Source: an uncultured Planctomycetia bacterium (GTDB lineage: Bacteria > Omnitrophota > Gorgyraeia > 1-14-0-20-64-10). From it: 64,000 bases of DNA. The translations under genes and the position numbers were made by a program. Shown here piece after piece: positions 1 through 64,000 of this stretch (positions are counted from its first letter, which is position 1; the number at the start of each line of letters is the position of its first letter). The notes under the pieces are model-generated. The model was not told the DNA's origin. It was given only the letters and a program-made list of their open reading frames with translations, and searched no databases. Location of the stretch: NCBI GenBank assembly GCA_964597545.1, contig CAZQXN010000001.1, positions 133,655 through 197,654 of the forward strand. The letters are read 5' to 3'.

Positions 1-932
1 CGCCTTCGGCCCTTAATAAGAAACCCCAGAGGCGCAGCAACCTTGCGGCCCACAAACGCGGCAGACTTCAAAACCAGCCATACCCACCGACGGCGACTGC
101 ATGCGTACAGCCCTGCCGCCAGGTTAAGACGCAGGAGATGCCGCCAGCGGACAAGCCCGAGCGTCTCAATGATGTCGTCGCGTGAATAATAACCCTCAAA
201 TGCTTCATCCCAGAGCCTCATCCGAAATAAAACCTGAAGCAAGTCCCTCCGAGCGCTTCTGCGTGTTACGGAAAGGGACTGGGGGTGCACCCTAAGGCGA
301 TAGGAGTTGACGCTTAAAAACTTCACATGGACATCCTGCTCGATCATCCGCGCCACGTACTCTGCGTCGACCGGAAGAAACTTTGGGTTGAACAGGCCCA
401 CTTGCGCAATGATGCGCCGCCTGATCCACAAGCCCATGCTGCAAATAACAAAATTGTAGCGATCTAGCAGGTGACCAAAGTTATCCTTCAGCCGGGCCTC
501 GGGTGGCAGCCAAAGGTAATGGAGAAGCGCTTCCTGCTGGCCGGCCGGATCGCAACGATACTTCTCGCCACCGCACACCAAGGCATCAAGCTCTGGATGA
601 TCGCGAAACACCTTCAAGATTTGCTTGACGGCATTCGCATAGAGGGTGTCGTCATCCGCCAAGAGCTTGATGTATTCGCCTCGCGCCAGAAGCACCCCCT
701 TGTTGAAAGCATGCCCCTCCCCCTTATCCGGTTCAGATACGAACTCCGAGATGATATCTCTATGGGCCCGTACCACCTCCTGGGTTCGGTCCGTAGAACC
801 CCCATCGATGACGAGCAGCTCGTCTTCGGGGGTAAGGTATTCGCGCGCGTTCTGGAGCGCACGCTCCAGGAAATCGGCCCGGTTGAGGGTTGTCAGAATG
901 TAGCTGACCCTTGCTTTGGTCTTGTCAGACAT
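1..932 (-). CDS. Family 2 glycosyltransferase, partial (C-terminus runs off the window edge)
   Basis: Reverse-complement reading from ATG at 932 gives MSDKTKARVSYILTTLNRADFLERALQ...LVIDGGSTDRTQEVV. This is a GT-A/GT2-type DGGSxD region. The frame stays open to position 1. The + strand ORF 471..935 in the track is its antisense shadow. Confidence 0.55.
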   Translation of the reverse strand, partial: MSDKTKARVSYILTTLNRADFLERALQNAREYLTPEDELLVIDGGSTDRTQEVVRAHRDIISEFVSEPDKGEGHAFNKGVLLARGEYIKLLADDDTLYANAVKQILKVFRDHPELDALVCGGEKYRCDPAGQQEALLHYLWLPPEARLKDNFGHLLDRYNFVICSMGLWIRRRIIAQVGLFNPKFLPVDAEYVARMIEQDVHVKFLSVNSYRLRVHPQSLSVTRRSARRDLLQVLFRMRLWDEAFEGYYSRDDIIETLGLVRWRHLLRLNLAAGLYACSRRRWVWLVLKSAAFVGRKVAAPLGFLIKGRR

Positions 933-991
933 TGAAGTCAATTGCGCTGCTTTTTGTTTTCATCGGACATTTTAGTATCTCGCTAACCTGT

Positions 992-3463
992 TTAGAATAC
1001 ATCAACATTCTCTGAGGCTAGAAGCACATTTCCAACCTGATCCAACCGAACAACCAGAAACCGCTTTGCCTGCCCGGGAACAAGGTCTTTGCTCAACACA
1101 CCTCTTGCGCGCTCGAGAAAGGTCTGTCGAGAAACGCGTTGGGGTGAATATCCCAGCGCGATGTACTTCTGGGCAGGAACACCAAGGCGGGCAGCCTCAT
1201 CTCCATACGCCATCATGGACCGAGCATGATAACGCAACCCTTCATTCCAAGCGCCCCCTTCCCATTCCCGCTCCACCCGGCACCCGCTCGCTGCCAGATA
1301 AGCTGCAAACTTCGGACATTCGCTTGCGTAAACGCCAAGGACCCGCAAGAAGCTGGGGGGGCTGACCCAGATCAACTCTCCGGATTGTTCGCAATGCTCA
1401 AAAACCATGCGCATTGTCTCTGGAAAGGACCAGGGAGCCGCGTTTCGCTGAATCGCCTGATCTACCAGAACGATCAATTCTCCTGCCGTCTGGCAACAGG
1501 AACGAGACAGGGACGCCAGCCCCTCCAGCTGCTGCTCCCTTTTCAAAGAGAACCAGGACTCGCGCAATGCGTCCCCTTCAGCGACAGCCTGATGGGCCGA
1601 TGGGGGAACTTCCAGGCGTGCCTGTTGAGCGAGCAAAACGGTGTATTTCAAGCTGTGGAGCGAAGCGAGCAGGGTGCGCACGCGCAGAGGGCGAATCCGA
1701 GCATAATATAGGAAATCAAAGGGTATTTTGACCAGCAGATAATCTACCAACATCCCTAGGGCGCAGCCGGAGACAAGTCTCTCGGGAACCTTCGGTTCGG
1801 GCAGGACGCTGCCCCAAAGATGCCGCAGGCGGAAGGTAGGGTACCAAGCAGGCAGATGGATCCAGGCAGACTCCGGGCAGAAATAGGGCAGGTGGGTTAG
1901 ATGCTTCTGTGCCCAATCCGGAAAGGCTGTGGGTTCAAATGGCGCAGGATCAACCGATCGGCCACCGGGGAAGACCACGATGAAATCGAGATCGGAGATC
2001 CCCGGCGTCTTGACCGCTCCAACCTGATAAATAGCAAGGGGAGGCTGGGGGAGTTCGGCCCAGACAGAAATAACCCGCTCTGTGATTTTCTCATAATCCG
2101 CCATGCAAGCTTCGGGCGGGAGATCTTCCAGGGAGCTTTGGGGAATGTCGTCGAAGTAATGAAATGCCGACCCCGCCCTGCCAAGGGAAGGCTTGGTAGA
2201 GTGGGGAACGCCATCTGTGCCGACCGATATCCTGCCGGAAGGAGATAGAATGTTCCTTCTCATTGCTTCCAGCAGACGCAAGACCCGTCCCGGATAGTCT
2301 GGACCGAGCACGTTGGCCGCTTCCTGTGCCCGCTGGCAACTGGATGGGCACCGGAGGAGCTGCCGGGTAAGCAACCCCGGCCACTGCAGCCAGCGAGCAG
2401 TTGCCACAAGCTGCTGGGACGGTTTTGGTCTTGGGCCGAGTTGTCTTCTGAGCCTAGAGGCTGTCCGAATGGGCTCCCAAACCTCCGAAGAGAAATCCCG
2501 CTCTGCCAGTGAGAAGGTTTCCCGCTTATAGCGGAAAGTGCCTGTCCGCCGCTGGAGATAGAGCGCAGGGAGAATCAAGGTGCAGCCCAGGATACACTCC
2601 AGCTCATGGCCGTCTCTCAAAACCAGAGGATCGGAAGGCCAACGCTCAAAGAGCGCCTGAAGGTCGTCCAACAGTCGATCCGTCACCCCTTCGGATGGAG
2701 AAGCGCAGAGCCAAAGCGCCTCGGAGAGGCCGGCGAGGTCCGCGCCGTAGCCAAACAAGACCGAAGGGAAAAGCGCCTCCGGGTAACGTCTAAAATCCAT
2801 CTCGGCCAGATAGAAAGGGCCGTGGTGCATGAAGGGATCAAAGGCATGGGTGAGCGTTAGGATCTGGGATGCCAGCCGGCGCAGGCGCAATAAGTTCTTG
2901 GGGCTTTTCAAGGCAGAGGTCCGTACGACAAAGGCCAAATCCATGTCGCTGAAACCCGGCACGTCGTCCAGGGTTGCAATGCTTCCATGAACCATCGCGC
3001 GCTTGAAAAAGGCCGCCCCCTCCTTCAGGAGAAGCCGCTGCAGCAGATGCACGGGCCCATATTTCCGCTCGTGTCCGCCTGATTGCATCCAACCCTCATA
3101 GGGCTGCCCGGATGAAAGCTGGCGGAACGCCGCCCCCGTTGGCAAAAACGCATCCCATTGGCAATAGGCGTAGGCGAGCGCTTCAGAGAAACGGTGCAGT
3201 GGAATCTTCTTTTGCGTGGAGGAGAAACTGAGCCGATGGGAAAGAATTCCTAGCTTGCGAAAAGCCCCCGAGACTCGCAGAAGGGATTCTGGGGTAAGAG
3301 ATCGTTTTTGTCCAAGATAGGATCTTGGCGATAACCCCGTCAGGCTGCCGTACAGAAAGTATTGAAGCGCATGGTACAGTTCGAGCTGGGCTGCTTGAGC
3401 ATTATCGAGATAACCGCTCTCCTCAGACACAACTGCTCTCACCCTGATCGCTCCCTCTTCCAA
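992..3463 (-). CDS. Large (823 aa) protein with two Pol-beta-type minimal nucleotidyltransferase motifs
   Basis: Two hG[GS]-x9-13-Dh[DE]h signatures: HGSIATLDDVPGFSDMDLAFVV and GAVKTPGISDLDFIVVF. Its start overlaps the upstream GT9-like gene by 25 nt, which places it in the glycan operon. Confidence 0.45.
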   Translation of the reverse strand: MEEGAIRVRAVVSEESGYLDNAQAAQLELYHALQYFLYGSLTGLSPRSYLGQKRSLTPESLLRVSGAFRKLGILSHRLSFSSTQKKIPLHRFSEALAYAYCQWDAFLPTGAAFRQLSSGQPYEGWMQSGGHERKYGPVHLLQRLLLKEGAAFFKRAMVHGSIATLDDVPGFSDMDLAFVVRTSALKSPKNLLRLRRLASQILTLTHAFDPFMHHGPFYLAEMDFRRYPEALFPSVLFGYGADLAGLSEALWLCASPSEGVTDRLLDDLQALFERWPSDPLVLRDGHELECILGCTLILPALYLQRRTGTFRYKRETFSLAERDFSSEVWEPIRTASRLRRQLGPRPKPSQQLVATARWLQWPGLLTRQLLRCPSSCQRAQEAANVLGPDYPGRVLRLLEAMRRNILSPSGRISVGTDGVPHSTKPSLGRAGSAFHYFDDIPQSSLEDLPPEACMADYEKITERVISVWAELPQPPLAIYQVGAVKTPGISDLDFIVVFPGGRSVDPAPFEPTAFPDWAQKHLTHLPYFCPESAWIHLPAWYPTFRLRHLWGSVLPEPKVPERLVSGCALGMLVDYLLVKIPFDFLYYARIRPLRVRTLLASLHSLKYTVLLAQQARLEVPPSAHQAVAEGDALRESWFSLKREQQLEGLASLSRSCCQTAGELIVLVDQAIQRNAAPWSFPETMRMVFEHCEQSGELIWVSPPSFLRVLGVYASECPKFAAYLAASGCRVEREWEGGAWNEGLRYHARSMMAYGDEAARLGVPAQKYIALGYSPQRVSRQTFLERARGVLSKDLVPGQAKRFLVVRLDQVGNVLLASENVDVF

Positions 3464-4416
3464 TCAAGAAACCGAGGCAGGATTATGGTTTCAAGCGCTT
3501 CATCTGGATTCACCGCGCTGGCGTTAAGCAAGCCGTTAGGAATCGGATTCTCTTTCCAGAGGGGTGGTGTCCAAAATCCTTTTTGAATCTCTTGAAAACC
3601 TACATCATCAAATAGATTGATGGTTGGAACCTGCGCATACCAGAAGAAGATTTCAAATCCACCTCGCCCGCCCAGGAACAGGTGGGCTTTCCTTCCAATT
3701 GCCAAAAGCGGACGAAGCCCAAGGCCCTTGCGATAACTGTCAACGGCCGAGACCGTCTTGGCTTCACGAAGAGGCGGTACCCTTTCGTGCTCAGTGGACC
3801 CCATGGCAAGGACGCGCACGTCGTCACCCATGATCTTGTTCTGGATAATGCGCTGATAAATCTGGTGCAGCTGAGCGGCGCTGCGACGGAAATGGATGGC
3901 GACCACAAATTTTTTGCCAAGCATGTGGCGCTCCCAAAAGCGTGCCGCAATGGTTTCGTCCTCCGGAGTAAAGAGTTCGGTCAAAATCTCTTGGTACTGT
4001 GAGGGCGTCGCCTGCCCTCCGTACCTCTTTGCGGCTTCGGGCGGATACCAATACTCGCCCAGGGCCTTGTTCAAGTCGGCCCCACGGAGTTCGTGTATGA
4101 AGGAAAAATTCTCCAGATATTCCTGTCTGTAGTTGACCTTGTCTCCATGAGCATCGGTCATGCGCCGTGCCGTGTCATAGGAAAGGCCGGCGGGGTTGTT
4201 CGGGGAATCGTCGTCTCGGTACAAGACGACGAGCTTTAGGTGGGGTGTGGCGCGCTTTGCGCGCTTTAAAAGAGGAGCCATCGAGATGATGTCCCCAAGG
4301 CCCCCATGAAGAATGATGACGCGTCTTCGGCCAAGCAAACAAGCCAGCCGATGCCGCAATTTGAACAGACCCCGGAGGACCAACGCGACCGGCCCGCGAG
4401 GCAAGATGCTCCTCAT
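3439..4416 (-). CDS. GT9-like (heptosyltransferase-family) glycosyltransferase
   Basis: VIILHGGLGDIISMAPLLKRAKRATPHLKLVVL resembles the GT9 N-terminal LGDxxxxxP signature. ATGA-type 4-nt overlap with the upstream gene. Confidence 0.5.
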   Translation of the reverse strand: MRSILPRGPVALVLRGLFKLRHRLACLLGRRRVIILHGGLGDIISMAPLLKRAKRATPHLKLVVLYRDDDSPNNPAGLSYDTARRMTDAHGDKVNYRQEYLENFSFIHELRGADLNKALGEYWYPPEAAKRYGGQATPSQYQEILTELFTPEDETIAARFWERHMLGKKFVVAIHFRRSAAQLHQIYQRIIQNKIMGDDVRVLAMGSTEHERVPPLREAKTVSAVDSYRKGLGLRPLLAIGRKAHLFLGGRGGFEIFFWYAQVPTINLFDDVGFQEIQKGFWTPPLWKENPIPNGLLNASAVNPDEALETIILPRFLDWKRERSG

Positions 4417-5348
4417 CCCTTTTCTTGCTCAACCGCTCGCTTCAATTCCTTCTTCCAGCCCTGGACTTGGCCGAGGTCCACATGAAAGAGCCAAACGCCC
4501 TGGGCTGCCAGGGCGGCTAATTCCGCAGCGCTGTTTGGATGCCCCCAGTACTGAATCTTGATTTGGTAGCGGGAAGCGGCTTTAACCGTATCTGCGTAGG
4601 ATGCTTGAAGGTCGCCGGCAAAGAAAGATTCATGGTGGTTGAAGATGTTGACGCCATGCCGGTATGCCTTCTTAAGTTCCTCCGCCAAGCCTCCCTGATG
4701 CTCATCCGGCTCTACGACCCAAATCTTGTAAGGGAAATCGTAAACCCGACAGTGAGCATCTATGTACCTCTCATTCACGTAGGGAATAATCCGATCCAAC
4801 GCGCCGCTGCAGGAGGCGGCCCGCTCCACCATCTTTTCACAAATGAACCTGCACAGCTTAGGGTCTCTCTTTTCCTTCCGGCGAGCAACATTCTCCTTGA
4901 TGTCCACGATGAGGTAGGTATCTGTGTAGCGTTTCATGAGTTGCATGACGTCATTCAAATCGAGCGGGGTGTACTTACCGTGGTATCTAAGCTTTTTGAA
5001 ATTTCGCAATGTCGTGCGTGAAATCTCCCCTTCAATCCCAAACCGATCGACCATCGGCGGATGAAAAGCAACCACTTGGTCATCTGCCGTAACGCACAGG
5101 TCAATCTCAAACACCTTGATGCCTTGACGGAGGCTGGACATCCATGCTTCCAGGGAATTCGTATACGCGCGTCCCTCGATGGTACCTAAGGCATAAGCGC
5201 TTAAGACCGGCGGTTCTCCAAATGCACTCAAATCTGGAGCGCGCTTGGGGGTGCGCGGCGGCAAGCGAAAGAGGCGCTTGAAACGCTGGAAGGGGCCCTT
5301 CATCTTCAGATCGGTCAATGCGCCATTTCGATAGAGCGATTGATCCAT
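4413..5348 (-). CDS. Glycerophosphodiester phosphodiesterase (GDPD)-like protein
   Basis: LGTIEGRAYTNSLEAW...GIKVFEIDLCVTADDQVVAFHP matches the GDPD/PI-PLC-X TIM-barrel signature. The start may instead be the internal Met (MKGPF) at 5303, which would remove the 34-nt overlap. Confidence 0.45.
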   Translation of the reverse strand: MDQSLYRNGALTDLKMKGPFQRFKRLFRLPPRTPKRAPDLSAFGEPPVLSAYALGTIEGRAYTNSLEAWMSSLRQGIKVFEIDLCVTADDQVVAFHPPMVDRFGIEGEISRTTLRNFKKLRYHGKYTPLDLNDVMQLMKRYTDTYLIVDIKENVARRKEKRDPKLCRFICEKMVERAASCSGALDRIIPYVNERYIDAHCRVYDFPYKIWVVEPDEHQGGLAEELKKAYRHGVNIFNHHESFFAGDLQASYADTVKAASRYQIKIQYWGHPNSAAELAALAAQGVWLFHVDLGQVQGWKKELKRAVEQEKG

Positions 5349-7402
5349 CGGACGGCGCTGGCCAGCGCGTAGAGGGCCTGCTCCTCGCTGATCCTAAGCC
5401 GAAAAGGAATCAGGCGAACCAGATGGAGGCCCATATAGAACAGGCCTTTGAGATACGCTTGCTCTTCAGAACAACCCAGGATATTCGACCAACGCTTCAG
5501 GCAGAGCTTCAGAATCTCCTCCTTTGGTGCATCTGCCGCGTACAGGAGGACAACCCCCTTTGCGTCGGAAAAATCGCACAGCTTGAGGTTATGGGACACC
5601 CACTCTTCGTATCTGCCAACCAACGATTGGAACAATTTTCCAATGTCCAGCTCCGGCGCGTCAAAGTAGTCTGCCCCGTCCATGTCGATGACCTTCACGT
5701 CCCCCTCAAAACACATGATGTTCTCAAAGGTCAAATCCCCATGGACAATGCAGAGGCGGCTGGGTGCGAGATGGCGAATCGTCGGAAGCGCCGCTGCTTG
5801 CGAGAGCAAGCTCCTCAGCCCAGGATACACCTTGCCATCGATGCGGACCTCTCCGCCGCCAGCGAGCTGCGCAAGCCGAGGGTGGGTCTGCAGGGCGTCC
5901 AGCTTTGGATAAATCTTCTTGGCTAAATGTGCCGCGAGCCAGTCGCCGCTTGCAGTGCTGGTGTGAACGCTGGTGGCGTAGAGGTGATCCTCAAGAAGCT
6001 CCAACAACCGCTGCAAACTTGAGAGCTTTTCCTGTGTCGAGCACGCAGAGAGCAGCTTGTGCTTGGGGAGGTACTCCATGTCGTAGTAATACTCAAATGA
6101 GTTGTCGCTCTCTCCGTAGAGTCCCGGGACAAGCTTCGCACAAATGCGGGAGAACCGCTCTAGGGTTTGATACTGACCCTTGAGCTTTCCATATCCCAAA
6201 GCAAGGTCTGTCTGCTTCGAAGCCTGCTTTCGAATGAACAGCTTCTCCTCGTCTGCCACCAGGAACGTCTCGGAGAAGGAACCCCCTTTAAGGCGTTTCA
6301 ACGGTGTTGGATGGAGCGGTTGAATATCAACATGGGCAAGCCCCTGGTCTCGCTTCACCTCGTACGACGCCGCCTGCGGCACCAGTATGGCTGAGGGTTT
6401 TCGATCGTTCACCAAGTATCTCGGGCCGCTGGGTAATCCCATCATGAGATCCTGGAAGGGTACGCCGGCCTTCAGCAAGGCCCCCTTCAGGGCGGCTTCC
6501 TCGGACGGATGCCTGGAGGTCATGAGAATAATGCGATAGCCCTTCTGGGTCCAGTCTCTGAGCTTCTCCGAGCTTCCAGGCAACAACTCAAGGGGATGAT
6601 CGTAGCTGGGTTTGTCTTCGTGCTTGACCAGGGTACCGTCGATGTCACAGAAGATCGCACCCGAGAAGATGTTTCGCTGGATGCGCACCTGCAATAAACG
6701 CTTCTTGTCTCCAAAAAACTCCGCTTGCCGAATGCGTACCGCCTGGATTGTTTTTCCTTCGGCGATCATCTGTTTGACGACTTCTGAGATATAGAGGCTG
6801 TGGCTGCGCCGAATCCGCTCAGTTACAGCAGCGGCGTCTGCAAAGTAGTAGCATCCGATGACGCCGACAAACTCCCCTTCGCCCGCAGGGAGCTCCTTTT
6901 CGGCGATTCCGGTTATGCGATCGCGCTCGGCAAGCGAAGCGACGCTCCAGGCTTTGAGGTCTTCGCCCTGGAGACTCCATACCGGAAGCACGCAATCCGC
7001 CTTGCTGTCCTCGCCAATCAGCTCAAAGAGCGGGTCCACATTCACCGAATGATCGCAGTCGCAGATGATCGCTCGACCGCTCAGGGCGCCCTCTTGGACT
7101 GCCAACGCCAATGTCTCGGCCGGCCCCTGCGTTGGCCGCTTAAGGTGGATGGTATCGAATGGGATGCCCCCGAGGATACCCTTCAGTCGAGCGCTGACCG
7201 CAAACTCTGATTCCTGTTCCTCCAGGTAAACAAAAACCACCCTGCCGATCTTGGACATCCACTTCATAAAAGGCCGGATGGCTGCCTCGATAAAAGTTTC
7301 CTCGCCGACCTTGAGGAACGGTTTGTACTTATAGCCGAATCGAGCGCCCCGTCCTGCCATCGGGAAAATGAGCGTAAGCGGATCCTCGAGCTTTTTCTTC
7401 AT
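5315..7402 (-). CDS. Trifunctional fusion: N-terminal sugar/head-group nucleotidyltransferase, HAD phosphatase, C-terminal APH/choline-kinase-like kinase
   Basis: N-terminal PMAGRGARFG (GxGxR NTP-transferase motif). Middle IFCDIDGTLV...LMTSR...NDRKP (HAD motifs I-III). C-terminal CIVHGDLTFENIM...VIDMDGAD (Brenner HGDxxxxN plus DxD kinase motifs). Confidence 0.6.
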   Translation of the reverse strand: MKKKLEDPLTLIFPMAGRGARFGYKYKPFLKVGEETFIEAAIRPFMKWMSKIGRVVFVYLEEQESEFAVSARLKGILGGIPFDTIHLKRPTQGPAETLALAVQEGALSGRAIICDCDHSVNVDPLFELIGEDSKADCVLPVWSLQGEDLKAWSVASLAERDRITGIAEKELPAGEGEFVGVIGCYYFADAAAVTERIRRSHSLYISEVVKQMIAEGKTIQAVRIRQAEFFGDKKRLLQVRIQRNIFSGAIFCDIDGTLVKHEDKPSYDHPLELLPGSSEKLRDWTQKGYRIILMTSRHPSEEAALKGALLKAGVPFQDLMMGLPSGPRYLVNDRKPSAILVPQAASYEVKRDQGLAHVDIQPLHPTPLKRLKGGSFSETFLVADEEKLFIRKQASKQTDLALGYGKLKGQYQTLERFSRICAKLVPGLYGESDNSFEYYYDMEYLPKHKLLSACSTQEKLSSLQRLLELLEDHLYATSVHTSTASGDWLAAHLAKKIYPKLDALQTHPRLAQLAGGGEVRIDGKVYPGLRSLLSQAAALPTIRHLAPSRLCIVHGDLTFENIMCFEGDVKVIDMDGADYFDAPELDIGKLFQSLVGRYEEWVSHNLKLCDFSDAKGVVLLYAADAPKEEILKLCLKRWSNILGCSEEQAYLKGLFYMGLHLVRLIPFRLRISEEQALYALASAVRWINRSIEMAH

Positions 7403-8109
7403 ATCTGGTACCCGGAAGTGGCGGCGTCTCGGTGGAACATCCTGACAGTTTCCAACGAAAATTCAGCCAGATCCTTGCCGAACAAATCCAGTTTGGGAAG
7501 CATATCGTAGGGGACGGTGATGATGTGGCAACCCTGTTGTGCAGCAACAACAATGCTGTAGATCTCCCTGCAGCTTGCCCAGAGCACCTCCAGTTTGGGC
7601 TTCGCGCGGGCTCCCTCCAGCGCATGGCGAATGATCGGGCCAGGATCTACCCCCGCGTCTGCAATGCGGCCTGCGAAAACGGAGAGGATGGCGGATGCAT
7701 CTGGATGAAACTGGGGAATCAGGCTATCGATCTGCTCTTTTGTGAAGACAGCCGTCACGTTGACCTTAACCCTGGCCACAGACAAAGAGGCAATCAGCTC
7801 TGTTGAGGGGCGACCGGAGGTATCTGTAGCCGGGATCTTGACATAGACGTTCTCGCCCCAGCTTGCCAGCTTCAGCGCCTGCTCTTTCATCTCGCCAAAC
7901 GTATCCGCAAAAACCTCCAAGGAAACCGGCAGTCCCTGGGCAACATCGAGCAAGCTCTTGGCGAACCTCTCATAATCCCTTACCTTCGCCTTCGCCATGA
8001 GGGTAGGATTGGTGGTGAAGCCCTTTACGCAATACTGCCGGATGAGGCGGGGGACGTCCCCCAGGTTGGCCCCATCGGCAAAGATCTTAATGTCTGGGAT
8101 CTTTCCCAT
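7399..8109 (-). CDS. Transaldolase-family protein, short FSA/TalC-like form
   Basis: GFTTNPTLM matches the TTNPSL transaldolase motif. Length of 236 aa fits the fructose-6-phosphate-aldolase-like subfamily. Confidence 0.7.
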   Translation of the reverse strand: MGKIPDIKIFADGANLGDVPRLIRQYCVKGFTTNPTLMAKAKVRDYERFAKSLLDVAQGLPVSLEVFADTFGEMKEQALKLASWGENVYVKIPATDTSGRPSTELIASLSVARVKVNVTAVFTKEQIDSLIPQFHPDASAILSVFAGRIADAGVDPGPIIRHALEGARAKPKLEVLWASCREIYSIVVAAQQGCHIITVPYDMLPKLDLFGKDLAEFSLETVRMFHRDAATSGYQI

Positions 8110-8771
8110 TACCGCTTCTCCAGGATGGTCAGCCGGTCTGCCTCTTGGCGTCTGACATATTTGCCCTGGCAGATCTGCTCATCCACCGCCCTGCGAGGCC
8201 CCCCATCCCTTGCCACATAATAACGGTCTGGATCTCTACCCAGACTGGTGCTATGGACAGCGACAATCCCTTTTTCCGACAATAAACCATACAGGATGAA
8301 CAAATCTCGGTTAAGCGCTGCATAGGTATGATTCGCGTCATGAAAGGCCATATCGATCGGCTTGGGAACAAGGCGCCCCGAATCCTTTGCTAATCCAACG
8401 ATGAGTTGGTAGTTGCCAAATCTATGGCTTAAGGCCTGGGCTACTAAATCGTAACTGGGCCAACCGCTGATGTGGGTGTTTGGCTCCACATCCAAGATGC
8501 GGTCAAAACAGTCAAGGCCGTAAAATCTCGTCTTCAGCCCGCTCTGATCACGGCAACTCAACAGCAAACTGAAGGAACCGGCCCAACCTACTCCTATTTC
8601 CAGATAAGTTCTGGGTCGCGCTTCCAGGAATGAGTCCTGAAGCAGCTGTCTTTCTTCGGGTAACAAATCACTTATAAAGAGCTTGCTGGGGTCGCCTCCC
8701 TTAAAATTCTCTTGGGTTGGCACGATGGGCGCAAAGGGGTTTGCATTTCCTAAATGACTGGAGGATGCCAT
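8109..8771 (-). CDS. Class I SAM-dependent methyltransferase (CmcI/Methyltransf_24-like, sugar O-methyltransferase type)
   Basis: YLEIGVGWAGSFSLLL is a SAM-binding motif I. Length and context fit sugar O-methyltransferases. Confidence 0.5.
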   Translation of the reverse strand: MASSSHLGNANPFAPIVPTQENFKGGDPSKLFISDLLPEERQLLQDSFLEARPRTYLEIGVGWAGSFSLLLSCRDQSGLKTRFYGLDCFDRILDVEPNTHISGWPSYDLVAQALSHRFGNYQLIVGLAKDSGRLVPKPIDMAFHDANHTYAALNRDLFILYGLLSEKGIVAVHSTSLGRDPDRYYVARDGGPRRAVDEQICQGKYVRRQEADRLTILEKR

Positions 8772-8806
8772 CTACATAGCTCGCCACGCCGAACCACCCC
8801 AGTCGG

Positions 8807-10066
8807 CTAGCATGAACGGATGGTGTGCCATTTGTGCGGAATGAAACAGGAACCGCACCTGGATTGGCTAAGATAGTTGTGACCTGTTTGGTAGGGGTCG
8901 CAGCGTGTTACCTCAAACTGCGCAGCGCGGTCCCAGAAATCGAGTGGCCGCAACCCCCTAATCCACAGCGCCAAGTCAAAGGTGTATCGGCCTACGCCAA
9001 GGGGGAGAGGGCCTATGGTTAACCCGATGATCTGCTCCTCCGGGGCAAAGTAAACATTGCTCATCTGGTTTGCGGCGCCATGAGACACGGTGCTGCCGTC
9101 GTAGCTTCGAATAAACCAGTCAACATTGAAGCTGCCTGCATTCACCCTCCCTTTCAGCCCAAAGCGGATTTCCATGATGTCTCCGTAACAGAAGCTGTAG
9201 CAAGGGGTTGCGTCTTTGCTCAGCAGCTCTACCCACTCCACGTAGAGCTCCGCATTGGCTGGGGGGGCGCTGCGATGAATCTTCCCTTTTCTCAAGTGTC
9301 CTTCAGTTGCCCCGGACAGCTCGTAGGCTTGAGTGACATCAGAAACTTCCCCGATTGCCTGGATTCCGCCGCGCTCGAGCCAGATGGCCCTAGAACAGAG
9401 TTTTCGGACTGACGTTATATTGTGGCTGATAAAAAGAACCGTGCGCCCTCCCTTGGCCACCTCTCCGATCTTCCCGAGGCATTTCTTTTGGAAAGCCATG
9501 TCCCCTACGGCTAGGACTTCGTCAACCAGCAGGATCTCCGGATCCAGCTGGGCGGCAACCGCAAATGCCAGGCGCATGTACATGCCGCTGGAATAGAATT
9601 TGACTGGCGTGTCGAGGAATCGCTGCAGTTCGGAAAACTCGACGATCTCATCGAATTTTTTCTGGATCTCTCGCCTCCCCATACCAAGGATGGCGCCGTT
9701 GAGATAGATGTTTTCCCGGCCGGTCAGCTCAGGGTGGAAGCCTGTTCCTACTTCGAGCAGAGAGCCAATTCGTCCATAAACCTCGGCATGGCCTCTGGTG
9801 GGTTCCGTAATCTGAGAGAGGATCTTCAAAAGCGTGCTCTTGCCGGCACCATTGCGGCCAACGACGCCAATGACTTCACCCCGATCGACCTCAAAGGAAA
9901 CATCCCTGAGGGCCCAGATGTGTCCCCGGGTGCGACGGGGAAATCGCTTGAAGCGACTCCGGACAAAATTAGCGATGAGATCCCTCAAGGTCTCGTAGGC
10001 GTTGGTCGCTTCTCCGATGGCGTAGCGCTTGCTGATGCTTTTAACTCGGATGGCTATGTTGGGCAT
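8807..10066 (-). CDS. wzt: Polysaccharide ABC exporter ATP-binding protein (Wzt/TagH type) with C-terminal extension domain
   Basis: Walker A GVVGRNGAGKSTLLKIL, ABC signature and Walker B. An extra ~170-aa C-terminal domain is typical of Wzt glycan-cap-binding domains. Confidence 0.8.
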   Translation of the reverse strand: MPNIAIRVKSISKRYAIGEATNAYETLRDLIANFVRSRFKRFPRRTRGHIWALRDVSFEVDRGEVIGVVGRNGAGKSTLLKILSQITEPTRGHAEVYGRIGSLLEVGTGFHPELTGRENIYLNGAILGMGRREIQKKFDEIVEFSELQRFLDTPVKFYSSGMYMRLAFAVAAQLDPEILLVDEVLAVGDMAFQKKCLGKIGEVAKGGRTVLFISHNITSVRKLCSRAIWLERGGIQAIGEVSDVTQAYELSGATEGHLRKGKIHRSAPPANAELYVEWVELLSKDATPCYSFCYGDIMEIRFGLKGRVNAGSFNVDWFIRSYDGSTVSHGAANQMSNVYFAPEEQIIGLTIGPLPLGVGRYTFDLALWIRGLRPLDFWDRAAQFEVTRCDPYQTGHNYLSQSRCGSCFIPHKWHTIRSC

Positions 10067-10069
10067 GGG

Positions 10070-10936
10070 TTACACCACATCTGCGAAAATCTTTTCCATT
10101 CTCCGAAAATAGAACGCGCCGCTAACCAACAAGGCGGCGGAGACAATCATTGAAAGAAGTAGCATGTTGCGCGGAGGGTAGGTTCCCAGGAGAGCCCACC
10201 GGAAGCCCTCAACCACGCCCACCATCGGATTGATCCCGTAGAGGGTGCGCCAGGGTTCGCTCAGCAGGCTGCTTGGATAAATAACGGGTGTGGCAAACAT
10301 CCAGAACTGGATTAGGAAGGGGACGATGTGGCGCACATCTCTAAAGCGTACGTTGAGCGCGGAAAGCCACAGGCCCACGCCCAGAGCAGTCGTCAGAGCC
10401 AGAAGGAGGAACGCCGGGAAGGTGAGGATTCGGTAGGTTAACTCAACGTCGTAGTAGACCATCATGAGGAGCAGCATGACGAAAGCGATGCAGAAATCGA
10501 AGATGCCGGAGAAAACACCGGCAACGGGAATGGTGAGGCGGGGGAAGTAGACCTTTCGGAGGAGGTTGGCACTGCCAACCATGCTGTTGGAGCTCTGGCC
10601 GAGGGACTGAGAAAAGTAGTTCCAGGGCAGCAGTGCCGCATAGCTGAAGATGGGATAGGGAACGCCATCGGATGGCATCTTGGCGAGACGGCCAAAGAAG
10701 ATGCTGAAGACCACCATCGTGGAAAAGGGCTGAATGATGGCCCAGGCAGCACCCAGTGTTGTCTGTTTGTAACGGACCTTGACGTCCCGCCAAACCAAGA
10801 AATAGAGGAGCTCGCGGAATTCCCACAACTCCCTGAAATCAATACCCCTCCAACCCTTGGAGGGAGCGATAACCTCCTTGTGGAGGGCTTCGTCTTTTGC
10901 GTGACGAGGTGTATGCTTGTTTCTGTCTTTGAACAT
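10070..10936 (-). CDS. wzm: ABC-2 type polysaccharide exporter permease (Wzm/TagG type)
   Basis: 288-aa, six-helix ABC-2 permease immediately upstream of wzt, 3 nt apart. Confidence 0.75.
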   Translation of the reverse strand: MFKDRNKHTPRHAKDEALHKEVIAPSKGWRGIDFRELWEFRELLYFLVWRDVKVRYKQTTLGAAWAIIQPFSTMVVFSIFFGRLAKMPSDGVPYPIFSYAALLPWNYFSQSLGQSSNSMVGSANLLRKVYFPRLTIPVAGVFSGIFDFCIAFVMLLLMMVYYDVELTYRILTFPAFLLLALTTALGVGLWLSALNVRFRDVRHIVPFLIQFWMFATPVIYPSSLLSEPWRTLYGINPMVGVVEGFRWALLGTYPPRNMLLLSMIVSAALLVSGAFYFRRMEKIFADVV

Positions 10937-11036
10937 TGGGGTATCTTGTTAACCCAATCAGGATACACCATCTTTTTGGGGTTGGCGAATAGAATGATGG
11001 TGGTTTCTAGCGCGGGGAAGAGCTTGTGGGAATAAA

Positions 11037-12040
11037 TGTCAAGGGTAACACTCAAAGATAACAAAAACACTACGCTGCGAGCTGCTTCTGAAGTACCGTT
11101 TGTAGCCGCTCATAGGGTGTCTGGCTCCCTAGGGCCCAATGGGGCCGCTGGTAATTGTAGTAATCCTGCCACCGCTGGAGCTTGGTATTTAACTCTTCCG
11201 TTGAGGCGTAGGTCAGCCCACCGTAGAACTCTTCGTCATCGGTCTTATGGCTGCGTTCCACCTTGCCGTTGAGTCTGGGGCTACGGGGCTTGATGTATCG
11301 ATGCTGAAGACCCTTATCTAGGCAATGCCAATGGAAGCCGCTCTGGAACTCGCTACCGTTGTCTGTACGGACAATTTGAACCTGGAAAGGCATCTGAGTC
11401 AGGACGTGATCCAAAAAGGCGATAGCGTTGACCTGAGTGGTCCTTTCGTAGATCCTAAGGACTCGAAGCCGGGTGGTGTCGTCCAGAGCCGTAAACTGGT
11501 AGCGCTTTGGTCGACCGTCTCGCTTGCCACCCGGGACCTTAACGTCAATCTGGACATGGCGTCCAGGAACAGCTTGCTCGTAGCGCTTAAAGAGCCTTGC
11601 ACCCCGTATCCGTTCGCCCCTCAGCAACCGGTTTTCGCCCTCAACCTTGAGGATGTGGTAGATCGTCGCGGTCGTGCAGGTAACTCCATGGTAGCGCTTG
11701 AGGTACATATGGATCCTGGAAGGTCCGAAGCGGTAGGTTCTTCTCAGATGCAAGATGAGCTCCCTGGCCTCCCGGGGTGTTCCTCGAGGACTGCGGTGGG
11801 GCCTTCGGCTACGATCTTTGAGACCCTCAACTCCATGCGCTTCGTATCGGTGCAACCACTTGTAGTAAATCCGCCTGGAGATGCCAAAATGTCGACATGC
11901 CCTAGATACGTTGATCTTTTGAGCGTAGGCGAACCAGGCAAGCCTGAGTTTGATACAGCGGTCTTCATGAGACATTCGTTAACCCTCCGTAAAAACAACT
12001 TCAAAACCAATACAACTACCATAAAGTGTTAACCATGTCT
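11037..12040. mobile_element. IS481-family insertion sequence (~1.0 kb) with imperfect terminal inverted repeats
   Basis: A single DDE transposase ORF fills the element. The left end TGTCAAGGGTAACACTCAAAG and right end ...AAAGTGTTAACCATGTC(TC) share an imperfect GGTAACACT / AGTGTTAACC inverted repeat. Boundaries are +-10 bp. No clear target-site duplication is resolved. Confidence 0.55.
11070..11975 (-). CDS. IS481-family DDE transposase
   Basis: N-terminal HTH (ACRHFGISRRIYYKWLHRY) plus integrase-core rve domain (QIDVK...TALDDTTR...VRTDNGSEF...ERSHKTDDEEF) gives the DDE triad. Confidence 0.8.
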   Translation of the reverse strand: MSHEDRCIKLRLAWFAYAQKINVSRACRHFGISRRIYYKWLHRYEAHGVEGLKDRSRRPHRSPRGTPREARELILHLRRTYRFGPSRIHMYLKRYHGVTCTTATIYHILKVEGENRLLRGERIRGARLFKRYEQAVPGRHVQIDVKVPGGKRDGRPKRYQFTALDDTTRLRVLRIYERTTQVNAIAFLDHVLTQMPFQVQIVRTDNGSEFQSGFHWHCLDKGLQHRYIKPRSPRLNGKVERSHKTDDEEFYGGLTYASTEELNTKLQRWQDYYNYQRPHWALGSQTPYERLQTVLQKQLAA

Positions 12041-12156
12041 CTTAATTCTCCACGTTCAAAAGAGCTCCTCTGGCGTCGAGCACACCCTCTGTGCTACAAT
12101 AAAGTGGAACCTTAGTATTATCGTACACTTGATAGAAGCTCAAATTACCCCATCTT

Positions 12157-12837
12157 ATGAAAACGGCGGAACGAGAAGCGGCACGGAAGCTGCGTAGGGC
12201 TGGCCACTCGATGAGAGAAATCGCAGGCCAGATCAACTGCGCTAAGAGCTCAATCAGCAGATGGCTTCAAGATATTCCTTTGCGCCCTCAGCAAATTGAA
12301 CGATTGAACTCAAACCAGGACAGGGGCCGGGCTAAAGCTGCAAATCATCCCAATAGCCCTAAAATGGTATGGGCGAAGATACGCAACGAAACCATGCAAA
12401 TGGCTTCAAGGGAGCTGCCCCTTCGCTGTTCCATGGAAATGCTGAAAATTTCGGGCGCCTGCTTGTATTGGGCGGAGGGCTACAGGGCCAGCTTTAACAT
12501 GGTCAACTTCAGCAACTCAGACCCATCCATGATCAGGTTCATGATGGCCTTCTTCCGAAGAGTTTGCAGAGTACCGCCTGCTAAATTCCGAGGCGTGGTC
12601 CATATCCATCCTCACTTAAACAGCAACGCTGCTTGTAAATATTGGTCTCAGATAAGCGGAATACCCCTAAACCAATTTCATAGAACTCAGTTCGCTATTA
12701 GCCGGTCCAGTCGGCAAAAACGGGATTCGCTGCCTCGGGGAACCTTCAGAATTGTCATCTCGGATACGCATCTTCAATGCCGGATCAGAGGCTGGATTGA
12801 AGGAATGCAGCGGTGGGCGAATAGCTCAGTTGGTTAG
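12157..12837 (+). CDS. Hypothetical protein with N-terminal HTH
   Basis: MREIAGQINCAKSSISRWL is HTH-like and the rest is unassigned. The 3' end overlaps the tRNA-Val gene by 23 nt, so the true stop or even the reality of this ORF is uncertain. Confidence 0.35.
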   Translation: MKTAEREAARKLRRAGHSMREIAGQINCAKSSISRWLQDIPLRPQQIERLNSNQDRGRAKAANHPNSPKMVWAKIRNETMQMASRELPLRCSMEMLKISGACLYWAEGYRASFNMVNFSNSDPSMIRFMMAFFRRVCRVPPAKFRGVVHIHPHLNSNAACKYWSQISGIPLNQFHRTQFAISRSSRQKRDSLPRGTFRIVISDTHLQCRIRGWIEGMQRWANSSVG

Positions 12838-12891
12838 AGCACTCGGCTTACATCCGAGAGGTCACAGGTTCGAGCCCTGTTTCGCCCACCA
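12815..12891 (+). tRNA. tRNA-Val (anticodon TAC)
   Basis: Cloverleaf read by hand. Acceptor GGGCGAA/UUCGCCC, D-arm GCUCAGUUGGUUAGAGC, anticodon stem CUCGG/CCGAG with loop CUUACAU, T-arm ACAGG-UUCGAGC-CCUGU, encoded CCA. Confidence 0.85.
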
Positions 12892-12951
12892 CCTTTCTGA
12901 AAAGACAGACTGGCCAATTCTCTCAATTTGCTCTAAGATGGATACTCTTCC

Positions 12952-13030
12952 GGGGTCGTAGCTTAGTCCGGTTCAAAGCGCCTGCCTGTCACGCAGGAGA
13001 GCGCGGGTTCAAATCCCGTCGGCCCCGCCA
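12952..13030 (+). tRNA. tRNA-Asp (anticodon GTC)
   Basis: Acceptor GGGGUCG/CGGCCCC, anticodon stem CCUGC/GCAGG with loop CUGUCAC, T-loop UUCAAAU, discriminator G, encoded CCA. Confidence 0.85.
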
Positions 13031-13063
13031 CTGCCTGTAACGTTCTGTGGTATATTCTATTAT

Positions 13064-13882
13064 GTGAATCCACTGGAGCGTTTCTGTACCTCCCTGCGTC
13101 ATCACCCAGTTTTTGAAAATATCCCGCTCTGGGATGTTGTTCGGCCCGCCTACAACACCCTCCTTAACATCATCGCATCCAAGAGAGGTCTTGAGCGAAA
13201 TATGAACGGTATGGATTCCATGCGCCTCCATCCGAGGTGGCGGGGAGTTCAGGAAAACTATGAGCCTCTCGTTTGGAAACACATGATGAACCATGTGCGG
13301 AAAGGGGATACTGTTGTCGATGTTGGAGCTTTTATCGGACTGTACGCAATCGCCTTAGCAAAGCGAGTGGGGCCTGGGGGGCTTGTTCTGGCTTTCGAGC
13401 CAGATCCTTCAACCTTCGGATGGCTCCAACAACACGTCGCGCTGAATCATGTAGGGGTTAGGGTAAAGCTCTTCCAATCGGCGGTAGGCCATCAAGTGGG
13501 CAAAGCAAATTTCATGTCAGGAATAAACTCCCAGGCCCACGTAGAAGCAAACCAATATGTCGGAATCAAGGTACCTATTACGACTCTCGATAAGGAACTC
13601 CCAAATCAGCGAGTAGATGTCCTTAAGATAGACGTCGAAGGCTTTGAGGAAAAGGTGCTTCAGGGCGCCATTCGGCTCCTTAAGGATCCGATTCGTTGCC
13701 CTCGGAGCATCTACATAGAGATGCATCCCTATGCGTGGAAAGAGCTGGGGAGCGCGGGTAAATCGTTGTTACGTTTGCTCAGAGATTGCGATTACAAGAT
13801 TTCAAAGCTGGACGGGCATCCCGCCGAGAATATTGATGATTACGGCGAGATTGTGGCGAGCAGGAATCTAGATAACCGATAG
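13064..13882 (+). CDS. FkbM-family SAM methyltransferase
   Basis: DVGAFIGLYAIALAKRVGPGGLVLAFEPDPSTF...VDVLKIDVEGFEEKVLQG matches the FkbM-domain architecture. Confidence 0.7.
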   Translation: MNPLERFCTSLRHHPVFENIPLWDVVRPAYNTLLNIIASKRGLERNMNGMDSMRLHPRWRGVQENYEPLVWKHMMNHVRKGDTVVDVGAFIGLYAIALAKRVGPGGLVLAFEPDPSTFGWLQQHVALNHVGVRVKLFQSAVGHQVGKANFMSGINSQAHVEANQYVGIKVPITTLDKELPNQRVDVLKIDVEGFEEKVLQGAIRLLKDPIRCPRSIYIEMHPYAWKELGSAGKSLLRLLRDCDYKISKLDGHPAENIDDYGEIVASRNLDNR

Positions 13883-13926
13883 CTGTGGTTGCTCAACTTG
13901 ACCAACCTCCTAGCATCCTCGGACTC

Positions 13927-14017
13927 CGCCCAAACCCGAAAATCATCCAGAAACGTGTTAAAATCCCCTTCTGAGGGGCTATCAGGAGTTCGAAAATCGT
14001 CCCGTCGGCCCCGTTTT
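13927..14017. repeat. Intergenic repeat family, copy A (~90 bp) containing an extended -10 element TGtTAAAAT
   Basis: GCCCAAACCCGAAAATCATCCAGAAACGTGTTAAAATCCCCTTCTGAGGGGCTATCAGGAGTTCGAAAATCGTCCCGTCGGCCCCG is ~85% identical to copy C at 15144..15236. Confidence 0.6.
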
Positions 14018-14029
14018 TACAAAACCAGC

Positions 14030-14059
14030 GGTACCGGGTACAAGCCTGTACCCGGTACC
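14030..14059. repeat. Perfect 13-bp inverted repeat (GGTACCGGGTACA-AGCC-TGTACCCGGTACC)
   Basis: Seen directly. Hairpin with a 4-nt loop lying between repeat copy A and a terminator. Confidence 0.6.
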
Positions 14060-14084
14060 GTATTGTTTAACTTCAAATAAGAAG

Positions 14085-14119
14085 GCCAGTTACGTTAATG
14101 CGTAGCTGGCCTTTGTTTT
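14085..14119 (+). terminator. Rho-independent terminator
   Basis: GGCCAGTTACG-TTAATG-CGTAGCTGGCC, an 11-bp stem with one G-U pair, followed by TTTGTTTT. Confidence 0.55.
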
Positions 14120-14307
14120 CTATCCTCTTTTTGAGGGCTTAAGCCTGGATAAGAACGTGCAAGTCCCGATCCAGCTGCCGCCGTTGTTCAGGGCTTAAGC
14201 TGTTGACCGGAAGGCCGAAATTCGGTGGATTCAAACCGCTAGCGCAACACGACTCTGTGAAAGGCAGATTCAAAACGGCAGCAGCGAAGGTCAGCTGTTC
14301 GACTGGC

Positions 14308-14372
14308 TTTCCGGCCATCCGATTCGGCCCAGACAAAATCAGCCAGAAACGTGCTAAAATCACCCTGCAGGA
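14308..14372. repeat. Intergenic repeat family, copy B (truncated), supplying the promoter of the MNT/HEPN pair
   Basis: CATCCGATTCGGCCCAGACAAAATCAGCCAGAAACGTGCTAAAATCACC aligns to the left half of copies A and C. The extended -10 TGcTAAAAT lies at 14352..14360, followed by SD GGAG at 14370 and ATG at 14381. Confidence 0.55.
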
Positions 14373-14380
14373 GAAAAAGA

Positions 14381-14713
14381 ATGGGCCGAAAAACACAGTT
14401 AGAGCAAGAACTCAGAAGAATTACCGATCTCATCCTTCAGGGTTATCAACCAGAACGGATCATCTTGTTTGGGTCGTTGGCCCGGGGTCAAGTTCACGAC
14501 TGGAGCGATATTGATTTGGCGATCGTCAAGGAAACGCCGGAAAGATTCATTGACCGGATCGGCTCGGTTCTTCAGCTCACTCATCCACAAGTCGGTTTGA
14601 ACGTAGTCGTTTACACGCCCCAAGAAGTTGCCGACATGGAACGGTCAGACCATTATTTCTGGATAGACGAAATTGCTGGGAAAGGAACTGTTCTTTATGA
14701 CAGAGCCGCATAA
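14381..14713 (+). CDS. Minimal nucleotidyltransferase (MNT) antitoxin of a HEPN/MNT pair
   Basis: ILFGSLARGQVHDWSDIDLAIV matches the GS...DxD Pol-beta NTase motif. The ATG at 14381 sits behind a GGAG SD. The track's GTG at 14351 is rejected as start. The stop overlaps the HEPN start. Confidence 0.75.
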   Translation: MGRKTQLEQELRRITDLILQGYQPERIILFGSLARGQVHDWSDIDLAIVKETPERFIDRIGSVLQLTHPQVGLNVVVYTPQEVADMERSDHYFWIDEIAGKGTVLYDRAA

Positions 14714-15086
14714 ATGGCTGGAGTTTGCACGAGAAGATTTCGTTCTCGCCGAAGTGGCGCTCGAGAAAAAGATCTACAATCAAGTCTGCTTTCATGCCCA
14801 GCAAGGGGTAGAAAAAGCTCTCAAGGGATTCCTCCGCACCCAGAGCCGAAGCGTGCCCAAAGTTCATGTTCTGAATGAATTGGTGGCGCTTTGCCGAGAA
14901 ATCGACAGCAGTTTTTCTAAACTCGAACAGACATGCCTGAAGCTGGACCGATTCTACATCCTCACGCGCTACCCTGACGCTTTGCCTGGGGTTGGCTCTG
15001 AGGGAATGCCCACCGCCCAGGATGCCCAAGAGGCCGTTGATCTGCTCGGGAAGGCTCTACGCTGGATCCAAGGGAAGATTTCCTAG
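14698..15086 (+). CDS. HEPN-domain protein (toxin partner of MNT)
   Basis: CFHAQQGVEKALKGFL and a C-terminal YILTRYPD match the PF05168-type HEPN signature. The start ATG at 14698 overlaps the MNT stop by 16 nt. Confidence 0.7.
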
Positions 15087-15143
15087 CGCCTAACGCAAAT
15101 CCCCTGAAGCTTTCCCCCTAGCTTCCTGGCCTCTTCCGATACA

Positions 15144-15236
15144 GCCCAAATCCTAAACTCCCCCAGAAACGTGTTAAAATCCCCTTCTGCGGGGCCCCAA
15201 GGAGTTCGAAAGTCGTCCCGTCGACCCCCGTTCCTC
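15144..15236. repeat. Intergenic repeat family, copy C (~90 bp) with extended -10 TGtTAAAAT
   Basis: Aligns to copy A along its whole length. It sits downstream of the HEPN gene, so copies B and C bracket the TA pair. Confidence 0.6.
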
Positions 15237-15387
15237 AATGGACACAACGAACTGTTACGAATGGCGTTATCGCGACAATTCTCTCTTCTCCTGAAGGGGC
15301 ACAACTAGGCATCAGCCTTGCATTGAATCTCAGGGGTTGTTCGAAAGCGCTGCGGGGGTGCTTTGGGGGTGGGGCAAAGGAGGTTTG

Positions 15388-17268
15388 TTACGATTCTGCT
15401 GTGGCGGCTGCGGTAGCCGGCTGGCCGTCACCTCCGTTAGGGACCGGTTCGGCCGGACGGGGTTGTTCAGTCCAGTCTAAGGCCTGCACGGTCTTAAAGA
15501 GGATCCCGCCACAGATCAAACAGACAATGCCAGCTCCGATGGCCTCCTTGTGGAAGCCCAAGAAGAACCACTGCAATCCCATCATGACCGAGTAAACCGT
15601 CCCGATCCCCGTCAGCCAGCAAACGATGTTGTTCCACCCAACGCGCTGCGGCTTCAACTCCGGCCACCGGCTTTTACACTCTTTGGCAATCGGGCCCCAC
15701 CAGCCGGGTGGCCTGACCCGCCTGTAGAAGCTGATGAGCACCTCCTGATCCGTCGGCTTAGAGAGGAGAGTTACCGTTACCCAGACGATGGTACAGAGAA
15801 TAATGGTGAGGACCACTTGAACGGCATACCACTCCCCTGTCTTGATCTGAGGCACCATAAGCAGCAGATTGGAGATGATGAAGCTTGAAATCAAGGCGGA
15901 CAGCTCCGACTTTGCGCTGATCCGCCACCAGTACCACCTCAGAAGCGGCACCAGCACGCCCCCGGCCATCATGGCGGTCAGGAAGAGCCACGCCCGGTAT
16001 ACAGAGCTGAGTTTCCATGCCCCGTAGGCGCCCAAGAGCACAACCAGAACCGACACGACCCGCGAGATAACGACGTAATGCCCTTCTGATTTTTTCCGGA
16101 CCACAAAGCGCTTGTACAGGTCGTTGACGATGTAGGAAGCGCCCCAGTTGATGTGTGTGGCCACGGTGGACATGAAGGCCGCCAGCATGGCCGCAACCAT
16201 GAGGCCTTTTAAGCCAATCGGCATGAACATCACCATCATCCGGGGATATGCCATCTCTGGATCGGCAAGTCGAGGCAGATAGATGAGCGACGCCAGCCCC
16301 ACGATGACCCATGGAACAGCCCGGATGGCATAGTTCCAGATGTTGTACCACAACAGCGCTCCCACCGCGTGACGGCCGTTGCGGCAGGAGAGCAGCCGCT
16401 GCGCCAAGAAGCCACTGCCGTCGGCCCCACCCCACCAGTTCACCATCAGGAAGGTCATGAAGGTGAAGATGGCCAGGTTCGAAGCCTCTAGGTTCGGAGC
16501 AAAGCGTAGGAGCTGACTGGGGTCTGCCACGGGGCTGGGCAGATCCGGCTGCCCATGGAGGGCCTGCGCCGCTGCTACGGCCTTGGTGGCCAGCGCAGTG
16601 GGTCCACCGACGTGGGCCAGGACAATCCCGGCCAGCGCCACCACCCCGATCATCGCCACAATAAACTGCATCAGGTCCGTGTACATGACCCCCCAGAGAC
16701 CAGACAGAGTGGTGTAGACAGCAGTCAGCCCCACCAGGATGGCGATGGCGGTCAGCTTCGGCCAGCCGAAGACCTCAGTACAGATCTTCTGCATCCCAAG
16801 AAAGACCCAGGCCAGCGTCACCGTATTGGCTATCAGAGATCGGAAGGAGGCGTGGAACATCCGAAGCCCTTTAGCGGTCCGGCCGCCATAGCGAAGCTCT
16901 ACCAACTCGACATCGGTCAAGACGCGCGAACGCTGCCAGAGCTGAGCAAAGAAAAAGGCGGCCATCATCGTGCCAATGAGGCCGCTCCACCAGTACCAGT
17001 TGCCCTGAAAGCCCTGCGTGCGGACAATGCGCGCAATGGCCAGCGGCGTATCCGCCGCAAAGGAGGTCGCCACCATGGAGGTGCCGGCGAGGAACCAGTT
17101 GAGCTTGCGGCCGGCAACAAAGTACTCGGTGAGGCTCTGGGAAGCGCGCTTGGTAAAGGCCATCCCGATCCAGAGCGAGATGATCCCGTAACCAATGATG
17201 ACAGCCCAGTCGATCGCGCTTAAGGCAATGTAATCGTGATCCAAGACGATTGTCCTCCCGGAGGGCAT
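15388..17268 (-). CDS. Sodium:solute symporter family (SSF) transporter
   Basis: YFVAGRKLNWFLAGTSMVATSFAADTPLAIA is the SSF signature. 626 aa with 13 or more predicted TM segments. Confidence 0.7.
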   Translation of the reverse strand: MPSGRTIVLDHDYIALSAIDWAVIIGYGIISLWIGMAFTKRASQSLTEYFVAGRKLNWFLAGTSMVATSFAADTPLAIARIVRTQGFQGNWYWWSGLIGTMMAAFFFAQLWQRSRVLTDVELVELRYGGRTAKGLRMFHASFRSLIANTVTLAWVFLGMQKICTEVFGWPKLTAIAILVGLTAVYTTLSGLWGVMYTDLMQFIVAMIGVVALAGIVLAHVGGPTALATKAVAAAQALHGQPDLPSPVADPSQLLRFAPNLEASNLAIFTFMTFLMVNWWGGADGSGFLAQRLLSCRNGRHAVGALLWYNIWNYAIRAVPWVIVGLASLIYLPRLADPEMAYPRMMVMFMPIGLKGLMVAAMLAAFMSTVATHINWGASYIVNDLYKRFVVRKKSEGHYVVISRVVSVLVVLLGAYGAWKLSSVYRAWLFLTAMMAGGVLVPLLRWYWWRISAKSELSALISSFIISNLLLMVPQIKTGEWYAVQVVLTIILCTIVWVTVTLLSKPTDQEVLISFYRRVRPPGWWGPIAKECKSRWPELKPQRVGWNNIVCWLTGIGTVYSVMMGLQWFFLGFHKEAIGAGIVCLICGGILFKTVQALDWTEQPRPAEPVPNGGDGQPATAAATAES

Positions 17269-17339
17269 TTCGAAGGAAATTTTGTAACCCGTTTATTGTA
17301 AGTGATTTCTCCGATAATGCAACCATAAATCCGCTCTTT

Positions 17340-17375
17340 TACCAGGCATGCCCGGAGCAAAAGCAATGTTATAAT
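17340..17375 (+). promoter_or_regulatory. Putative sigma70 promoter with extended -10 (TGtTATAAT) for carB1
   Basis: TGTTATAAT at 17367..17375 lies ~65 nt upstream of the carB1 ATG. The -35 is weak. Confidence 0.4.
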
Positions 17376-17440
17376 AAAACCTGCTGGAAAGACCAATCCC
17401 TCGTTCGTCTTTGCAATCACCTGATAAGGAGAGCCAATTC

Positions 17441-20400
17441 ATGCCAAAACGCCAGGACATTAACAAGGTCATGATCATAGGTTCAGGCCCGATCGTCATC
17501 GGCCAAGCATGTGAGTTCGACTATTCCGGCACCCAGGCCTGCAAGGCGCTGCGATCGCTAGGCTATAAGATCGTCCTGGTGAATTCCAACCCGGCAACGA
17601 TCATGACCGATCCTGGAATGGCTGACGCGACGTATATCGAACCCCTCAACACCCGAGCGCTGGAAGAAGTGCTCGCGGCCGAACGACCGGATGGGCTGCT
17701 GCCGAATCTGGGAGGGCAAACGGGGTTGAATCTCTCCTTTGAGCTGGCCAAGTCCGGCATCCTAAAACAACACGGCACTCAGGTGATCGGCGTCAACATA
17801 GACGCCATTGAGCGGGGGGAGGACCGGACAGCCTTCAAGGAAACCATGAACCGCCTGGGCATCGAGATGCCCAAGAGCGAGGCTGTCAACAACGTGGAAG
17901 ACGCCGAGCGGGTGGCCGAGATCTTGGGGTATCCGGTGGTGGTCCGCCCGGCCTATACCATGGGTGGCACAGGCGGGGGACTCGCCTACAACACAGAGGA
18001 GCTTCGCACTGTAGCTTCCCGGGGTCTTTCTGCAAGCCGGGCCAACCAGGTATTGATTGAAGAGTCGGTGCTCGGATGGGAAGAGTTGGAGTTGGAGGTG
18101 GTCCGGGACAGCAAGAACCAGATGATCACCGTTTGCTTCATTGAAAATGTGGACGCCATGGGGGTGCACACCGGGGACTCCTACTGCACTGCCCCCATGC
18201 TGACGATTGATCCGGCCCTCCAGAAACGGCTTCAGAAGCACTCCTATGACATCGTAGAAGCCATCGGTGTCATCGGGGGCACCAACATCCAGTTTGCACA
18301 TGATCCCAAGACCGGGCGGGTGGTGGTGATTGAGATCAACCCGCGTACCTCCCGATCCTCAGCGCTGGCCTCCAAAGCAACTGGCTTTCCCATTGCCTTT
18401 GTCTCTTCGCTCCTGGCTGGGGGGCTGACCATGGATGAGATCCCCTATTGGCGGGACGGGACGCTCGAGAAGTACACCCCCTCGGGAGAGTATGTGGTGG
18501 TGAAGTTCGCCCGATGGGCCTTTGAGAAGTTCCGAGGGATCGAGGACAAACTGGGTACGCAGATGCGCGCCGTGGGCGAGGCCATGTCGATCGGCAAGAA
18601 TTATAAAGAGGCGCTTCAGAAATCAATCCGGTCGCTCGAGATCAAGCGCTATGGTTTAGGCTTTGCCAAGGATTTCCACCAGAAATCCCTGGACGAACTC
18701 TTCGCGCTGCTGGCCACCCCCACCAGTGAGCGGCAGTTTTTGATGTACGAGGCGCTGCGTAAGGGGGCCGATGTCCAAAAGCTCTATGCGCTCACAGCCA
18801 TTAAGCCGTGGTTCATTGAGCAGATGAAGGCCTTGGTCGAACTGGAGATGGAACTCATCAAGCACCGGGGGGCTTTGCCGCCGGATGATCTCCTCAAGCA
18901 GGCTAAGCAGGATGGTTTTGCCGACAAATACTTAGCACAGATCCTGAACACCAAGGAAGAGGAGATCCGCAACCGGCGCAAGGCCCTTGGGGTGGTAGAG
19001 GCCTGGGAACCGGTCCCGGTCAGCGGCGTGGAGAATGCCGCCTACTATTATTCCACCTACAATGCGCCGGACCGGGTAGCCGTGAGTAAACGAAAGAAGA
19101 TCATGGTCTTGGGCGGAGGCCCCAATAGGATCGGGCAGGGAATCGAGTTTGACTACTGCTGTGTCCATGCGGCTTTTTCCATCCGGGATGCCGGATACGA
19201 ATCGATCATGGTCAACTGCAACCCCGAGACCGTTTCAACCGACTATGACACCTCGGATAAGCTGTACTTTGAACCGCTGACAGTCGAGGATGTCTTAAGC
19301 ATCTATGAGAAGGAAAAACCCGAGGGGGTGATCGTGCAGTTCGGCGGACAAACGCCTCTCAACATTGCGCAGGAGTTGGCCGAGGCCGGGGTGAAGGTCC
19401 TGGGCACCTCCCCGGCTACGATTGATCTGGCCGAGGACAGGGACCGGTTCCGGCAAATGATGCGCAAGCTCAACATCCCGCAGCCGGAATCCGGGATGGC
19501 CAGCAACCTAGAGGAAGCCCTTGAAACTGCCAAGACCATCGGCTATCCGCTGATGGTGCGTCCTTCTTACGTGCTTGGCGGACGTGCCATGGAGGTGGTG
19601 GAAGACGAGGAGATGCTGAAAGAGTACGTTCAGGCAGCGGTGGATGTCTCGCCTGAGCGCCCGATCCTGATTGATCGCTTCTTAGAGAATGCCATCGAGG
19701 CCGAGGCGGACGCGCTGTCCGATGGGACCGATGCATTCGTTCCTGCGGTTATGGAGCATATTGAGTTGGCCGGTGTGCATTCGGGGGACTCGGCCTGCGT
19801 CATTCCGCCTGTCAGCATCCCGCAGCAGCATCTTGACATCATCCGCGACTACACCCGCAAGATCGCCATTGAACTTGGGGTGGTGGGGCTAATGAATATT
19901 CAGTACGCGATCGCCAACGATACCGTCTATGTTTTGGAGGCCAACCCTCGCGCCTCACGCACAGTTCCCTTGGTCTCCAAGGTGTGCAACGTGCCGATGG
20001 CCCGCCTGGCTACACAGTTGATACTCGGCCAGAAGCTCTCGGATTTGAAGCTCACCCACAGCAAGATTTTTCATTTCGGCGTCAAGGAGGCGGTCTTTCC
20101 CTTTAACATGTTCCCTGAAACAGATCCTCTGCTCGGACCGGAGATGCGCTCGACCGGAGAGGTGCTGGGAATGGCGGATTCTTTTGGCTTGGCGTTCTTT
20201 AAAGCCCAGGAAGCCACCCAGCTGATACTCCCACTCAAAGGAGCGGTGCTCTTTACGATCGCCGAAAAGAACAAACCGCAGGTGGTGAAGTCGGCTAGGA
20301 TATTTTCTGAGTTGGGATTCTCCATCCGGGCAACCGAGGGAACACAGCAATTTCTGACAAAGCATGGCATTGCGTCAGAGCTGATTCTAAAGATCGGCCA

Positions 20401-20680
20401 CGGCCGCCCACACATTGTGGATGCCATCAAGAACGGGGAGATTCAATTGGTGGTCAATACCCCCAGCGGCAAGGCAGCCCAAGAGGATGATTCCTACATC
20501 CGCAAGGCCGCCATCAAGTACAAGATCCCTTACATTACGACCCCGGCCGCGGCACTGGCTACCGCCAAAGGGATTGCCGCCCGGAGCAAGGGAGAGGCTG
20601 GGGCGAAATCGCTACAGCGCTATCACCGTGACATCGCCGGAGCCGGGAGCAAGTGCCCGCCCGCTACCGTGGATGCGTAG
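17441..20680 (+). CDS. carB: Carbamoyl-phosphate synthase large subunit (paralog 1, standalone)
   Basis: [37 protein letters not shown] is the canonical CarB N-terminus. Two ATP-grasp halves plus an MGS-like C-terminus. AAGGAG SD sits 7 nt before the ATG at 17441. The TTG at 17411 is rejected. Confidence 0.9.
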   Translation: MPKRQDINKVMIIGSGPIVIGQACEFDYSGTQACKALRSLGYKIVLVNSNPATIMTDPGMADATYIEPLNTRALEEVLAAERPDGLLPNLGGQTGLNLSFELAKSGILKQHGTQVIGVNIDAIERGEDRTAFKETMNRLGIEMPKSEAVNNVEDAERVAEILGYPVVVRPAYTMGGTGGGLAYNTEELRTVASRGLSASRANQVLIEESVLGWEELELEVVRDSKNQMITVCFIENVDAMGVHTGDSYCTAPMLTIDPALQKRLQKHSYDIVEAIGVIGGTNIQFAHDPKTGRVVVIEINPRTSRSSALASKATGFPIAFVSSLLAGGLTMDEIPYWRDGTLEKYTPSGEYVVVKFARWAFEKFRGIEDKLGTQMRAVGEAMSIGKNYKEALQKSIRSLEIKRYGLGFAKDFHQKSLDELFALLATPTSERQFLMYEALRKGADVQKLYALTAIKPWFIEQMKALVELEMELIKHRGALPPDDLLKQAKQDGFADKYLAQILNTKEEEIRNRRKALGVVEAWEPVPVSGVENAAYYYSTYNAPDRVAVSKRKKIMVLGGGPNRIGQGIEFDYCCVHAAFSIRDAGYESIMVNCNPETVSTDYDTSDKLYFEPLTVEDVLSIYEKEKPEGVIVQFGGQTPLNIAQELAEAGVKVLGTSPATIDLAEDRDRFRQMMRKLNIPQPESGMASNLEEALETAKTIGYPLMVRPSYVLGGRAMEVVEDEEMLKEYVQAAVDVSPERPILIDRFLENAIEAEADALSDGTDAFVPAVMEHIELAGVHSGDSACVIPPVSIPQQHLDIIRDYTRKIAIELGVVGLMNIQYAIANDTVYVLEANPRASRTVPLVSKVCNVPMARLATQLILGQKLSDLKLTHSKIFHFGVKEAVFPFNMFPETDPLLGPEMRSTGEVLGMADSFGLAFFKAQEATQLILPLKGAVLFTIAEKNKPQVVKSARIFSELGFSIRATEGTQQFLTKHGIASELILKIGHGRPHIVDAIKNGEIQLVVNTPSGKAAQEDDSYIRKAAIKYKIPYITTPAAALATAKGIAARSKGEAGAKSLQRYHRDIAGAGSKCPPATVDA

Positions 20681-20716
20681 GGGCACCGAGGATACATCGC
20701 CGGGCATACGGCCAGG

Positions 20717-21772
20717 TTGCTTCGATTTCACGCATCCTGCAATATTTCGATGGATGCGTGGCTAAAGGAAAATCTCGTCTGCCCTCGCGACCACATGCCC
20801 CTAGGGTTTAAGGGAGCTGTTCTCGCCTGCCCCCAAAACCATAAGTACCCTCTCATTGACGACATCCCAATTATGCTGGTGGAGGAGGTTCGCCCCGCGC
20901 AGTCAGAATGCAGCAAAACGCTCAAGCAATCGACCCATCCGCGACCAGAACAGCCTGTTCACCGCGAAGCACCTGCTTGGGGGGCTGTAGATCCATTCGT
21001 GCAAAAGGCGGTTGGGGCTACGTGTGGTGCGCTGTATGCATCCCTGAGAGGGAAGCTGGCCGCCTATCCCATTCCGGAATTGCGCTTACCCAGTGTTTCG
21101 GGGAAACGTTTCCTTGAGCTGGGCTGTAATTGGGGGAGATGGTGCATCAGCGCAACCAGAAGAGGATACGCTCCCGTCGGAATAGATCATAACCTGAATG
21201 CAATCCGCGCCGCCTACCGCATAGCCAAACAATTGAAGGTTCCTGCTGTCTACCTTGTCGCAGATATGCGGCGTCTTCCTTTTGCGACGGGCTGCTTTGA
21301 TACCGTCTTCTCCTACAGCGTGCTACAACATTTCAGCAAGTCCGATGTTCGGGAGGCCGTGTCGGAAGCTGGCAGAGTGCTCCGGCCCTCAAGAAAAACA
21401 CTCATACAAATGCCAAATCTCTACGGGCTGAGAAACGTTCTGGTACGGTTTCGAAGGGGCTTCAGAGAGCCTGCGGGATTTGAGGTGCGATACTGGCATC
21501 CGAAGGAATTGGAACGGCTATTTCAACAGTTGATTGGACCTACGCGGTTACTGGCCGATGGTTACTTCTCGCTAAACGCTCAGATAAGCGATCTTCCGCT
21601 GTTGCCCTTAAAATCCCGCTTCATTGTTTACTGCTCGAATCTGCTTCGGAAATTGACGAGCATCGCTCCGCCCTTGAAGTATCTGGCCGATAGCCTGTAT
21701 GTTGAAGCCATTCGTCGCCCGCCGCCCGGAGCAAGCAACAAAAGGGGGTTGGGCGGAGAGCGCTGTACATAG
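20717..21772 (+). CDS. SAM methyltransferase (type 11) with N-terminal Trm112-like zinc-ribbon-type domain
   Basis: LVCPRDHMPL...ACPQNHKYPLIDDIPIML is Trm112-like. FLELGCNWGRWCISATRRGYAPVGIDHN and DTVFSYSVLQH are MT motifs I and post-I. Confidence 0.55.
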   Translation: MLRFHASCNISMDAWLKENLVCPRDHMPLGFKGAVLACPQNHKYPLIDDIPIMLVEEVRPAQSECSKTLKQSTHPRPEQPVHREAPAWGAVDPFVQKAVGATCGALYASLRGKLAAYPIPELRLPSVSGKRFLELGCNWGRWCISATRRGYAPVGIDHNLNAIRAAYRIAKQLKVPAVYLVADMRRLPFATGCFDTVFSYSVLQHFSKSDVREAVSEAGRVLRPSRKTLIQMPNLYGLRNVLVRFRRGFREPAGFEVRYWHPKELERLFQQLIGPTRLLADGYFSLNAQISDLPLLPLKSRFIVYCSNLLRKLTSIAPPLKYLADSLYVEAIRRPPPGASNKRGLGGERCT

Positions 21773-21917
21773 CAAGCTGCGTTGATGTTGTTCGTTGAAC
21801 CGCACCCCTTCGCTCCCAAGAGGGGGAAAAACAAGGGAAACCATGGGTTCCCTTTATGGAGTGAGTCTTGAGTGCAAGTGAAGGACGGGCGACGTTCAAT
21901 TTCCCGTCGGCCCCGCT

Positions 21918-22901
21918 TTGACCCATAATGAAATGATCGAAACTTGCCCCCTCTGTCACTCCAGCTGCGCATCCAAGCTTGTCCGGAGAAAGGATGGGCG
22001 CTGGATCAAGCGGTGCGAACAGTGTGAACACTGCTTCATTCCTATTTCCGAAGACGCCGATTGGCTAAGAGAGCTTTATGATTCCTCCTACAACTTTTCC
22101 TCTGTGGAAGAGGCAGAAAGCCATAGAGTGTCAGGGGAGTGGTTTCGGGATCCTAAAGGATACTTTCAGATCGGTCTGAACTGGCTGAAGCAAACGCAGT
22201 CCCTGAAAGGGAAGCGTGTTCTGGAAGTTGGTTGTGGGCTTGGCCACGTTCTCGCTTCGCTTCGAGAAGAAGGAGCCCAAATACGTGGAATTGACAGAAA
22301 TCCTTCAGCAGCCGTTTTAGCCAAGAAATGGTTCGATTTGGATACGCATGTGGGGGAGATTGAGGCGTTGGTTCCTCGGCTTCCAAAAAACTATTTTGAT
22401 ATTGTGATCTTCTTTGAAACCATCGAACATTTGATTGACCCATCCAAAGTGCTTCAACAGCTTCACGCTTTACTTATTGACAAAGGGCTCCTCCTCGTTT
22501 CAACACCCAACTTTTCCCTTTTTTGGTCCGAGCGGTCTGGCTACAGTGACCTATCCCAAAGATTTGAACACATCCATTTCTTCCAGCTGCATACCCTTTC
22601 GGCGGCGCTTAAAAAAACAGGCTTCAATGTGGTCGAGCACATACCCTGCGGGAGCATCCATCCTCTGATCGAACGGCTGGCGCTTCGAACCGGACTTCGT
22701 CCGCTTATTGCCTCCTGCTGGTCTTCGCTGAGGAAACTTGTCCTTCTGCGTGCACCATTGCGTTTGGTTTACCGACGGTTTAATTCCCTGACGGCATCTA
22801 TGGGTGCAGACAAGGGCCTGTCTCCTGGCCTGTTCGTAGTCGGTGAGAAAGCGGCGGAAGACCGATCGGGCGTCGAGGAATTCGGCGATCGGCGGGATTA
22901 G
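21918..22901 (+). CDS. Class I SAM methyltransferase with N-terminal CxxC...CxxC zinc-ribbon
   Basis: CPLCHSS...CEQCEH, then VLEVGCGLGHVLASL (motif I) and IVIFFETIEHLIDP. Confidence 0.6.
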   Translation: MTHNEMIETCPLCHSSCASKLVRRKDGRWIKRCEQCEHCFIPISEDADWLRELYDSSYNFSSVEEAESHRVSGEWFRDPKGYFQIGLNWLKQTQSLKGKRVLEVGCGLGHVLASLREEGAQIRGIDRNPSAAVLAKKWFDLDTHVGEIEALVPRLPKNYFDIVIFFETIEHLIDPSKVLQQLHALLIDKGLLLVSTPNFSLFWSERSGYSDLSQRFEHIHFFQLHTLSAALKKTGFNVVEHIPCGSIHPLIERLALRTGLRPLIASCWSSLRKLVLLRAPLRLVYRRFNSLTASMGADKGLSPGLFVVGEKAAEDRSGVEEFGDRRD

Positions 22902-23929
22902 TTGGAACCGGTGCGGTAGCGGCGATAGAGGGGCAGCCAGTCCCGGTGCGTTAGCTGCAGTAAATCTCTGGGAAGCGCGTGGTACGTTCTGCAGAGATAC
23001 TCCCGCAACTCCAGCTCGGGCCTGCCCCAAAACAGGTCTAAGCTCTCCTGGTCTATAACACACAGATGCTTACCGTACATCCTAAAACACTCCTCCCTGG
23101 TCCCTGCCGGAGCATACCCCAGCTTTTTGAGGAATTGAACCATTAAGAAGGTTTCGGGCCTCATGTGGCTGTGTTCGTGGAGTGCAGAGGCTGTTTCGTG
23201 GGACAGCGCTTGCAGTGCTTCAAAATTGATCTGTGCGGGCTTCTGGAGCAGCTCCACATCCCACAGCAGGAGCATGTCATCGATCTGACCAAAAGACAAC
23301 ATGTCCGAAACCCAATACGCGGAGTTGATGAAAGAACACAGGGACGTCACAACGATACGTTGCCTCTGAGCACAGCCGTCTGCCACCGGAAAAGTGTCTA
23401 AGAGACCCAAGAGAAATTCTTCCGCGTTGGGCGCATATACCCTTTGATCGGTCCTGCTCTTTAAGGCGTATTGCAGGTTCAGTTGCTTGGCTCGCCGAAT
23501 GCCGTTGAGGGATGAGGTGATCTGATAGTTGACGTGCGAGTATCCGGTCCACGACGGCTTTTCATTCAAGAGAACCTCTATCCCCTCGGCCTTAAGCTGA
23601 GCGACACAATCTGCGTCTGAATCGTCCCAGGTTGAGACAATGACAACGGAGCGGGGAAAGGTCTCTTTGTACAACCGAACAGACTCCAGCGTGAAATCAT
23701 TGTCTCCAAGCAGCGGTCCTTGGATCACGAGCCCGATCTCTTTGGTTGGGCGGGTCTGCTGACCTGGCGGGGCGGAGATATCGCGGTTGTAGCGTATATT
23801 CCGGCGGTATTTGGGACGCAGGTGCAGTGTTAGGAAAAAGGGGAAAGAGCGCAAGCGAACAATGCGCTTGAGGATCCTCTGCCCCCACTGCAGACAGCGC
23901 GCAACAAATGTACCTTTAAGGTAGATCAT
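22898..23929 (-). CDS. Hypothetical protein, possibly glycan-biosynthesis associated
   Basis: 343-aa ORF with no confidently recognisable motif. Contains VIVSTWDDSDAD. Confidence 0.3.
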   Translation of the reverse strand: MIYLKGTFVARCLQWGQRILKRIVRLRSFPFFLTLHLRPKYRRNIRYNRDISAPPGQQTRPTKEIGLVIQGPLLGDNDFTLESVRLYKETFPRSVVIVSTWDDSDADCVAQLKAEGIEVLLNEKPSWTGYSHVNYQITSSLNGIRRAKQLNLQYALKSRTDQRVYAPNAEEFLLGLLDTFPVADGCAQRQRIVVTSLCSFINSAYWVSDMLSFGQIDDMLLLWDVELLQKPAQINFEALQALSHETASALHEHSHMRPETFLMVQFLKKLGYAPAGTREECFRMYGKHLCVIDQESLDLFWGRPELELREYLCRTYHALPRDLLQLTHRDWLPLYRRYRTGSN

Positions 23930-23933
23930 CCAT

Positions 23934-24677
23934 TCACGCTAAAAGGTCCTGGTACGCTTTGGTCCTCTTGAACTCATCAAAATCCTCCGGCGTGCCTAAC
24001 CCGTGCATCTGGTTGGCCTTGATTTCATAGAGGCCGATGTTGAGGCCCTGCTTGATGAGTTCGTTGTACACCGGGCAGACGTAGAATTCGTTGTTCACCC
24101 GGATGTCCTTCTGAATCATGGAGCATGCCCCTTCAAAAAACATGCTCCCCCTTCGGTAGTAATAGATGCCCACCGTGGCGTGGTTGCTGATTGGCCGCTT
24201 CTCTGCGACTTGGATAACCGCTCCGCCATCGTCCACCTTGGCATACGACCATTTCGGATGAACAGCAGGAAAGGCCATGATGCTGCCGTCCAGCTTTCTC
24301 GAGCGCGCATCTTGCAGGAAAGCATTGATGTCTGCCTCGATGTACTGGTCGTTGTTGGCAATCATCAACTCCTTGTCGTCATTGAAGTGGTCGGAGGCCA
24401 GCAACACCGTGCAGGCCGCCCCCGCTGTAGGTTCGCTTAAGGTCACGACGTTGCACCGCGGAGCAATGGCGTTAAGGGTGTGGCGCAGGGAATACCGATC
24501 GTAGTGCGAGCGCTTACAAATGAACGTGAAACGATGGTCGCCCCGGGGCGTGATGTTCTGCACCACCAACTGAATGAGGGGGATGGTTTTGACTTCGACC
24601 AGCGGCTTTGGGAATGTGTAGCCCGCCGCCTTGAACCGAGAGCCTTCTCCTGCCATAGGGACGACAATGTTAAGCAT
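23934..24677 (-). CDS. Sugar-phosphate nucleotidyltransferase (short NTP_transferase family)
   Basis: N-terminal VVPMAGEGSRFK matches the GxGxRF pyrophosphorylase motif. 247 aa. Confidence 0.6.
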   Translation of the reverse strand: MLNIVVPMAGEGSRFKAAGYTFPKPLVEVKTIPLIQLVVQNITPRGDHRFTFICKRSHYDRYSLRHTLNAIAPRCNVVTLSEPTAGAACTVLLASDHFNDDKELMIANNDQYIEADINAFLQDARSRKLDGSIMAFPAVHPKWSYAKVDDGGAVIQVAEKRPISNHATVGIYYYRRGSMFFEGACSMIQKDIRVNNEFYVCPVYNELIKQGLNIGLYEIKANQMHGLGTPEDFDEFKRTKAYQDLLA

Positions 24678-24689
24678 GAAGCAACCCCT

Positions 24690-25312
24690 TTATGTTGCGT
24701 GATCGCTTAAGAAATTTTGAATCAGCGAATACCGAACTTCTTCGCACCCCTCAACCTCCAAAACGGCACCGCCGCTGGCATGTGCTGCCTCCTTCCCGTG
24801 GCCGGCGTCCTCAAGGATAAGGCACTCCGAAGGCTTAAGCTGCAGTTTTTCAAAAGCCCGCTGGAAGATCTCGGGGTCCGGTTTTGGCCGAGCAACATTC
24901 TCGTTGCTCAAAAAGAAATCAAAGTATGGCATCAAGCCCGCTTTCTCGAGCATCAGATCAACTGTCTTTTGCACCGAATTCGAGCAGACAATAAGACGAT
25001 ATCCCTCTTCTTTCAGCCTGCGTACCATGTTGACTTTCTCGGCGTCGACCGTACACAGCGCCTGGATCGTCTCCTGCGTATATCCCTGTTTGAGCTGATG
25101 AATGAGTTTGTGTAGTTGCCGTGGAAAATGTTTCTTTTCCGTTAAGTGTTCAAGCTTCACGCGTGTTGGCAAACCATTGTAAAAACGCTCATGCTCTTCG
25201 CGCCCAACCGAGAATCCGAACACGCCGAGTGCCCTGTTCAGGGCCAAGTAATGCCATTCCGCCGCATCGACCAACACGCCGTCTAGATCAAAGATGATCG
25301 CCTTGATCTTCA
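24690..25312 (-). CDS. HAD-superfamily hydrolase (HAD-IA, beta-phosphoglucomutase-like)
   Basis: The start is taken at MKIKAIIFDLDGVLVD (DxDG motif I). CSNS and a K...EDAGHG motif follow. The N-terminal extension in the track is rejected. Confidence 0.6.
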
Positions 25313-25963
25313 TCGGCCCCCCGAATTGAAATAGCGATCGGCCTCGCAGGGATGGTCCGTGCAGAGATAGAGCTGCCGGGAAAGGAGTTGGGGCAGTGCC
25401 TTGTAAGCCGCCCACCGTCTCTTGTGGGGGCGCCGATGCAGCTCAGGGGAGACGATGCAGATCTTCTTGCCGTTCCGATGATGCTTCTCGAGATCCGCTC
25501 TTTGAATCCACGGGCGCTGGAGCTCATCGAGCCACACCCATCGCGCATGCCTGTACAGAACAGGCTGGAGCTCCATGTCGCTGTGCCGGGTAGCGGTGAC
25601 GACCTTGCGGTGGTACTTAAAAAACCGGAAAGCGGTGGGTATGGACATGTCAAAGGCAAAGTAACGGGTGATGGCATGCTGCTTGAGCAGTGTGTTCACC
25701 GCCCGCTCTAAGCCGTCTGCTTTGATGTTGAGCGCTAAAAGAGAGGTGCTCCTGAGGGATCGATAGAGGCGAAGCAGTTGTTTCAGGGAGGGGCTCATTC
25801 GGTTGGCCATTTCGTGCGAAATCACTACCTCCCCGGACCGATCGCGAATATCCGCCTCAAGGCCAAAGCCTGCCGTTAACGCACGCTTGAATGCAGCAAG
25901 GGAATTCTGTTCGCTTGGGTTTCCCCAGAGGCCTCGATGACAAACAATGTGCAAGTGGCTCAC
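25310..25963 (-). CDS. Glycerophosphodiester phosphodiesterase (GDPD)-like protein (second copy)
   Basis: VCHRGLWGNPSEQNSLAAFKRALTAGFGLEADIRDRSGEVVISHE matches the GDPD HRG...E.D...H signature. Confidence 0.5.
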   Translation of the reverse strand: MSHLHIVCHRGLWGNPSEQNSLAAFKRALTAGFGLEADIRDRSGEVVISHEMANRMSPSLKQLLRLYRSLRSTSLLALNIKADGLERAVNTLLKQHAITRYFAFDMSIPTAFRFFKYHRKVVTATRHSDMELQPVLYRHARWVWLDELQRPWIQRADLEKHHRNGKKICIVSPELHRRPHKRRWAAYKALPQLLSRQLYLCTDHPCEADRYFNSGGR

Positions 25964-26062
25964 TCCGCAAGTTGATCTTGGGAAGTAGTTTCTGTTTGTC
26001 TTGGCTGAATCTGTTCCTCAAGATCAGTATAGCAAAGCTGGGGGCGCGGTGCGGAATTCTGT

Positions 26063-27253
26063 TTAGGCCAATCCAAGGCGTTTGAAGAGCCGTTCAAATC
26101 GATGCTGCCAAGTGTGGTACTGGATGCAGTATTCTCTTGCCTTGCGTCTCATGCGGTCCCGAAGGGGTTTATCTGCCGATAGCGCTTTTGCTTTTTCGCA
26201 AAGCTCGTCCAGGGAGCGGTAGGTCTCGATGATCCCCTCCTCTGGATAAAAGCGATCCAGCTCCTCTGTGTGCTGGGTGAGGTAGCATGCTCCGCTCATG
26301 GGTGCTTCAAAATCTCTTAGCTTGGAATACGTCTGGTTCCATAAGTCTCTGCAGCTTGGGTGGATGTAATGATTAATGCCCAAGGTGACTTTGCTGCGTC
26401 CGTACAGACTCAAAACCTCATCATTGCTGAGCGGAGATTGGCTTGCGTGCCCGGCAACCAACGCCTCAAACTCCTTGCCCATCTCCCCTATCGTCTTCTG
26501 CATGCGCTTGGGGCGAAGGCCGTAGGCCAGGAGCGACTTTATCCCTCCCCGTTTCATCTCCAGAATATTCACCGCTTGCTCAAGGAGAGACAGCTTCGGG
26601 TAGGCTCTCTGTGTCTCCGCACCGGGGTCGTCCAACCCGTAATAAGCAGAGCGCTCATGCCAAGATGGTCCGTAGATCTCGAGCGGAAATCCCCTGCCCA
26701 AAAGGGAGCCCAAGAGCCACCTCCGGTAGGGGGTTTTGGTGCCAATAAAAACCAGATCCTTGCTCTCTTCGTTCTTGTGCGGCCTGTGCAAAGCCGGATT
26801 TGCCGCCATGGGCAAATAGATGAAGTTGTATCGGCGCGCTTTGTACATCGGCACAGCCCCCAGCTCAGGGACCCAATTCAGCGTAAAGTAGGGGGCAAAC
26901 GCATCGAGCACAGACCTTGTTTGAAGATTATCAGGAAAAAAACAGACGGTAGGAATCCCCAGGGCTTCGATCGCTTTGAAGATGGAGGGATCAAATTGAA
27001 AGGGAAACAAATGGATTAGGAACAGATCCAGCCCTCGGCTGCTGTGAACGCGCCGCACCTCTTCCAATAAACGCAACCCCAACTTTCTTCGCCACTTAAA
27101 CGACCAGGCCCTGGCATTGAGGCGATAGAACGACTCGTTGAGCCCGATCCCTTGGGCAAGATGAACCTCATGGCCCATATCCCGCAAGGGAAGCACCAAA
27201 TTGCGCGTCCACGTATTTGGCGTTTCGGTTCCGGTACAAACAAATATTTTCAT
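26063..27253 (-). CDS. CgeB-like / GT1-type glycosyltransferase-like protein
   Basis: Start taken at MKIFVCTG. Weak similarity pattern to the DUF3880 plus Glyco_trans_1_2 architecture. Confidence 0.35.
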   Translation of the reverse strand: MKIFVCTGTETPNTWTRNLVLPLRDMGHEVHLAQGIGLNESFYRLNARAWSFKWRRKLGLRLLEEVRRVHSSRGLDLFLIHLFPFQFDPSIFKAIEALGIPTVCFFPDNLQTRSVLDAFAPYFTLNWVPELGAVPMYKARRYNFIYLPMAANPALHRPHKNEESKDLVFIGTKTPYRRWLLGSLLGRGFPLEIYGPSWHERSAYYGLDDPGAETQRAYPKLSLLEQAVNILEMKRGGIKSLLAYGLRPKRMQKTIGEMGKEFEALVAGHASQSPLSNDEVLSLYGRSKVTLGINHYIHPSCRDLWNQTYSKLRDFEAPMSGACYLTQHTEELDRFYPEEGIIETYRSLDELCEKAKALSADKPLRDRMRRKAREYCIQYHTWQHRFERLFKRLGLA

Positions 27254-27267
27254 GAAAACCGTCCCAC

Positions 27268-28155
27268 TTAAGATTCCTGCCGAATCAAGGGCCTCACCTG
27301 CTCCAGCTTTTCTTGGGGCACTGCAATGAGGTTGTGATTCGTCTCGTAATGCCTCTTCATGGGAGCGAGAAGGATTTGCCCTTGGGGTGTCGCCGCATAC
27401 CACGTGTAGCGCTTGCTCTGCAAAAACTCGTAAAGCTCCTTCGCCTGATAGCCCCAGGGCTGCGTGCGCATATCCTCCATTTCAACCATGAAAATAGGCC
27501 GCCTTTTGCGGCTAAGCAATTGGCTGGCTCCCTGCAGCACCCCCTTCTCCGCTCCTTCTACGTCCAATATGACGACGTCCACGTGACCAATGGAGTGCTG
27601 CTCCAGGTAGCGATCGAGAGTGGTCACCTGTACAGGCACAATCTGTGTCGTTGCCTCAATCACCGGCGGCCGCAAACTGTTTAACCCCTTCTGGTGACCC
27701 AAGACGACGTGCAGCCTTGCCTCCGCCTCTTCTGCCCCAAGGGCAAAGGGTTCAACGGTCACATTATGGCAGCGATTCAAGCGTATGTGCCAAAGCAGCT
27801 TCGTCCGCTCCCGAGGAGAAGGCTCAAAAGCAATCACCCGCCCTTTGGGACCTACCCGCCTTGAGGCAAGCATGGCGTAAAGGCCGTGATGGGCACCACC
27901 ATTGAGCACAACCATGTTGGGCTTCAGGAAGCGCCCCAGGAAGCGGCGCTCCTCTTCCTCAAACTCCCCCATGAAGAGCGCCATGCTTACCCAATCTGCT
28001 TCCGTGAACCACCAGCACTTATAGGGCAGTCGAATAGGCAGGGAAATCTGTGGAAACCAACGGCACCACTGCACAATGAAGCGAAGCTTGAGCAGTGCGA
28101 TATTCTTCCTCAGCGGTCTCCGGAGAATCCTTTTTGCACGCGCGCCGTCAAACAA
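27268..28155 (-). CDS. FkbM-family SAM methyltransferase (second copy)
   Basis: VVLNGGAHHGLYAMLASRRVGPKGRVIAFEPSP...VDVVILDVEGAEKGVLQG. Confidence 0.65.
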   Translation of the reverse strand: MFDGARAKRILRRPLRKNIALLKLRFIVQWCRWFPQISLPIRLPYKCWWFTEADWVSMALFMGEFEEEERRFLGRFLKPNMVVLNGGAHHGLYAMLASRRVGPKGRVIAFEPSPRERTKLLWHIRLNRCHNVTVEPFALGAEEAEARLHVVLGHQKGLNSLRPPVIEATTQIVPVQVTTLDRYLEQHSIGHVDVVILDVEGAEKGVLQGASQLLSRKRRPIFMVEMEDMRTQPWGYQAKELYEFLQSKRYTWYAATPQGQILLAPMKRHYETNHNLIAVPQEKLEQVRPLIRQES

Positions 28156-28239
28156 GGGAGTCCTCTTTCCGTCTCGCAGATATGTTAAAATCGGCTTCAG
28201 GGAATTTGACCATCAGCTCCTCATGGGATATTAACTCAA

Positions 28240-28926
28240 GTGGACGCCAAACAATACTACGAATGGTACAATCGGGACAATCCCTCCTCTGCCTACACCC
28301 CCGAAAATGAGGCTACCTTCTCCCAAAGATTAGCATGGTTTCTTAAGAACATCCCCCCTGAAGCAAGGGTGTTGGATTATGGCTGCGGAGAGGGGGTATT
28401 GTTGGCCAGCTTGAGCAGGCAGGGCAACATTCATGCAGAGTCCTGTGGAGTCGACATCGCGGAGAATGCGATTCGAAAAGCTTCTGCCCGATTCCCCGAA
28501 CTCAAGTTCTCCTGTACCAGTCGCAACGGAACTGTTCCGTTCCCAGACGAATCCTACGATGCCATTGTTGCCTCAGAAGTTATCGAACACATATTTGACG
28601 CTGATGGGCTGTTTAAAGAATTCCGTCGCCTCCTGCGCCCCTGTGGCCGACTGCTGCTGTCGTGTCCCTACCATGGTTTCCTCAAAGACTTAGCCATCCT
28701 GCTGAGCGGCAAGATGGATAAGCATTACCACGACCCCCGCTCTAGTCACATTCGATACTACTCGCCTGCCACGTTGCGAGCGGTGCACGAAAAGCATGGC
28801 TTGCGCCTCATCAAGCAAAATGGCGTTGGGAGGGTCCCCTTCCTATGGAACAGCATGGTGACAGTGGCAACCAAACATGCCGAGGGTCCAAAACCTGATG
28901 TTCCTTGGGCGGAGAGAGGGGGTTAG
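28240..28926 (+). CDS. Class I SAM methyltransferase (type 11)
   Basis: RVLDYGCGEGVLLASL is motif I. DAIVASEVIEHIFD. Confidence 0.65.
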   Translation: MDAKQYYEWYNRDNPSSAYTPENEATFSQRLAWFLKNIPPEARVLDYGCGEGVLLASLSRQGNIHAESCGVDIAENAIRKASARFPELKFSCTSRNGTVPFPDESYDAIVASEVIEHIFDADGLFKEFRRLLRPCGRLLLSCPYHGFLKDLAILLSGKMDKHYHDPRSSHIRYYSPATLRAVHEKHGLRLIKQNGVGRVPFLWNSMVTVATKHAEGPKPDVPWAERGG

Positions 28927-30058
28927 GGTACGCGTGCGCATCCATTATGACGCGTTCGGGCGCATTGCGCTGATTGTTGGTTTCGGACTTGCTTTGGGCT
29001 TGTTGCTAAGCGAAGCCTTCGTCAGAATGGTCGGTGTTAGGGCCGGTTATGGCAGCGCCGTTATCGTCTCTGACCCTACTTTACATCACGTCCACCAGTC
29101 CAATTATGAGTTTGTTGTATACGATCCGTCAGGAGAATTCGGAGGCCATAGGGTTCGATACGATCAAGAGGGGCTGGTGGTGAATCCGGAGGGGGGACGC
29201 GACGGCCCATCCAGGGCACCGGACATCCGGATTGCTTTGATGGGCGACAGCTTTGTCGAAGCGGCTCAAGTGCCTTATGAAATGTCTTTCGCCGGGATCT
29301 TGGGCCGCGCCGCAAAAGAGGGAGTGGAGATAAGAAACTATGGTTGCAGCACTTACAGCCCGATTCTCTACTGCCTGCAATGGAAAACGTGGGTCAGCCG
29401 GTACCGGCCAACGCACGTACTCCTTCTCCTGCACGTGTATGACGTCGTACAGGATGCAGAATTGGCTTCCATCGCTCAATTCAACGAGGCCGGCGATCCG
29501 ATCGCCGTGCCAGGCCCAGGTTCGACCTGGTGGAAAATCCTCCTGAGGAAATCCCACCTTTTTCGCTTTGGCAAGAAGGTCTGTGTGAAGCTGGCGTGGT
29601 GGTTTAAAAATCGCCACCGAGACCCTCAACCTGTCGCCGGGGATTACGTCGAGGAGAATCTCGACATTACAGAGCGAACAACCGCTTACGTCATGAAGCT
29701 GTATAAAGCGGTCCGAGCCTCAGGGGGTGAATTCATCCTGGCAGCCGTTCCGTCCAAGTACCGACTAGAGAGAGGAACTCGCTATCTGGGCACGCCTGAA
29801 TTCTCTGACCGGTGGAAAAAATGGGCCAAGGAGCGGGCGATCCCCTTCTTGAATCTTGTGGAGCTCTTCTGGGAAGCTGCGGAAGAGGGCAAGTCGTTGT
29901 ACTTCCAGAAGGACATCCATTGGACCGAGTGTGGGCATCGCATCGTCGCTCAGTCCGTTATGGATGCCTATCCCAATTTATTCGGGAACGCTCAACAAAA
30001 CGAGAAGGGGTTCCATACCTTGCAACGAGCATCCGTGGGGTACAATACAAGGCAGTGA
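28877..30058 (+). CDS. Membrane-anchored SGNH/GDSL-hydrolase-like protein (AlgX/AlgJ-like, possible polysaccharide O-acyl transferase or esterase)
   Basis: N-terminal TM segment, then IALMGDSFVEAAQ (GDS block I). The start is uncertain because it overlaps the upstream MT gene by 50 nt. Confidence 0.45.
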   Translation: MPRVQNLMFLGRREGVRVRVRIHYDAFGRIALIVGFGLALGLLLSEAFVRMVGVRAGYGSAVIVSDPTLHHVHQSNYEFVVYDPSGEFGGHRVRYDQEGLVVNPEGGRDGPSRAPDIRIALMGDSFVEAAQVPYEMSFAGILGRAAKEGVEIRNYGCSTYSPILYCLQWKTWVSRYRPTHVLLLLHVYDVVQDAELASIAQFNEAGDPIAVPGPGSTWWKILLRKSHLFRFGKKVCVKLAWWFKNRHRDPQPVAGDYVEENLDITERTTAYVMKLYKAVRASGGEFILAAVPSKYRLERGTRYLGTPEFSDRWKKWAKERAIPFLNLVELFWEAAEEGKSLYFQKDIHWTECGHRIVAQSVMDAYPNLFGNAQQNEKGFHTLQRASVGYNTRQ

Positions 30059-30065
30059 TGGGCTC

Positions 30066-30935
30066 ATGAAAAACCTTCTGATATCTCTGCGGCCGCAGCA
30101 ATGGATTAAGAACCTGTTCGTCCTTCTTCCGCTTATCTTTGGCGGGAAGCTATTGTCTTACCCGGCCAACCTCACCGCAGCAGCGGCTGTCTTCCTTTTC
30201 TCCATCGCTTCTGGCGTCGTCTACCTGATCAATGACTTAATGGATCTGGAGCGGGACCGATCTGATCCGGCCAAGCGTATCCGGCCCGTGGCGTCTGGCA
30301 AGATTACGCCTGTGCAGGCAGCAGTGGCAGCACTCATTCTCGGAGCGTTGTGTGCCATTGGGGCATTTGCGCTGAACGCTGCTTTCGGATGGATCATCAT
30401 TGCTTATTGGAGCCTCAACCTCCTCTATAGCGCACGGCTCAAGGAAGTGGTGATCCTTGATGTCTTCTGCATTGGGGGTTTCTTCATGTTGAGAATCCTA
30501 GCAGGCGGGGCAGTGGCTCAGGTTGCCCTTTCTCACTGGATTCTCTTCTCGGCGGGGCTGTTGGCGCTGTTTTTGGGGTTCAACAAGCGCCGTCAGGAAC
30601 TGGTGCATCTGGGTGAAAAATCGGTGCAACACCGGAAAGTCCTGCGACGCTATTCCGCCTATTTCATCGACCAGCTGATTGGCGCCATCACAGCTTCCAT
30701 TGTCATCGTTTACATGCTCTATACGGTTGACGAAGCAACTGTGGTTCGCGTGGGATCCAGCCGTCTGATTTACAGCATTCCTTTTGTGTACTACGGAATC
30801 TTTCGGTACCTCTACCTCATCCACGAAAGGCGCGGGCCCGGAGACCCCACTCAGGTTTTGCTCTCAGACCGAACGCTCCAGTTAAACATTCTGGCGTGGT
30901 TGGCTGTCTGCATCGCCGTCATCTACCTGCCGTGA
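30066..30935 (+). CDS. UbiA-superfamily polyprenyl-phosphate phosphoribosyltransferase, DPPR-synthase-like
   Basis: YLINDLMDLERDRSDPAKRIRPVASG is an NDxxDxxxD motif followed by a KRxRPxASG motif, as characterised in decaprenyl-phosphate 5-phosphoribosyltransferase homologs. Multi-TM. Start at MKNLLISL. Confidence 0.6.
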   Translation: MKNLLISLRPQQWIKNLFVLLPLIFGGKLLSYPANLTAAAAVFLFSIASGVVYLINDLMDLERDRSDPAKRIRPVASGKITPVQAAVAALILGALCAIGAFALNAAFGWIIIAYWSLNLLYSARLKEVVILDVFCIGGFFMLRILAGGAVAQVALSHWILFSAGLLALFLGFNKRRQELVHLGEKSVQHRKVLRRYSAYFIDQLIGAITASIVIVYMLYTVDEATVVRVGSSRLIYSIPFVYYGIFRYLYLIHERRGPGDPTQVLLSDRTLQLNILAWLAVCIAVIYLP

Positions 30936-30955
30936 GACAAGGGCTGCGGGGCCCC

Positions 30956-30985
30956 TTGACTGACGATCGGGCTCTCGCGTAGAAT
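30956..30985 (+). promoter_or_regulatory. Near-consensus sigma70-like promoter (TTGACT-18-TAGAAT)
   Basis: Seen directly, ~50 nt upstream of the APC-Usp gene. Confidence 0.4.
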
Positions 30986-30993
30986 GACCTTAA

Positions 30994-31020
30994 CCCTTCG
31001 GAGTGTTCCGGAGGGTTTTT
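30994..31020 (+). terminator. Intrinsic terminator-like hairpin (CCCTTCGG-AGTGTT-CCGGAGGG + TTTTT)
   Basis: 8-bp stem with one G-U pair, then a U-tract. Lies 60 nt downstream of the UbiA-like gene stop and directly after the -10 above. Confidence 0.5.
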
Positions 31021-31036
31021 CCGCTACTGAACACAG

Positions 31037-32920
31037 ATGCCTCCTGAACGGGAAATAGACCTCTCGGATGAGAGCTTAAGCCGGCGGCACGTCGTCACCC
31101 GCAAGAAGGGGGCGTTGCGCCGTCTGCTGGGTGCCACCTCCCTCTTTGCCATCGGCTACGGGGATGTGGGTTCCTCCATCTACTACGCCCTGGGGGTCAC
31201 CGCTGCCTTTGCCTTAGGGGCAGCCCCCATCGCAATCCTGATCGCCGGAATCTTCTTTATTTTTACGGTCCTCACCTATGCGGAGCTGTCCGCCTCTATA
31301 CCGGAATCAGGAGGAGCGCAGGTCTTTGCCCGGCGGGCCTTCGGAGATGTGGCTTCCTTCATCGCTGGATGGGCCCTGTTGCTGGACTATGTCCTGACCG
31401 CCGCCATCTCCGCCTATGCGGTAGCGCCCTATCTGGGTTATTTCTGGCCGGTTCTTAAAACCGTCCCGGGCCACTTGATGTTTACGGCACTGCTCCTGTT
31501 CGCCTTGGGGGTCTTGAACATTGCCGGAGTTCGAGAATCCACCCGAGTCAGCCTTGGACTCGCGATCATGGGGATCATCACGCAGGGGGCCATTGTTATT
31601 GTAGGGTTCTTCGTGGTCTTCAACCTGCCCAAGCTGATCAGCCAGATTCAGTGGGGCGTTGCCCCCACGTGGAGCAATTTGATCTACGGTATCTCCATTG
31701 CCATGGTCGCCTATACCGGCATTGAGGCGGTGTCGCAACTCTCGGGGGAGGCGGTCGACCCCGGCCGCAAGGTGCCTCGAGCAATGCTCTCGACCCTGGT
31801 GACGGTGCTCGTCATGTATCTAGGGATCTCTGTCATCGCGCTGTCTGCCATGACGCCGGAGGAGCTGGGAACCCGCTGGGTGAATGATCCGATGGCCGGC
31901 ATTGCCGCGAACACACCGGTGCTGGGGCCCTATTTATCCCCCTGGATTGCTGTGCTGGGCGCTGCGATCCTGACGATTGCTGCCAACGCCGGGGTCATTG
32001 GCGCATCCCGCTTGGCCTACTCCATGGCCAACAGCTATCAGCTGCCGCCCTTCTTTGGTCGGCTCCACCCCAAGTCAAAAACACCGTATCTCGCGATTGC
32101 CACCTTCACGATAATCGGCATCATCATTGTTCTGGCCGCCCGGCACCTCAAGGTGTTGGCCGACCTGTACAACTTCGGAGCCATGCTCGCCTTCTCGATG
32201 GCGCATCTCTCCCTGATCGGGCTGCGGTGTAAGGAACCTAAGCTCGCGCGCCCCTTTAAGCTCAGGCCCCATCTGAAAATCGCCGGCAGAGAAATCCCGA
32301 TCACGGCAATTCTCGGCTTCTGTGCGACCTTTACGGTGTGGTTGATTGTGGTCTTTACCCATGTCCATGGGCGCAATCTCGGTTTTATCTGGATGGGGGT
32401 GGGTGTCCTCCTCTACGCCTGGTACCGCAAGCGCTCACAACTGCCTGTTATGGAAACGGTGGAGATCGAGAATGTAGATCTGCCTGAGTACCAAGCGATG
32501 GAGATCAAGTCGATCTTGGTCCCCATTACAGCAGGCCCCCTGGGAGAGAATCTTCACTTTGCCTGCCAACTGGCCAAGGAGCATGAGGGAGCGCATGTGA
32601 CGGCTCTGTGTGTCATCGAGGTTCCCTCTACCCTGCCGCTGGACACCTTCTTGCCGGAGAAGCTTGCGGTGACCGACGCTGCCTTGAAGCGGGCCATGGC
32701 GGTCGGCCGGGAGTTCGGCCTCCAAGTCGCCACCCACTTAACGCAGGCTCGCTCCGCAGGGCAAGCGATTGTGGCCCTTGCCAAGGAGAAGAAGTTCGAG
32801 GTGATCGCCGTGGGGACCTCCTATCGGCGGGGTGCTTCGGCCTGGATGGGGTCAACCACCGAGTATGTGGTGCGCAATGCCCCCTGCCGGGTCCTCATCT
32901 GTAAATCCGCTACGAAGTGA
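31037..32920 (+). CDS. APC-family amino acid/polyamine permease fused to a C-terminal UspA (universal stress protein) domain
   Basis: 12-TM APC core (LLGATSLFAIGYGDVGSSIYYALG). C-terminal ~140 aa carries a USP fold (ILVPITAGPLGEN...EVIAVGTSYRRGASAWMGSTTEYVVRNAPCRVLI). Confidence 0.7.
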   Translation: MPPEREIDLSDESLSRRHVVTRKKGALRRLLGATSLFAIGYGDVGSSIYYALGVTAAFALGAAPIAILIAGIFFIFTVLTYAELSASIPESGGAQVFARRAFGDVASFIAGWALLLDYVLTAAISAYAVAPYLGYFWPVLKTVPGHLMFTALLLFALGVLNIAGVRESTRVSLGLAIMGIITQGAIVIVGFFVVFNLPKLISQIQWGVAPTWSNLIYGISIAMVAYTGIEAVSQLSGEAVDPGRKVPRAMLSTLVTVLVMYLGISVIALSAMTPEELGTRWVNDPMAGIAANTPVLGPYLSPWIAVLGAAILTIAANAGVIGASRLAYSMANSYQLPPFFGRLHPKSKTPYLAIATFTIIGIIIVLAARHLKVLADLYNFGAMLAFSMAHLSLIGLRCKEPKLARPFKLRPHLKIAGREIPITAILGFCATFTVWLIVVFTHVHGRNLGFIWMGVGVLLYAWYRKRSQLPVMETVEIENVDLPEYQAMEIKSILVPITAGPLGENLHFACQLAKEHEGAHVTALCVIEVPSTLPLDTFLPEKLAVTDAALKRAMAVGREFGLQVATHLTQARSAGQAIVALAKEKKFEVIAVGTSYRRGASAWMGSTTEYVVRNAPCRVLICKSATK

Positions 32921-32936
32921 TAGAATAAAACATCGT

Positions 32937-33012
32937 GCCGAGGTAGCTCAGGTGGTAGAGCGCGGCCCTGAAAAGGCCGGCGTCGGCGGTTCAACTCCGT
33001 CCCTCGGCACCA
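32937..33012 (+). tRNA. tRNA-Phe (anticodon GAA)
   Basis: Acceptor GCCGAGG/CCUCGGC, D-arm GCUCAGGUGGUAGAGC, anticodon stem CGGCC/GGCCG with loop CUGAAAA, T-arm GGCGG-UUCAACU-CCGUC, encoded CCA. Confidence 0.85.
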
Positions 33013-33037
33013 TCCCTTGGATGAAGCGTCACCTCTA

Positions 33038-33436
33038 ATGCCTATACCTAGAATCCTCTTTGTCTGCACTCAGAATGCCGGTCGATCCCAAATGGCTGAG
33101 GCCTTTGCCGGCGTGTTGGGGGGAGGTGTTGTGGAAGCCTTCAGCGCCGGATCCAAACCTGCCGATCAAGTACATCCTCAGGTTGTCCAGGTCATGCTGG
33201 AGCGCGGAATCGATCTTGGCAGCAAGACACCTAAGGGACTGAAGGACCTTCCGGAAGGTGTATTTGATATTGTTGTCGGGATGGGCTGCGAAGATGCTTG
33301 CCCGGCGCAGCGGGCCGGCAAGGTAATCGCTTGGGATATTCCAGACCCCAAAAACCAATCGGTTAAACGGGTGCGGGAAATCCGCGATCAGATTGAGGGG
33401 CAGGTCAAAGTACTCTTAAGGGGGCTCTCAGGCTAG
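33038..33436 (+). CDS. Arsenate reductase / low-molecular-weight protein-tyrosine-phosphatase family (ArsC-LMWP type)
   Basis: ILFVCTQNAGRSQMAEA matches the CX5R(S) P-loop. Start at the internal Met MPIPRILF. Confidence 0.6.
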   Translation: MPIPRILFVCTQNAGRSQMAEAFAGVLGGGVVEAFSAGSKPADQVHPQVVQVMLERGIDLGSKTPKGLKDLPEGVFDIVVGMGCEDACPAQRAGKVIAWDIPDPKNQSVKRVREIRDQIEGQVKVLLRGLSG

Positions 33437-34005
33437 AGGGCGCGGCTCCCCGGCTTGACGAGGGGCACCCCCTCCTTGCACAGGGGGCAGTCGGCCGGAG
33501 AGAAGGTCTTGACGCTTAAGCTCATCAGGGCGTGACACTTCACATCAAAAGAGGCCCATCCCCCGGAGCGGTCCACCAAGGCCCCGACCCCTACCACAAC
33601 GGCTCCGGTATCCCGGGTGAGTCGAATGAGCTCCTCCACTGAGCCCCCTGTGGTAACGACATCCTCGACCACAAGGACCCGGTCTTGGGGGCCTACCTGG
33701 AAACCGCGCCTGAACTTAAGCGCCCCCTCCTCCCGTTCGGCAAAAACAGAACGAACCCCCAGCTGTCGGGCGGTCTCATACCCCACGACAATACCCCCCA
33801 ATGCCGGCGCGGCAACGCAGGTCACCTCGTCACCGGCAAAGCGCTCCGCCAGCGCTTCGCAAACGCGAGCGGCTATGGTGGGATGTTGAAGGATGCCGCT
33901 GCACTGGAGATACTCGGCGCTGTGGAGGCCGCTGGAGAGGACAAAGTGCCCCTCCTTCCAGGCGCTGCAGGCCTGAAAGAGTCGCATGGCTTCGCTCGGT
34001 CGCAT
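33433..34005 (-). CDS. pyrE: Orotate phosphoribosyltransferase
   Basis: Start at MRPSEAMRLFQ. PRPP-binding VLVVEDVVTTGGS. Abuts the response-regulator stop. Confidence 0.75.
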   Translation of the reverse strand: MRPSEAMRLFQACSAWKEGHFVLSSGLHSAEYLQCSGILQHPTIAARVCEALAERFAGDEVTCVAAPALGGIVVGYETARQLGVRSVFAEREEGALKFRRGFQVGPQDRVLVVEDVVTTGGSVEELIRLTRDTGAVVVGVGALVDRSGGWASFDVKCHALMSLSVKTFSPADCPLCKEGVPLVKPGSRAL

Positions 34006-34009
34006 GGGG

Positions 34010-34819
34010 TTACGCTCCCTCTGAGATGATCTTAAGCCCCCGGCCCTCGGCTGCCCGCTGGATGGCAGCTTCAAGCTTCTGCATCTGCTGTTCGGAAACA
34101 TTCCATCTTCCCGGACCCAGCGAGGGAATGGCATGGAGGATGACCTCCTTGGGCTCGCCGGAGGCTGTGCCCAAATCAGCGGCCAGCTTGCCCGCAGCCA
34201 CTCCCAGGGGCAGCCGCGTGCCGTCTAAAACCACCAAGTGCGGCTTAAAGGTGCTCAGCAATTCAAAGGCCCCTTCCGGAGTGCAAGCCAAGGCAAGTTC
34301 ATACTGTTCCTGGCGCTGCGCGCTCTCGAAAAAGGGCTTAAGAAAATTCTCGTACATCTTCTGAGATCCCTCTACAAAAAGCAATCGGACTTTTCCGGAG
34401 GCAGCAGCGCTTTTCTTGGCAGAAGAAGCCGGCTTGGTCCCTTCCAAGAGGGTGCTGACGGTCTGGGTCAAAATCTCTAGGGTGACCGGCTTGACCATGA
34501 CAGCTTCAGGCTTGAAATGGTCCAACTCCTGCTGGTAGCGCTCGGAGTGTCCGGTAACCACCAGGACCTTAATCTCTGGATGCTTCTCGCGGATCTCCCG
34601 GAAAACCTCAATGCCGTCAATGCCGGGCATCTGAAGATCCAACATCAATAGGTCTGGCGGTTTTTGCTCAATGCGCTTAAGGGCCTGGTCTCCGTAGAAA
34701 GCGCGGCTGACCTCATACCCTTTATTCTTGAAGAACGCTTCTAAAGAAAGGGTGACTGTCGCCTCGTCGTCCACGATTAAGATGCTGCCCAAGGGGCGGC
34801 CTTCGATCGACTTCCCCAT
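34010..34819 (-). CDS. Response regulator (N-terminal REC domain, C-terminal REC-like or unknown domain)
   Basis: ILIVDDEATVTL...DLLMLDLQMPGIDGIEV...KVLVVTGH is the receiver domain with the phospho-acceptor Asp. Confidence 0.6.
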   Translation of the reverse strand: MGKSIEGRPLGSILIVDDEATVTLSLEAFFKNKGYEVSRAFYGDQALKRIEQKPPDLLMLDLQMPGIDGIEVFREIREKHPEIKVLVVTGHSERYQQELDHFKPEAVMVKPVTLEILTQTVSTLLEGTKPASSAKKSAAASGKVRLLFVEGSQKMYENFLKPFFESAQRQEQYELALACTPEGAFELLSTFKPHLVVLDGTRLPLGVAAGKLAADLGTASGEPKEVILHAIPSLGPGRWNVSEQQMQKLEAAIQRAAEGRGLKIISEGA

Positions 34820-34820
34820 T

Positions 34821-35609
34821 CTACTGGCTCCCCTTGCATTCCTGCAGAATTTCCTGCGCTGCCTTGACAGGATCCGGAGCCTCTAGGATGGGCCGGCCCA
34901 CCACCAGATAGTCGGCACCCGCCTGAATAGCCGCGGAGGGGCTGGCAGTCCGCTGCTGGTCATCCTTCTTTTTCGGCGCGGCACCTGATGTCTCTTTACG
35001 CGCAGCTGCGGAAAAGGGGTCTGGAGCTTGAAGCCGAATGCCTGGTGTCACAATGATAAAGTCGTCTCCGCAGGTCCACCGCACTGCCTGCGCTTCCTGG
35101 GCAGAGGCCACAATGCCGTTTAGGCCCGCTGATTTGGCAAGCTTGGCCAGATAGAGCACTTGATCTTTCAGGGTCTTGCGCATTCTCAAATCCGCCAAAT
35201 CCTTGCTGGCCATGGAGGTCAGAACCGTCACGCCAATGACAAGGGGTGGTTTGCCCCCTTTGCGGCTGGCCTCCTCCTTGACGGCCTCTACGGTCTTGCG
35301 CATCATGGCAGACCCCCCTTGGATATGCAGGTTGGTCATCCAGACCCCAAGCTGCATGGCTGCTCGGGTTGCTCGGGCCACTGTAGAGGGGATATCGTGG
35401 AATTTGAGATCCAGAAAGATCTTCCCGCCACAGGCGCAAACCGCCTCCACAGCGGCCGGCCCTGCCAGCGTAAAAAGGGAAAGGCCGATCTTGTAATGGG
35501 TAATTCCAAGCGGTGTTAAGCTTTTTACCAGCCGTGTGGCTTCGTCAACCCCCGGCACATCCAGGGCAACGATCAAACGCTCTTGGGGCTTTGGCTTCTC
35601 AGGTGACAC
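34821..35609 (-). CDS. pyrF: Orotidine-5'-phosphate decarboxylase
   Basis: LIVALDVP...IFLDLKFHDIP matches the OMPdecase signature. Confidence 0.75.
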   Translation of the reverse strand: MSPEKPKPQERLIVALDVPGVDEATRLVKSLTPLGITHYKIGLSLFTLAGPAAVEAVCACGGKIFLDLKFHDIPSTVARATRAAMQLGVWMTNLHIQGGSAMMRKTVEAVKEEASRKGGKPPLVIGVTVLTSMASKDLADLRMRKTLKDQVLYLAKLAKSAGLNGIVASAQEAQAVRWTCGDDFIIVTPGIRLQAPDPFSAAARKETSGAAPKKKDDQQRTASPSAAIQAGADYLVVGRPILEAPDPVKAAQEILQECKGSQ

Positions 35610-36588
35610 GCTTGGTTCTCCGCTGTTTCTGGCCCAACGCAGCTTGAGGTATACCTAAAAGCCGCTCGGGCGTCTTAAGTTTCCCGATGAGCTCTCTGGC
35701 AGAGGTGAGCCTGCGGGAAGTGAGGTATCGCTTCAACCCCTCCAGGATCTCCAGGGGCGCCGCGGGATTAATGTAATTGGCGGTGCCCACCTCAACGGCT
35801 GAAGCGCCGCACAGCATGAATTCAACTGCATCCTCGGCCGTCATGATACCACCGATTCCAACCAGCGGCACTTTAGGGAAGGCGCGATGGACTTGCCAAA
35901 CCATGCGCAGCGCAACCGGCTTGATGGCCGGACCGGACAAGCCACCGGTCACCGTGGCAATGCGGGGCCGCCAGCTCTTGGCGTCCACAGCCGTCGCCAA
36001 TAGGGTGTTGATCAGCGAAAGGGCGTCTGCACCGGCCTCCACGGCTGCGCGGGCGGTGGAGGTAATGTCGGTCACATTGGGGGAGAGCTTTACGATGAGC
36101 GGCAGCCGCGTCGCCTTGCGCACACGCTTCACCACCTGGTAGGTGAGCTTGGGGTCTATGCCGAACTCGATGCCGCCCCGCTCGCAGTTGGGGCAGGAGA
36201 TGTTGAGCTCCAGCCCCGCAATCCCCTTTGCCTGACCCAACCGCCGCGCCAAGGCAGCATACTCGGCCACCGATTCCCCGGCCAGATTGACGATGACCTT
36301 GGCCTTTTTGAGACGGCGCAAAAAGGGAAGTTTCTCGGAAAGGAACCGCTCCAATCCCACATTCTGCAGCCCAATCGCATTGAGCATCCCGGAAGCGGTC
36401 TCAAAGATCCGGGGGGAAGGGTTGCCTGGACGGGCTCGAAGTGAGATCGCCTTGGTCACCAACCCCCCTAAGCGATCGACGTTGTAGAGGCGGTGGTACT
36501 CCGGACCATAACCAAAGGTGCCGGAGGCAACCATGACCGGGTTCTGGAGTTTCAGCTTGCCTATGCGGATACTCAGATCAACTGCCAT
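35599..36588 (-). CDS. pyrD: Dihydroorotate dehydrogenase catalytic subunit (class 1B type)
   Basis: NPVMVASGTFGYG...GLELNISCPN...GIGGI. Pairs with pyrK downstream. Confidence 0.8.
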   Translation of the reverse strand: MAVDLSIRIGKLKLQNPVMVASGTFGYGPEYHRLYNVDRLGGLVTKAISLRARPGNPSPRIFETASGMLNAIGLQNVGLERFLSEKLPFLRRLKKAKVIVNLAGESVAEYAALARRLGQAKGIAGLELNISCPNCERGGIEFGIDPKLTYQVVKRVRKATRLPLIVKLSPNVTDITSTARAAVEAGADALSLINTLLATAVDAKSWRPRIATVTGGLSGPAIKPVALRMVWQVHRAFPKVPLVGIGGIMTAEDAVEFMLCGASAVEVGTANYINPAAPLEILEGLKRYLTSRRLTSARELIGKLKTPERLLGIPQAALGQKQRRTKRVT

Positions 36589-36593
36589 TTCCC

Positions 36594-37010
36594 CTACTCC
36601 TTAATCTTAAAGAACTGCATTGCAACCACAGTGCCGATGACGAGGGCTGTGGTAAAGATGCCGCTTAAGTAAGGAGCCAACCACTGCGCTGTAAAGACCC
36701 CCACCCCGATAAAGAAGATGGTCTTGCCTGTCATCAAGGCAAACAGCAATCCATAGTTTAAGTTCCCGCGGCGCTCCAACCAAATGGTTTTAATGCCCTT
36801 TTTGGGGAACCCCCCAAGGTAGCGCCACTTGGCCAACCCATCAATCACCAACCCGGCGCCGATCAAACCCCATCCCCAGGGCCGTAAGGCATCGGAGGCG
36901 ACAATGCCTATCACAAGACCCATCAAAGAGTTGCCGGCAAGGCTTAGGGCGATCAGCTCAAAACTGACCTTTCCCCGGCGCTTCAACCACATCTGCCTTG
37001 GGCTATCCAC
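36594..37010 (-). CDS. Hypothetical small membrane protein (4 TM) embedded in the pyr operon
   Basis: Hydrophobic 138-aa ORF between pyrK and pyrD. Confidence 0.35.
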   Translation of the reverse strand: MDSPRQMWLKRRGKVSFELIALSLAGNSLMGLVIGIVASDALRPWGWGLIGAGLVIDGLAKWRYLGGFPKKGIKTIWLERRGNLNYGLLFALMTGKTIFFIGVGVFTAQWLAPYLSGIFTTALVIGTVVAMQFFKIKE

Positions 37011-37016
37011 GGCTCA

Positions 37017-37112
37017 CCTCCGCAGGGTTTGACCCTTTTGTACATGCGCGCCGCATCGTTCTGTACGAAAGGGTCTGACCCTTTTGTACATGCTGCCCTT
37101 TTGTACAAGGGT
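37017..37112. repeat. Tandem copies of a palindromic element (GGGTYTGACCCTTTTGTACATGC x2 plus a partial third), GGG-variant of the AAAGGGGTCWGACCCCTTT family
   Basis: Seen directly in the pyrK / membrane-protein intergenic space. Each unit folds into a ~12-bp hairpin on the mRNA strand. Confidence 0.55.
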
Positions 37113-38005
37113 TAGGGCCATGCAATCTTCTCTGCCGGAAAGACCGGGCCCTCTGTGCATACGCGTTGAAAGCGTGCGTGCGATCCGGCCGGCTCATCTG
37201 CCATCTCCACCGTACATCCCCAGCAGCAGCCCATGCCGCATCCCATCCGTTCCTCCAGAGAGACCTGAGCGCTCACCCTTCGCTCTCTGGCCAGTGCTGC
37301 TGCGGCTCTCATCATCGGGGTGGGACCACAAATGTACAGTTGGGTTGACTGCCGATCACCATCCGCCGGCCGCAAGGCCTGCCGGAGCAGACCCACCACT
37401 GTGCCCCGGTGCCCCAACGTGCCGTCATCTGTCGCGATCTGAACCGAAACCCCAAGCTTGCTAAACTGCGCCGCCCCAATGACCCAGCCTTTGGTCTTAG
37501 CACCCAAGAAGGCAGTGACGCTTCGCCTGCCTCGGGCAAGCTGCTTGGCCAGCATGTAAAGGGGTGGAATGCCAACCCCTCCCCCGACAAGATACGCTGT
37601 TTTGGTGCCCGGCGGAACCGCAAAGGGCCGCCCCAGGGGACCCAAGAAGTCGATCTTGGACCCTGCCAATACGTGGGTAAGGGCTGTTGTGCCCATTCCC
37701 ACCACTTTGTAGACAAAATCAAGGGTCCCCTTCTTGGGATCGGCATCCAGCAGGCTGAAAGGCCTTCTCAGAAACGGGGCCGGTTCTGCTTTTGCGCTGG
37801 GGCACAGCACATGGATGAACTGTCCGGGCCGAGCCCGCTTGGCCGCCCGGGGTGACTTTAAGCGCACCCAGTAATGATTGCGAGCAATCTTGCGCTGGAG
37901 CAGGACCGGGGCCTTCTCCTGGATCATGCCGGACGGGAGTGTGCGCCCCGCCATCTCCTCAGACCCCCTCCAGATACGCCTTGGCGTATTTCTTGTAGAA
38001 GGCAA
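37112..38005 (-). CDS. pyrK: Dihydroorotate dehydrogenase electron-transfer subunit (FAD/NAD-binding, 2Fe-2S)
   Basis: Ferredoxin-reductase-like fold. C-terminal CGMGCCWGC cysteine cluster. Confidence 0.75.
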   Translation of the reverse strand: MPSTRNTPRRIWRGSEEMAGRTLPSGMIQEKAPVLLQRKIARNHYWVRLKSPRAAKRARPGQFIHVLCPSAKAEPAPFLRRPFSLLDADPKKGTLDFVYKVVGMGTTALTHVLAGSKIDFLGPLGRPFAVPPGTKTAYLVGGGVGIPPLYMLAKQLARGRRSVTAFLGAKTKGWVIGAAQFSKLGVSVQIATDDGTLGHRGTVVGLLRQALRPADGDRQSTQLYICGPTPMMRAAAALARERRVSAQVSLEERMGCGMGCCWGCTVEMADEPAGSHARFQRVCTEGPVFPAEKIAWP

Positions 38006-38984
38006 CCATCCGAGCTACCCCCTCCTCCAACCCAACACAGGCAGACCACCCGGTCGCGGCTTTGAGCTTCCCTGTATCGATGGTGAAATCCCCTGTCTCG
38101 ATCTGCTCGTAATCTTTGGGCCAGGGGGTATGGATGATTTTGCCCGAGCCCACCGCCTTGACCACCGCTTCCACCATCTCCCGGAAGGTGCGGGATTGGC
38201 CGTGACCGCAGTTTACAACCTCCCCGGTCGTCTGATCAGAGGCCAGGGCAGCCAAGATAGCGTCGGCAAGGTCGGTCGCATAGAGGTAATCCCTGCGCTG
38301 ACTGCCGTCACCAAAGATTGTAATCTCCTTGTCCTCCATGGCGCAGCGCATGAACCACCCGGGCAGGGAGTACTTGTTGTGTTTGATCTGCTGGCGCTCT
38401 CCGTAGGGGTTGGTCAGCCGCAGCACAACGGTCCGGATGCCATAATCCCGATGATAAAAGAGGTGGTATTTCTCTGTGGTCAACTTGTGGATGCCATACA
38501 GGGTCAAGGGATTGGTGGGGTGCTCCTCGGTAACGGGGTTATGCAGGATCTTGCCCAGCACCATCCGGGAGCTGGCAAAAAGCACCTTCGCATCGGCATT
38601 GTATTTTCGGCAGGCCTCCAACACCACCAAGGGCCCCCGGCAGTTAACATCCAAGTCTTCAAAGGGGATCTTGCCGCTGTCGATATAGCTGATCTGTCCG
38701 GTGAGGTTGATGATGAAGTCCTGCCCGACCACCAGATCTTTTACGAGCGCCTCATCTCGGATGTCTCCTCGCACCACGCGCAGGGTGTGTTGGAATGGGG
38801 CGACATTGGCGGGGTTGCCTCCATACCGGGGATCCAGGGAGTCCAGCACTGTGATGGCGGCATTGAGCCCGGCCAGGCGCGCAATGACATTGCTGCCGAC
38901 AAAACCTAACCCCCCGAGGATCAAGAGCTTCTTGCCCCGGAAATGGTCTTGAGGAAATTGCGGGGTATCGTGCGCCGCGGTCAT
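37959..38984 (-). CDS. NAD-dependent epimerase/dehydratase (extended SDR) inserted in the pyr operon
   Basis: [16 protein letters not shown] matches the GxxGxxG motif. A YxxxK motif follows. The ATG at 38984 overlaps the carB2 TGA stop in an ATGA arrangement. The low-complexity N-terminal extension in the track is rejected. Confidence 0.6.
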
Positions 38985-41900
38985 TTGTGGGCCGCCGCCC
39001 GGCGCCGGGGCTTGCGGGGCCGGCTGCTGCTTATTTTGATCTTCTTGTGCCACTCCTGTACGGAGCAAACCTCAAACCCCTTGGAGCGCAGCGCGTAAAT
39101 CCCTGCGGCTAAGGCATCCGCTCCGGGGATCGTAGTGACACAGGGAATTCCTCGGGAAACCGCCAGGGAGCGGATCCGGGTTTCATCGACCTTGGTAGCC
39201 TTGCCGGAGGGGGTATTGATGATCAGATCCACCTTTTCATCCCTTAGGAAATCCAGCACGTGCGGCCGTCCTTCATAGATCTTCTTTACCACTTGGGTCT
39301 CCACATGGTGCCGCTTTAAGTAATCGGCAGTCCCCTGTGTCGTCACAATCTTAAAACCCATCGTCACCAACTGCCGGGTAAATCCCGCGATGAGCGGTTT
39401 ATCCTGATCTTTGACGCTCAAAAAGACCGTCCCGGATAAAGGCACCTGCTGATAAGCGGCCATCTGCGACTTGGCAAAGGCCAATCCGAAGCTGGCATCA
39501 ATGCCCATGACCTCGCCGGTGGAACGCATCTCAGGCCCTAAGATGATATCAACACCAAAGAAGCGGGAAAAAGGAAAAACCGATTCCTTAACAGCGGTAA
39601 AGGGCGGGGTAATCTCCTTTGTCGCCCCCTGCCCGGCCAAGGTATCCCCTGCCATGATCTTGGTGGCAATCTTGACCATCGGCATGCCGATGGCCTTGGC
39701 AATAAAGGGAACCGTTCGGGAAGCCCGAGGGTTGACCTCAAGAACATACACCTCGGCCCCCTTGACCGCAAACTGGATGTTCATCAGCCCCCGGACATTG
39801 AGCTCCTGGGCCAAGCGGCGGCTGGCTGCCCGAATCTCCTCCACCACCTTGGGTGCTAAGGTGTGGGGCGGCAGGGCCATCGCCGCATCTCCTGAGTGTA
39901 CACCCGCGGCTTCGACATGTTCCAAAATTCCACCTACCAGAGAAGTTTTCCCGTCTGCAATCATGTCGACATCCACCTCGACGGCATCCTCCAGGAACTT
40001 GTCCACCAAGACCGGGCGCTCCGGAGGGGCCTGGACCGCCGATGCCATGTAGGCGCGCAAATCGGTCTCGTCGTAGACAATCTCCATGGCCCGCCCACCC
40101 AACACATAGGAGGGGCGCACCAGGACCGGGTAGGTGAGCTGCTTGGCAATTTCTAGGGCCTCGCCCGGAGTCCGGGCAGTTCCGTTGGGGGGCTGCTTGA
40201 GCTTGAGGCGATGGATCATCTCGCTGAACTTCTCCCGGTCCTCGGCCCGGTCAATCTCCTCTGGGGCGGTTCCGATGATGGGGACCCCGGCTTGGCTTAA
40301 CGCCAGGGCGAGGTTGAGGGGGGTTTGACCCCCAAGCTGAACAATGACCCCGGCCGGTCGCTCAGCCTCAACAATGTTGAGGACATCCTCCAGGGTCAAC
40401 GGTTCGAAGTAGAGGTCATCAGCGGTATCGTAATCGGTGGAAACCGTTTCAGGGTTGGAGTTGACCATGATGGTGCGATAGCCGGCCTCCCTCAAGGCAA
40501 AGACTGCCCGGACACAGCAGTAGTCAAATTCAATCCCCTGTCCGATCCGGTTGGGGCCGCCGCCTAAGATCATGATCTTCTTCTGGGCTTGAGCGTCACG
40601 CGGTGTGGGGGCTGTACGCTCAGGAGTCGCTGCGCTTTCGAGGGCAGCCGCCACCGCTGGGCGCTCATAGGTCGAGTAGTAATAGGGGGTAAAAGCTGCG
40701 AACTCCGCAGCGCAGGTATCCACCATATAGAAGAAGGGCCGGATGTTGTGCTGAAGCCTCAAGGCCCGGATCTCCATCTCAGACTCACCCCAGAGAAAAC
40801 CCAGCTGCCGATCACTGAAGCCGTATTGCTTGGCCGTCCATATCAACTCCGGGGTGGGCTTGGCCCCCTGGAGCTGGCGTTCCATCTCCACAATCTGCCG
40901 AATCTCCCGGATGAACCAGGGGTCGATTTGGGTGAGCGCAGTCAACGTTTCGTCCGAAAAACCATCCAGCATGGCTTGTCGGATTCGAAAAATTCGTTCT
41001 GCATGAGGGATGCGGAGCCTCTCTTTGAGCGCCTCAGCCCCTAGCGGTGAGGACTCCTTCCCCCCTGCCCCCAACCCGAAGTGACCGGTCTCTAAGGACC
41101 GTAACCCTTTCTGCAGCGCTTCCTTAAAGGTCCTGCCAATGGCCATGGCCTCTCCAACCGACTTCATCTGGACCGTTAGGGTGGGATCCGCCGCTGGAAA
41201 CTTCTCAAAGGCAAAACGCGGAATCTTGACAACACAGTAATCCAGGGTGGGTTCAAAAGAGGCTGGGGTCTGACGCGTGATATCGTTGGGAAGCTCATCT
41301 AGGGTGTAGCCCACTGCAAGCTTGGCCGCAATCTTGGCAATGGGAAAACCGGTTGCCTTGGAGGCCAGGGCTGAGGAGCGCGAGACCCTTGGGTTCATCT
41401 CGATCACCACGCGGCGCCCGGTTGCAGGGTCCACCGCAAACTGAATGTTGGAACCCCCGGTCTCAACCCCGATCGCCCGAATGCAGGTAATGGCTTCATT
41501 GCGCATCGCCTGATATTCCTTGTCGGTCAAGGTCTGGGCCGGGGCCACGGTGATGGAGTCGCCGGTGTGCACCCCCATGGGGTCCAAGTTCTCAATCGAG
41601 CAGATGATCACGACGTTGTCGTTCTTATCCCGCATGACCTCCAACTCAAATTCTTTCCACCCCGCTACCGATTCTTCAATGAGCACTTCAGAGACCATGC
41701 TCAGGCTCAACCCCGCCTCGGTCGTGGCCTGAAACTCTTCCCAGTTGTAGGCTATGCCTCCGCCGGTTCCGCCCAAGGTGTAGGCCGGCCGGATCACCAC
41801 CGGTAAACCGATGGCTTCAGCCACTACCTTGGCCTCCTGCAGAGTGTGGGCAACACCGCTGCGAGGTACATCCAACCCGGCCTCCTGCATGGCCCGCTTA

Positions 41901-42295
41901 AAATCGTCACGATCCTCAGCCTTCTGAATGGCCTGCTGGTCGGCGCCGATCATCTCTACGTTGTAGCGCTTGAGCGCCCCACTCTGGGCTAACTGCATGG
42001 CGACATTTAAGCCGGTTTGTCCGCCCAGGGTAGGCAGCAGGGCATCCGGGCGCTCCCGAGCGATGACCTTCTCGATCGCTTCAGGGGTAATGGGTTCAAT
42101 GTAGGTTCGATCCGCAAATTCCGGATCGGTCATGATGGTGGCGGGGTTGGAGTTGACCAGAACCACCGAATAGCCCTCTTCTCTCAAAGCCTTGCAGGCT
42201 TGCGTCCCGGAATAGTCGAACTCGCAGGCTTGGGAGATGATGATCGGACCCGAGCCGATGATCAGAATCTTTTTGAGGTCAGTCCGCTTGGGAAT
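38981..42295 (-). CDS. carB: Carbamoyl-phosphate synthase large subunit (paralog 2, pyrimidine-operon copy) with non-canonical start
   Basis: Full-length CarB (...[37 protein letters not shown]...). An in-frame TAA at 42320..42322 lies 9 codons upstream of the conserved PKRTD. No ATG/GTG/TTG occurs between them. The only candidate start is ATT at 42295 with GGAGA 7 nt upstream. The track starts at an internal TTG at 42187. Confidence 0.8.
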
Positions 42296-43013
42296 GGTCT
42301 GGTCTCCGCATGGCCGGGCTTACCGGCAGATCAAACTCCAACACCGGCATGGTATGAAATTTTCCCTGGCCTGCCCGGTAGGTGGCAAAGAGGGGTGCAA
42401 AGGTCTGCCAGGCCGACTCGCTCCGGGTCAGGCGGGCCCGAGCAGTAATGATCCAATTGGTCCCTGTCTGCACAATGGCCAGTGCGATCTCCTCTGCGAA
42501 TAGCCGCTCCGGAGGCGAGCCTTCGGGCAGTGTGAGGCGCAGCTCCTTGCTGTACAGAAACCAGGGGCCGCTGGCATCGGGCGCCTGGTCAGGCTTCTCC
42601 TCTGTCTGAGTCCATCCTGCGGTGTGCAGCTTGACGCCGACCGGCAGTCGAAGCAGCAGGTGCAGTTGGGCGTCCGGCTCCTCTGACGGCTCCCACTGTT
42701 CTGGGACGCTTTCTACCACAAGCTTGACCAAAGCGACCTCTCCGGGTTCCAGCTTCCGCTCCGGCGCCTCAAAGCGCACTCGGATGGGCGATGGGGCTGT
42801 CTCAACCGTCGGAGCCGGAGAGGGTGTCTCAGCCGACATCTCTTGGGCCGGTGCCGGCTGCGTAGCCGGTCTGGCCCGCCGGGCACCAAACTCAAGGGGT
42901 TCAAGAACCGCCTCTTCCTGTGGCTCGGGCAACGGGGTCGAGGCATGCCGCAACACCACCACCGCAGCGATCACTCCCACAGTCAGCAAAATGCCGATTG
43001 CGATCTTCTTCAT
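42279..43013 (-). CDS. Hypothetical membrane-anchored Pro-rich protein between carA and carB2
   Basis: N-terminal TM ([17 protein letters not shown]), Pro/Glu-rich linker, then ~150-aa domain. No recognisable family. Confidence 0.35.
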
Positions 43014-44137
43014 TGCCTCTTGCCCTCCTGCATGAGCTTTACAAAACGGTCAAACAGATACTGGGAATCGTGCGGACCCGGGGAAGCCTCAGGGTGATAT
43101 TGAACCGAAAAAAGGGGAAGTTTTTTGTGCCGGATCCCCTCGCAGGTTTTGTCATTGAGGTTGATGTGCGTCATCTCCACATCCCTTCCGGGAATGGAGT
43201 CAGGGCGCACACAAAAACCGTGGTTCTGTGCGGTAATCTCCACTTTGCGGGTGCCCAGATCCATGACTGGGTGGTTGGCCCCGTGATGCCCGAACTTCAG
43301 CTTAAAGGTCTTACCCCCCAGGGCCAATCCCAGTACCTGGTGGCCCAGACAAATACCAAAGATCGGAATTTTACCGATGCACTCCCGCACGGTGGAGATT
43401 AAGTACGGCACCCCTTCGGGGTCACCCGGACCATTGGAGAGGAACAGCCCGTCTGGTTTGAGTGCCAAGATCTCTTGCGTTGAGGCTGTTGCCGGAGCCA
43501 CCGTCACTCGACAGCCCTTTTGGGTCATCATGCGGGGGATGTGGTCTTTCATGCCGCAGTCGATCGCCACCACGCGGGGTCTGACCTCTTTTTTGAGGTG
43601 AAAGGGGTCTGACCCCTTTGGGGTTTTCTCTGACCACTCGTAAACTTGCTGGCAGGTGACCTCCTTAACCAAATCCCGGCCCACCAGTCCAGGCAAAGCT
43701 TGGGCCTTCTGCACCAACCGCTTGGCATCGCCATCCTCTGTGGAGAGCACCCCCTTGAGAGCCCCTTTCTCTCTCAAGAGAAGGGTGAGCCTCCGGGTGT
43801 CGATCCCCTGAATGGCAACTGTCCCCTGATGGCTCAGCCACTCCTCCAAGGCCCCCTCTTGCTGCCAGTTGGAGGCAATCGGGCTTAAGGCGCGCACAGC
43901 AAATCCCTCTGCTTGTGGCTTTGCCGACTCTGTGTCGCTAGAATTGATCCCATAATTGCCGATAAGAGGATAGGTCATCACCACGATCTGCCCGCGGTAA
44001 GAAGGGTCGGTTAAGATTTCCTGGTAGCCGGTCATGGCGGTGTTAAAGATCACCTCCCCGGACACCTCGCCCGAGGCGCCAAACCCCTCGCCGCAGAAGA
44101 CGGTTCCATCCTCCAGGGCCAGCATTGTTTTCTTCAT
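43010..44137 (-). CDS. carA: Carbamoyl-phosphate synthase small subunit (glutamine amidotransferase)
   Basis: MKKTMLALEDGTVFCGEGFGASGEVSGEVIFNTAMTGYQEILTDPSY. GATase triad region. The start is taken at the ATG at 44137 by N-terminal homology. The GTG at 44161 is rejected. Confidence 0.85.
   Translation of the reverse strand: MKKTMLALEDGTVFCGEGFGASGEVSGEVIFNTAMTGYQEILTDPSYRGQIVVMTYPLIGNYGINSSDTESAKPQAEGFAVRALSPIASNWQQEGALEEWLSHQGTVAIQGIDTRRLTLLLREKGALKGVLSTEDGDAKRLVQKAQALPGLVGRDLVKEVTCQQVYEWSEKTPKGSDPFHLKKEVRPRVVAIDCGMKDHIPRMMTQKGCRVTVAPATASTQEILALKPDGLFLSNGPGDPEGVPYLISTVRECIGKIPIFGICLGHQVLGLALGGKTFKLKFGHHGANHPVMDLGTRKVEITAQNHGFCVRPDSIPGRDVEMTHINLNDKTCEGIRHKKLPLFSVQYHPEASPGPHDSQYLFDRFVKLMQEGKRQ
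43576..43619. repeat. Two copies (one diverged) of the AAAGGGGTCTGACCCCTTT palindromic element inside the carA coding region
   Basis: GGGGTCTGACCTC at 43576..43588 and the exact 19-mer at 43601..43619. Both are in frame, encoding ...PKGSDPFHLKKEVRPR... in the CarA inter-domain linker. Confidence 0.65.
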
Positions 44138-44138
44138 A

Positions 44139-44278
44139 GGGGACGGTCCATTTTGGGACACACCAGGAGCTGAGATGTCCTCTGTCGAGTAAAACCCGCT
44201 ATTGATCCAAGCATCATTCTGTCTATCCCGCCATGTTTACCAGAAACGGCCTGGTGTGTCCCAAAATGGACCGTCCCC
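44139..44278. repeat. Perfect 29-bp inverted repeat (GGGGACGGTCCATTTTGGGACACACCAGG ... reverse complement) with 82-bp spacer, abutting the carA start codon
   Basis: Arms at 44139..44167 and 44250..44278 are exact reverse complements. On the mRNA strand the distal arm ends 1 nt before the carA AUG. Confidence 0.7.
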
Positions 44279-44287
44279 TTTAGAACT

Positions 44288-45535
44288 TTAGAAGAGGGTC
44301 AGCTGTTTTTCCTTTTCCGGCGCCCCCGATTCCTTTCCCTTGAACTTGAAGATGTTAACCTCGCCATACTCCCCGTCGTAGCCGGGCAAAATCTCCACCT
44401 CCCCCTTGCGCACCCGAAGGATCCCTTCAGCCAGCTTCTGGGGAAGCTGTTTGCGCAGCTCCTCGGCCGGCAAATCGATTAGGATCTCAAACTCGGTGCC
44501 GACCCGCCCAACCAAATCCAGATATTCCTGCTGCACCCTTTTGGACTGTACCCCTACCTCGCGCGCCTCAGAGATGATCTGATCCAGCGGCACCATGCGC
44601 TTAAAGGGGATTGCCCCTTCCGGGGTCTGTCCTGCGGGGCGGTCGGCCAAAGCCTGCACCCGGTTCATGACTCCGACGGTGATCTTCTTACCGCAGGCCG
44701 GGCATCGAGTGCCCTGCCGGGCCGTCTCCTCGGGTGAAACCCGAACCTTGCAGGGGCGGTGGCCGTCAAAGTGATACTTCCCCTCTTCAGGGAAGAACTC
44801 CACCGTATACAGGAAGCGCTTGGCATCCTTGGTCTTCAAGATCTTTGCGACCTCGCGGTACTCCATCTTGCAGTCAAAGACGTTGGCCTCCCGACCGATG
44901 CGGCTGACGGAATGAGAGTCTGAATTGGAGATGAGCGTATAGCGGTCAAGGCCGCTCAAGCGCCAATTCATCTCAGGGTCTGAGGAAAGCCCGGTCTCTA
45001 AGCAGTGGATCTCGCGCGCCTGGTCTCCGAAACACTCTTCTACCGTGTCAAAGCCTGAGTAAGAGCCGAAGATGGAGAACCATGGCGTCCAGGCATGAGC
45101 AGGCACAATGAGGATTTCGCTGGAGATGTCCAAAACGAGCTTCACCATGTCCCGAGCAGAGAGGCGCAGGAGCGGCCGTCCATCTGAGTTTAAGTCACCG
45201 TAGCGGGCCAGCTGCTTGTTAGCCGCCTCGGCAATCTCTAGGCTCGGGAAGATGAGGACCGTATGGATACGCTTGTTCTTTCCGCCGACCAAGAATTGGT
45301 TGTTCACCTCGGCGGTCGGTACAAAATGCACCCCGCAGTACTCATAGAAACCACCCGGGGTGACTTTGAGTTTGGTTTTAAGCTCCAGCATCCAGAGGGG
45401 ATGCGTACAGTCTCCGGTTCCAAGCAAATGGACCCCTTTGTACCGGGCCCACTGGGCCAACAGGTCCAGATCCAGCCGGGTACTGGTGGCGCGCGAGTAC
45501 CTGGAGTGCAGGTGAAAATCGGCAACGAGTCTCAT
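44288..45535 (-). CDS. PHP-domain protein, endonuclease Q-like (TIGR00375-type)
   Basis: N-terminal DFHLHSRYSRATS...LLGTGDCTHP is the PHP metal-binding motif. C-terminal zinc-finger CPACGKKI. Confidence 0.5.
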   Translation of the reverse strand: MRLVADFHLHSRYSRATSTRLDLDLLAQWARYKGVHLLGTGDCTHPLWMLELKTKLKVTPGGFYEYCGVHFVPTAEVNNQFLVGGKNKRIHTVLIFPSLEIAEAANKQLARYGDLNSDGRPLLRLSARDMVKLVLDISSEILIVPAHAWTPWFSIFGSYSGFDTVEECFGDQAREIHCLETGLSSDPEMNWRLSGLDRYTLISNSDSHSVSRIGREANVFDCKMEYREVAKILKTKDAKRFLYTVEFFPEEGKYHFDGHRPCKVRVSPEETARQGTRCPACGKKITVGVMNRVQALADRPAGQTPEGAIPFKRMVPLDQIISEAREVGVQSKRVQQEYLDLVGRVGTEFEILIDLPAEELRKQLPQKLAEGILRVRKGEVEILPGYDGEYGEVNIFKFKGKESGAPEKEKQLTLF

Positions 45536-45602
45536 CTCAAGCCTCCGTGGGAACTTCTAGGGGCAGAATGGCCTGTCTGCAGACCGCTTTAAAAATCTTA
45601 GC

Positions 45603-45914
45603 TTACGGCCAGGTCAGGAAATCGAGGAGCTCGGTGGTGTGTGACGCCGGGTCCTCGGATGCCGGCGACCGGGACGGCCGGGCAAGGTATCGAGCGATGG
45701 AGCGCACCCGCTTCTTGGCCAGCCGGCCGTGCCGAGTTCCAGGAAAGGTTTCGGCCAGCAGGCTGTAGAAGTGATAGGCGATTTCCATCTGCTGCTTTGA
45801 CAGAGCGACGTCTGCCTGGTGCTGCAACTTCCGGGCCTCGTGGATCCCCTCCGTTGAGGCGCCGCTTCCCATCAGCAAGACGCTTAACAGCAATCCCAGC
45901 ATCAGCAAGCGCAT
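45603..45914 (-). CDS. Hypothetical small secreted protein
   Basis: Signal-peptide-like N-terminus MRLLMLGLLLSVLLMGSGAS. No family assignment. Confidence 0.3.
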   Translation of the reverse strand: MRLLMLGLLLSVLLMGSGASTEGIHEARKLQHQADVALSKQQMEIAYHFYSLLAETFPGTRHGRLAKKRVRSIARYLARPSRSPASEDPASHTTELLDFLTWP

Positions 45915-45929
45915 GGCTTCTCCTTTATC

Positions 45930-46619
45930 TCACTCTCTGAACGTAAGCTCTTCCACTATGACCCCGTCCGGCACAGTAAAGACAAAGGACTCAGGAGGGA
46001 TCGGGGCATTCACTTCGATATCGTAAAATCGATGGATCAAAATCTCTTTGTCCTCTGAGGTCAGCAGTGCGGTGCGACGCGTTAAACCATCCCCCTCTGC
46101 CACATCAACCCGAACGGTCTTGATCTTAACTGGGGCGGTTTCGTTCACCGCATCGAGCGGATCGGCCTCAAAACGCAGGAGGGTCTGACCTTCAGCCTCA
46201 ATCCGTTCGATAAACCGAAGGGTATCTAATTGAAGATCCGCAAAGGGCTGGTGCGGCCCAGGGGGGAGCGGTGGATTGGTGATTTTGTAAATGGTGTTGT
46301 CTTCAATCCCATGCTGCCACTCTACCTTGCCGTCGTCCACCAACAGCTGGCTGTTCTCGACCTCGCCTGCATATCGGATCTCCAGGCGCCTGAGGTTAGG
46401 CCGTTGGTAAAAGAGCTTCCCCTCCAGCTCGATGGGCTCCTCCCCCTCCTCCTTGACCTCCAGAGAGAATCGAGCTTTGTAGCTCGTGAGGGCATCGACC
46501 TTGGCTTGAAGTGCCTCGGCCTCCTCTGGAAGGGCTGGGCTTTGAGCCCAGGCAGCAAGGGCAACGCCCATAACCAGCAACACCACACACAATGTCCTAT
46601 AAGCCAGATCGCGCTTCAT
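45930..46619 (-). CDS. LolA-like (outer-membrane lipoprotein carrier fold) secreted protein
   Basis: Start at [10 protein letters not shown] with a signal peptide, directly abutting the pyrC stop. beta-rich LolA/LppX-like pattern. The long N-terminal extension in the track is rejected. Confidence 0.4.
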   Translation of the reverse strand: MKRDLAYRTLCVVLLVMGVALAAWAQSPALPEEAEALQAKVDALTSYKARFSLEVKEEGEEPIELEGKLFYQRPNLRRLEIRYAGEVENSQLLVDDGKVEWQHGIEDNTIYKITNPPLPPGPHQPFADLQLDTLRFIERIEAEGQTLLRFEADPLDAVNETAPVKIKTVRVDVAEGDGLTRRTALLTSEDKEILIHRFYDIEVNAPIPPESFVFTVPDGVIVEELTFRE

Positions 46620-47923
46620 GTCACCACCCCTTCCATGAGCCGGCCGCCACTGACCCTCTGCCTGCCGGCCACCAACACCTCTGTCACTTGCCCTTTCATG
46701 CGCCAGCCCAAGAAGGGAGAGTTGGTGCCCCTTGAAGCAAAGTTGCCGGCCTCCACTGTCCAATCTGCCTTGGGGTCAAAAACCGCTATATCTGCAACAG
46801 CGCCCGCGTTGAGTGTCCCCCGGTCGATGCCGAGCAGCTCGGCCGGCCGCGCGGCAAGCGCCTCAACCATCCTGGAAAGGGTAAGCTGCTTGCGATGCAC
46901 CAACTCCGTCAAGAGCGCCCCGAGGGCGGTCTCCAGCCCCATCGCTCCGAACGGGGCATGGGACAACCCCAACTCTTTTTCTGCCTGCGCATGCGGCGCA
47001 TGGTCGGTGGCCACCACATCCAAGGTGCCGTCGGCCAATCCCCTGCGCAGGGCTTCTTGATCCTTCTGGGACCTCAGCGGCGGCTTCATCTTAAAGCGGG
47101 CATCATAGGTGCTCAGCGCCTCTTCGGTCAGGGTTAGGTGGTGCGGAGTCACCTCGGCTGTGACCTGAACTCCTCTGGCCTTGGCGGCGCGAATCATTTC
47201 GACACCGGCTGCGGTGCTCACATGCGCAATGCGAAGCTTTCCGCCGACGGCCTCTGCCAGAAGGATGTCTCGCGCAATCATGATGGTCTCAGATTCAGCG
47301 GGGATGCCAACCAACCCTAAGCGCGTGGACGTCACCCCCTCATGCACCACCCCCTGACCGGAGAGGGTATGGTCTTCGCAGTGATCGATGATGGCAAGGC
47401 CTGTCATCCGGCTGTACTCCAGTGCCCGCCGCATCAGCCCCGCATTTTGAACCGGCATCCCGTCATCAGAAAAACCGACCGCCCCAGCCGCCTGGAGCTC
47501 TGACATCTGAGTTAGGGTCTCTCCCTGCAGTCCCATGGTCACCGCCGCAATCGGCAGCACCTGGATAAGTCCCACCTTGGTTGATTCATTTCTGACGTAT
47601 TCCACCACCGTTGCCGAGTCCACCACCGGATCGGTGTTGGCCATGGTGCAGACCGTGGTGAAACCCCCTTGAAGGGCAGCCAGGGATCCGGTTTGAATGG
47701 TCTCTTTGTGCTCTTGGCCTGGAGAGCGAAAGTGCACGTGCAAATCAATGAAGCCGGGGCTGACCACCTTGCCCTTGGCATCTAAGATCTCGGCGCCGTT
47801 GGCCTTTAGATTTTTGCCGACCTTGGAGACCTTGCCCTTCTCAATGAGCAGGTCGGTTGTTTCATCGACCCCTTGCGCCGGATCGATGAGGCGGCCCCCT
47901 TTGATCAACAACGACTTGCTCAT
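46616..47923 (-). CDS. pyrC: Dihydroorotase
   Basis: [10 protein letters not shown]...[15 protein letters not shown]...metal-binding His/Asp pattern of amidohydrolases. Confidence 0.85.
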
Positions 47924-48894
47924 GGGCGCACCTGCTGGGGTGCGGGGGCATCCGCTCCGGACTCTTCCTCGGCGGTCACTCCAGCCACCAGGTACAGCAC
48001 CGCCATCCGTACCGCAATGCCGTTGGTGACCTGCTCCAAGATTACCGATTGAGGTCCGTCGGCCACATCCGGGGCGATCTCGATGCCCCGATTGACCGGT
48101 CCGGGGTGCATGACAATCAGATCCGGTTTGGCCCGAGCCAGCTTCTTCTGGGTCAATCCATAAAGCCGGGTGTACTCCCTAAAGGAGGGGATGTGGCGCT
48201 CCTTCTGCCGCTCCAGCTGCAGCCGAAGGGCCATGACCACATCGGCTTGGGCTAGGGGCTTGTCCAGATCGTAGCTGACCTTGACCCCCAAGGCTTCTAT
48301 GGTGGGGGGGACCAGGGTGGGCGGGCCGCAGACGGTGACGTCGGCGCCCAGCTTGGTCAGACCCCACAGATCTGAGCGGGCCACGCGTGAATGCAGGATA
48401 TCCCCGACGATCACCACTTTGAGCCCCTCAATCCGTCCCTTCTTTTCTTGAATGGTGAACAGATCCAACAGCCCCTGGGTGGGGTGTTCGTGGGCGCCGT
48501 CGCCGGCATTGATCACGTTGGATCGGATTGCGCGCGCCACTGAGGCCGGGACACCGCTGGCGCTGTGGCGCACCACCACCACATCCACCCGCATCGCCTC
48601 GAGATTCCGAGCGGTGTCTACGACGCTTTCTCCCTTGACCAAACTCGAGGAGGAGCCTTGCACTTGCAGGATATCGGCGGAGAGCCGCTTGGCTGCCAGC
48701 TCGAAGGAGGCCCGTGTGCGGGTAGAGGGCTCCAAGAAGCAAAGGGCTACGGTCCTGCCCCGAAGGGCCGGAACCTTCTTGATGGCCCTGCCTGAGACCT
48801 CCTTGAACGCTTTGGCCTGCTGAAGCAGGAGTGTCAGCTCCTCTTTGCTTAACTCCTCTAATCCCAGCAGGTCCTTCCGAGTCCAGCGGGTCAT
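47920..48894 (-). CDS. pyrB: Aspartate carbamoyltransferase catalytic subunit
   Basis: [22 protein letters not shown] matches the STRTR carbamoyl-phosphate-binding motif. HPxQ region. Confidence 0.85.
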
Positions 48895-49445
48895 GTCACC
48901 ACCTCCTCAATCACAACCTCGTCCAAGCTGTCTACCTCAGTCAGGCGAACCTGAACAAGCTCCTGCTTGGCGGTTGGCAAGTTCTTTCCGACGTAATCCG
49001 CCCGTATCGGCAGCTCTCGATGTCCCCGATCCACCAGCACAGCCAACTCAATCACCTCGGGCCTTCCTAAGTCGGTCAGGGCATCCATTGCCGCGCGAAT
49101 CGTCCGGCCCGTAAAGAGGACATCATCTACAATCACCACCCGGCGCCCGGTCACATCGTAGGGAATCTCAGTCCCATGCACCACAGGATTGGACCCGCTG
49201 TGGTTGAGGTCATCCCGATAGAGGGTGATGTCCAGAGTTCCCAGGGCAACGGTGCGTTCGCTGATTTGACGAAGGAGTTTGTCCAAACGCTGTGCCAGCA
49301 CTTCGCCTCGAGATCGGATGCCGATCAAACAGATGCCCTCTGAATCGTGATCCTTCTCAAGGATTTCGTGGGCAATGCGGGTGAGTACCCGCTGGATCCC
49401 ATCGGCATCCAGGGCTTGGGTTTTAGTGCGGGTCTTGGCACTCAT
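48891..49445 (-). CDS. pyrR: Bifunctional pyrimidine operon regulator / uracil phosphoribosyltransferase
   Basis: PRTase-type protein ([19 protein letters not shown]). The start is taken at the ATG at 49445. The TTG at 49457 lies inside the terminator U-tract and is rejected. Confidence 0.8.
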
Positions 49446-49454
49446 GAAAGGGCA

Positions 49455-49501
49455 CAAAAAAATGGCTCACCCCCGCCTGACTCTAGGCGCAGATGAACCA
49501 T
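49455..49501 (-). terminator. Attenuator terminator of the pyrR leader
   Basis: mRNA-sense AUGGUUCAUC...GGUGAGCCAU forms a 10-bp stem including 2 G-U pairs, followed by UUUUUUU immediately before the pyrR start. Confidence 0.5.
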
Positions 49502-49539
49502 GGTTCGCTCAACAGAAACCACTTTGACCTCCCTTTTCT

Positions 49540-49553
49540 GGCCTCTCAGGACC
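49540..49553 (-). promoter_or_regulatory. PyrR RNA-binding loop (anti-antiterminator region) in the pyrR leader
   Basis: mRNA-sense ...UUUAAACUGGUCCUGAGAGGCCAGAAAAGGGAGG... matches the conserved GUCCAGAGAGGC(U) PyrR-binding motif with one substitution. Confidence 0.6.
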
Positions 49554-49609
49554 AGTTTAAAAGGTTATTTGCCTGTATCCCCGCGACAAGCGAGGATCCT
49601 CATGTAAGA

Positions 49610-50446
49610 TTAAACCACATCCTCCCCGTCGGTGTCAAGGTCGAGCAGGGTCTCGGTGGGATTTTTGAGGTGGTGGCGGCAGATTCCCCGCTCACTTTTC
49701 TGCACAAACTCCACCAAATGCTCCACTTCCGGAGGAAGATCCTGAAGGGCTCGGATGGAGTTAAGAGCCTGGGTGGTGTTCAAGCCCGCTCGATACAGGA
49801 GGCGATAAGCTTCCCGGATCTTTTGCAAGACCTGGGGTGCGACCTTGGCCCGCCTCAAACCCACCGTGTTGATCGACCAAACTTCGGAATCCCCCTTCAC
49901 CAGCAGGTAGGGTGGAATGTCCTTGTTGACCCGGGCCAGCCCCGCCACCATGGCAAGGGTTCCCACCCGGACAAATTGGTGAACCGCGACATGTCCGGAG
50001 AGGATCGCCCGATCCTCGACGGTGACATGGCCGGCCAAGAGCGCTCCGTTGGCAAGAATCACCCGGTTACCAACGTGGCAGTCGTGGGCCACGTGGGAAA
50101 AACCCATCAAGAAGCAGTCTGAGCCCAGGCTGGTCCAAGCCCCAGGCTGGGAGGCCTTGTGGATTGAGGTGTACTCCCTGAGCACCGTTCTATCCCCAAT
50201 CCGAACGCCGCCGGCCTGCGGCTCCCGAAGAGCCTGATGGAGATGGCCGACGACCGCCCCCACATGAATCTGACACTCCTCCCCAATCTCCAAGGGGGCC
50301 GCGAGATATGCGTGCGACCAAATCTTGGTGCCGGCCCCCACGCGGACCGGTCCCTCAATCACGGCATAGGGGCCAATTTCAACGCCAGGAGCAATCTCTG
50401 CCGCAGGATCAATAACCGCTGTGGGGTGGATATCGACGGTGCTCAA
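49610..50446 (-). CDS. lpxA: UDP-N-acetylglucosamine O-acyltransferase
   Basis: Left-handed beta-helix hexapeptide repeats (IHPTAVIDPAAEIAPGVEIGPYAVIEG...). A TTG start at 50446 overlaps the rsmI TGA. No upstream in-frame ATG exists before a stop. Confidence 0.75.
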   Translation of the reverse strand: MSTVDIHPTAVIDPAAEIAPGVEIGPYAVIEGPVRVGAGTKIWSHAYLAAPLEIGEECQIHVGAVVGHLHQALREPQAGGVRIGDRTVLREYTSIHKASQPGAWTSLGSDCFLMGFSHVAHDCHVGNRVILANGALLAGHVTVEDRAILSGHVAVHQFVRVGTLAMVAGLARVNKDIPPYLLVKGDSEVWSINTVGLRRAKVAPQVLQKIREAYRLLYRAGLNTTQALNSIRALQDLPPEVEHLVEFVQKSERGICRHHLKNPTETLLDLDTDGEDVV

Positions 50447-51177
50447 AGGGGTCTGACCCCTTTCTGGGTTTTAGGGGTCTGACCCCTTTGGTTCCTTTGG
50501 TATGGTACCGGAATGAAGATAATCGTGCACTCCCCTTTTGGAGCGCGAGTAGTATACCGTGCCAGAACCTCGCTTGTCGAGCCGCGCGTCAGCTCCTCGT
50601 GCATCTTGGTCAGCTCCCGAGCAACCGCCACTGGGATTTCGCCTAGCACCTTCTGGATCGTCTGGAGGGTTTTGACCACCCGATAAGGGGATTCAAAGCA
50701 GACAACAGGGTCTTCTTCCTCGGCCAGGCCGCGAAGCCACCGCTCCATGGCAGCCGACTTCTTTGGGGGGAAACCTTCAAATTGAAACCGCTCCCCCCGA
50801 AAACCAGAGAGGGCCAGCGCCGTGGTGACGGCTGAGGGGCCGGGGATCACCTCTACGCGGACTCCAGCAGCATGTGTCTGGGTAACCAGATCCGCCCCTG
50901 GGTCAGAAACCGTCGGCATCCCGGCATCGGTCACCAAGGCAATCGATTCACCGGCCTTAAGCCTCTCAAGCAATTGGGCCCCTTTGGCGCGCTCGTTGTG
51001 CTCATGGAGCGAGGTAAGTGCTGTTGTAACCCCATGCCGCATAAAGAGTTGCTTGGTCCGGCGCGTATCCTCGGCCGCCACCAGAGAAACCTCCTTAAGC
51101 ACCTTGAGAGCCCTTAAGGTAACGTCCTCAAGGTTGCCGATCGGGGTACCCACCAGATACAGCGTGCCTGCGCTCAT
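50443..51177 (-). CDS. rsmI: 16S rRNA (cytidine1402-2'-O)-methyltransferase
   Basis: LYLVGTPIGNLEDVTLRALKVLKEVSLVAAEDTRRT matches the tetrapyrrole-methylase-fold RsmI N-terminus. The last 15 codons are encoded by two copies of the 19-bp palindromic element. Confidence 0.7.
   Translation of the reverse strand: MSAGTLYLVGTPIGNLEDVTLRALKVLKEVSLVAAEDTRRTKQLFMRHGVTTALTSLHEHNERAKGAQLLERLKAGESIALVTDAGMPTVSDPGADLVTQTHAAGVRVEVIPGPSAVTTALALSGFRGERFQFEGFPPKKSAAMERWLRGLAEEEDPVVCFESPYRVVKTLQTIQKVLGEIPVAVARELTKMHEELTRGSTSEVLARYTTRAPKGECTIIFIPVPYQRNQRGQTPKTQKGVRPL
50445..50489. repeat. Two tandem copies of the palindromic element AAAGGGGTCTGACCCCTTT
   Basis: 50445..50463 is identical to 43601..43619. The second copy AGGGGTCTGACCCCTTT is at 50473..50489. 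Confidence 0.7.
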
Positions 51178-51875
51178 CAGGTCAAATCACAGAACCAAAA
51201 ACCATCGCGCTCAACCACCTCTCCTCGGTTGATCTGAATGGGCCGGCGAAAGATCGGTCCGTCATAGACAAAGGTATGAAACTCTCCATTCTCTCCGCAG
51301 GGGTCAACCCCCTCCGGAAGATCGTCAAGGAATCGCTGGTCATACTCCCGCCCACAAAAAGAGGGGTCTACCTGCTTGGGATCCACGCAAACCACTACCG
51401 CCTTAAAACCGGCCTCAATAAAATACCGGGCAAGGCTTCGGGTCTCCTTCTGCCACAAGGGAAAGATCCCTTGCATATCGACCCGGCTTAAGTTCTTCTC
51501 CCGATAGCTTCGGATATCCTCTAAGAACAGATCCCCGAATCCCACTCGCTTAATCCCCTTGGCCTGGTGGCGCGCGAGGAGGTTGCGCATCGCCTCTTCA
51601 TACGCCTCATTAGAGGCCTGGGGTGGAATACGAACCTGCTCCAGGGACAGCTCAAGCGAGGCAGCCTGCTGCTCCAAAAGACGGCACCGAACTCCATGCA
51701 TGCTGATTCGCTCATAACCCTCGGTCACGGTGGTGATCAACCCCTTGACCCGAAGGGCGGGCTCCTTAAGCAAAACCTCCAGCGCCAGGGCGCTGTCCTT
51801 ACCTCCGCTCCAGCCTACAAGGATTGGTTCAGTGGAAATGGTCAGCTTTTCGGTTCGATCTTGCAGGAGGGGCAC
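51177..51875 (-). CDS. PP-loop ATPase of the Dph6/MJ0570 (DUF71) family
   Basis: ILVGWSGGKDSALAL matches the SGGxDS PP-loop. Confidence 0.5.
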   Translation of the reverse strand: MPLLQDRTEKLTISTEPILVGWSGGKDSALALEVLLKEPALRVKGLITTVTEGYERISMHGVRCRLLEQQAASLELSLEQVRIPPQASNEAYEEAMRNLLARHQAKGIKRVGFGDLFLEDIRSYREKNLSRVDMQGIFPLWQKETRSLARYFIEAGFKAVVVCVDPKQVDPSFCGREYDQRFLDDLPEGVDPCGENGEFHTFVYDGPIFRRPIQINRGEVVERDGFWFCDLT

Positions 51876-52081
51876 AGCTTAAAAAGCGAGACCAGGCTGA
51901 TCACTCCTGCCAAGCCAATCACCGCGTAGACCACGCGGGAAGCAGTGCTCATCGGCCCGAGCAACCCGGCCACCAAATCGATCTGGAAGATCCCAACCAA
52001 CCCCCAGTTGATCGCCCCGATAATCACCAAAATGGGCGCCAGCTTACAACCCGGACATCCTGTTTCTTGTGTCATCGTCAC
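51842..52081 (-). CDS. DUF378-family small membrane protein
   Basis: GAINWGLVG motif and two TM helices. Confidence 0.45.
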   Translation of the reverse strand: MTMTQETGCPGCKLAPILVIIGAINWGLVGIFQIDLVAGLLGPMSTASRVVYAVIGLAGVISLVSLFKLCPSCKIEPKS

Positions 52082-52189
52082 ATCCTCCTTTTTCTTTGAG
52101 ATGCGGTTGTATTGTATCAGGATTCACAACGCTCCACACCAAACCCCTGCAAGATGGGTTAATGGTGATCTAGTGTTTGTTAGCGCTGC

Positions 52190-52219
52190 TTGCATTTTCA
52201 CCCTTAAATCGGGTAGACT
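52190..52219 (+). promoter_or_regulatory. Putative sigma70-like promoter (TTGCAT-18-TAGACT) for the giant gene
   Basis: Seen directly, ~25 nt upstream of the ATG at 52244. Confidence 0.35.
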
Positions 52220-52243
52220 TAATGCATACAGGATAAAACAGTT

Positions 52244-55200
52244 ATGGGGAAATCTTTCACCAGAATCTTTACCCTTTTGCTGGCGCTAAGCCTTGCCCTG
52301 CCAAGTCCTGCTTGGGCCCTGCGCAGTCAAGAACCCATAGAGACTACTGCAGCCACTGGGCTCGAAGAGGCCCTCTCCGGCCGGAAGGAAGGGGAAGCGC
52401 ACGTTGATGGCCACCTCATAGCAAGGCGCTTCGCCGAGCTGCTCAGGGAGGGGCGGACCAACCCAGCAATTCACTCTGGCGCGCCCTCCTCAAAACCGCT
52501 TCAGCGAGACGACATTACGCGAACCGACGCCAGAGAGGTGGTTTGGGAGTTGAGCGAAAAGGCGCTTAAGGGTGCGCTCAACGAACTGTGGGAGCGAGTG
52601 CTGCGGCACTCCGCTTATTGGAGACAGTTCCGCAAAGAGATCGATGTGGGCGCGCTCGGTCCAAAATATATAGAGCAGGGAATCGTCGATCACCTGTTCT
52701 CCATCTTAAGACACCCATTGGCCAATGCCGTTGATGCCTTGGTGCGAGCGTCCTATCCGGTTTTCGAGGATGCCGAGATTGCCGTCCTATGGTCTGTGCG
52801 GGGGCAGGAAATCCGGATTCAGATTTTGGATACAGGCTCTGGAATCGCCCCGGATGCCCTTGGTGTGCTGGGTCAAGAACTCATCGAAAACGACAAGGCG
52901 GACGAACTGGGGTCTTTTGGGCGGCAGGGGCGCGGGGCGTTCATTGCTGCGCGCTTGGCTGCAGCAGAAAATTGGCAGCTCAGTTTCGCCAACCGCGATG
53001 GCACAGGGGGCGCTGTCGTATCGCTGATTATCCCCCTCACCCCCACCCTCTCCGGCCAGGAGGAAACTTGGGAATTAAAAATCCAAGCCGGTTATACCGA
53101 TGCTCAAGTGACCGTTTTAGGCGTGGGCTTTATCGGCAGCCGAATCATGCAGCGTCTTTTGGGCTCCTACGGAGCGCTGGTCCGGACGGTCAAGGGAACC
53201 ACCACGAAAGCTTCTGAAAATCTCGCCACTCGGTTCTCCGATTTCCCCGCCTACCCGAAGCTGGCTCCAATCCAAGGAGATCACCGCAATGCCGAAAGCG
53301 TTCGCCGGTTCATTGGGGACTCCAAAGTCATCCTAGATACTGCCGGTCTTGCTTGGCAACACAAATCCGGGGGCAAGCCCGCCACCTTGGAAGAGGAGCT
53401 GCTCCAGAATGCAGCCAGCGCGGCGCTGATCGGACAACTGCTGGGTTCCTATCAGCGCCTCGTCTGGACCTCCAGCAACGCGGCCGATTACATGTTGGCT
53501 CGATTGCGCACTCATGAACAAGCTGTGCTCCTGAAAGAAATCGACGAGCGCGCCCGGCGCTACGTTCAATTCTCCAAGGGCCTTCCCTCTCAAGAAGCGT
53601 GGGGTGATTTCGTCCGACAGGATTTAGCTGAGTTTCAACCGCAAACTTTTGAAAAAGGCCCTAATCAAGCGGCAGCGGTCTTTGCAAAGGCATTCAGCTA
53701 TCCTTACTCCAAGCGGCTGGGGGAGCGAATATTAGAAATTGTATCGGAGGATCCAGAGAAAGACATCTGGGTGCTCAGGATCTCAGATGTATACGGCCCA
53801 GGCCAAGGTTTAGGGAAGGAGTTCTGGCATCCGGAGCGCGAGCGGCGGAAAGCAGCCAGGCGTCCACAATGGTTCATGGCGATTTTTGAAGCGATTCGCA
53901 ACGGGCAATTTGAGCCCTGGAAAACGGGGCAGGATTTCTTTCAAAGCAAGAACGAGCAGACCATCTACAACGACTTTGTGGCCCCTGTTTATATTGATGA
54001 TGTCGTGGAGATGATCCTGCGCGCCTCTGTGTTGGAAAAAGATTCGGACACTCCAGGTTCCGCAGTCCTCCAACTAAGCGCCCCGTGGATGACCAATCAG
54101 GCGATGGCCGAAACTATTGCCCAACAGGTCGGAATCGATCTGAACATTGCTGTGGGGGATCCGATCCTTCGACAGCAGCCGCTGGCAGCAAATTCGGGCT
54201 TGGCCCTTTTGGGCATGCAGGGAGAGCTTACCTCTTTTGAGGATGGGGTGGCCCGCCATTTGGACTGGTGGCGCCAGCCTCAGGTCCCCGCCGGCCAGGA
54301 GGAGAAACGAGCGCTGGCTCGGCATCTGAGGGATTGGGTAATCCCTCGGCTGCGGGCTCAGCTCCAGGCGGAGGAACAGATCGGTGTCGGCCGTCTGCGC
54401 AGGACGATCGGCGAGATTCAAAGCGACCAACCCTTTATCCAGGGAGGGGTGGCCTATGTGCCTGCTCGCCAAGGCCGATTGATTGTCCTTGGGGATCTCC
54501 ACGGAGATCTGGTCATGTTTGAGAAGATCCTTGACCAAGTGGGGTACGACCCCGAGATCAATCCAACGCTTCCGCCCGAACTTCAAGCGCACCTGGTGAT
54601 GGCTGGGGACCTTGCGGAGGGGGGTAGGCAGAACATCAAGCTGGCCAATCGGCTGGGGGAAATCAAGCTGAAGGATCCGAATCACGTCATCTTCGCAGGG
54701 GGCAACCACGACCAGGAATTGGTTCTGTGGGATTCACCGATCATCTCGAAGTATCCTCATTTCACCTTCTTGTCCAAAGAGCTGGCTGACCTGTTGGGGC
54801 CGGAGGAGGGAATGTCGATCTACGGGGATTGGAATGGTCTTGGGCGCGCACTTCCGGTCCTGATCGCTTTCCCCAACGGGATCGTCGTTGTGCATGGAGG
54901 GGGGCCCTCTCTGGCAAATCCTCCGCCACCTGGGCTTCCAGAGCAATTCCGCACCACCTTCAGCCCCGAAGCGGGCCTGTTGGGCATTGAGAATCCCATC
55001 ATCCAGGACCAGATGTCGTTTAACTTCCTGTGGGGATCCCACCTGGCTCGTTCCATGCCTGAGGTTGATGAGGTGATCGCGCTCAGCTCTAGAACCAGCG
55101 AGCGGGGAATGCACCCCGGCTTCTGGATCTCGCGGAACAGCCATTTTGGGTTCCTGGATTCGATTGGGGGGAAGGTTTTGGTTCGGGGACACGACTCCTG

Positions 55201-58200
55201 GGCCCCTCACGATCAAGTGTTCTACGATGGGACCGTCTTAACGCTTCAGTCCACCGATTATCGCTCACCAGACCACGCCTTCCAGAGGGATCGTCAACTG
55301 ATCGGCCGCTACGCTGAGTTCGATTTAAGCCAGACCTATGACCGGATTGATCCTGAGGGGGTAGTCAAGTATCTGTCCTGGGCCTCCGGCCTGGAGGAGG
55401 ATATTGCGGCCGAGGCGGCCGCTCTTCAAGAAGAGGGTCGGCCATTCAAGTTGGACCTGCATTGGCACGGCGTCGATCCGGATGGAAGATATCAAAAGGA
55501 CGGCAATGTCTCTCTTGTCAGCATTGGGTTCGACAGAGGGCGAGCGGATGTGCGGGGTGCCGCGCAACATGTGCAGCAAGCGCTCAGGCAGGCCACGGAT
55601 CATCCAGATGTGCGCATCGTAGCCGGCGGCAGCGAGAACTATGTTGCTGTCCTGCTGCCGCGGAAGCCTTGGGGGATGGAACGTGTTGCGCGCGAAGAGC
55701 TTCCGGGTGACCTCTCAGAGTGGCTCACTGTCATTGTGGGCGATTCCCTGGGCCTGGACTTTCTCTCTCTGGAACAGCAAGAGCGGTTCCCCACAGCATC
55801 CCTCCAGATATTGGTTCAGGGAAAGGAGGCCGTCTTGCCGCCTCACGCTGAAGAGGTCGTTCTCGCCAAGAAGGGCGGCGACGGTGTGGATGCCCTGCTG
55901 ACAGATCTGCTTCGGGTAATCGAGCGGGGCGGGCAGTACCAGGAGGTGGAATCCTTTGGAGAGCAACTGCCAGGGGACTTCCAGGATAAAGCCCTTAATC
56001 CTAAAAGATTGCATCTTATCTTTGATGTCGACAGCACGTTGATGGCCTCACTGGACACGTTTGATGCGCAGCAGCACGGAAAGCAGGGGCAGGAATTTAA
56101 GGGGGAGCGGCTGGAGAATATCGCCCGTCTGGCGGAGCGCGGCGTCTTCTTCAGGTTTGGAAGCGGCAAGGCCTTAGAGGAGGTCTCCGGTGACCGAGCC
56201 GTTCCTGACTGGGATCGTCTGCTGATCCCAGTTGTAAAGGCTTTCATGGATCGCAGGATCCCTGTGCAGCAAGTGGGATACGACGGCGTTTCCGGACAGC
56301 AAAAGGTGCGGGTGCGACCCGGAACAGAAGAACTGCGCTTTAGCCGAAGAGAGCTTCCGATCAGCCCGGATCGTCAGGTTTTTACGAATCAAGAGGTGAT
56401 ACGGCTCTTCCGCTTAGGCCTCCAGGCGGTCCAAGCCAATGCCAAGCCGACTCAACCGGGAGCCGACGCCGCCGGTCAGGAGGAGATAGCACAGGTTGCA
56501 GTAGAGGCTAGAATTTTAGCAATGGATCTAGGCGGAACTAACCTTCGGATCGGTTTGGTCAATAAGCGGACAGGAGAACTGTTTCCTGGAACGTTGCGCG
56601 CGCATCCCCTCGAATTCCTTCCGGGCACATCGCATGCCTCTGGTCGGAATGCCGAGGTGATCCTCCATCAGATTCTAACAGCTGCTCAAGCCTTATTGTC
56701 AGATATAGGGTTGGATTCTTTCGCTGAGATTGGAGGTGTCGCAGTGAGTATTGCCGGCAGCCTGAGGGAAGGGGAGGGGGTTGTTCGTTTTCAAGCAAAC
56801 CTCCCCTTTTCAGGACAGAATCTTGCTGCGCTCCTATCGCACCGGTTTAATGTTCCTCCGCAAGCCATTGTTCTTTCAAATGACGTAAGGGCTGGACTTC
56901 GAGCTGAGATGCACTATGGCGCGGGTCAAGGGCGCCGGGCCGGCTCGGTCGGATATTTCTCGGTGGGAACCTCCGCCAATGGGGCTTTTTTATCCGATAA
57001 GGGAGAAATAGTTAAGTTAGACTCAATTGATTTGATCAGATCGTGGATCAGGGAAGTCTCCATGCGTGCCGGAGGAATGCACCTACCACATCGGGCAGTA
57101 GAACAGGGAATGCCCTCAGCCACTGTTGGGACAACACAACAGGTTTGGGAGCAGGCGCAGGCGAGCCATGAAACTGCCAAAAAACTTATTCGGAAAGCAG
57201 CTGAGTCGATAGGAGAGGCTCTCGTCAAGATTACGGAGGCCGTAACAAAAGAGCAGGAGTTTCTTTGGATCCTCGGTGGCGGTGTGGTTGAAGGAATGGG
57301 TGAGCCGTTTGTTGAACAAATTCGGGCTTCAGCCGATCAGGAGCTCCATGAATCCCGTCGTGGACAAAGAATTACCATTTGTCTCTCTCCGTTGGATGGC
57401 CGAGAACGAGGGCTTCGTGGTGCAGCTTTGAGCGTTGCCGCCGGGCTGGAGGAGCAGGTTTCCCAGCGGGATGCGGCCGATATTAATCTGCTTTTCCAGC
57501 ATCTGGCCAACCCGGTAGATCAGCGGCAGATGCCCGAAACGTTCGATGCGGTCGTGGTCCTTGGTAATCCGAATCCTCAGCAAAATGGGGCGGCGGCGGC
57601 CGAAGCGATCCATCAGTTTAAACCAAGCTTCGTTGTGATAACAGGCACAGCCGAAGAAACACCTCAGTTTAAGAACGTGCTGTCCCAGCACGGCATTAAG
57701 GATCTCATCGAAGATGCAGCTGCGAGGCATACGGGGGACAATGCTCGAAACAGCGCCCGACTGCTGAAACCCAAAGGGCTTCCCGATTCCCCGAACATTC
57801 TTCTGGTCTCTGACCCACTGGCGGCAACCATCGCTCTGCGATTTTTCGAGCTGCAGTTTGCAGATGAATGGGGAGGGCCGGCAAATTTCTACAGCTACAC
57901 AGCCTCGTTGCCTAGCGTAACACCGGGAACGAACCGTAGCGAATTGGGAATGCAAGTGCAAGCGGGGATCAATATTTTTAGGAGCCTTAACGACTATGCT
58001 GGCACGTTCATTTCGGATCACGAAGCAGATCGGGATCCTCAAGTGGCCGCAGCGGTGCAGCGGCTTCGTGACCAAAACTATACCGCCGGCCAGGAGGAAA
58101 GCGCACTAGCGCAGGCTTTGTCCGACCCTGAGGTGCAAGCGGGCCTGGAGGACAAGGGCTGGGCCCAAACGAAAGCGCTGGGGCCAACTGTCTTTGTTGG

Positions 58201-58597
58201 GGACCCAACCCAGCTGAGAGCGCCAATCGGGTGGCTCTTTCTGCACGCAGGACTCAATAGACCAAAGGGGCTCTCTCCCAATACGCCGGTGGTTCGGATG
58301 CGCGCGGACAGCGTCCCGGAAATGCTTGTCTTTTATGATGAGCAGAAGCTCTCCGGAAGGGATGTGTCGCTGGTCAACATGACTCTGGTTACCCCGGAGG
58401 AGGTCTGGGCCTCTTTGCCGGTTACCGATGACCCGCATGCAGTGATCGGGGCCTTGAGCGGGGCTGAGCCGAATGCCGCGGAGACCAAACTACTTGCGGT
58501 TATCTCTCGCCGGGTGGGACCGATTTTTAGCTGGAAAACCACCCGCTATACCGCCCAAGACGGGCGGACCTACCTCGTCATCCAAATCCAGGTGTAA
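52244..58597 (+). CDS. Giant (2117 aa) signal-peptide multi-domain protein: GHKL-ATPase-like / SDR epimerase / PPP-family metallophosphatase / ROK sugar kinase / DUF218 / novel conserved C-terminal domain
   Basis: Signal peptide MGKSFTRIFTLLLALSLALPSPAWA. GHKL boxes: LANAVDAL, ILDTGSGI, GSFGRQGRG. SDR: VLGVGFIGSRI, YPYSK. PPP phosphatase: LGDLHGD, AGDLAEGG, GGNHD, VVHGGG, VRGHD. ROK: ILAMDLGGTNLRIGLV, NDVRAGLRAE. DUF218: AVVVLGNPNP...HTGDNARNSARLL...ILLVSDPLAATIA. C-terminal ~155 aa are shared with ORF 60980..62608. Confidence 0.6.
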   Translation: MGKSFTRIFTLLLALSLALPSPAWALRSQEPIETTAATGLEEALSGRKEGEAHVDGHLIARRFAELLREGRTNPAIHSGAPSSKPLQRDDITRTDAREVVWELSEKALKGALNELWERVLRHSAYWRQFRKEIDVGALGPKYIEQGIVDHLFSILRHPLANAVDALVRASYPVFEDAEIAVLWSVRGQEIRIQILDTGSGIAPDALGVLGQELIENDKADELGSFGRQGRGAFIAARLAAAENWQLSFANRDGTGGAVVSLIIPLTPTLSGQEETWELKIQAGYTDAQVTVLGVGFIGSRIMQRLLGSYGALVRTVKGTTTKASENLATRFSDFPAYPKLAPIQGDHRNAESVRRFIGDSKVILDTAGLAWQHKSGGKPATLEEELLQNAASAALIGQLLGSYQRLVWTSSNAADYMLARLRTHEQAVLLKEIDERARRYVQFSKGLPSQEAWGDFVRQDLAEFQPQTFEKGPNQAAAVFAKAFSYPYSKRLGERILEIVSEDPEKDIWVLRISDVYGPGQGLGKEFWHPERERRKAARRPQWFMAIFEAIRNGQFEPWKTGQDFFQSKNEQTIYNDFVAPVYIDDVVEMILRASVLEKDSDTPGSAVLQLSAPWMTNQAMAETIAQQVGIDLNIAVGDPILRQQPLAANSGLALLGMQGELTSFEDGVARHLDWWRQPQVPAGQEEKRALARHLRDWVIPRLRAQLQAEEQIGVGRLRRTIGEIQSDQPFIQGGVAYVPARQGRLIVLGDLHGDLVMFEKILDQVGYDPEINPTLPPELQAHLVMAGDLAEGGRQNIKLANRLGEIKLKDPNHVIFAGGNHDQELVLWDSPIISKYPHFTFLSKELADLLGPEEGMSIYGDWNGLGRALPVLIAFPNGIVVVHGGGPSLANPPPPGLPEQFRTTFSPEAGLLGIENPIIQDQMSFNFLWGSHLARSMPEVDEVIALSSRTSERGMHPGFWISRNSHFGFLDSIGGKVLVRGHDSWAPHDQVFYDGTVLTLQSTDYRSPDHAFQRDRQLIGRYAEFDLSQTYDRIDPEGVVKYLSWASGLEEDIAAEAAALQEEGRPFKLDLHWHGVDPDGRYQKDGNVSLVSIGFDRGRADVRGAAQHVQQALRQATDHPDVRIVAGGSENYVAVLLPRKPWGMERVAREELPGDLSEWLTVIVGDSLGLDFLSLEQQERFPTASLQILVQGKEAVLPPHAEEVVLAKKGGDGVDALLTDLLRVIERGGQYQEVESFGEQLPGDFQDKALNPKRLHLIFDVDSTLMASLDTFDAQQHGKQGQEFKGERLENIARLAERGVFFRFGSGKALEEVSGDRAVPDWDRLLIPVVKAFMDRRIPVQQVGYDGVSGQQKVRVRPGTEELRFSRRELPISPDRQVFTNQEVIRLFRLGLQAVQANAKPTQPGADAAGQEEIAQVAVEARILAMDLGGTNLRIGLVNKRTGELFPGTLRAHPLEFLPGTSHASGRNAEVILHQILTAAQALLSDIGLDSFAEIGGVAVSIAGSLREGEGVVRFQANLPFSGQNLAALLSHRFNVPPQAIVLSNDVRAGLRAEMHYGAGQGRRAGSVGYFSVGTSANGAFLSDKGEIVKLDSIDLIRSWIREVSMRAGGMHLPHRAVEQGMPSATVGTTQQVWEQAQASHETAKKLIRKAAESIGEALVKITEAVTKEQEFLWILGGGVVEGMGEPFVEQIRASADQELHESRRGQRITICLSPLDGRERGLRGAALSVAAGLEEQVSQRDAADINLLFQHLANPVDQRQMPETFDAVVVLGNPNPQQNGAAAAEAIHQFKPSFVVITGTAEETPQFKNVLSQHGIKDLIEDAAARHTGDNARNSARLLKPKGLPDSPNILLVSDPLAATIALRFFELQFADEWGGPANFYSYTASLPSVTPGTNRSELGMQVQAGINIFRSLNDYAGTFISDHEADRDPQVAAAVQRLRDQNYTAGQEESALAQALSDPEVQAGLEDKGWAQTKALGPTVFVGDPTQLRAPIGWLFLHAGLNRPKGLSPNTPVVRMRADSVPEMLVFYDEQKLSGRDVSLVNMTLVTPEEVWASLPVTDDPHAVIGALSGAEPNAAETKLLAVISRRVGPIFSWKTTRYTAQDGRTYLVIQIQV

Positions 58598-58600
58598 AGA

Positions 58601-60709
58601 CTATACCGAGCCCCGGTAGGATTCTGCTGCCCGGCCAAAGAGATGGGTGGTCAGCTGGCAGGTGCACGCGAATACAAAGGTCGCAAAGAGATAGCTCTCT
58701 TCTGCCAACCGCCAGATGAGTTTCAGAGGGTTTAAGCGATCGAGCCGCCCCCTCCGGAGACTGGCTCCTGCCTCCTTCCAAAAGCGCTCAATAGGTTTGC
58801 GCGACCAGGTCAAAGAGGTGCTGAAGGGGTTGTGCTGCCGGATCCATAGCCAAAGGCGGGAAGGAACGCGCTGACTGCGGCGCACCATGTGCTGTGCGCA
58901 GGCCTTCCGGCGGCGGGCAAAGGCAACGGCCCGCTGATAGGCCCACTGAAGCTGGCGCTGGCGCAGCTGGCGCCATTGCAACACATCGGCGTGGCGCTTG
59001 CGGAGGTGCTCCACCACCAACCGCTCCACATCGCTGCGGGGGTGGGTCTGCAGCCAAAGCTCCTCGAGCTCAAAGAGTAGGTCTAACCAGCGCCTTGCGA
59101 AGGTCCGGCAATCCCTAAGGCGCCGCTTGAAATATTGCCAACGTCCTTCTATCGGCCAGCCCGGCCTGCGCTCAAGCCGGTGCCGAAGCTTAAAGAGGCC
59201 GTGGATCATGGGGTGACCCTGCTCGACCACAATGGCGTTCTTGTGCCAGAGGAGGTTGGCAAAAACCTTCCAGTAATTCTCAGCTGAAACCCGCCGGAGT
59301 ATCGCCTTCATGTTCTCCATGTCATAGAAAGAGACCCTGGCCTCGGCATAGGCCCCCCTCCATTCTTCTTGGGTCATCCGGGGGTGCTCAACGGTGGCAT
59401 GGCAGGTGTTATAACGGTTGAGGTCCGGATCCAGGGCTACCCCGCGGCGGATCAAGTCGGCATGGTCCTTGGAGCCGGGTAAGGGGGTCAGCATAAAGAA
59501 AGAGACCTGGTCGGGTGCCAGGGTGGTTTTTAGGGTCTCGATGTCCCGGCGCACCGACTCTCTGGTGTCGAACGGGAAACCGATGATGTAGGCCACGTGC
59601 GTGTTGATCCCTCCCGCACGGTAGGTGCGGATGGCCTCGCCAAACTTTTCGGTCCGATTCTGCCGCTTCTCGGCGGCCACGAGGTTGTCGGAGTTTAGGC
59701 TCTCCACCCCTAAGAAAACCTGGGTGCAGCCGGCCGCTTTGGCCTTCTCGATAAACCGGGGGGATTTGTACGACTGGGTATCCACCTGAATCATGAAGGA
59801 AAGTTTAATCCCCTCCTCCTTGTGCAGGCGGATCAAGGCATCAAAGATCGCCTCCCAGTGTCTGTTTCTGAAGAAGTTGTCATCTGAGAAGAAGTAATAA
59901 GAAATCTTGCGCCGGTGGTAATTGTCTCGAATCAGCTCCACTAATCGCTCCACCTCTCTGAATCGCATCTTGCGCCCCTGAACATTGATCACGGTGCAGA
60001 AGGAGCAGGCAAAGGGGCAACCCCGGCCGCAGTCTAGGGTGCCGAGATTGGGAGCTAAGAAGCGTTTTCTGTACCGCTCGCCCACCTTAGGCATGGGGGC
60101 GCTTTTTAAGTCGGGTGGGGAGCCCAAAAAGTTGTATACCTGCTGTCGCTTGCCCTCCAGCACATCCCGCAGGATACCCTCCCAGCGGCCCTCGATCTCG
60201 CCGGCAACCACCGTAACCCCGGCATCGATCAAGCGCTGGATCTCGGTTGGGATTTGAGGCAGCATGGCGATCGAACCACTCACATGGAAACCGCCGATTA
60301 AGACATCGACTCCGCCTGCGCGAAGCTGGAGCGCCAAGTCTGAGGCCCGGGCAAATTGGCATGACTGCACTCCAACCAAGCAAGTGACAACGTTGGTGTG
60401 TGGGTCGCGAGCGGCACGGAAGATCTTTTGGAGGCTAACCCGCTCCAGTGTCTCGTCGATCAGTGTGACCTTCCACTGGAGAGGCCCCAGGGCTTCTCTC
60501 TGGCGGACATCTTCGGTGAGGCCGTGCAGGCAGGCCAAGGTGTTGCTGGGCAGAAGTCCGCGCCAGTAACGGATGACATAGCCGTCATCGTCATACTGCG
60601 AGGGCTTGATCAGATAGATCGCCAGCCGTCGGATCTTGGGTTGGGTAAGTAGTAATGTCTTCATCTTAAAATCTGCTGTAACGAAATATCCCCGTGGGAG
60701 GGTAATCAT
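58601..60709 (-). CDS. B12-binding radical SAM protein (class B, DUF4070-type) with ~200-aa basic/aromatic C-terminal extension
   Basis: N-terminal B12-binding Rossmann-like region. Radical SAM core CGRGCPFACSFCTV (CxxxCxxC). C-terminal extension ends in a hydrophobic segment. Likely true start is MKTLLLTQP at 60664. Its stop lies 3 nt from the giant gene's stop (convergent). Confidence 0.65.
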   Translation of the reverse strand: MITLPRGYFVTADFKMKTLLLTQPKIRRLAIYLIKPSQYDDDGYVIRYWRGLLPSNTLACLHGLTEDVRQREALGPLQWKVTLIDETLERVSLQKIFRAARDPHTNVVTCLVGVQSCQFARASDLALQLRAGGVDVLIGGFHVSGSIAMLPQIPTEIQRLIDAGVTVVAGEIEGRWEGILRDVLEGKRQQVYNFLGSPPDLKSAPMPKVGERYRKRFLAPNLGTLDCGRGCPFACSFCTVINVQGRKMRFREVERLVELIRDNYHRRKISYYFFSDDNFFRNRHWEAIFDALIRLHKEEGIKLSFMIQVDTQSYKSPRFIEKAKAAGCTQVFLGVESLNSDNLVAAEKRQNRTEKFGEAIRTYRAGGINTHVAYIIGFPFDTRESVRRDIETLKTTLAPDQVSFFMLTPLPGSKDHADLIRRGVALDPDLNRYNTCHATVEHPRMTQEEWRGAYAEARVSFYDMENMKAILRRVSAENYWKVFANLLWHKNAIVVEQGHPMIHGLFKLRHRLERRPGWPIEGRWQYFKRRLRDCRTFARRWLDLLFELEELWLQTHPRSDVERLVVEHLRKRHADVLQWRQLRQRQLQWAYQRAVAFARRRKACAQHMVRRSQRVPSRLWLWIRQHNPFSTSLTWSRKPIERFWKEAGASLRRGRLDRLNPLKLIWRLAEESYLFATFVFACTCQLTTHLFGRAAESYRGSV

Positions 60710-60772
60710 CCCCCGGGGATCGCAGTAAGGCTATTGTAGCACCTTTGGGGCAAAAAGACTGTTTTTGGAGTG

Positions 60773-60850
60773 GTGTAGCTTCCTGGACGACTTTAGAACT
60801 TTCTGTAGGGGCCGGGAAGCATCCGGCAAGTTGGCCGAAATAACCCGCGC
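60773..60850. repeat. Direct repeat DR1 (~80 bp) upstream of the paralog gene
   Basis: GTAGCTTCCTGGACGACTTTAGAACTTTCTGTAGGGGCCGGGAAGCATCCGGCAAGTTGGCCGAAATAACCC is ~80% identical to DR2. Confidence 0.6.
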
Positions 60851-60979
60851 CTTATTGTGGCACTCCATACCCTATCGACCCGAGCGGACACCGACCCTGT
60901 TAGCCTTAATTGTAGTTAGCTCGTCCCCTTTCATTTTGCTCTTGGGTCAGCTATACTTATTGTATTAAGTCCCAATCCA

Positions 60980-62608
60980 ATGAAAATGCGTAGAACCGCT
61001 CTAAAGATCGTGATGGTTGTCCTGGTGGCCAAGCTTGTCCTGCCCAACCCTGCCTGGGGACTACGAGATTCCATCGAGGATGAAACCCCAGGTGGGTTGG
61101 CAGCTGCTTTTGGAATTACTGCCGCTGGGCTGGAGGAGAATCGGCCGCTGGCGATTAACCGAAAAGCTATTCCGGTTCGAACGGCCGCTTTCTCGTTCGA
61201 GAACCCGGCAGAAATACAGGCGGTTGACCAGAAGTTGGGTGAAGCGGCTAGGTTATTCTCAGAAATCGGGTGGTTTGACCGCCATCCGGAATCATTCCAG
61301 CACACCACCGAGATCTCTGCGCACGGAAAGCGTTCGGGCATTGGAGGGTTGGCTTCTTCTGATCGCCCAGGAGAGCTATGGGTTCGAACTGAAGGCCTTC
61401 CTGTTTTGGAAGTTGTGAATACGCTAGCCCATGAAGATCGGCACAATGCGATCTATGCCGGCGCGCGTTGGGCGCGGATTGTAGAACACGAGGGTGCGAT
61501 TCCGACTCGCTTCGATCACCGCTGGTGCCCGGATGTCAGGCCTTCGGCCAGAGACCTGCTGAACGAGCTGGATGCATACGTGTTTTCCCTCCCCATTTCT
61601 CTTCAGATATGGGAGGCGAAACTGCTACCTGAAACCCCTTTGGCGGTTGAGGAGCTTTTCATGCTGTTGTTCCGGGCCGAGGAGGCAATCCGGCTTCTCG
61701 AGGAAAGCCGAGAAAAGGTCCTGAATGAGGATGGGGCGACGTGGCTGGAAGAATTAAAACCTTTGTGGGCCAGGCGGAGAGAGGCGGTTGAAACCCGTTG
61801 GGATTGGGACTCCGTGATGGCCTCTCTTGCAGGCTCTCAGGAGGAAGCAGTTCGCGCGATTTGGTACTTCCATGTGGGGGAGCTCTGGAAGGCCCGCCCA
61901 AATGAACAAACAGCTTATGAAGCGCTGTTGATCCAAACGCTCGCCAAAGAACGCAACCCGGTTTTCCTGCAGGAGGAAGTAGGCAAACAGCTTTCCCTCC
62001 TGGAAATGCCGGTAAAATTGCAAGAGCTGGTTGAGGCGCGGTATCTTTCGCTGACAGACAAAGGCGTGGAGCATCTTTCCGCTGATGCGTCCCTCATCGA
62101 CCAGCTAAAGGATACCGCTGGACTGGAGGAGGTGGGGCAAATAGTGACATCTCCGGAGGTGCAAGCCGGTCTCAAAGCTGCTGGATGGGCTTCCCTTGGA
62201 GAGGGTCGTTACGTTGTGAATCCCGCTAGACTCCAAGGATCCATTGGGCGACTCACTCTACATGCAGGGCTTGAGGAGCCGGATGGAGTTCCAGAGAACG
62301 CGATGGTTCGCATGGAAGCTGGTTCAGCCTCGGAGATGATCGCTTTCTATCGGGAACATCAACTGGGGCGAAATGACGTCGTCTTGGTCAACATGAAGCT
62401 TGTAACCCCAACAGAGGTGCTTGCTTCACTCCCCCTCAGCACACCATTCGCTGTGCTCGGCTCTACCCCCCAAGAGCGTCTTGCCTTGGGGACTCTCCTG
62501 TTCCTTGCGGAACTTTCCCGTAACATCGGCCCTATCCTACACGCTGACATCCGACCTTTTACCGCAGAGGATGGTCGATCTTACGTTCTGGTTGATATTC
62601 AAGCGTAA
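60980..62608 (+). CDS. Secreted paralog (542 aa) sharing N-terminal LPxPAW[AG]LR motif and C-terminal ~155-aa domain with the giant protein; contains an HExxH motif
   Basis: Signal peptide MKMRRTALKIVMVVLVAKLVLPNPAWG. TLAHEDRHNAIYAG. C-terminus PEVQAGLKAAGW...LHAGLEEP...VRMEAGSASEMIAFY...VVLVNMKLVTPTEV...TAEDGRSYVLVDIQA aligns at ~45% identity with the giant protein C-terminus. Confidence 0.5.
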   Translation: MKMRRTALKIVMVVLVAKLVLPNPAWGLRDSIEDETPGGLAAAFGITAAGLEENRPLAINRKAIPVRTAAFSFENPAEIQAVDQKLGEAARLFSEIGWFDRHPESFQHTTEISAHGKRSGIGGLASSDRPGELWVRTEGLPVLEVVNTLAHEDRHNAIYAGARWARIVEHEGAIPTRFDHRWCPDVRPSARDLLNELDAYVFSLPISLQIWEAKLLPETPLAVEELFMLLFRAEEAIRLLEESREKVLNEDGATWLEELKPLWARRREAVETRWDWDSVMASLAGSQEEAVRAIWYFHVGELWKARPNEQTAYEALLIQTLAKERNPVFLQEEVGKQLSLLEMPVKLQELVEARYLSLTDKGVEHLSADASLIDQLKDTAGLEEVGQIVTSPEVQAGLKAAGWASLGEGRYVVNPARLQGSIGRLTLHAGLEEPDGVPENAMVRMEAGSASEMIAFYREHQLGRNDVVLVNMKLVTPTEVLASLPLSTPFAVLGSTPQERLALGTLLFLAELSRNIGPILHADIRPFTAEDGRSYVLVDIQA

Positions 62609-62642
62609 TCCTTTGCAGGAAAAACAGTTACAGGAAATTATG

Positions 62643-62720
62643 TAGCTTCCTGGACGACTTTAGAGCTTTTTGTAGGGGGCAAGAGGCTCGTAAGTTGGCT
62701 GAGATAGCCCTATGCTGATT
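62643..62720. repeat. Direct repeat DR2 (~80 bp) downstream of the paralog gene
   Basis: GTAGCTTCCTGGACGACTTTAGAGCTTTTTGTAGGGGGCAAGAGGCTCGTAAGTTGGCTGAGATAGCCC. Confidence 0.6.
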
Positions 62721-62782
62721 GTAGCAGATTGGGTACCATTTCCTACGGCGCCGGGTTCAAAGGTGCAGAGGAAGTGTCCCCA

Positions 62783-63949
62783 TCAGTCTTGTCGGAGTTT
62801 AGGGTTTTTTGAAATCGGGGTCGGTAACTTTAAAACGACCCAATAAGTCGATATGATAAACGTCACAATCGTTGCGACCTGAATCACCATCGCTCCTGCA
62901 GCTGACAAAACCCCAATCGACAAAGCTGAAAATGCGACGAGGAGGGAGAATTCGCTTGATTGTGCCAAGCGGACCGACAGCTCTTTAGACCATTGCGGCG
63001 ATTCTCCTGCTCTTCGAAATGCAAAACCAAATACGTAAGCTTTCAATGGCACTAGAATCGCGCCAAATATGATTGCTGACAGAAGAAGTCTGCGCTCAAG
63101 GAACAAATTCAATTCCGCCCCTACCGCGAAGAAAAAAAGAATCAGAAAGAACTCGCGTAATGGCTTGAGGTGTTCGGCAATGGCAAGTGCGACCGTACAG
63201 GAAGCGATCGATAATCCTGCGACAAAAGCGCCCATCTCATAGGAAAGGCCCAAATAATGAGCGGTTTCTGCCCACAACAAACACCAAGCTAATGTTGCAA
63301 GAAAAGCATACTCCTGAATCACAGCAAAGTTTTTCAGTAGCGGTCTCAAAACAAACTGTACACCTAAAAATGATAAGAAGCAGAGCAATGCAAACTTCCC
63401 TACAAGCATTCCGAATGTGGCTAAAACATACTCACTCTTTTCCCCAGCAATGAATAAGATGACAAGGATGGCCAACATGTCCTGAAAAAGCAGGATGCTC
63501 GTCATTGTTTCGCCCATCGGTTTATAGTGAAGCGTCTTCGTTGGAATCAACTTTAATCCAACGACCGTGCTTGAAAACATCATTGCTGCACCAGAAATCA
63601 ACGAGCTGTGTATATCAAATCCGAGCAATAAGAAAAAAAGGCAAGCTATTCCTCCGAACAGCAGTGATGTGCCAAGGGTAAGGAGCGAAGTCCTGCGGAA
63701 AAGCTTGATCAGCCTTCTTGGATCTAAGTTGAGGCCAATGAGAAAGAGTAGGAGTATTACACCGAAATGAGCTATTTGTTCAATGTGGTCGGTTCTGCGA
63801 ATTAAGCCAAGCCCGTTTGGTCCAAGGGCAATCCCGATTGCAATATAGGCTATAAGAATGGGCTGTTTTGCGTAGAGAAAGAATGTCCCTAGCAAAGCGG
63901 CCCCCACTACGATAGCGCTTAATTCGAATATAATGCTGTCAAGATTCAT
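62783..63949 (-). CDS. Monovalent cation:proton antiporter (CPA family, NhaP/KefB-like)
   Basis: GIALGPNGLGLI...FGVILLLFLIGLNLDP is the typical N-terminal TM pattern of Na+/H+ exchangers. 388 aa, ~11 TM. Confidence 0.65.
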   Translation of the reverse strand: MNLDSIIFELSAIVVGAALLGTFFLYAKQPILIAYIAIGIALGPNGLGLIRRTDHIEQIAHFGVILLLFLIGLNLDPRRLIKLFRRTSLLTLGTSLLFGGIACLFFLLLGFDIHSSLISGAAMMFSSTVVGLKLIPTKTLHYKPMGETMTSILLFQDMLAILVILFIAGEKSEYVLATFGMLVGKFALLCFLSFLGVQFVLRPLLKNFAVIQEYAFLATLAWCLLWAETAHYLGLSYEMGAFVAGLSIASCTVALAIAEHLKPLREFFLILFFFAVGAELNLFLERRLLLSAIIFGAILVPLKAYVFGFAFRRAGESPQWSKELSVRLAQSSEFSLLVAFSALSIGVLSAAGAMVIQVATIVTFIISTYWVVLKLPTPISKNPKLRQD

Positions 63950-64000
63950 TTGGTGTAAGGTGGTTGCTGTATCTTGCTACTTTCGACGGTGCTGTGTCGA

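What the first reader, a model, noticed from the sequence alone, without database searches (positions are those of the whole stretch)
5315..8109. NTase-HAD phosphatase-APH-like kinase triple fusion next to an FSA-type aldolase: candidate novel sugar (or head-group) activation pathway
One polypeptide combines the three activities needed to turn a phosphorylated precursor into an NDP-activated donor: kinase, phosphatase and nucleotidyltransferase.

The AmgK/MupP/MurU salvage route and heptose HddA/GmhB/HddC routes use the same three activities, but on separate proteins and with different kinase folds.

The adjacent transaldolase-family FSA-like gene (TTNPTL motif) could build the carbon skeleton.

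The fusion sits in a Wzm/Wzt glycan operon, so the product is probably a non-standard glycan residue or a phospho-head-group such as phosphocholine (LicA/LicC-like logic).
Basis: partly seen in the sequence, partly recalled or inferred. Interest (0 to 1): 0.7.

Follow-up and report, generated by a model that had tools for sequence, protein, structure and literature searches.

The report
Transaldolase-linked three-in-one sugar-activating enzyme
One 695-residue protein joins a nucleotidyltransferase, a small phosphatase and a sugar kinase, is read out together with a transaldolase, and belongs to an undescribed two-gene cassette found in many bacteria and giant viruses that most likely makes an unidentified nucleotide-activated sugar for surface glycans.

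Summary
ORF 5315..7402 (-) encodes NTase + capless HAD phosphatase + APH-fold kinase with all catalytic motifs intact. It overlaps by 4 nt the stop of a transaldolase gene (7399..8109) inside a Wzm/Wzt operon.

The fusion is not a one-off. I found 57 non-redundant loci in bacteria and in giant-virus or other viral contigs. Of these, 52 carry the transaldolase and 41 have it abutting on the same strand. Some proteins fuse all four domains.

The closest characterised relatives are phage AfhE (NTase-kinase) and AfhF (small HAD), which make UDP-arabinofuranose from arabinose-5-P through a 1,5-bisphosphate. Profile comparison gives 99% probability, with the HAD appearing as an insertion into an AfhE-like frame. 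Here a transaldolase replaces the phage isomerase as supplier of the sugar phosphate.

- The aldolase in this window is TAL-type (Glu/Phe), not FSA-type.
- AmgK already has this kinase fold.
- Phosphocholine is unlikely.

The sugar itself is unknown; a C7/C8 sugar or a ketofuranose is inferred. I rate this a new variant of a recently described kind.

The parts
5315..7402 (-). Trifunctional NTase-HAD-kinase gene (695 aa; stop codon at 5315-5317)
   Evidence: ORF list. Full-length homologues at 32-57% identity. AF2 pLDDT 88.4. hhalign against an AfhE-like profile gives Prob 99.2%, E 3e-19.
6674..7378 (-). N-terminal sugar-phosphate nucleotidyltransferase domain (residues ~9-243), with canonical G17-x-G-x-R21-F motif and D115/D117
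6368..6664 (-). Small capless HAD phosphatase domain (residues ~247-345), with D253-x-D255-G-T, T295-x-R297 and N332-D333-R-K335
5318..6319 (-). C-terminal APH/ChoK-fold small-molecule kinase domain (residues ~362-695), with K392, H554-G-D556-xxxx-N561 and D573
7399..8109 (-). Transaldolase (236 aa), translationally coupled to the fusion by an ATGA overlap. Schiff-base Lys91; Glu65/Phe145 TAL signature; phosphate-binding Arg148, Ser179, Arg181.
   Evidence: Adjacent to the fusion in 52 of 57 dereplicated loci. Fused to it in P0291, P0310 and P0307.
8109..8771 (-). Methyltransf_24 SAM methyltransferase; its stop overlaps the transaldolase start by 1 nt. Probable accessory of the cassette.
   Evidence: (E 4.4e-9). 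The same family lies near the cassette in 5 loci and is fused to the C-terminus of a fusion homologue, P0295.
8807..10066 (-). Wzt ABC-transporter ATPase with a C-terminal Wzt_C carbohydrate-binding domain (context)
10070..10936 (-). Wzm ABC-2 permease (context; first gene of the operon)
4413..5348 (-). GDPD-like protein directly downstream (context; not conserved with the cassette elsewhere)
   Evidence: PF03009, E 8e-8. Not in any conserved neighbour cluster.
992..4416 (-). Two unannotatable ORFs (325 aa and 823 aa) that close the operon. They are candidate consumers of the product; their function is unknown.
   Evidence: No Pfam, NCBIfam or PDB matches.

Best explanation
The 695-aa protein is a trifunctional sugar-activating enzyme that works with the co-translated transaldolase as a two-gene cassette.

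Proposed steps:
1. The transaldolase builds a sugar ω-phosphate from pentose-phosphate-pathway intermediates, using a fructose-6-P or sedoheptulose-7-P donor and an aldose-phosphate acceptor.
2. The C-terminal APH-fold kinase phosphorylates the anomeric hydroxyl, giving a 1(or 2),ω-bisphosphate.
3. The central capless HAD domain removes the ω-phosphate.
4. The N-terminal RmlA-like domain condenses the resulting anomeric phosphate with an NTP to give an NDP-sugar.
5. In this organism the NDP-sugar feeds the polysaccharide exported by the Wzm/Wzt transporter, possibly after methylation by the adjacent methyltransferase.

Status of each point:
- Shown here: the domain folds, the intact catalytic motifs, homology to AfhE/AfhF-type enzymes, and the conserved linkage and fusion with the transaldolase.
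- Inferred by homology with AfhE/AfhF, and by analogy with the heptose (HddA/GmhB/HddC) and lincosamide octose (LmbR/N/P/K/O) routes: the order of the steps.
- Unknown: the identity of the sugar. Most likely candidates are a C7 or C8 sugar, or the ketofuranose itself. The nucleotide is also unknown.
For: - Folds and motifs.
- Homology to the characterised system: A1 against an AfhE-like NTase-kinase profile gives Prob 99.2%, E 3e-19. The NTase and kinase align collinearly and the HAD appears as an insertion. One member of that profile (L023) is 32% identical to RB69 gp52 and sits between an arabinose-5-P isomerase and a small HAD. The HAD domain's best solved-structure match is AfhF.
- Biochemistry of AfhE/AfhF: Araf5P to Araf1,5P2 to Araf1P to UDP-Araf (PMC13326640).
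- Coupling to the transaldolase: 52 of 57 non-redundant loci, 41 abutting on the same strand; ATGA overlap in the window; four-domain NTase-HAD-kinase-TAL proteins.
- The NTase activity is needed. All 8 lineages whose fused N-domain has lost the R-F motif carry a stand-alone close paralogue with the motif. None of the 45 canonical ones does (Fisher p = 1e-9; at least two gene orders).
- An NDP-sugar product is suggested because SDR epimerase/dehydratase genes lie beside the cassette in 22 of 57 loci.
- In related modules without a transaldolase, the partner gene is a sugar-phosphate isomerase. This fits a 'supplier + activator' design.
- The lincosamide precedent for a transaldolase feeding a kinase/phosphatase/NTase route: PMC12945683 and PMC4351081.
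Against: - No biochemical data exist for any member of this family.
- A transaldolase yields ketose phosphates, yet no isomerase is conserved with the cassette (1 of 57 loci). Either the ketose is activated directly, which is unprecedented, or a housekeeping isomerase is used.
- Sequence similarity of the NTase domain to RB69 gp53 alone was not detectable. The link rests on profiles and folds.
- Inter-domain geometry in the model is uncertain (pTM 0.59).
- No recognisable glycosyltransferase lies in this operon between Wzt and its end. The downstream genes are a GDPD-like protein and two unknowns, so the way the product is used is open.
- 31 of 46 cassette transaldolases, mostly viral, carry Gln at the catalytic Glu position and altered phosphate-binding residues. 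The family's aldolase chemistry may therefore not be uniform.
Confidence: 0.6

Rival explanations
1. Same three activities in the salvage order of MupP/AmgK/MurU. The HAD first removes the ω-phosphate from the transaldolase product. The kinase then phosphorylates the free sugar at the anomeric position, and the NTase makes the NDP-sugar. No bisphosphate intermediate forms.
Against: For the homologous AfhE/AfhF pair, the bisphosphate order is the one reported as shown. The HAD is of the capless 1xpj/AfhF and HAD-IIIA type, the subfamily that includes GmhB (own knowledge), not the capped HAD_2 type that MupP belongs to (own knowledge).
Confidence: 0.15
2. Head-group pathway (LicA/LicC or TarI-like logic). 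The NTase makes a CDP-linked alcohol or CDP-ketose through the terminal phosphate. The residue is then transferred as a phosphodiester substituent of the glycan. The kinase and phosphatase prepare or proof-read the precursor.
Against: Sugar-1-P NTases rank above LicC and IspD. No LicB/LicD/TagF-like genes were found. The GDPD-like gene is not conserved with the cassette. A universally linked transaldolase makes sugar phosphates, not choline or ethanolamine. SDR NDP-sugar-modifying enzymes are the commonest further neighbours.
Confidence: 0.1
3. Chain-terminator machinery. The kinase domain phosphorylates the non-reducing end of the O-polysaccharide and the neighbouring methyltransferase caps it (WbdD-like). 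This would create the signal read by the Wzt C-terminal domain.
For: Wzt carries a Wzt_C binding domain. A Methyltransf_24 gene abuts the cassette and is fused to a homologue. WbdD combines a kinase and a methyltransferase (own knowledge).
Against: The cassette is conserved with a transaldolase in giant-virus and other loci that lack Wzm/Wzt, including Wzx/Wzy-type loci. The kinase is always fused to an NTase and a HAD. It is homologous to the sugar-phosphate kinase of AfhE.
Confidence: 0.05

Closest known systems
Phage AfhE/AfhF UDP-D-arabinofuranose pathway (E. coli phage HY126; homologues RB69 gp52:53/gp51 and DLP3 gp82/gp81; PMC13326640)
   Different: Here the HAD is inserted between the NTase and the kinase, giving one 695-aa protein. 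The supplier enzyme is a transaldolase, not an arabinose-5-P isomerase. The context is surface-glycan synthesis (Wzm/Wzt; giant-virus glycan loci), not DNA hypermodification. The substrate is therefore probably not arabinose-5-P. Direct identity to the RB69 proteins is very low.
Lincosamide octose pathway LmbR/LmbN/LmbP/LmbK/LmbO giving GDP-D-erythro-α-D-gluco-octose (PMC12945683, PMC4351081)
   Same: It is the only documented route I found in which a dedicated transaldolase builds the sugar phosphate that is then processed by kinase, phosphatase and NTase.
   Different: The Lmb enzymes are separate proteins. The route includes an isomerase (LmbN) that has no conserved counterpart here. I could not compare the LmbP, LmbK or LmbO sequences.
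NDP-heptose pathways GmhA/HddA(HldE)/GmhB/HddC
   Different: The kinase there has a GHMP or ribokinase fold, not APH (own knowledge). Those routes require the SIS isomerase GmhA and have no transaldolase.
AmgK/MupP/MurU MurNAc salvage
   Same: An APH-fold anomeric kinase plus a MurU-type minimal NTase plus a HAD phosphatase.
   Different: Separate proteins, and the phosphatase acts first. MupP is a capped HAD_2-type enzyme (own knowledge). There is no aldolase, and the function is peptidoglycan recycling.
Small transaldolases of the TIGR02134 type, and T. acidophilum transaldolase
   Same: Fold, Schiff-base Lys, catalytic Glu, Phe in place of the FSA Tyr, and phosphate-binding residues.
   Different: This one is dedicated to a glycan cassette rather than to the pentose phosphate pathway. 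Many cassette-linked relatives have Gln at the Glu site while keeping the Phe.

Membership tests
AfhE/AfhF-type sugar-phosphate activation enzymes | NTase domain and APH-like kinase domain on one polypeptide, N- to C-terminal in that order | tested here: met
   Domain order NTase...kinase. Collinear profile match to AfhE-like proteins, Prob 99.2%, E 3e-19.
AfhE/AfhF-type sugar-phosphate activation enzymes | Small capless Mg-dependent HAD phosphatase of the 1xpj/AfhF fold with an intact DxD motif | tested here: met
AfhE/AfhF-type sugar-phosphate activation enzymes | Direct sequence similarity to characterised or near-characterised members (RB69 gp51, gp52, gp53) | tested here: inconclusive
   Kinase Prob 91.6%, E 8e-7. 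HAD Prob 62.6%, E 7e-5. NTase shows no match. The link is firm only through intermediate profiles.
AfhE/AfhF-type sugar-phosphate activation enzymes | Partner arabinose-5-phosphate isomerase and DNA-arabinosylation genes | tested here: not met
   No SIS gene was found among the window ORFs scanned. SIS is adjacent in only 1 of 57 cassette loci. The partner is a transaldolase.
AfhE/AfhF-type sugar-phosphate activation enzymes | Substrate D-arabinofuranose 5-phosphate, product UDP-Araf | not testable with these tools
   Needs enzyme assays.
Transaldolase (EC 2.2.1.2) versus fructose-6-phosphate aldolase | Schiff-base Lys plus catalytic Glu, and Phe where FSA has Tyr (FSA: Gln + Tyr) | tested here: met
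   K91, E65 and F145 align with TacTal K86, E60 and F132. This is the TAL signature, so FSA membership is not met.
LicA/LicC phosphocholine activation | Choline kinase + CTP:phosphocholine cytidylyltransferase accompanied by LicB/LicD | tested here: not met
   The folds are compatible, but no LicB/LicD-like genes were found in the window or in related loci. The universal partner is a transaldolase.
GmhA/HddA/GmhB/HddC heptose pathway | GHMP or ribokinase-type heptose-7-P kinase and SIS isomerase GmhA | tested here: not met
   The kinase has the APH fold. GmhA-like genes are not conserved with the cassette.
AmgK/MupP/MurU | Capped HAD_2-type MurNAc-6-P phosphatase; peptidoglycan-recycling context | tested here: not met
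   The HAD is capless, of the PNKP/1xpj type. The context is a Wzm/Wzt glycan operon.
Lincosamide-type octose pathway | Transaldolase + isomerase + kinase + phosphatase + NTase | tested here: inconclusive
   Four of the five activities are present and the isomerase is absent.

The most novel reading that the evidence does not exclude
The cassette activates the transaldolase product directly as a ketose, with no isomerase. Every transaldolase product made from a D-aldose phosphate has the D-arabino configuration at C3-C5. Its furanose form is therefore a 1-C-hydroxymethyl analogue of the D-arabinofuranose 5-phosphate used by AfhE. The kinase would make a 2,ω-bisphosphate (of the fructose-2,6-bisphosphate type), the HAD a ketose-2-phosphate, and the NTase an NDP-ketofuranose (NDP-sedoheptulose, NDP-octulose or NDP-fructose). 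To my knowledge no biosynthetic route to such a donor has been established. A corollary follows: many 'transaldolase auxiliary metabolic genes' of giant viruses would be glycan-precursor enzymes rather than boosters of the host pentose phosphate pathway.
Probability: 0.25. Interest if true: 0.85.

Novelty: new variant of a known kind. Interest (0 to 1): 0.62.

Why it matters
If the cassette works as proposed, it defines an uncharacterised and widespread route to a nucleotide sugar. The profile search found 349 cluster representatives at E <= 1e-30 (a count that includes fragments and stand-alone NTase paralogues), and I collected 57 non-redundant loci. Hosts span Myxococcota, Planctomycetota, Proteobacteria, Bacteroidota and many giant-virus or other viral contigs.

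It would add a third type of 'supplier' (a transaldolase) to the AfhE/AfhF design described for phage DNA arabinosylation. That would link the phage DNA-modification pathway to bacterial O-antigen and giant-virus glycan synthesis.

It gives a concrete, cheap in vitro experiment for finding a possibly new activated sugar. The ketose sugars found in some capsules and lipopolysaccharides still lack an established donor, to my knowledge.

It also cautions against reading viral transaldolase genes simply as central-carbon auxiliary metabolic genes.

Tried and rejected
- Direct PDB sequence search with the single protein: only marginal hits.
- tblastn against GenBank phages: no full-length relative, only HAD-size or NTase-HAD pieces.
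- hhalign of A1 against single RB69 proteins: weak for the HAD, nothing for the NTase. I had to go through intermediate profiles.
- A conserved isomerase, glycosyltransferase or other third partner, sought by all-against-all clustering of neighbours: nothing beyond the transaldolase, SDR enzymes, a ~270-aa unknown family, and FkbM and Methyltransf_24 methyltransferases.
- The ~270-aa family: no relation to the window's WavE-like protein and only faint DUF7796 matches.
- The 325-aa and 823-aa downstream ORFs: no Pfam, NCBIfam or PDB match.
- Promoter and terminator scans: at chance level.
- Literature searches for this fusion, or for a transaldolase in O-antigen or giant-virus glycan loci: nothing relevant.
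- Chance adjacency of a housekeeping transaldolase: rejected on 52 of 57 loci plus the domain fusions.
Full report
**1. What is there**

The finding covers two minus-strand ORFs: 5315..7402 (695 aa) and 7399..8109 (236 aa). They lie in a tightly packed minus-strand operon:
- Wzm, 10070..10936
- Wzt with a Wzt_C domain, 8807..10066
- a Methyltransf_24 methyltransferase, 8109..8771
- the transaldolase-family gene
- the 695-aa gene
- a GDPD-like gene, 4413..5348
- two ORFs of 325 and 823 aa with no detectable family

The transaldolase stop and the fusion start overlap in ATGA. The methyltransferase stop and the transaldolase start share one base. An IS481-type transposase sits just upstream of Wzm. 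The rest of the window is ordinary bacterial chromosome: pyrimidine synthesis genes, a UDP-GlcNAc acyltransferase (LpxA-type) gene and tRNAs.

**2. The three domains are real and look catalytically competent**

Library HMMs give only weak, collinear hits: NTP_transf_3, then HAD/LNS2/HAD-IIIA, then APH/fructosamine kinase. An AlphaFold model built on 32 homologues is confident (pLDDT 88.4).

- MurU 19.6, LicC 19.6, IspD 17.7, MobA only 14.5

In the alignment these residues are invariant or nearly so:
- kinase Lys392, the Brenner motif H554-G-D556-x4-N561, and Asp573
- HAD motif D253-x-D255-G-T, T295-x-R297 and N332-D333-x-K335
- NTase T91/G93/P94/T97 and D115/D117

The window's protein has the canonical P-M-A-G-R-G-A-R-F-G loop.

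**3. It is a family, and the transaldolase belongs to it**

The word-indexed search found 141 relatives, the best 120 of which are mostly full-length at 32-57% identity. None carries a functional name. An exhaustive profile search found 349 cluster representatives at E <= 1e-30. Scans of genomes, metagenomes and IMG/VR gave 78 fusion loci, or 57 after 90% dereplication. Named hosts include Kofleriaceae, Sandaracinaceae, Pirellulales, Planctomycetaceae, Alpha- and Gammaproteobacteria and Bacteroidota. There are also about 40 viral contigs, seven of them labelled giant-virus MAGs, with GC 22-41% apart from one contig at 53%.

In 52 of the 57 loci a transaldolase gene lies within a few kb. In 41 it abuts the fusion on the same strand, either upstream or downstream. 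Of the five exceptions, one fusion is cut by its contig edge and two lie on short contigs. Three independent cluster representatives are four-domain proteins, NTase-HAD-kinase-TAL. Another carries a C-terminal Methyltransf_24 domain of the same family as the window's upstream gene.

No other partner is conserved. The next most frequent neighbours are:
- NDP-sugar epimerase/dehydratase SDRs, 22 of 57 loci
- an unknown ~270-aa family, 17 loci
- FkbM methyltransferases, 13 loci

A SIS isomerase is adjacent in only one cassette locus.

**4. An internal control for the NTase**

Eight non-redundant fusions have lost the R-F of the nucleotide-binding loop, for example AGQSAHEG and AERN--ADG. All eight carry a stand-alone ~230-260-aa gene in the cassette. 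That gene is a close paralogue of the fused N-domain (E 1e-66 to 1e-84 against the fusion profile) and has the canonical FPMAG-G-RFG. None of the 45 fusions with the canonical loop has such a paralogue (Fisher p = 1e-9).

The cases are not phylogenetically independent. They do occur with two different gene orders (paralogue upstream of the transaldolase, or downstream of the fusion), so at least two events are likely. The simplest reading is that NTase activity is indispensable to the cassette and that the window's fused domain is the active one.

**5. The aldolase is a transaldolase, not an FSA**

Alignment with Thermoplasma acidophilum transaldolase gives these equivalences:

| Window residue | TacTal residue |
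|---|---|
| D12 | D6 |
| N34 | N28 |
| E65 | E60 |
| K91 | K86 |
| F145 | F132 |
| R148 | R135 |
| S179 / R181 | S167 / R169 |

FSA has Gln and Tyr where transaldolases have Glu and Phe (established enzymology, own knowledge). The window's enzyme should therefore transfer a dihydroxyacetone unit from F6P or S7P to an aldose phosphate. It should not use free dihydroxyacetone.

Across the cassette-linked enzymes, 15 of 46 share this canonical pattern. The other 31, mostly viral, have Gln at the Glu site, keep the Phe, and vary the phosphate-binding residues. This is unexplained.

**6. The closest known system**

The AfhF hit led to PMC13326640. In phage HY126 and its relatives RB69 and DLP3:
- an arabinose-5-P isomerase makes Araf5P
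- AfhE, with an N-terminal NTase and a C-terminal kinase, phosphorylates it to Araf-1,5-P2
- the small HAD AfhF removes the 5-phosphate
- the AfhE N-domain makes UDP-Araf for DNA arabinosylation

Single RB69 proteins compare weakly with the fusion profile: kinase Prob 91.6%, HAD Prob 62.6%, NTase no match. The link becomes firm through intermediates. My scans had collected NTase-kinase proteins of ~510-560 aa sitting next to stand-alone ~120-aa HADs. The one in a Rhodoferax contig (L023) lies between an arabinose-5-P-isomerase-like gene and such a HAD, and is 32% identical to RB69 gp52. A profile of eight of these proteins matches the fusion profile with Prob 99.2%, E 3e-19. The NTase and kinase halves align collinearly, and the fusion's HAD region is unmatched, i.e. 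an insertion. The stand-alone HADs match the fusion's HAD region at about E 1e-36. A second, different NTase-HAD-kinase fusion occurs in a giant-virus MAG. It matches the fusion profile at Prob 99.2%, and its HAD is nearer to RB69 gp51.

In the modules without a transaldolase, the partner is a SIS isomerase, either KdsD-like or GmhA-like. The design is therefore modular: a supplier of a sugar ω-phosphate plus the activator. The window's family uses a transaldolase as the supplier. The only documented pathway I found with that logic is lincosamide octose synthesis. There LmbR (transaldolase), LmbN (isomerase), LmbP (kinase), LmbK (phosphatase) and LmbO (NTase) yield GDP-octose.

**7. Mechanism proposed and its limits**

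Proposed sequence:
1. Transaldolase product (a sugar ω-phosphate).
2. Anomeric phosphorylation by the kinase domain.
3. ω-Dephosphorylation by the HAD domain.
4. Nucleotidylyl transfer.
5. An NDP-sugar that feeds the Wzm/Wzt-exported glycan, perhaps methylated.

The step order is inferred from AfhE/AfhF. The salvage order (phosphatase first) is the main rival.

The sugar is not identified. A dedicated transaldolase argues for a product that normal metabolism does not supply in quantity: sedoheptulose-7-P or an octulose-8-P, rather than F6P. The absence of a conserved isomerase leaves two options. A housekeeping GmhA-type enzyme could convert the ketose, which is unlikely for giant viruses of eukaryotes. 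Alternatively the ketofuranose is activated directly. The second option is chemically reasonable, because transaldolase products have the D-arabino configuration at C3-C5. They thus resemble AfhE's substrate with an extra hydroxymethyl group at the anomeric carbon. I know of no established route to an NDP-ketose donor of that kind.

A head-group (LicA/LicC-like) reading and a WbdD-like terminator reading are kept as minor rivals. Neither explains the universal transaldolase, the SDR neighbours, or the conservation outside ABC-transporter loci.

**8. Novelty and verdict**

The kind of enzyme, an NTase-kinase plus a small HAD acting through a sugar bisphosphate, is known from recent phage work (PMC13326640). 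The transaldolase-coupled triple fusion, its glycan context and its spread in bacteria and giant viruses are not described in the literature I could search. I rate it a new variant of a known kind. Interest is moderate to high because a simple assay could reveal a new activated sugar.

Noticed in passing
window 22898..25415 (-): A second, separate activation-like gene set: a WavE-like protein (343 aa), an NTP_transferase (247 aa; matches the fusion profile at positions 5-232, E 9e-20) and a HAD_2 hydrolase (241 aa). HAD_2-NTP_transferase fusion proteins of ~455 aa lie 1-2 kb from the cassette, or from its two-domain relatives, in several metagenomic and viral contigs (L038, L048, L075, L085, L122).
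   Followed up: partly
related loci, e.g. L128:12051-12755, L144:2678-3379, L035:4078-4779: 31 of 46 cassette-linked transaldolases, mostly on viral contigs, have Gln at the catalytic Glu position but keep the Phe that distinguishes TAL from FSA. They also vary the phosphate-binding Arg/Ser/Arg. This matches neither the TAL nor the FSA signature.
   Followed up: partly
L145:12712-13521, L134:3452-4264, L152:9152-9979 and 14 other loci: An unannotated ~270-aa family abuts the cassette in 17 of 57 loci. Its invariant residues are D37, Y119-D120, R126 and D128, and it gives faint DUF7796 matches. It may be the transferase that uses the product. It is absent from the window.
   Followed up: partly
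L126:5185-7101 (-), giant-virus MAG: A second, different NTase-HAD-kinase triple fusion (638 aa) lies on the same viral contig as a cassette copy. hhalign to the family gives Prob 99.2%. Its HAD is 30% identical to RB69 gp51, so the triple fusion may have arisen more than once.
   Followed up: partly
L018:10744-12681, L020:3497-5404, L024:10732-12594 (Gemmiger, Oscillospiraceae, Sphingomonas): The related kinase domain is fused to an N-terminal LPG_synthase_TM (MprF-like) membrane domain and preceded by a stand-alone NTase gene. This is a different and possibly lipid-linked use of the same kinase/NTase pair.
   Followed up: no
window 992..3463 (-): The 823-aa ORF has no family or structure match. 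By eye it contains two G-[FI]-S-D-[ML]-D-[LF] stretches (GFSDMDLAFVV, GISDLDFIVVF) that resemble the Pol-beta-type nucleotidyltransferase motif. Pfam NTP_transf_2 scores only E 0.059.
   Followed up: partly
window 11070..13030: An IS481-family transposase (11070..11975, -) lies directly upstream of Wzm. It is followed by an HTH_38 ORF and by tRNA-Val and tRNA-Asp (12815..13030). The glycan operon may sit at a mobile or variable junction.
   Followed up: no
window 17411..20680 (+) and 38981..42187 (-): Two full-length carbamoyl-phosphate synthetase large-subunit genes lie in one 64-kb window. The second sits within a pyrimidine biosynthesis cluster.
   Followed up: no
window 13064..13882 (+), 27268..28155 (-): FkbM-family methyltransferase genes. 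The same family lies near the cassette in 13 of 57 loci, which suggests that the glycans involved are often methylated.
   Followed up: partly
window 52244..58597 (+): A very long ORF (2117 aa) that I did not examine.
   Followed up: no

Follow-up and report, generated by a model that had tools for sequence, protein, structure and literature searches.

Conserved ATT codon as the probable translation start of an operon-borne carB gene in an Omnitrophota lineage

A stretch of 64,000 nucleotides from a metagenome-assembled Omnitrophota genome (the window) contains two genes for the large subunit of carbamoyl-phosphate synthase. One of these, carB2 (38981..42295, minus strand), has no canonical codon where its protein should begin, which raises the question of whether it is translated from another codon, has been silenced, or merely appears damaged through a sequencing error. 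On the minus strand, an in-frame TAA (42322-42320), preceded by CTGCCGG, is followed by GCC CGG CCA TGC GGA GAC CAG ACC, among which there is no start codon, and then by ATT (42295-42293). The next codons are CCC AAG CGG ACT GAC, giving an N-terminus that reads I-P-K-R-T-D, and the frame continues with CTC AAA AAG ATT CTG ATC ATC GGC. The TAA, nine codons 5′ of the ATT (at −27), rules out an N-terminal extension, and a Shine-Dalgarno-like GGAGA (42307-42303) is separated from the ATT by the 7-nt spacer CCAGACC. A preliminary description of the locus had listed the missing canonical start, the TAA and the series GGAGA-N7-ATT-CCC-AAG without naming a strand; all of these elements were found, on the minus strand. 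Counted from the ATT, carB2 has 1104 codons and ends in TGA (38983-38981). From the TAA to codon 37 the frame was searched for ATG, GTG and TTG and none was found, the earliest being the TTG that is itself codon 37 (at 42187) and lies inside the conserved fold. A start at this TTG, or at the internal Met or Val used in public gene calls, would remove a conserved segment of 21 residues.

The duplex of GGAGA with a CCUCC anti-Shine-Dalgarno sequence was calculated at −6.6 kcal/mol, a moderate value, with 10 of the 29 genes in the window (about a third) at −6 kcal/mol or lower. Folding of the RNA around the start gave a minimum free energy of −46 kcal/mol against a mean of −50 kcal/mol for shuffled sequences (z = +1.06), without a structured element, the region being if anything less stably folded than the shuffled controls. 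When the genes of the 64-kb window were surveyed, no other gene without a canonical start was found, and large gaps between upstream stop and start corresponded to overlaps with upstream genes. Since no second non-canonical start occurs in the 64 kb, the use of ATT is not a visible general trait of the organism.

The protein read from the ATT was compared with the NCBIfam equivalog models for CarB, which span two ATP-grasp halves, the oligomerisation domain and the MGS-like domain, and it matched them over its full length from residue 2 (NF003671, 1672 bits, cut-off 599, residues 2-1081; TIGR01369, 1501 bits, cut-off 1027). Its closest homologue, P0001, contains the Pfam domains CPSase_L_D1/D2/D3 and MGS. 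The gene lies in a minus-strand operon with a complete pyr set, in the order pyrR-like, pyrB, pyrC, carA, X, carB2, SDR, pyrK, pyrD, pyrF and pyrE-like. Upstream of carB2 are a phosphoribosyltransferase gene (PRTase, pyrR/upp-like, 48891-49457), pyrB (47920-48894), pyrC (46616-47923), three ORFs without a Pfam family (45930-46763, 45603-45914 and 44288-45535; the 415-aa ORF matches TIGR00375 below its cut-off), the small-subunit gene carA (43010..44161; TIGR01368, 503 bits) and ORF X (42279..43013). Downstream are an SDR/NAD-dependent epimerase gene (37959..38984), a pyrK-like gene (37112-38005), pyrD (35599-36588), pyrF (34821-35609), a response regulator gene (34010-34819) and a second PRTase gene (pyrE-like, 33433-34134). 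The carA gene, 0.7 kb upstream of carB2, is the only one in the window; its actual start is possibly an ATG that lies a few codons within the annotated frame, the corresponding call on the related contig L001 being 370 aa. An Rfam scan of the window returned only three tRNAs, with no PyrR-binding or other leader at the gathering threshold, and neither an initiator tRNA nor an IF3 gene was found within the window.

ORF X, a clade-specific ORF, encodes 244 aa, has a hydrophobic helix at its N-terminus and gave no match to Pfam or NCBIfam. Fifteen homologues were recovered and, where named or placed, all lie in Omnitrophota carA-X-carB loci. It overlaps carA by ATGA, and its TGA stop (42281-42279) falls 14 nt 3′ of the A of the ATT, giving an overlap of 17 nt with carB2; the stop of carB2 in turn overlaps the SDR gene by ATGA. 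Translational coupling of carA and the SDR gene to carB2 had been proposed in the preliminary description. The ATGA overlap agrees with this for the SDR gene; on the upstream side the coupled ORF is X, which lies between carA and carB2.

The closest homologues of carB2 are the carB genes of Omnitrophota, at 73-96% identity. Among the best 120 homologues, 113 begin as called with M/V-[PAS]-[KR]-R directly before the conserved 21-residue segment. P0008, P0102 and P0117 have longer called N-termini upstream of the motif, and P0001, P0049 and P0058 are truncated calls, P0001 corresponding to an ATT, P0049 to an ATC and P0058 to a run of N. P0058 was rejected as a start-codon change, its truncation being due to the run of N. 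Comparison of orthologous loci, suggested in the preliminary description as a check, placed ordinary start codons in the column of the ATT. The aligned codon is GTG in L097, L099 and L100 (76-78% identity), in which the stop of X lies at +14 and the overlap is 17 nt, and ATG in L098, L004 and L022 (74-77%), in which the stop of X lies at +5 and the overlap is 8 nt (ATGCCTAA). In this alignment the ATT was shown to occupy the orthologous start-codon position. No canonical start of carB2 yields the conserved N-terminus.

For background, genome contigs were scanned with carB2. All 58 of the loci in which the N-terminal motif was found (L004-L084) have a canonical start (52 ATG, 4 GTG and 2 TTG), in a sample that consists mostly of distant carB genes from other phyla and in which only L022 is close. 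The same scan recovered no further members of the ATT lineage. Weak starts, in the form of GTG, are already common in the carB2 sub-clade. The preliminary description had also supposed an ATG to ATT change; because the nearest canonical-start relatives with the same 17-nt overlap use GTG, a single step of this kind is not established, and the route could have been GTG to ATG to ATT.

The ATT was also found in other assemblies. Two JGI metagenome contigs, L001 and L002 (samples 3300009105 and 3300009311), have the ATT and the GGAGA in common with the window, and both read TAAgcccAgccatgcGGAGAccagaccATTcccaag; around the start both read TAAgcccAgccatgcGGAGAccagaccATTcccaagcgg, with one upstream base, 18 nt 5′ of the ATT, differing from the window. 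The sequences of L001 and L002 do not differ, so that the sister evidence represents one lineage. Both contigs encode P0001, which is 96% identical to CarB2 and was called as a truncated protein of 1050 aa. Between the window and L001, carB2 has diverged by about 7% in nucleotides (225 differences), and the alignment from X to the SDR gene contains 408 differences in 5055 positions. The longest identical run in these 5 kb, 126 nt, extends from −19 to +106 relative to the ATT. This run hints at constraint on the initiation region, at marginal significance given the conservation of the N-terminal protein sequence.

Selection on carB2 was measured in the comparison of the window with L001. The differences fall mainly at third codon positions (166 of 225, 74%), and over the 1104 codons (3.3 kb) neither lineage has a stop, a frameshift or an indel. 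By the Nei-Gojobori method, dS, dN and dN/dS were 0.258, 0.020 and 0.077 for carB2; 0.524, 0.062 and 0.119 for carA; 0.377, 0.084 and 0.222 for X; 0.310, 0.029 and 0.093 for the SDR gene; and 0.324, 0.034 and 0.103 for pyrC. Among these five genes, carB2 is the most strongly constrained. In a neutral simulation, in which 225 random substitutions were introduced with the observed transition bias in 5000 runs, the mean number of amino-acid changes was 148 and the minimum 122, compared with 41 observed, and the ORF was still intact in 0.66% of the runs. The most parsimonious account is that the ATT was inherited by both lineages, and carB2 has therefore been selected as a coding gene while carrying it. 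The comparison was taken to show that the ATT is older than the divergence of the window and L001 lineages (dS 0.26) and that strong purifying selection has acted on carB2 ever since; from this selection we infer that CarB2 is enzymatically active.

The second large-subunit gene, carB1 (17441..20680, plus strand), starts with ATG 8 nt after an AAGGAGA Shine-Dalgarno sequence. It is 50% identical to carB2, passes the same carB equivalog models and has no adjacent carA. Its best matches are a sister copy (P0138 on contig L096) at 95% and then proteins at 80-83%, of which the named ones are carB of Desulfobacterales/Thermodesulfobacteriota. Purifying selection acts on this gene too (dN/dS 0.053 against L096). 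L096 shares the synteny of the window (carB1, UbiA, permease-Usp, pyrE-like, response regulator and pyrF), and its neighboring genes have a dS of 0.26-0.31, matching L001; the sister lineage therefore keeps both carB paralogues. Among Omnitrophota matches, a carB1 of Desulfobacterota type was found only in the window and in the sister lineage. To all appearances carB1 is a second copy gained by horizontal transfer and does not stand in for a dead native gene. That it occurs in exactly the lineage with the ATT, one lineage only, fits a relaxed or down-tuned expression of carB2.

These data bear directly on two of the three explanations offered in the preliminary description. If the ATT were a sequencing or assembly error for a true ATG, a single G to T change would suffice, and the window does come from a metagenome-assembled genome; an identical ATT is nevertheless present in two contigs from other samples and another sequencing center, in a lineage with 225 differences in carB2, and one error recurring across projects at a single functionally critical base is not credible. 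Because the same ATT occurs in two diverged, independently assembled genomes, it was inherited, and the chance of an error is negligible for practical purposes, which refutes this option. The other option was that carB2 is silenced and carB1 is the functional copy; it was taken here in the form of translational silencing, with carB2 as a recent pseudogene or untranslated relic and carB1 supplying all carbamoyl-phosphate synthase activity. The lack of a canonical start fits silencing, as do the efficiency of AUU in E. coli reporters, only ~1-2% of that of AUG (10.1101/063800), and the presence 22 kb away of another intact carB that starts with ATG behind a strong Shine-Dalgarno sequence. The record of substitutions since the ATT arose runs against it, since neutral drift would have produced more than three times the amino-acid changes seen and left the frame open in fewer than 1% of simulations. 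Furthermore, carB2 is the native, vertically inherited Omnitrophota copy beside the window's only carA in the pyr operon, carB1 is the Desulfobacterota-type paralogue, and an ATGA couples the SDR gene to the end of carB2. Silencing was accordingly judged very unlikely. The remaining option, initiation at AUU, is supported by a codon that is shared with the sister lineage, aligns with the GTG or ATG of relatives and heads a gene under strong purifying selection.

We therefore consider it highly probable that carB2 is a functional large-subunit gene and that the ATT at 42295-42293 is its initiation codon, aided by the Shine-Dalgarno sequence and by coupling to X in the way proposed here. The initiator tRNA would read the AUU as a near-cognate start, with two aids. 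One would be the GGAGA at 7-nt spacing. The other would come from ribosomes translating X, which would pass through the ribosome-binding site of carB2 and terminate 14 nt past the AUU, so that translation of X would keep the site unfolded and permit local re-initiation. The genes of this part of the operon follow one another as carA-(ATGA)-X-(17-nt overlap)-carB2-(ATGA)-SDR. We infer that decoding by the initiator tRNA, together with the Shine-Dalgarno sequence and coupling, makes the AUU sufficient. Output of CarB2 would probably be lowered and still be tied to translation of carA and X, and a lower output may be tolerable or useful as the lineage also holds the foreign-type carB1.

Several features of the clade bear on this mechanism. 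X and carB2 are co-directional, and their overlap is kept in the relatives, at 17 nt in the three GTG loci and 8 nt in the three ATG loci. According to published work, termination-reinitiation coupling depends on genes that overlap or lie very close together (PMC10666635, PMC12548453) and is frequent among the subunits of complexes (PMC6728339, PMC10666635, PMC12548453). The 17-nt overlap of X with carB2 lies outside the best-studied coupling range of −8 to +10 nt (PMC10666635). A Shine-Dalgarno sequence before carB is absent from L097, L099 and L098 (duplex energy ~0), GGAGA is present in the window and L001, and GGAG in L100 and L022. The missing Shine-Dalgarno sequences and the conserved overlap with X suggest that initiation of carB in this clade leans largely on translational coupling. 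Gain of a Shine-Dalgarno sequence in compensation for the ATT was considered and is not demonstrable, as L100 and L022, which have canonical starts, also carry GGAG.

Starts at ATH codons were found in carB elsewhere. Among the best 120 homologues, P0049 (locus L003, Omnitrophota, 69% identity) represents a second lineage without a canonical carB start; its codon in this position is ATC, the carA stop precedes it by 7 nt, and the frame contains no start further upstream. A degenerate pattern, I-P-[KR]-R...GxGPIxIxQAxEFDYSG, gave 11 matches in a metagenome collection of 241 million records. In 8 of the 11 the frame contains no canonical start from the upstream stop down to the ATH, and in 4 (L085, L088, L091 and L092) an upstream ORF ends within 15 nt, this ORF being carA, with a ATTCCTAA overlap, in L085. 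L087, L090 and L093, which are carB1-like, were not accepted as clean ATH starts, having a conserved GTG three codons upstream that is possibly the real start, and L091, L092 and L095 have short ORFs that may be defective. ATH starts in carB are rare and sporadic and occur repeatedly, although not exclusively, in coupled contexts. A search of the literature found no report of an AUU-initiated carB or of unusual start-codon usage in Omnitrophota.

Two further readings concern how, and to what end, the AUU would be used. CarB2 could be made without a start at the ATT, either as an X-CarB fusion through a programmed +1 frameshift or from a near-cognate AAG (codon 3) or CTG (codon 11). The 17-nt overlap, with carB2 in the +1 frame relative to X, and the position of AAG and CTG just downstream of the ATT would allow this; in relatives with the same geometry, however, the aligned codon is an ordinary GTG or ATG, which argues that carB is initiated separately in the clade. 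In addition, the N-terminal membrane or signal helix of X clashes with a cytoplasmic CarA-CarB complex, a slippery or shift-prone motif is not evident in CCAGACCATTCCCAAGCGGACTGA, and the spacing of the GGAGA is optimal for the ATT and not for AAG or CTG, so that we regard these routes as extremely improbable. The other reading takes the AUU not as a tolerated weak start but as an adaptive regulatory device, serving IF3 or growth-rate control as in infC, or down-tuning of dosage after the gain of carB1. Consistent with this, both lineages retain the ATT and the Shine-Dalgarno sequence, which fall in the longest stretch of identity over the 5 kb compared, carB1 is confined to the same lineage among Omnitrophota matches (the next matches fall to 83%), the starts of the clade are already often weak (GTG in L097, L099 and L100), and infC, for which PMC2830850 cites the primary work, is a precedent for regulation through AUU. 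The co-occurrence with carB1 nonetheless rests on one lineage, the other ATH starts are sporadic singletons, as expected of tolerated, slightly deleterious variants, and the window has no IF3 gene or initiator tRNA; an adaptive role is possible and, on balance, doubtful. Similarly tentative is a broader proposal, which we think unlikely, that initiation of carB in the clade is mainly termination-reinitiation from X or carA, relaxing the need for a canonical start codon, and that the ATT in the window lineage is an adaptive down-tuning of the native CarB after the gain of the Desulfobacterota carB1. Restart-driven initiation, if true, would account for the fixation of GTG, ATT and ATC at the same site in different lineages. 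Should the whole proposal hold, the locus would offer a natural setting in which to study both start-codon-independent restart and the compensation of dosage that follows gene transfer.

Initiation at the ATT of carB2 was compared with known systems. AUU, AUC and AUA are all near-cognate initiators, each yielding ~1-2% of the expression from AUG in reporters (10.1101/063800). The AUU starts of E. coli infC and pcnB are proven (10.1101/063800), and carB2 resembles them as a conserved chromosomal gene with an AUU start and an upstream Shine-Dalgarno sequence, in which the codon is kept in close relatives and the start is missed by gene callers. In infC, however, the AUU senses an autoregulatory loop, in which IF3 discriminates against AUU, and is conserved across many phyla, whereas the ATT of carB2 is found in one shallow Omnitrophota lineage whose relatives (74-78% identity) have GTG or ATG there; the deep conservation and IF3 feedback of the infC type were not found for carB2. 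Deinococcus dnaA, for which initiation at ATC was shown by N-terminal proteomics, and rpsL (CTG) are likewise core genes with a non-canonical codon at the orthologue start, found through N-terminal conservation and misannotated (PMC2830850), but they are peptide-proven and conserved across a genus or family, whereas the case for carB2 is comparative. The series carA-ATGA-X, X/carB2 (−17, phase 1) and carB2-ATGA-SDR, with the subunits of a heteromeric enzyme among its members, is like termination-reinitiation pairs (PMC6728339, PMC10666635, PMC12548453); classical coupled pairs were tested at overlaps of −4, −1 and −8 with canonical starts, unlike the AUU at −17 deduced here from sequence.

Duplicated carbamoyl-phosphate synthases are known, for example the pyrAA/pyrAB and carA/carB pairs of Bacillus. 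As in Bacillus, there are two intact carB paralogues per genome in the lineage studied here, one of them in a pyrimidine operon; unlike the Bacillus pairs, carB1 stands without carA and outside an arginine operon, and is Desulfobacterota-like and probably horizontally acquired.

For annotation, the CDS of carB2 should be called from the ATT. The call in the source assembly (P0136) is N-terminally truncated, at 1061 aa with MVLVNSNP as its start, as is the call of the JGI relative, and such truncated public entries would pass for a defective enzyme. Of the three options raised at the outset, AUU initiation is strongly favored, whereas silencing lacks support and the possibility of a sequencing error has been refuted. 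The ATT of carB2 is another case of the already known conserved ATH start codons, reveals no new mechanism, and is of practical value for annotation and of modest biological interest. The overlapping ORFs around it point to translational coupling as a context that would make such starts viable. Resting on independent assemblies, purifying selection and a homologous start position, carB2 is a further well-controlled comparative case in which a core metabolic gene has stayed functional with AUU as its start.

Between carA and carB2, the native Omnitrophota carB that lies in the pyr operon and has ATT as its first codon, is ORF X (42279-43013, minus strand; 244 aa), which overlaps both flanking genes. 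It consists of a hydrophobic helix at the N-terminus, a low-complexity linker rich in Pro, Glu and Ala and a conserved C-terminal half, and matched no family in Pfam or NCBIfam. Homologues occur in the sister-lineage contig L001, which carries the same ATT carB2, and in L004 and L097-L100, relatives with GTG or ATG carB starts. Only 15 homologues were found, and all that could be placed are from Omnitrophota and occupy the same position between carA and carB. Comparison of the window with L001 gave a dN/dS of 0.22, indicating purifying selection.

In the same operon, carB2 and pyrK are separated by an SDR/NAD-dependent epimerase gene (37959-38984, minus strand), which overlaps carB2 by ATGA. 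L001 has this gene as well, but L097, L100 and L004, where pyrK directly follows carB, lack it; the gene is a lineage-specific insertion into the operon. A 415-aa ORF between pyrC and carA (44288-45535, minus strand), retained at that position in L001 and L098, matched TIGR00375 at 196 bits, under the 326.6-bit cut-off, and its L001 counterpart matched Pfam MJ0043_C; it represents an uncharacterised gene family within the pyr operon. One gap of ~520 nt breaks the otherwise tight packing of the operon: between the pyrK-like gene and pyrD (36589-37111) there is no long ORF.

In an independent Omnitrophota carB, 69% identical (L003; ENA ERZ21828362 contig-100_3395), the start position (5839) is ATC, located 7 nt past the carA stop; no in-frame canonical start precedes this codon, and the public call is truncated (1032 aa). 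Three related metagenome loci with 72-75% identity to carB1, the second carB paralogue, are L087 (1862), L090 (1337, minus strand) and L093 (4437), whose start regions read aatGAGGTG(g/a)t(t/c)(g/a)ccAT(C/T)CC(A/G)AA(A/G)CGC. From this sequence, either translation would begin at a conserved GTG, adding three residues ahead of I-P-K-R, or GAGGTG would serve as the SD of an ATT/ATC start.

In the window, carB1 (17441-20680, plus strand; sister copy at 233-3472 of contig L096) stands alone, without an adjoining carA. In L096 a UbiA-family gene directly follows carB1 (interval compared, 3472-3565), whereas in the window ~9.4 kb (~20700-30060) containing methyltransferase, WavE-like and other glycan-type genes separates carB1 from UbiA (30063-30932); these close relatives differ here by an insertion or a deletion. 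Between the window and the sister lineage, the dS of carB1 was 0.57, approximately twice that of neighbouring genes (0.26-0.31). The identity of carB1 is 80-83% to carB of Desulfobacterales/Thermodesulfobacteriota but just 50% to the native carB2, and horizontal acquisition is therefore probable.

Follow-up and report, generated by a model that had tools for sequence, protein, structure and literature searches.

A probable REP-type stem-loop element inserted in doublets in the pyrimidine gene cluster of an Omnitrophota bacterium

The palindromic 19-mer AAAGGGGTCTGACCCCTTT is most probably a stem-loop unit of the REP family, doublets of which have inserted in this Omnitrophota lineage after mobilisation by a REP-associated tyrosine transposase (RAYT). 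All three sites in the window—the whole 64-kb stretch of DNA that was analysed—are lineage-specific insertions, the same element is found in other genes of a relative, and the identical palindrome lies beside RAYT-type Y1/HUH transposase genes in other phyla. The latter association argues for a REP of a RAYT clade and not for an RPE, an operator or a conserved peptide. Since searches of the window and of the loci of the Omnitrophota relatives found no RAYT gene, it is the mobilisation within this genome that we infer. In-frame REP insertion as such is a known kind of event, here in a new lineage. Two features stand out: the near-identical REP cores across phyla and the repeated gain or precise loss at one site of the CarA linker.

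A palindromic unit present in doublets

The exact 19-mer occurs at two window positions, 43601-43619 and 50445-50463. The sequence-only reading had considered this identity not to be chance, and indeed 0.02 matches with up to three mismatches are expected in shuffled sequences, while a count of four was reached in 0 of 100 shuffles; near-identical copies are dispersed over three sites in 64 kb. The further copies and the variant array listed in that reading could be retrieved as well: its copy at 50473..50489 belongs to a 17/19 copy with exact core at 50471-50489, the one at 43576..43588 agrees with the core GGGGTCTGACCTC in 12 of 13 bases, and its GGG-variant tandem at 37017..37112 holds GGG cores at 37025-37035 and 37071-37081. 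Each exact 19-mer is paired with a degenerate partner 26–28 nt apart. A single 19-mer folds into an 8-bp stem with a 3-nt loop (-9.6 kcal/mol), and the doublets fold as one long hairpin (-33.1 and -26 kcal/mol).

Weak core-like matches at 40320 and 41265 in carB were rejected as native conserved coding sequence (GGQTP motif) that is present in relatives too. Further weak core-like matches lie at 1357, 46181, 48353, 51300 and 54541. A literature search for the 11-mer, the 13-mer and the encoded peptides returned nothing relevant.

Insertion sites in the window

In carA (43010..44137, − strand; the database protein P0001 of 375 aa begins at Met9 of this ORF), the exact unit at 43601..43619 is read in frame as KGSDPF and its degenerate partner at 43573..43591 (core 43576-43588) as EVRPR. 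The resulting linker, TPKGSDPFHLKKEVRPRVV, lies between the Pfam domains CPSase_sm_chain (14-139) and GATase (199-375), and both translation and domain limits agree with the earlier placement of PKGSDPF/KEVRPR in the inter-domain linker.

The second site is the 3′ end of an rsmI-like TP_methylase gene (50443..51177, − strand), whose product of 244 aa has its Pfam domain ending at residue 204. Here, the partner unit at 50471..50489 encodes RGQTP and the exact unit at 50445..50463 encodes KGVRPL* of the tail, giving the C-terminal end QRGQTPKTQKGVRPL*; that two copies encode this terminus had been read correctly from the sequence alone. Both units pair into the hairpin of -33.1 kcal/mol (z -5.9). 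The block 50443..50507 (− strand) holds 54 nt that are missing from both syntenic relatives. This insertion lengthens RsmI from 226 to 244 aa and alters the stop/start overlap with lpxA (49610..50446, − strand) from ATGA to TTGA—the overlapping TGA/TTG noted before. The TTG start codon is created by the 3′ arm of the REP, as it consists of the last two T of the 50445-50463 unit and the next G. A REP insertion thus replaces an ATG start codon by TTG and buries this codon in a hairpin. We only infer that AAAGGGG acts in an SD-like manner for lpxA.

At the third site, a variant REP array (37017..37112) with GGG core and TGTACA-extended arms follows the 3′ end of a pyrK-like gene (DHODB Fe-S subunit; 37112..38005, − strand). 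The array comprises a 29-nt palindrome at 37062-37090 and three CCCTTTTGTACA arms, and fills ~95 nt that separate the pyrK stop from the RBS of the following gene and that the 89% relative L241 lacks.

Filled and empty sites in relatives

In the syntenic relative L241, with 89% identity in CarA, none of the three sites is filled, and 14.9 kb contain 0 cores. The 75% relative L240 bears five doublets in 21 kb: in frame in carA, in carB (twice) and in pyrK, and one at the pyrK/pyrD junction, where it supplies the TGA stop of pyrK and adjoins the GTG start of pyrD. A further locus, L242, has the same doublet in its carA DNA. The blocks inserted at filled versus empty sites measure 27–54 nt. For all four CarA proteins that carry the element, the nearest relative is REP-less at 89-95% identity outside the linker. 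The ortholog alignment of CarA and RsmI, proposed earlier as a check, therefore speaks for lineage-specific insertion, the closest relatives being without both the amino acids and the DNA.

It could be argued that the peptides KGSDPF..VRP and GQTP..GVRPL are functional motifs and the palindrome a mere by-product, as the same peptide pair occurs in four CarA proteins. We consider this extremely improbable, and the empty orthologous sites already refute conservation at the protein level: the residues are wholly missing in the nearest relatives, and the modal CarA linker has 21 aa. Moreover, one and the same DNA is read in three frames (GSDP, GVRP, GQTP/GLTP), both within proteins that are unrelated and over the junctions of genes, and between filled loci the 13-mers remain exact while the spacers differ. 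Relatives with KGSDP..GVRP also carry the nucleotide palindromes, and the same amino acids without a palindrome—the refutation named in the sequence-only reading—were not what these relatives displayed. In other phyla, copies often lie outside long frames, with 53% in frames of at least 150 codons versus 90% of random positions.

As for location, two of the three window sites and all five L240 sites are inside ORFs or form ORF ends, which bears out the suggestion of a small palindromic repeat tolerated in frame (seen in carA and rsmI). The copies of the window and of L240 are hence not predominantly extragenic, the location that would be expected for REPs. The genuine window copies (37.0, 43.6 and 50.45 kb) and all five L240 doublets are confined to the pyr/car cluster. 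Together with the near-perfect palindrome and a pyrR-like gene at 48891-49457, this confinement favours operators for a dimeric DNA-binding regulator—or for an RNA-binding one, PyrR—of the pyrimidine cluster, and a regulator-binding site had been the second option of the sequence-only reading. However, the sites are in ORFs and at 3′ ends instead of promoters, L241 has the same operon without copies, and the 19-mer is found in unrelated contexts of many phyla, where it flanks transposase genes. In the window, Rfam at gathering threshold matched three tRNAs only, and neither PyrR nor any other RNA family. An operator is thus very unlikely.

In the filled-versus-empty alignments of the carA and rsmI/lpxA sites, no target-site duplication was found, and a common target motif is not derivable from the few filled/empty pairs. 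An RPE- or MITE-like element moved by a DDE transposase would fit in-frame insertions such as those of Rickettsia RPEs, and the window does hold a DDE transposase, the IS481-family gene at 11070-11975. Nevertheless, the units of 19 bp have no terminal inverted repeats distinct from the hairpin, filled and empty sites differ without target-site duplication, and no copy adjoins the IS481 gene, making this origin very improbable.

In the window, L240 and L242, every copy sits in a pair. The spacers vary from 7 to 35 nt, so that there is no rigid doublet unit, and the central base is identical within each window doublet versus the inverted doublets (T/A centres) of L240 and L242; both observations were counted against the REP/RAYT reading.

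The element in other phyla and its association with RAYT genes

The same 19-mer is present in more than 119 stretches from many phyla, where ~4 would be expected by our own estimate, and its flanks there extend the palindrome far more often than chance. At seven loci from Desulfobacterota, Myxococcota, Alpha- and Gammaproteobacteria and Bacillota (L103, L024, L019, L029 and L028, and also L243 and L244), it flanks or adjoins a gene for a Y1/HUH transposase (Y1_Tnp). The best NCBIfam match of these transposases is NF047646, REP-associated tyrosine transposase, with E-values of 1e-15 to 1e-21; the scores of 57-74 bits do not reach the curated cutoff of 80. In the alignment of the element-flanked transposases, neither the HUH motif nor the catalytic Tyr varies. 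The near-identical core accompanies RAYT genes whose identity to the first aligned sequence is no more than 29-46%. Starting from RAYT genes in a metagenome sample, the core (at most one mismatch) lies within 200 nt of the gene in 10 of 80 loci, compared with ~0.1 by chance according to our own estimate.

A tblastn search returned no RAYT homolog in the 64-kb window, L240 or L241, and no protein labelled Omnitrophota was among the best 120 database homologs of a RAYT profile search. Close homologs of window proteins were found at none of the 80 metagenome RAYT loci, hence they yielded no Omnitrophota RAYT.

Hairpins of the form AAAGGGG-N5-CCCCTTT on phage contigs have the TCWGA centre in 5 of 120 loci, one of several favoured centres. 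As this centre is favoured but not unique, we do not claim every cross-phylum copy as a REP, and some single copies in other phyla may be convergent terminator-like hairpins. For the Omnitrophota copies themselves, an explanation as terminator or mRNA-stabilising hairpins—arisen in situ or by gene conversion and without a transposase—is unlikely. The A-run, GC stem and T-run do look like an intrinsic terminator for both directions, the units carry a terminator-like flag on the + strand, and TCWGA is among the common centres of the generic phage-contig hairpins. But the sense (−) strand is without T-rich tail, the + strand flag is antisense to all genes of the region, and a terminator would be polar on lpxA and the GATase domain of CarA. 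Identical insertions of 27-54 nt at several sites, missing in a close relative, are not products of point mutation either, and the association with RAYT genes is physically strong.

A model for the insertion of REP doublets

Doublets are common among REPs. Under the favoured REP reading, a RAYT that may be encoded elsewhere in the genome, or may have been recently lost, would act on the hairpin in single-stranded DNA and copy or excise the doublets, which can form two small hairpins or, like REPINs, a single long one. The doublets would have inserted at permissive places of a compact cluster: the CarA linker, the rsmI 3′ end with its lpxA overlap and the pyrK 3′ junction. Presumably, only frame-keeping insertions survived, and hence the palindrome is read as GSDP, GVRP or GQTP. 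The insertions in proteins are probably neutral passengers, and lpxA initiation, with its TTG in the 3′ arm of the hairpin, might have been made dependent on coupling to rsmI translation.

A more far-reaching, tentative version is somewhat doubtful. The REP core GGGGTCWGACCCC, flanked by A/T runs, and its RAYT clade might have stayed almost unchanged across many phyla, and doublets in Omnitrophota might be inserted by this enzyme at, or seamlessly excised from, the same codon-level sites—with no fewer than four changes of state in the CarA linker and with two lineages in which the pyrK 3′ junction is occupied. If true, REP-RAYT activity would recurrently and reversibly vary the linkers and termini of essential genes and rewire their stops and starts, in contrast to the usual picture of REPINs as lineage-specific, vertically inherited and extragenic elements.

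Implications

REP-type elements would be extended to Omnitrophota, an uncultured phylum with compact and overlapping genes. In such compact genomes, selfish hairpins would have room only in protein linkers, termini and gene junctions. In the loci described here, essential genes offer a clean natural comparison of filled with empty sites. A RAYT clade with a cross-phylum REP bears on hairpin recognition by RAYTs as well as on the question of whether REP-RAYT systems move horizontally. For annotation, the occurrence of peptides such as KGSDPF, KGVRPL and RGQTP in a metagenomic protein is a sign of REP read-through.

Comparison with known systems

Classic RPEs of the RPE-1 type are ~100-150 bp long and have their own consensus and no known transposase. 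The parallel to Rickettsia RPEs drawn by the sequence-only reading holds for palindromic repeats tolerated in frame in ORFs; beyond this it is an analogy only, as the present units of 19 bp (45-54 bp per doublet) form hairpin doublets and flank RAYT genes elsewhere; the length was the property compared. A MITE was rejected as well, there being no terminal inverted repeats with target-site duplication and no duplication in the filled/empty alignments. With the IS200/IS605 'peel and paste' elements, the present element shares an associated enzyme of the same Y1/HUH superfamily. If hairpins were recognised, excised seamlessly and inserted site-specifically in the same way, this would account for the untouched look of the empty sites; the Omnitrophota copies differ in carrying no transposase between hairpins.

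REP/REPIN–RAYT systems come closer. Their short stem-loop units are likewise GC-rich and dispersed, their doublets form a larger hairpin, copies flank a single Y1/HUH gene (here at the seven loci of other phyla) and target duplications are absent. Unlike these, the present unit is a nearly perfect palindrome whose loop measures 1-3 nt and which is flanked by A/T runs, and its near-identical core is common to divergent RAYT genes. None of the examined Omnitrophota copies, which border on A/T runs or coding sequence, adjoins the GTAG or CGTC tag that marks the two large REP superfamilies; REP-like families without a tag have been acknowledged (PMC3733652).

Intragenic REP dimers have been described before, in Opitutus terrae and Rickettsia conorii, where they encode 20-30 aa (Di Nocera et al. 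2013, PMC3733652), and the earlier remark that palindromic elements in ORFs are otherwise rare was hence overstated. In these as in our case, units and dimers are found in frame in housekeeping genes and add ~10-30 residues, often at termini or between modules. The Omnitrophota element, however, belongs to a different sequence family and phylum, its insertions rebuild stop/start overlaps (rsmI/lpxA and, in L240, pyrK/pyrD), and four separate lineages carry it at one and the same codon-level site of CarA.

Copies of the element in the pyrimidine cluster

The 19-bp palindrome AAAGGGGTCTGACCCCTTT occurs in two identical copies at 43601–43619 and 50445–50463, as the sequence-only reading had noticed, while matches to it at ≤3 mismatches amount to 0.02 in dinucleotide shuffles. 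The further copies named there are equally found—a 12/13 match to the core at 43576–43588 and a 17/19 copy of the 19-mer at 50471–50489—and so is the GGG-core variant, which lies twice within 37025–37081 as part of an array with three CCCTTTTGTACA arms. The element has no Rfam family match, and its family is the sole repeated palindrome within the window. Weaker core-like matches in carB (40320 and 41265) are not copies but the native GGQTP coding motif, also present in relatives. Unrelated to this family is a perfect hairpin at 14029–14060, CGGTACCGGGTACA-AGCC-TGTACCCGGTACCG, whose arms measure 14 bp and which occurs once.

The region from 34.8 to 51.9 kb is a pyrimidine cluster with every gene on the minus strand—by rising coordinate pyrF, pyrD, a small membrane ORF, pyrK, an epimerase gene, carB, a 244-aa ORF, carA, a 415-aa ORF, two small ORFs of 103 and 277 aa without Pfam match, pyrC, pyrB, pyrR, lpxA, an rsmI-like methylase gene, and a diphthamide-synthase-like gene. 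In CarA, the copies sit between its two Pfam domains, and in the RsmI-like protein C-terminal to the methylase domain. The translations quoted earlier for both proteins are correct, and the TTG of lpxA does overlap the TGA of rsmI.

Filled and empty sites in close relatives

For comparison, two syntenic Omnitrophota loci—L241 with a CarA identity of 89% and L240 (GCA_947085785.1) with 75%—and L242, a 3.7-kb carA contig (GCA_964607585.1), were used together with database CarA homologs, of which P0001 is identical to the window protein and those with a named source are nearly all labelled Candidatus Omnitrophica/Omnitrophota. L241 contains zero cores in 14.9 kb. In L240 and L241, RsmI has 226 aa and the rsmI/lpxA stop/start overlap reads ATGA, whereas the window bears 54 nt more and the overlap TTGA, so that the insertion lengthened RsmI by 18 residues and replaced the ATG start of lpxA with a TTG that draws on the T-run of the palindrome. 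The CarA linker has a modal length of 21 residues and is about 10 residues longer in the window. At the 3' end of pyrK, variant repeats fill about 95 nt between the stop and the next gene's conserved GGAGGTGAGCC RBS region; in L241, this region overlaps the pyrK stop directly. The sequence-only reading had proposed alignment with relatives as a check for lineage-specific insertion, and with L241 empty at all three sites the window copies are insertions.

L240 itself bears five doublets (two units close together) within about 5.6 kb: one in carA (KGSDPKSHSGVRP), two in carB—the first a clean insertion of 10 residues when compared with the window, the second without net length change—one in pyrK, and one at the pyrK/pyrD junction (16025–16064 of that locus), where the pyrK TGA (GTC TGA) comes from a T-centred copy that abuts the pyrD GTG. 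After this GTG start, L240 pyrD begins VGSDPKRPLGVRP. In L242, the carA linker holds a perfect doublet. The element encodes GSDP, GVRP, GQTP, or GLTP according to the reading frame; its A-centred form is free of stops in all frames, and its T-centred form yields a TGA in one.

A doublet at the same linker position is present in 4/120 CarA homologs, and for all four the nearest relative lacks it while being 89–95% identical outside the linker, so this one site saw either four or more gains or four or more precise losses. Further Omnitrophota CarA proteins (P0010, P0019, P0017, P0082, P0021, P0005, and P0011) carry unrelated insertions of 9–36 residues at this position, such as PRPGGLGMTSGAGGLP, ..SPFDKLRANG.., ..PRFREDD.., and PAQTGMPAQTGTPAQ; some of these protein segments presumably resemble translated GC-rich palindromic repeats of other kinds.

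Some further features of the window were noted. The carB frame (ORF 38981–42187, minus) already codes for the conserved CarB N-terminus ahead of its first ATG/GTG/TTG. At 42293–42295 (minus), the window reads ATT, as does L241, where L240 has Met; carB therefore probably begins at the rare codon AUU, which overlaps the 244-aa ORF at its end. Outside the cluster, at 17411–20680 (plus), the window has a second carB, a full-length paralog of 1089 aa. The ORF at 52244–58597 (plus) comprises 2117 aa, and its partial counterpart in L240 has PfkB, PrmA, and methyltransferase matches.

Hairpin architecture

Folded alone, a unit forms a stem of 8 bp closed by a loop of 3 nt (−9.6 kcal/mol). The self-complementarity of the units gives a doublet a second option, in which one unit pairs with its partner; the folds reach −33.1 kcal/mol (z −5.9) for the rsmI doublet and −26 kcal/mol (z −3.6) for that of carA. 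This is the architecture of a REPIN—a REP doublet folding as one long hairpin. No T-rich tail follows the units on the sense strand; their terminator-like look is confined to the antisense strand.

The palindrome in other phyla

An exact 19-mer scan with one genome per species gave matches in more than 119 stretches, against about 4 expected by chance by our own estimate. Those listed stem from Acidobacteriota, Planctomycetota, Actinomycetota, Bacillota—with many Faecalicatena loci, isolates included—Myxococcota, Desulfobacterota, Alpha-, Beta-, and Gammaproteobacteria, and others. Outside Omnitrophota, the copies are frequently doublets. Within the 119 listed loci, the 19-mer frequently sits at the apex of a longer perfect palindrome with lineage-specific outer arms: the flanks prolong the palindrome by ≥3 bp in 27% of copies (about 2% expected) and by ≥5 bp in 18%, and copies are depleted from long open frames. 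Phage contigs were scanned as a control: their AAAGGGG-N5-CCCCTTT hairpins favour several centres, TCWGA among them (5/120 loci). In other phyla, some of the isolated copies may be hairpins of an ordinary kind.

Link to REP-associated tyrosine transposases

The densest listed locus, L103 from Desulfobotulus, holds eight copies in 6.9 kb and encodes a 231-aa Y1_Tnp protein (PF01797), with one copy 29 nt upstream of the gene and one overlapping its 3' end. Homologs are encoded in five more of the 119 listed loci, the element lying 13–103 nt from the gene ends or within the 3' ends. The protein database added two from Geobacter and Methylococcales, one with a core 36 nt upstream and the other with 1-mismatch cores on both sides. 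For five aligned transposases—with invariant HUH motif and Tyr, and 29–46% identity of the other four to the first—the top NCBIfam match is NF047646, REP-associated tyrosine transposase (RAYT), at E-values of 1e-15 to 1e-21 and scores of 57–74 bits, under the cutoff of 80. As a reverse test, 80 metagenome loci were picked solely for encoding this transposase clade: ten have a core (≤1 mismatch) no more than 200 nt from the gene, mostly on both sides, where we estimate about 0.1 by chance, and others bear related GGGG...CCCC hairpins. We therefore identify the palindrome as the REP belonging to a subclade of RAYTs.

A tblastn search of the window, L240, and L241 gave no RAYT, none of the best 120 database homologs is labelled Omnitrophota, and none of the 80 metagenome loci has close homologs of window proteins; for this genome, we infer RAYT mobilisation. 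The window encodes an IS481-family DDE transposase (11070–11975, minus; rve, LZ_Tnp_IS481, and HTH domains), which adjoins two tRNA genes (12815–13027) and has no REP copies nearby. In two of the 80 loci (L272 and L315), a carB homolog 52–58% identical to that of the window lies within a few kb of the transposase. This is curious given that carAB is where REPs cluster in the window and in L240, though the proximity may be chance.

Comparison with known repeat families

Of the earlier interpretation, lineage-specific insertion into ORFs stands. An operator is rejected as the identity of the element, and a Rickettsia palindromic element (RPE) in the strict sense is ruled out by unit size and the RAYT link. 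A MITE is likewise ruled out, as target duplication is absent. Three aspects go beyond the textbook picture: a REP core near-identical across phyla, the repeated use of a single codon position in CarA, and stop/start overlaps that are built anew. GTAG or CGTC tags mark the two large REP superfamilies, and untagged REP-like families have also been noted (Di Nocera et al., PMC3733652); the present element bears neither tag. REPs inside genes, mostly dimers encoding 20–30 residues, were described for Opitutus terrae and Rickettsia conorii in the same study. The phenomenon is the same, here in a new phylum and with a new REP family.

What the first reader, a model, noticed from the sequence alone, without database searches (positions are those of the whole stretch)
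44139..44278. Perfect 29-bp inverted repeat whose distal arm ends 1 nt before the carA AUG
Arms 44139..44167 and 44250..44278 are exact complements separated by 82 bp.

On the mRNA this predicts a 29-bp perfect helix burying the carA translation-initiation region. No canonical SD is otherwise visible.

The helix begins 9 nt after the EndoQ-like gene stop. A perfect helix of this length argues for a DNA-level element (MITE-like insertion or cruciform) rather than an evolved riboswitch. It would also be an RNase III substrate or processing site within the operon.
Basis: seen in the sequence. Interest (0 to 1): 0.55.

Follow-up and report, generated by a model that had tools for sequence, protein, structure and literature searches.

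The report
Small hairpin-forming DNA insertion before carA
A 140-base piece of probably mobile DNA with perfect inverted ends sits between two tightly linked genes of a pyrimidine-synthesis operon in an uncultured Omnitrophota bacterium; it is an ordinary kind of element, but it lands where it should block the start of carA.

Summary
Arms 44138-44167 and 44250-44279 are 30/30 complementary, 82 nt apart and unique in the window. All genes here are on the minus strand. The helix starts 8-9 nt after the stop of an endonuclease-Q-family gene and ends 0-1 nt before the carA ATG (44137).

Six independent relatives keep the same gene order with only -4 to +6 nt between these genes (50 nt in one). That includes a relative whose EndoQ protein is 94% identical. 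None has the arm or loop sequence, so the 140 bp (44139-44278) is a lineage-specific insertion.

One unrelated metagenome contig ends in 25 nt identical to the arm, starting at the same boundary base. That suggests a second copy. No Rfam family matches and the element encodes no known protein.

Best reading: a MITE-like non-autonomous element, co-transcribed in the operon. Its helix (-64 kcal/mol) raises the cost of opening the carA start from about 10 to 38 kcal/mol.

Weak points are that there is no flanking target duplication, only one partial extra copy, and no partner transposase. An 8-nt tandem duplication abutting one end is unexplained. The effects on RNA (RNase III cutting, coupling through a loop ORF) are inferred. 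Interest is modest.

The parts
44139..44278 (.). 140-bp inserted element: 29-bp perfect terminal inverted repeats plus an 82-bp core
   Evidence: Repeat found. Absent from the orthologous junctions in L006, L007, L008, L009, L011, L013 and L014. The match to L004 starts exactly at 44139/44278. Element GC is 53.6% and core GC 47.6%, against 56.2% for the window.
44138..44167 (.). carA-proximal arm (the 3' arm on the mRNA). The 30th pair, A44138:T44279, may be flank rather than element.
   Evidence: L004 has T, not A, at the position equivalent to 44138.
44250..44279 (.). EndoQ-proximal arm (the 5' arm on the mRNA)
44168..44249 (.). 82-nt core (the loop of the hairpin). No sigma-70-like promoter, no intrinsic terminator, no Rfam family.
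   Evidence: The only Rfam hits are below threshold and are generic miRNA hairpins.
44278..44293 (.). Perfect tandem duplication of an 8-mer (+ strand CTTTAGAA x2; sense strand TTCTAAAG x2). It abuts the element end and contains the EndoQ stop codon.
   Evidence: it is the only 8-nt tandem duplication in the 64 kb, where about 1.3 are expected by chance anywhere in the window. Both copies lie on the same side of the element, so it is not a classical target-site duplication. Unexplained.
44288..45535 (-). Endonuclease-Q-family gene (PF27218 / TIGR00375), upstream cistron; stop TAA at 44290-44288
43010..44137 (-). carA (glutamine-hydrolysing carbamoyl-phosphate synthase small subunit), ATG at 44137-44135
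   Evidence: TIGR01368 at 503 bits over residues 5-370. The N-terminus agrees with homologues.
44134..44217 (-). 27-codon ORF (MMLGSIAGFTRQRTSQLLVCPKMDRPL*). It starts at an accessible AUG in the loop, reads through the 3' arm and stops at a UGA that overlaps the carA AUG (AUGA). It is a candidate relay for translational coupling.
   Evidence: opening cost 8.4 kcal/mol against 38.0 for the carA AUG; 22% of shuffled loops give such an ORF, so this is not statistically significant. Inference only.

Best explanation
The feature is a 140-bp non-autonomous, MITE-like insertion with 29-bp perfect terminal inverted repeats and an 82-bp non-coding core. It landed in the few-nucleotide spacer between an endonuclease-Q-family gene and carA. 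These are two translationally coupled cistrons of the pyrimidine operon (pyrR-like, pyrB, pyrC, LolA-like, 103-aa gene, EndoQ, carA, 244-aa gene, carB) of a Candidatus Omnitrophota genome.

Shown: the insertion is lineage-specific and young, since its arms are still identical. It leaves both reading frames intact.

Inferred: it is transcribed as part of the operon mRNA, where its ends form a 30-bp helix. That helix separates the EndoQ stop from the carA AUG by 150 nt of sequence and buries the SD-less carA start.

Inferred: carA expression must then depend on something that removes or opens the helix. The likeliest route is RNase III cleavage of the long perfect duplex, as with Correia elements. 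An alternative is ribosomes that start at the accessible loop AUG (44217), unwind the 3' arm and terminate on the AUGA at the carA start. The net effect is probably lowered or re-set carA translation, not a purpose-built regulator.
For: The perfect 30-bp inverted repeat is unique in the window.

The same gene order holds in all relatives. The EndoQ-carA gap is +4 in L006 and L007 (EndoQ 94% identical, CarA 89%), -4 in L009, +2 in L011, -1 in L013, +6 in L014 and +50 in L008. None contains the arm or core sequence.

L004 is an unrelated 1.2-kb metagenome contig. It ends in 25 nt identical to the arm, beginning at the same boundary G as 44139, with a different flank. The other exact 20-mer hits stop at 20 nt and are consistent with chance.

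No known RNA family matches. No predicted protein in 5.8 billion clusters matches any of the six reading frames.

Size, inverted-repeat length, lower core GC and intergenic location all fit the published description of prokaryotic MITEs: under 500 bp, terminal inverted repeats of about 4-30 bp, AT-richer than the host, copy number from 1 upward (PMC10969869).

The opening energy of the carA start is 38.0 kcal/mol with the element. It is 9.8 for the reconstructed empty site, 11.5 for a transcript lacking the 5' arm, and 6.8-23.7 in relatives.

The 22 nt immediately upstream of the carA ATG, now arm sequence, contain no SD core motif. By eye, none is visible just before the carA start in five of the six relatives' junctions; only L008 has AAGGAG. 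The organism does use SDs elsewhere in the operon, so ancestral carA translation probably relied on coupling. Re-initiation depends on a short stop-start distance (PMC4538824).
Against: No direct repeat flanks the element, although young MITEs normally keep their target-site duplication. The sense-strand flanks are ...TTCTAAA|GGGG and CCCC|TATGAAG.

Only one further, partial copy was found in more than 1 Tb of public sequence. That rests on a single 25-nt match at a contig end.

There is no other copy or degenerate arm in the 64-kb window or in about 60 kb of relatives. The one transposase in the window (IS481 family, 11070-11975) has unrelated ends.

No partner transposase or insertion-sequence family could be named.

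The rest of the source genome could not be read. The source contig is 208,633 bp, but the look-up tool could not return it.

All RNA-level consequences are predictions.
Confidence: 0.6

Rival explanations
1. It is an in-situ remnant, not a mobile family. A full-length insertion sequence or other foreign segment once inserted here and lost its interior, leaving two ends and 82 bp. Alternatively, a one-off illegitimate insertion. It no longer moves and has few or no other copies.
For: There is a single copy in 64 kb, no target-site duplication, and almost nothing in public data. The odd one-sided 8-nt tandem duplication suggests a messy, multi-step event at this site.
Against: The arms are still 100% identical and both neighbouring ORFs are intact. 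L004 carries the same terminus in another context. Internal deletion of an insertion sequence is in any case how MITEs arise, so this differs from the main reading only in copy number.
Confidence: 0.17
2. It is an invertible DNA switch (inverton). A site-specific recombinase flips the 82-bp core between the perfect repeats, turning carA/carB expression on or off.
For: Perfect inverted repeats that bracket a short segment immediately upstream of a gene are the signature used to find invertons. Recombination would keep the arms identical.
Against: No promoter-like site lies in either orientation of the core. Of the roughly 45 window ORFs scanned, none matched a serine or tyrosine recombinase family. 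The element sits inside an operon of housekeeping genes. The whole unit, arms included, is absent from relatives, which is typical of an insertion. An 82-bp segment is short for synapsis; that point is general knowledge, not tested here.
Confidence: 0.05
3. It is an evolved cis-regulatory RNA of the pyr operon. Examples would be a PyrR-type attenuator, an RNase III processing site or a thermosensor, selected to set the carA:EndoQ expression ratio.
For: The position is exact: it spans the stop-to-start spacer of an operon that also encodes a PyrR-like protein (48891-49457). The structure is very stable. One relative, L008, has a different short hairpin followed by an SD in the same spacer.
Against: It is not conserved in any relative, even at 94% protein identity. 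There is no Rfam PyrR or other family hit at E<=10. A 30/30 perfect helix with no compensatory variation or bulges is unlike evolved regulators. The same terminus occurs at an unrelated locus.
Confidence: 0.06
4. It is an assembly or sequencing artefact, such as a chimeric hairpin introduced by the assembler or by amplification.
For: The source is a metagenome-assembled contig, and the reads could not be inspected.
Against: The insertion is internal to a 208-kb contig. It returns to the exact syntenic position and leaves both ORFs intact. It resembles no adapter known to me (from memory). An independent assembly, L004, contains the same 25-mer.
Confidence: 0.03

Closest known systems
Correia repeat-enclosed elements (CREE/NEMIS) of Neisseria
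   Same: Small (104-157 bp), with about 26-bp terminal inverted repeats around a non-coding core, and often lying just 5' of genes. When co-transcribed the repeats form an mRNA hairpin that RNase III binds and cleaves, changing expression of the adjacent gene. Presence or absence differs between close strains (PMC2649163, PMC10969869).
   Different: There is no sequence similarity. CREE have a TA target duplication, more than 100 copies per genome, and IHF and promoter motifs. Here no duplication flanks the element, only 1-2 copies are known, no promoter-like site was found and no IHF consensus was seen by eye. The host phylum is Omnitrophota.
ERIC/IRU, RUP, Chunjie, QMITE and other bacterial MITEs inserted in operons
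   Same: These are non-coding palindromic units of about 100-250 bp that insert in intergenic spacers of polycistronic units and fold into long RNA hairpins. QMITE2, for example, has 23-29-bp terminal inverted repeats and a 113-145-bp core (PMC10969869).
   Different: Those families are defined by many copies and, in young copies, flanking direct repeats. Neither is shown here.
REPINs (REP doublets forming hairpins, mobilised by RAYT transposases)
   Same: Two inverted ~25-nt units separated by a spacer of tens of nt, about 100 nt in all, forming a hairpin, and with no target-site duplication (from my own knowledge of Bertels & Rainey 2011; REP background in PMC3733652).
   Different: REPINs occur in tens to hundreds of copies, with many REP singlets, and next to a RAYT gene. 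There is one copy in 64 kb here and no RAYT. The arm is not itself a REP-like palindrome.
Structured intercistronic regions that control translational coupling
   Same: A stable helix that overlaps the downstream start makes its translation depend on unwinding by upstream ribosomes (the biophysical model in PMC4538824).
   Different: In that model the helix lies within the footprint of the terminating upstream ribosome. Here the EndoQ stop is 8-9 nt before a 30-bp helix, so that ribosome could open only its first few pairs. Only the hypothetical loop ORF would read through the 3' arm.

Membership tests
Prokaryotic MITE | Short (<500 bp), with no transposase or other coding capacity | tested here: met
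   The element is 140 bp. The six-frame translations match no predicted protein, and the longest internal ORF is 27 codons.
Prokaryotic MITE | Terminal inverted repeats (~4-30 bp) | tested here: met
   Perfect arms of 29-30 bp.
Prokaryotic MITE | Flanking direct repeats (target-site duplication), expected in young copies | tested here: not met
   The flanks TTCTAAA| and |TATGAAG share no direct repeat. An 8-nt tandem duplication lies on one side only.
Prokaryotic MITE | Insertion polymorphism: occupied versus empty site in related genomes | tested here: met
   The element is absent from seven orthologous junction loci (six independent relatives), where the gap is -4 to +6 nt, or 50 nt of unrelated sequence in L008. 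The closest relative is diverged (EndoQ 94%, CarA 89% identical), so the empty site is not base-exact.
Prokaryotic MITE | Multiple copies sharing terminal repeats and core at unrelated loci | tested here: inconclusive
   One extra terminus, 25/25 nt, at the end of contig L004. Nothing else in the window, the fetched loci, plasmids, phages or viral contigs.
Prokaryotic MITE | A parent insertion sequence or transposase with matching terminal repeats | not testable with these tools
   The only transposase in the window (IS481 family, 11070-11975) has unrelated ends. No ISfinder-type library was available.
Correia element (CREE) | 26-bp Correia repeat sequence, conserved core and TA duplication | tested here: not met
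   The arm sequence is GGGGACGGTCCATTTTGGGACACACCAGG. It is not flanked by TA on both sides, and by my reading it bears no resemblance to the published CREE end and core motifs (PMC2649163).
Correia element (CREE) | RNase III cleavage of the hairpin formed by the repeats in mRNA | not testable with these tools
   The helix is 30 perfect base pairs at -64 kcal/mol. That meets the length requirement for a substrate, but there are no transcript data.
REPIN / REP-RAYT | High-copy REP units and an associated RAYT gene | tested here: not met
   There are no singlet arms in 64 kb at up to 3 mismatches or by short-word BLAST. No Y1 transposase was found among the scanned ORFs.
Inverton (invertible promoter) | A promoter within the invertible segment and a cognate recombinase; both orientations present in the population | tested here: inconclusive
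   No sigma-70-like promoter and no recombinase among the scanned window ORFs. Testing the orientation mixture needs reads.
PyrR-binding attenuator (Rfam RF00515) or any known riboswitch | A match to the family covariance model | tested here: not met
   The only hits at E<=10 are sub-threshold miRNA-hairpin models. The gathering-threshold scan of the whole window finds only three tRNAs.
Integron attC site | Imperfect palindrome with R''/R' (RYYYAAC...GTTRRRY) boxes and extrahelical bases | tested here: not met
   The termini are GGGGACGG...CCGTCCCC and the helix is perfect with no bulges.

The most novel reading that the evidence does not exclude
The insertion is tolerated in an essential operon because the element itself restores coupling. 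Either ribosomes load at the exposed loop AUG (44217), translate a 27-codon ORF through the 3' arm and terminate on the AUGA at the carA start, handing over to carA. Or the closed hairpin brings the EndoQ stop and the carA AUG within about 10 nt of each other, so that terminating ribosomes re-initiate across its base, a bacterial analogue of ribosome shunting. If general, palindromic mobile elements could insert between coupled genes without polar damage.
Probability: 0.12. Interest if true: 0.6.

Novelty: new member of a known kind. Interest (0 to 1): 0.27.

Why it matters
As a single MITE-like insertion this is routine genome biology. Two aspects give it some value.

First, small mobile palindromic elements have, to my knowledge, not been described in Candidatus Omnitrophota. 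This one provides exact ends that can be searched in that phylum's genomes.

Second, it is a natural experiment. A -64 kcal/mol perfect helix has been placed precisely between the stop and start codons of two ancestrally coupled cistrons, directly on the start of carA, which is needed for pyrimidine and arginine synthesis. How the cell still makes CarA can be tested directly. The candidates are RNase III processing, a relay ORF, or re-initiation across the hairpin base. The answer bears on how operons tolerate such insertions.

Tried and rejected
**Exact 20-mer scans.** I scanned with GGGACGGTCCATTTTGGGAC from the arm.
- Species-representative genomes gave one hit in Paenibacillus, 20 nt only, which I take as chance.
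- Metagenomes gave three contigs of one coding gene, 20 nt only, also chance, plus L004.
- Viral contigs gave one 20-nt chance hit.
- A loop 20-mer found nothing in viral contigs.

**Six-frame peptide search.** I concatenated the six-frame translations of the element and searched 5.8 billion protein clusters, hoping to catch ORFs called across other copies. Nothing scored E<=10.

**Other sequence collections.** BLAST of the element against plasmids and phages gave no meaningful hit. Short-word BLAST against the window and all fetched loci found no degenerate copies.

**Retrieving the source contig.** Only the contig length, 208,633 bp, was learned.

**Identifying L004.** Pfam found no domains on its ORFs.

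**Target-site duplication.** I looked for direct repeats of 2-9 nt under several boundary choices, including TA (IS630-type). None fits. L004's flank (GTGACT|GGGG) shares no target motif with the window's flanks.

**Readings considered and rejected.**
- Retron msr/msd: there is no reverse transcriptase downstream.
- attC site: wrong ends and a perfect helix.
- Intrinsic terminator: no U-tract.
- GTG 44161 as the carA start.
- Derivation of the arm from carA's own 5' codons: only an ATGGA/CCGTC resemblance, below significance.

**Insertion-sequence family.** A literature search for an IS family with matching ends was unproductive.

Full report
**1. The observation**

Arms 44138-44167 and 44250-44279 are 30 nt long, 100% complementary and 82 nt apart. 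The 30-mer, allowing up to 3 mismatches, occurs nowhere else in the window, against 0 expected in shuffles. No comparable inverted repeat exists in the 64 kb.

The coding strand here is the minus strand. An endonuclease-Q-family gene (PF27218 / TIGR00375) runs 45535 to 44288, with its stop TAA at 44290-44288. carA runs 44137 to 43010. On the mRNA the order is:
- stop codon
- 8-9 nt
- 5' arm
- 82-nt loop
- 3' arm
- 0-1 nt
- AUG

The sense RNA folds at -82 kcal/mol (z = -7.6). The stem alone is -64.2 kcal/mol. As single-stranded DNA the region folds at -41.5 kcal/mol (z = -9.1).

The true carA start is ATG 44137. Relatives' CarA proteins begin MKAILALEDG or similar, against MKKTMLALEDG here, and the stored public protein P0121 is the 375-aa form. 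The GTG at 44161 would add eight residues encoded by the arm and has no support.

**2. Organism and context**

The best named homologues of both genes are from Candidatus Omnitrophota/Omnitrophica MAGs.

The surrounding genes form a minus-strand pyrimidine operon with tight or overlapping junctions. In order they are:
- pyrR-like
- pyrB
- pyrC
- LolA-like
- a 103-aa gene
- EndoQ
- carA
- a 244-aa gene
- carB
- further on, an epimerase, pyrK-like, pyrD and pyrF

**3. It is an insertion**

I retrieved the orthologous region from six independent relatives, and the gene order is the same in all. The distance from the EndoQ stop to the carA start is:

| Locus | Gap (nt) |
|---|---|
| L006 and L007 (two samples of one relative; EndoQ 94% identical, CarA 89%) | +4 |
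| L009 | -4 |
| L011 | +2 |
| L013 | -1 |
| L014 | +6 |
| L008 | +50 |

These values were checked again. None of these loci contains any part of the arm or core. The window's 149-nt spacer is therefore the derived state, and the ancestral state is a translationally coupled junction.

The two arms are still identical, although the nearest relative has diverged by roughly 10% at the nucleotide level in this region. The insertion is therefore much younger than that split, or the arms are kept identical by selection or recombination.

**4. Evidence on mobility**

Exact scans with a 20-mer from the arm returned a handful of hits, about as many as chance predicts for more than 1 Tb of sequence. All of them end at 20 nt, with one exception.

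The exception is contig L004 (OBEQ010044279.1, 1,214 nt, 49% GC). It ends in 25 nt identical to the arm, starting at exactly the base that corresponds to 44139/44278 and preceded by unrelated sequence. The chance that a random 20-mer hit extends five more bases is about 0.001, so I take this as a second copy of the terminus. It also sets the element boundary at GGGG...CCCC, which gives 140 bp at 44139-44278.

Beyond that there is nothing:
- no other copy or degenerate arm in the window or the fetched loci;
- no match in plasmids or phages;
- no predicted protein matching any of the six frames.

The one transposase in the window, of the IS481 family at 11070-11975, has unrelated ends. The rest of the source genome could not be retrieved.

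**5. The missing target duplication and an odd scar**

No direct repeat flanks the element under any boundary choice.

Instead, the only perfect 8-nt tandem duplication in the whole window lies at 44278-44293. It reads TTCTAAAG TTCTAAAG on the sense strand. It overlaps the element's end by one base and includes the EndoQ stop codon. About 1.3 such duplications are expected per window anywhere, so adjacency to an element end has a chance probability of roughly 4e-4.

Both copies are on the same side, which a simple insertion does not produce. Removing one 8-mer plus 138 nt gives TAAAGCTATGAAG, which aligns with TAAGCAGATGGCG in L006. I cannot explain the duplication. Possible causes are a footprint of an earlier insertion and excision at this AT-rich site, or slippage provoked by the hairpin.

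**6. What it is not**

No Rfam family matches, and the PyrR-binding element is among those that fail to match. The only hits at E<=10 are sub-threshold miRNA-hairpin models. There is no sigma-70-like promoter and no intrinsic terminator on either strand. The ends are not attC-like. There is no reverse transcriptase downstream, which excludes a retron. No recombinase was found among the roughly 45 window ORFs scanned.

**7. Likely consequences (inferred)**

No SD core motif precedes the carA ATG in the window, and by eye none is visible in most relatives' junctions; L008 is the exception. Neighbouring genes of the operon do have clear SDs. Ancestral carA translation therefore probably depended on termination and re-initiation over a very short distance, the regime measured in PMC4538824.

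The cost of making positions -18 to +15 around the carA AUG single-stranded is:

| Context | Opening cost (kcal/mol) |
|---|---|
| Window, with the element | 38.0 |
| Reconstructed empty site | 9.8 |
| Transcript lacking the 5' arm | 11.5 |
| Relatives | 6.8-23.7 |

A ribosome terminating at the EndoQ stop, 8-9 nt before the helix, could open only the first few pairs. De novo or coupled initiation on the intact transcript should therefore be strongly depressed.

Three routes could rescue expression.

(a) RNase III could cleave the perfect 30-bp duplex. This has been shown for the hairpins formed by Correia element repeats in Neisseria mRNAs (PMC2649163, PMC10969869). Cleavage would free the 3' half of the transcript.

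(b) A relay ORF could carry ribosomes through the helix. An AUG at 44217 in the loop costs only 8.4 kcal/mol to open. It heads a 27-codon frame that runs through the 3' arm and stops at the UGA of the AUGA at the carA start. However, 22% of shuffled loops give such an ORF, so this is a possibility, not a finding.

(c) Ribosomes could re-initiate across the base of the closed hairpin, which holds the stop and the start about 10 nt apart.

None of these can be tested with sequence alone.

**8. Comparison with known elements**

The anatomy matches the published description of prokaryotic MITEs: 140 bp, 29-bp terminal inverted repeats, a non-coding core with lower GC, an intergenic position, and presence or absence differing among relatives (PMC10969869). 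In likely behaviour it is closest to Correia elements and to ERIC-type elements sitting inside operons.

It fails or leaves open two defining features, namely flanking direct repeats (not met) and multiple copies (inconclusive). I therefore file it as MITE-like, a probable new member of a known kind, and not as a member of any named family. REPINs share the absence of a target duplication, but they need high copy number and a RAYT gene, and neither is seen here.

**9. Verdict**

I put about 0.6 on a transposable MITE. Most of the rest goes to a non-mobile remnant of the same origin.

Interest is modest at 0.27. The kind of element is familiar. Its placement exactly on a coupled stop-start junction of an essential gene, together with the unexplained one-sided duplication, makes it a neat test case but not a surprise.

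Noticed in passing
window 40320, 43576, 43604, 50448, 50474; L014 3519, 3544, 6204, 6224, 6459; L011 4830: A 13-nt near-palindrome, GGGGTCTGACCCC, occurs 5 times in the window (0.09 expected; 0 of 100 shuffles reach 5). All copies lie inside coding regions (carA, carB and a TP_methylase gene), mostly in pairs 25-28 nt apart. The same pair sits at the same place in carA of a 75%-identical relative, where it encodes ..GSDP.. and ..VRP.. in a variable linker. This may be a short palindromic repeat family tolerated in-frame. It is unrelated in sequence to the 29-nt arm.
   Followed up: partly
window 44278-44293: This is the only perfect 8-nt tandem duplication in the 64 kb (sense strand TTCTAAAG x2). 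It abuts the element end and contains the EndoQ stop codon. Both copies are on one side of the element, so it is not a normal target-site duplication.
   Followed up: partly
window 11070-13027: An IS481-family transposase (11070-11975, minus strand; NF033577 at 273 bits) lies next to an HTH_38 ORF (12157-12837) and two tRNA genes (12815-12888 and 12952-13027). This is at the edge of a block of methyltransferase, glycosyltransferase and ABC-transporter genes (about 8-30 kb) that looks like a polysaccharide island.
   Followed up: partly
window 17411-20680 (+): A second full-length carB paralogue (1089 aa, all CPSase large-chain domains) sits inside the putative polysaccharide/methyltransferase island. 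It is separate from the operon's carB at 38981-42187 (minus strand), and no second carA was seen among the scanned ORFs.
   Followed up: no
L008 3648-3697: One relative (GCA_023248095.1) has a 50-nt EndoQ-carA spacer holding a different perfect hairpin, GGTGCCAGGAT-TA-ATCCTGGCACC. It is followed by an AAGGAG SD and a TTG start. This junction has therefore been remodelled independently.
   Followed up: no
L011 2069-2180: Three copies (two direct, one inverted) of the 20-mer AAGGTACCAGGTACCCTCTG fill the pyrC-to-next-gene spacer of another relative (GCA_964373805.1). This is another small repeat or palindrome in the same operon of this clade.
   Followed up: no
window 52244-58597 (+): A giant 2117-aa ORF that was not examined.
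   Followed up: no
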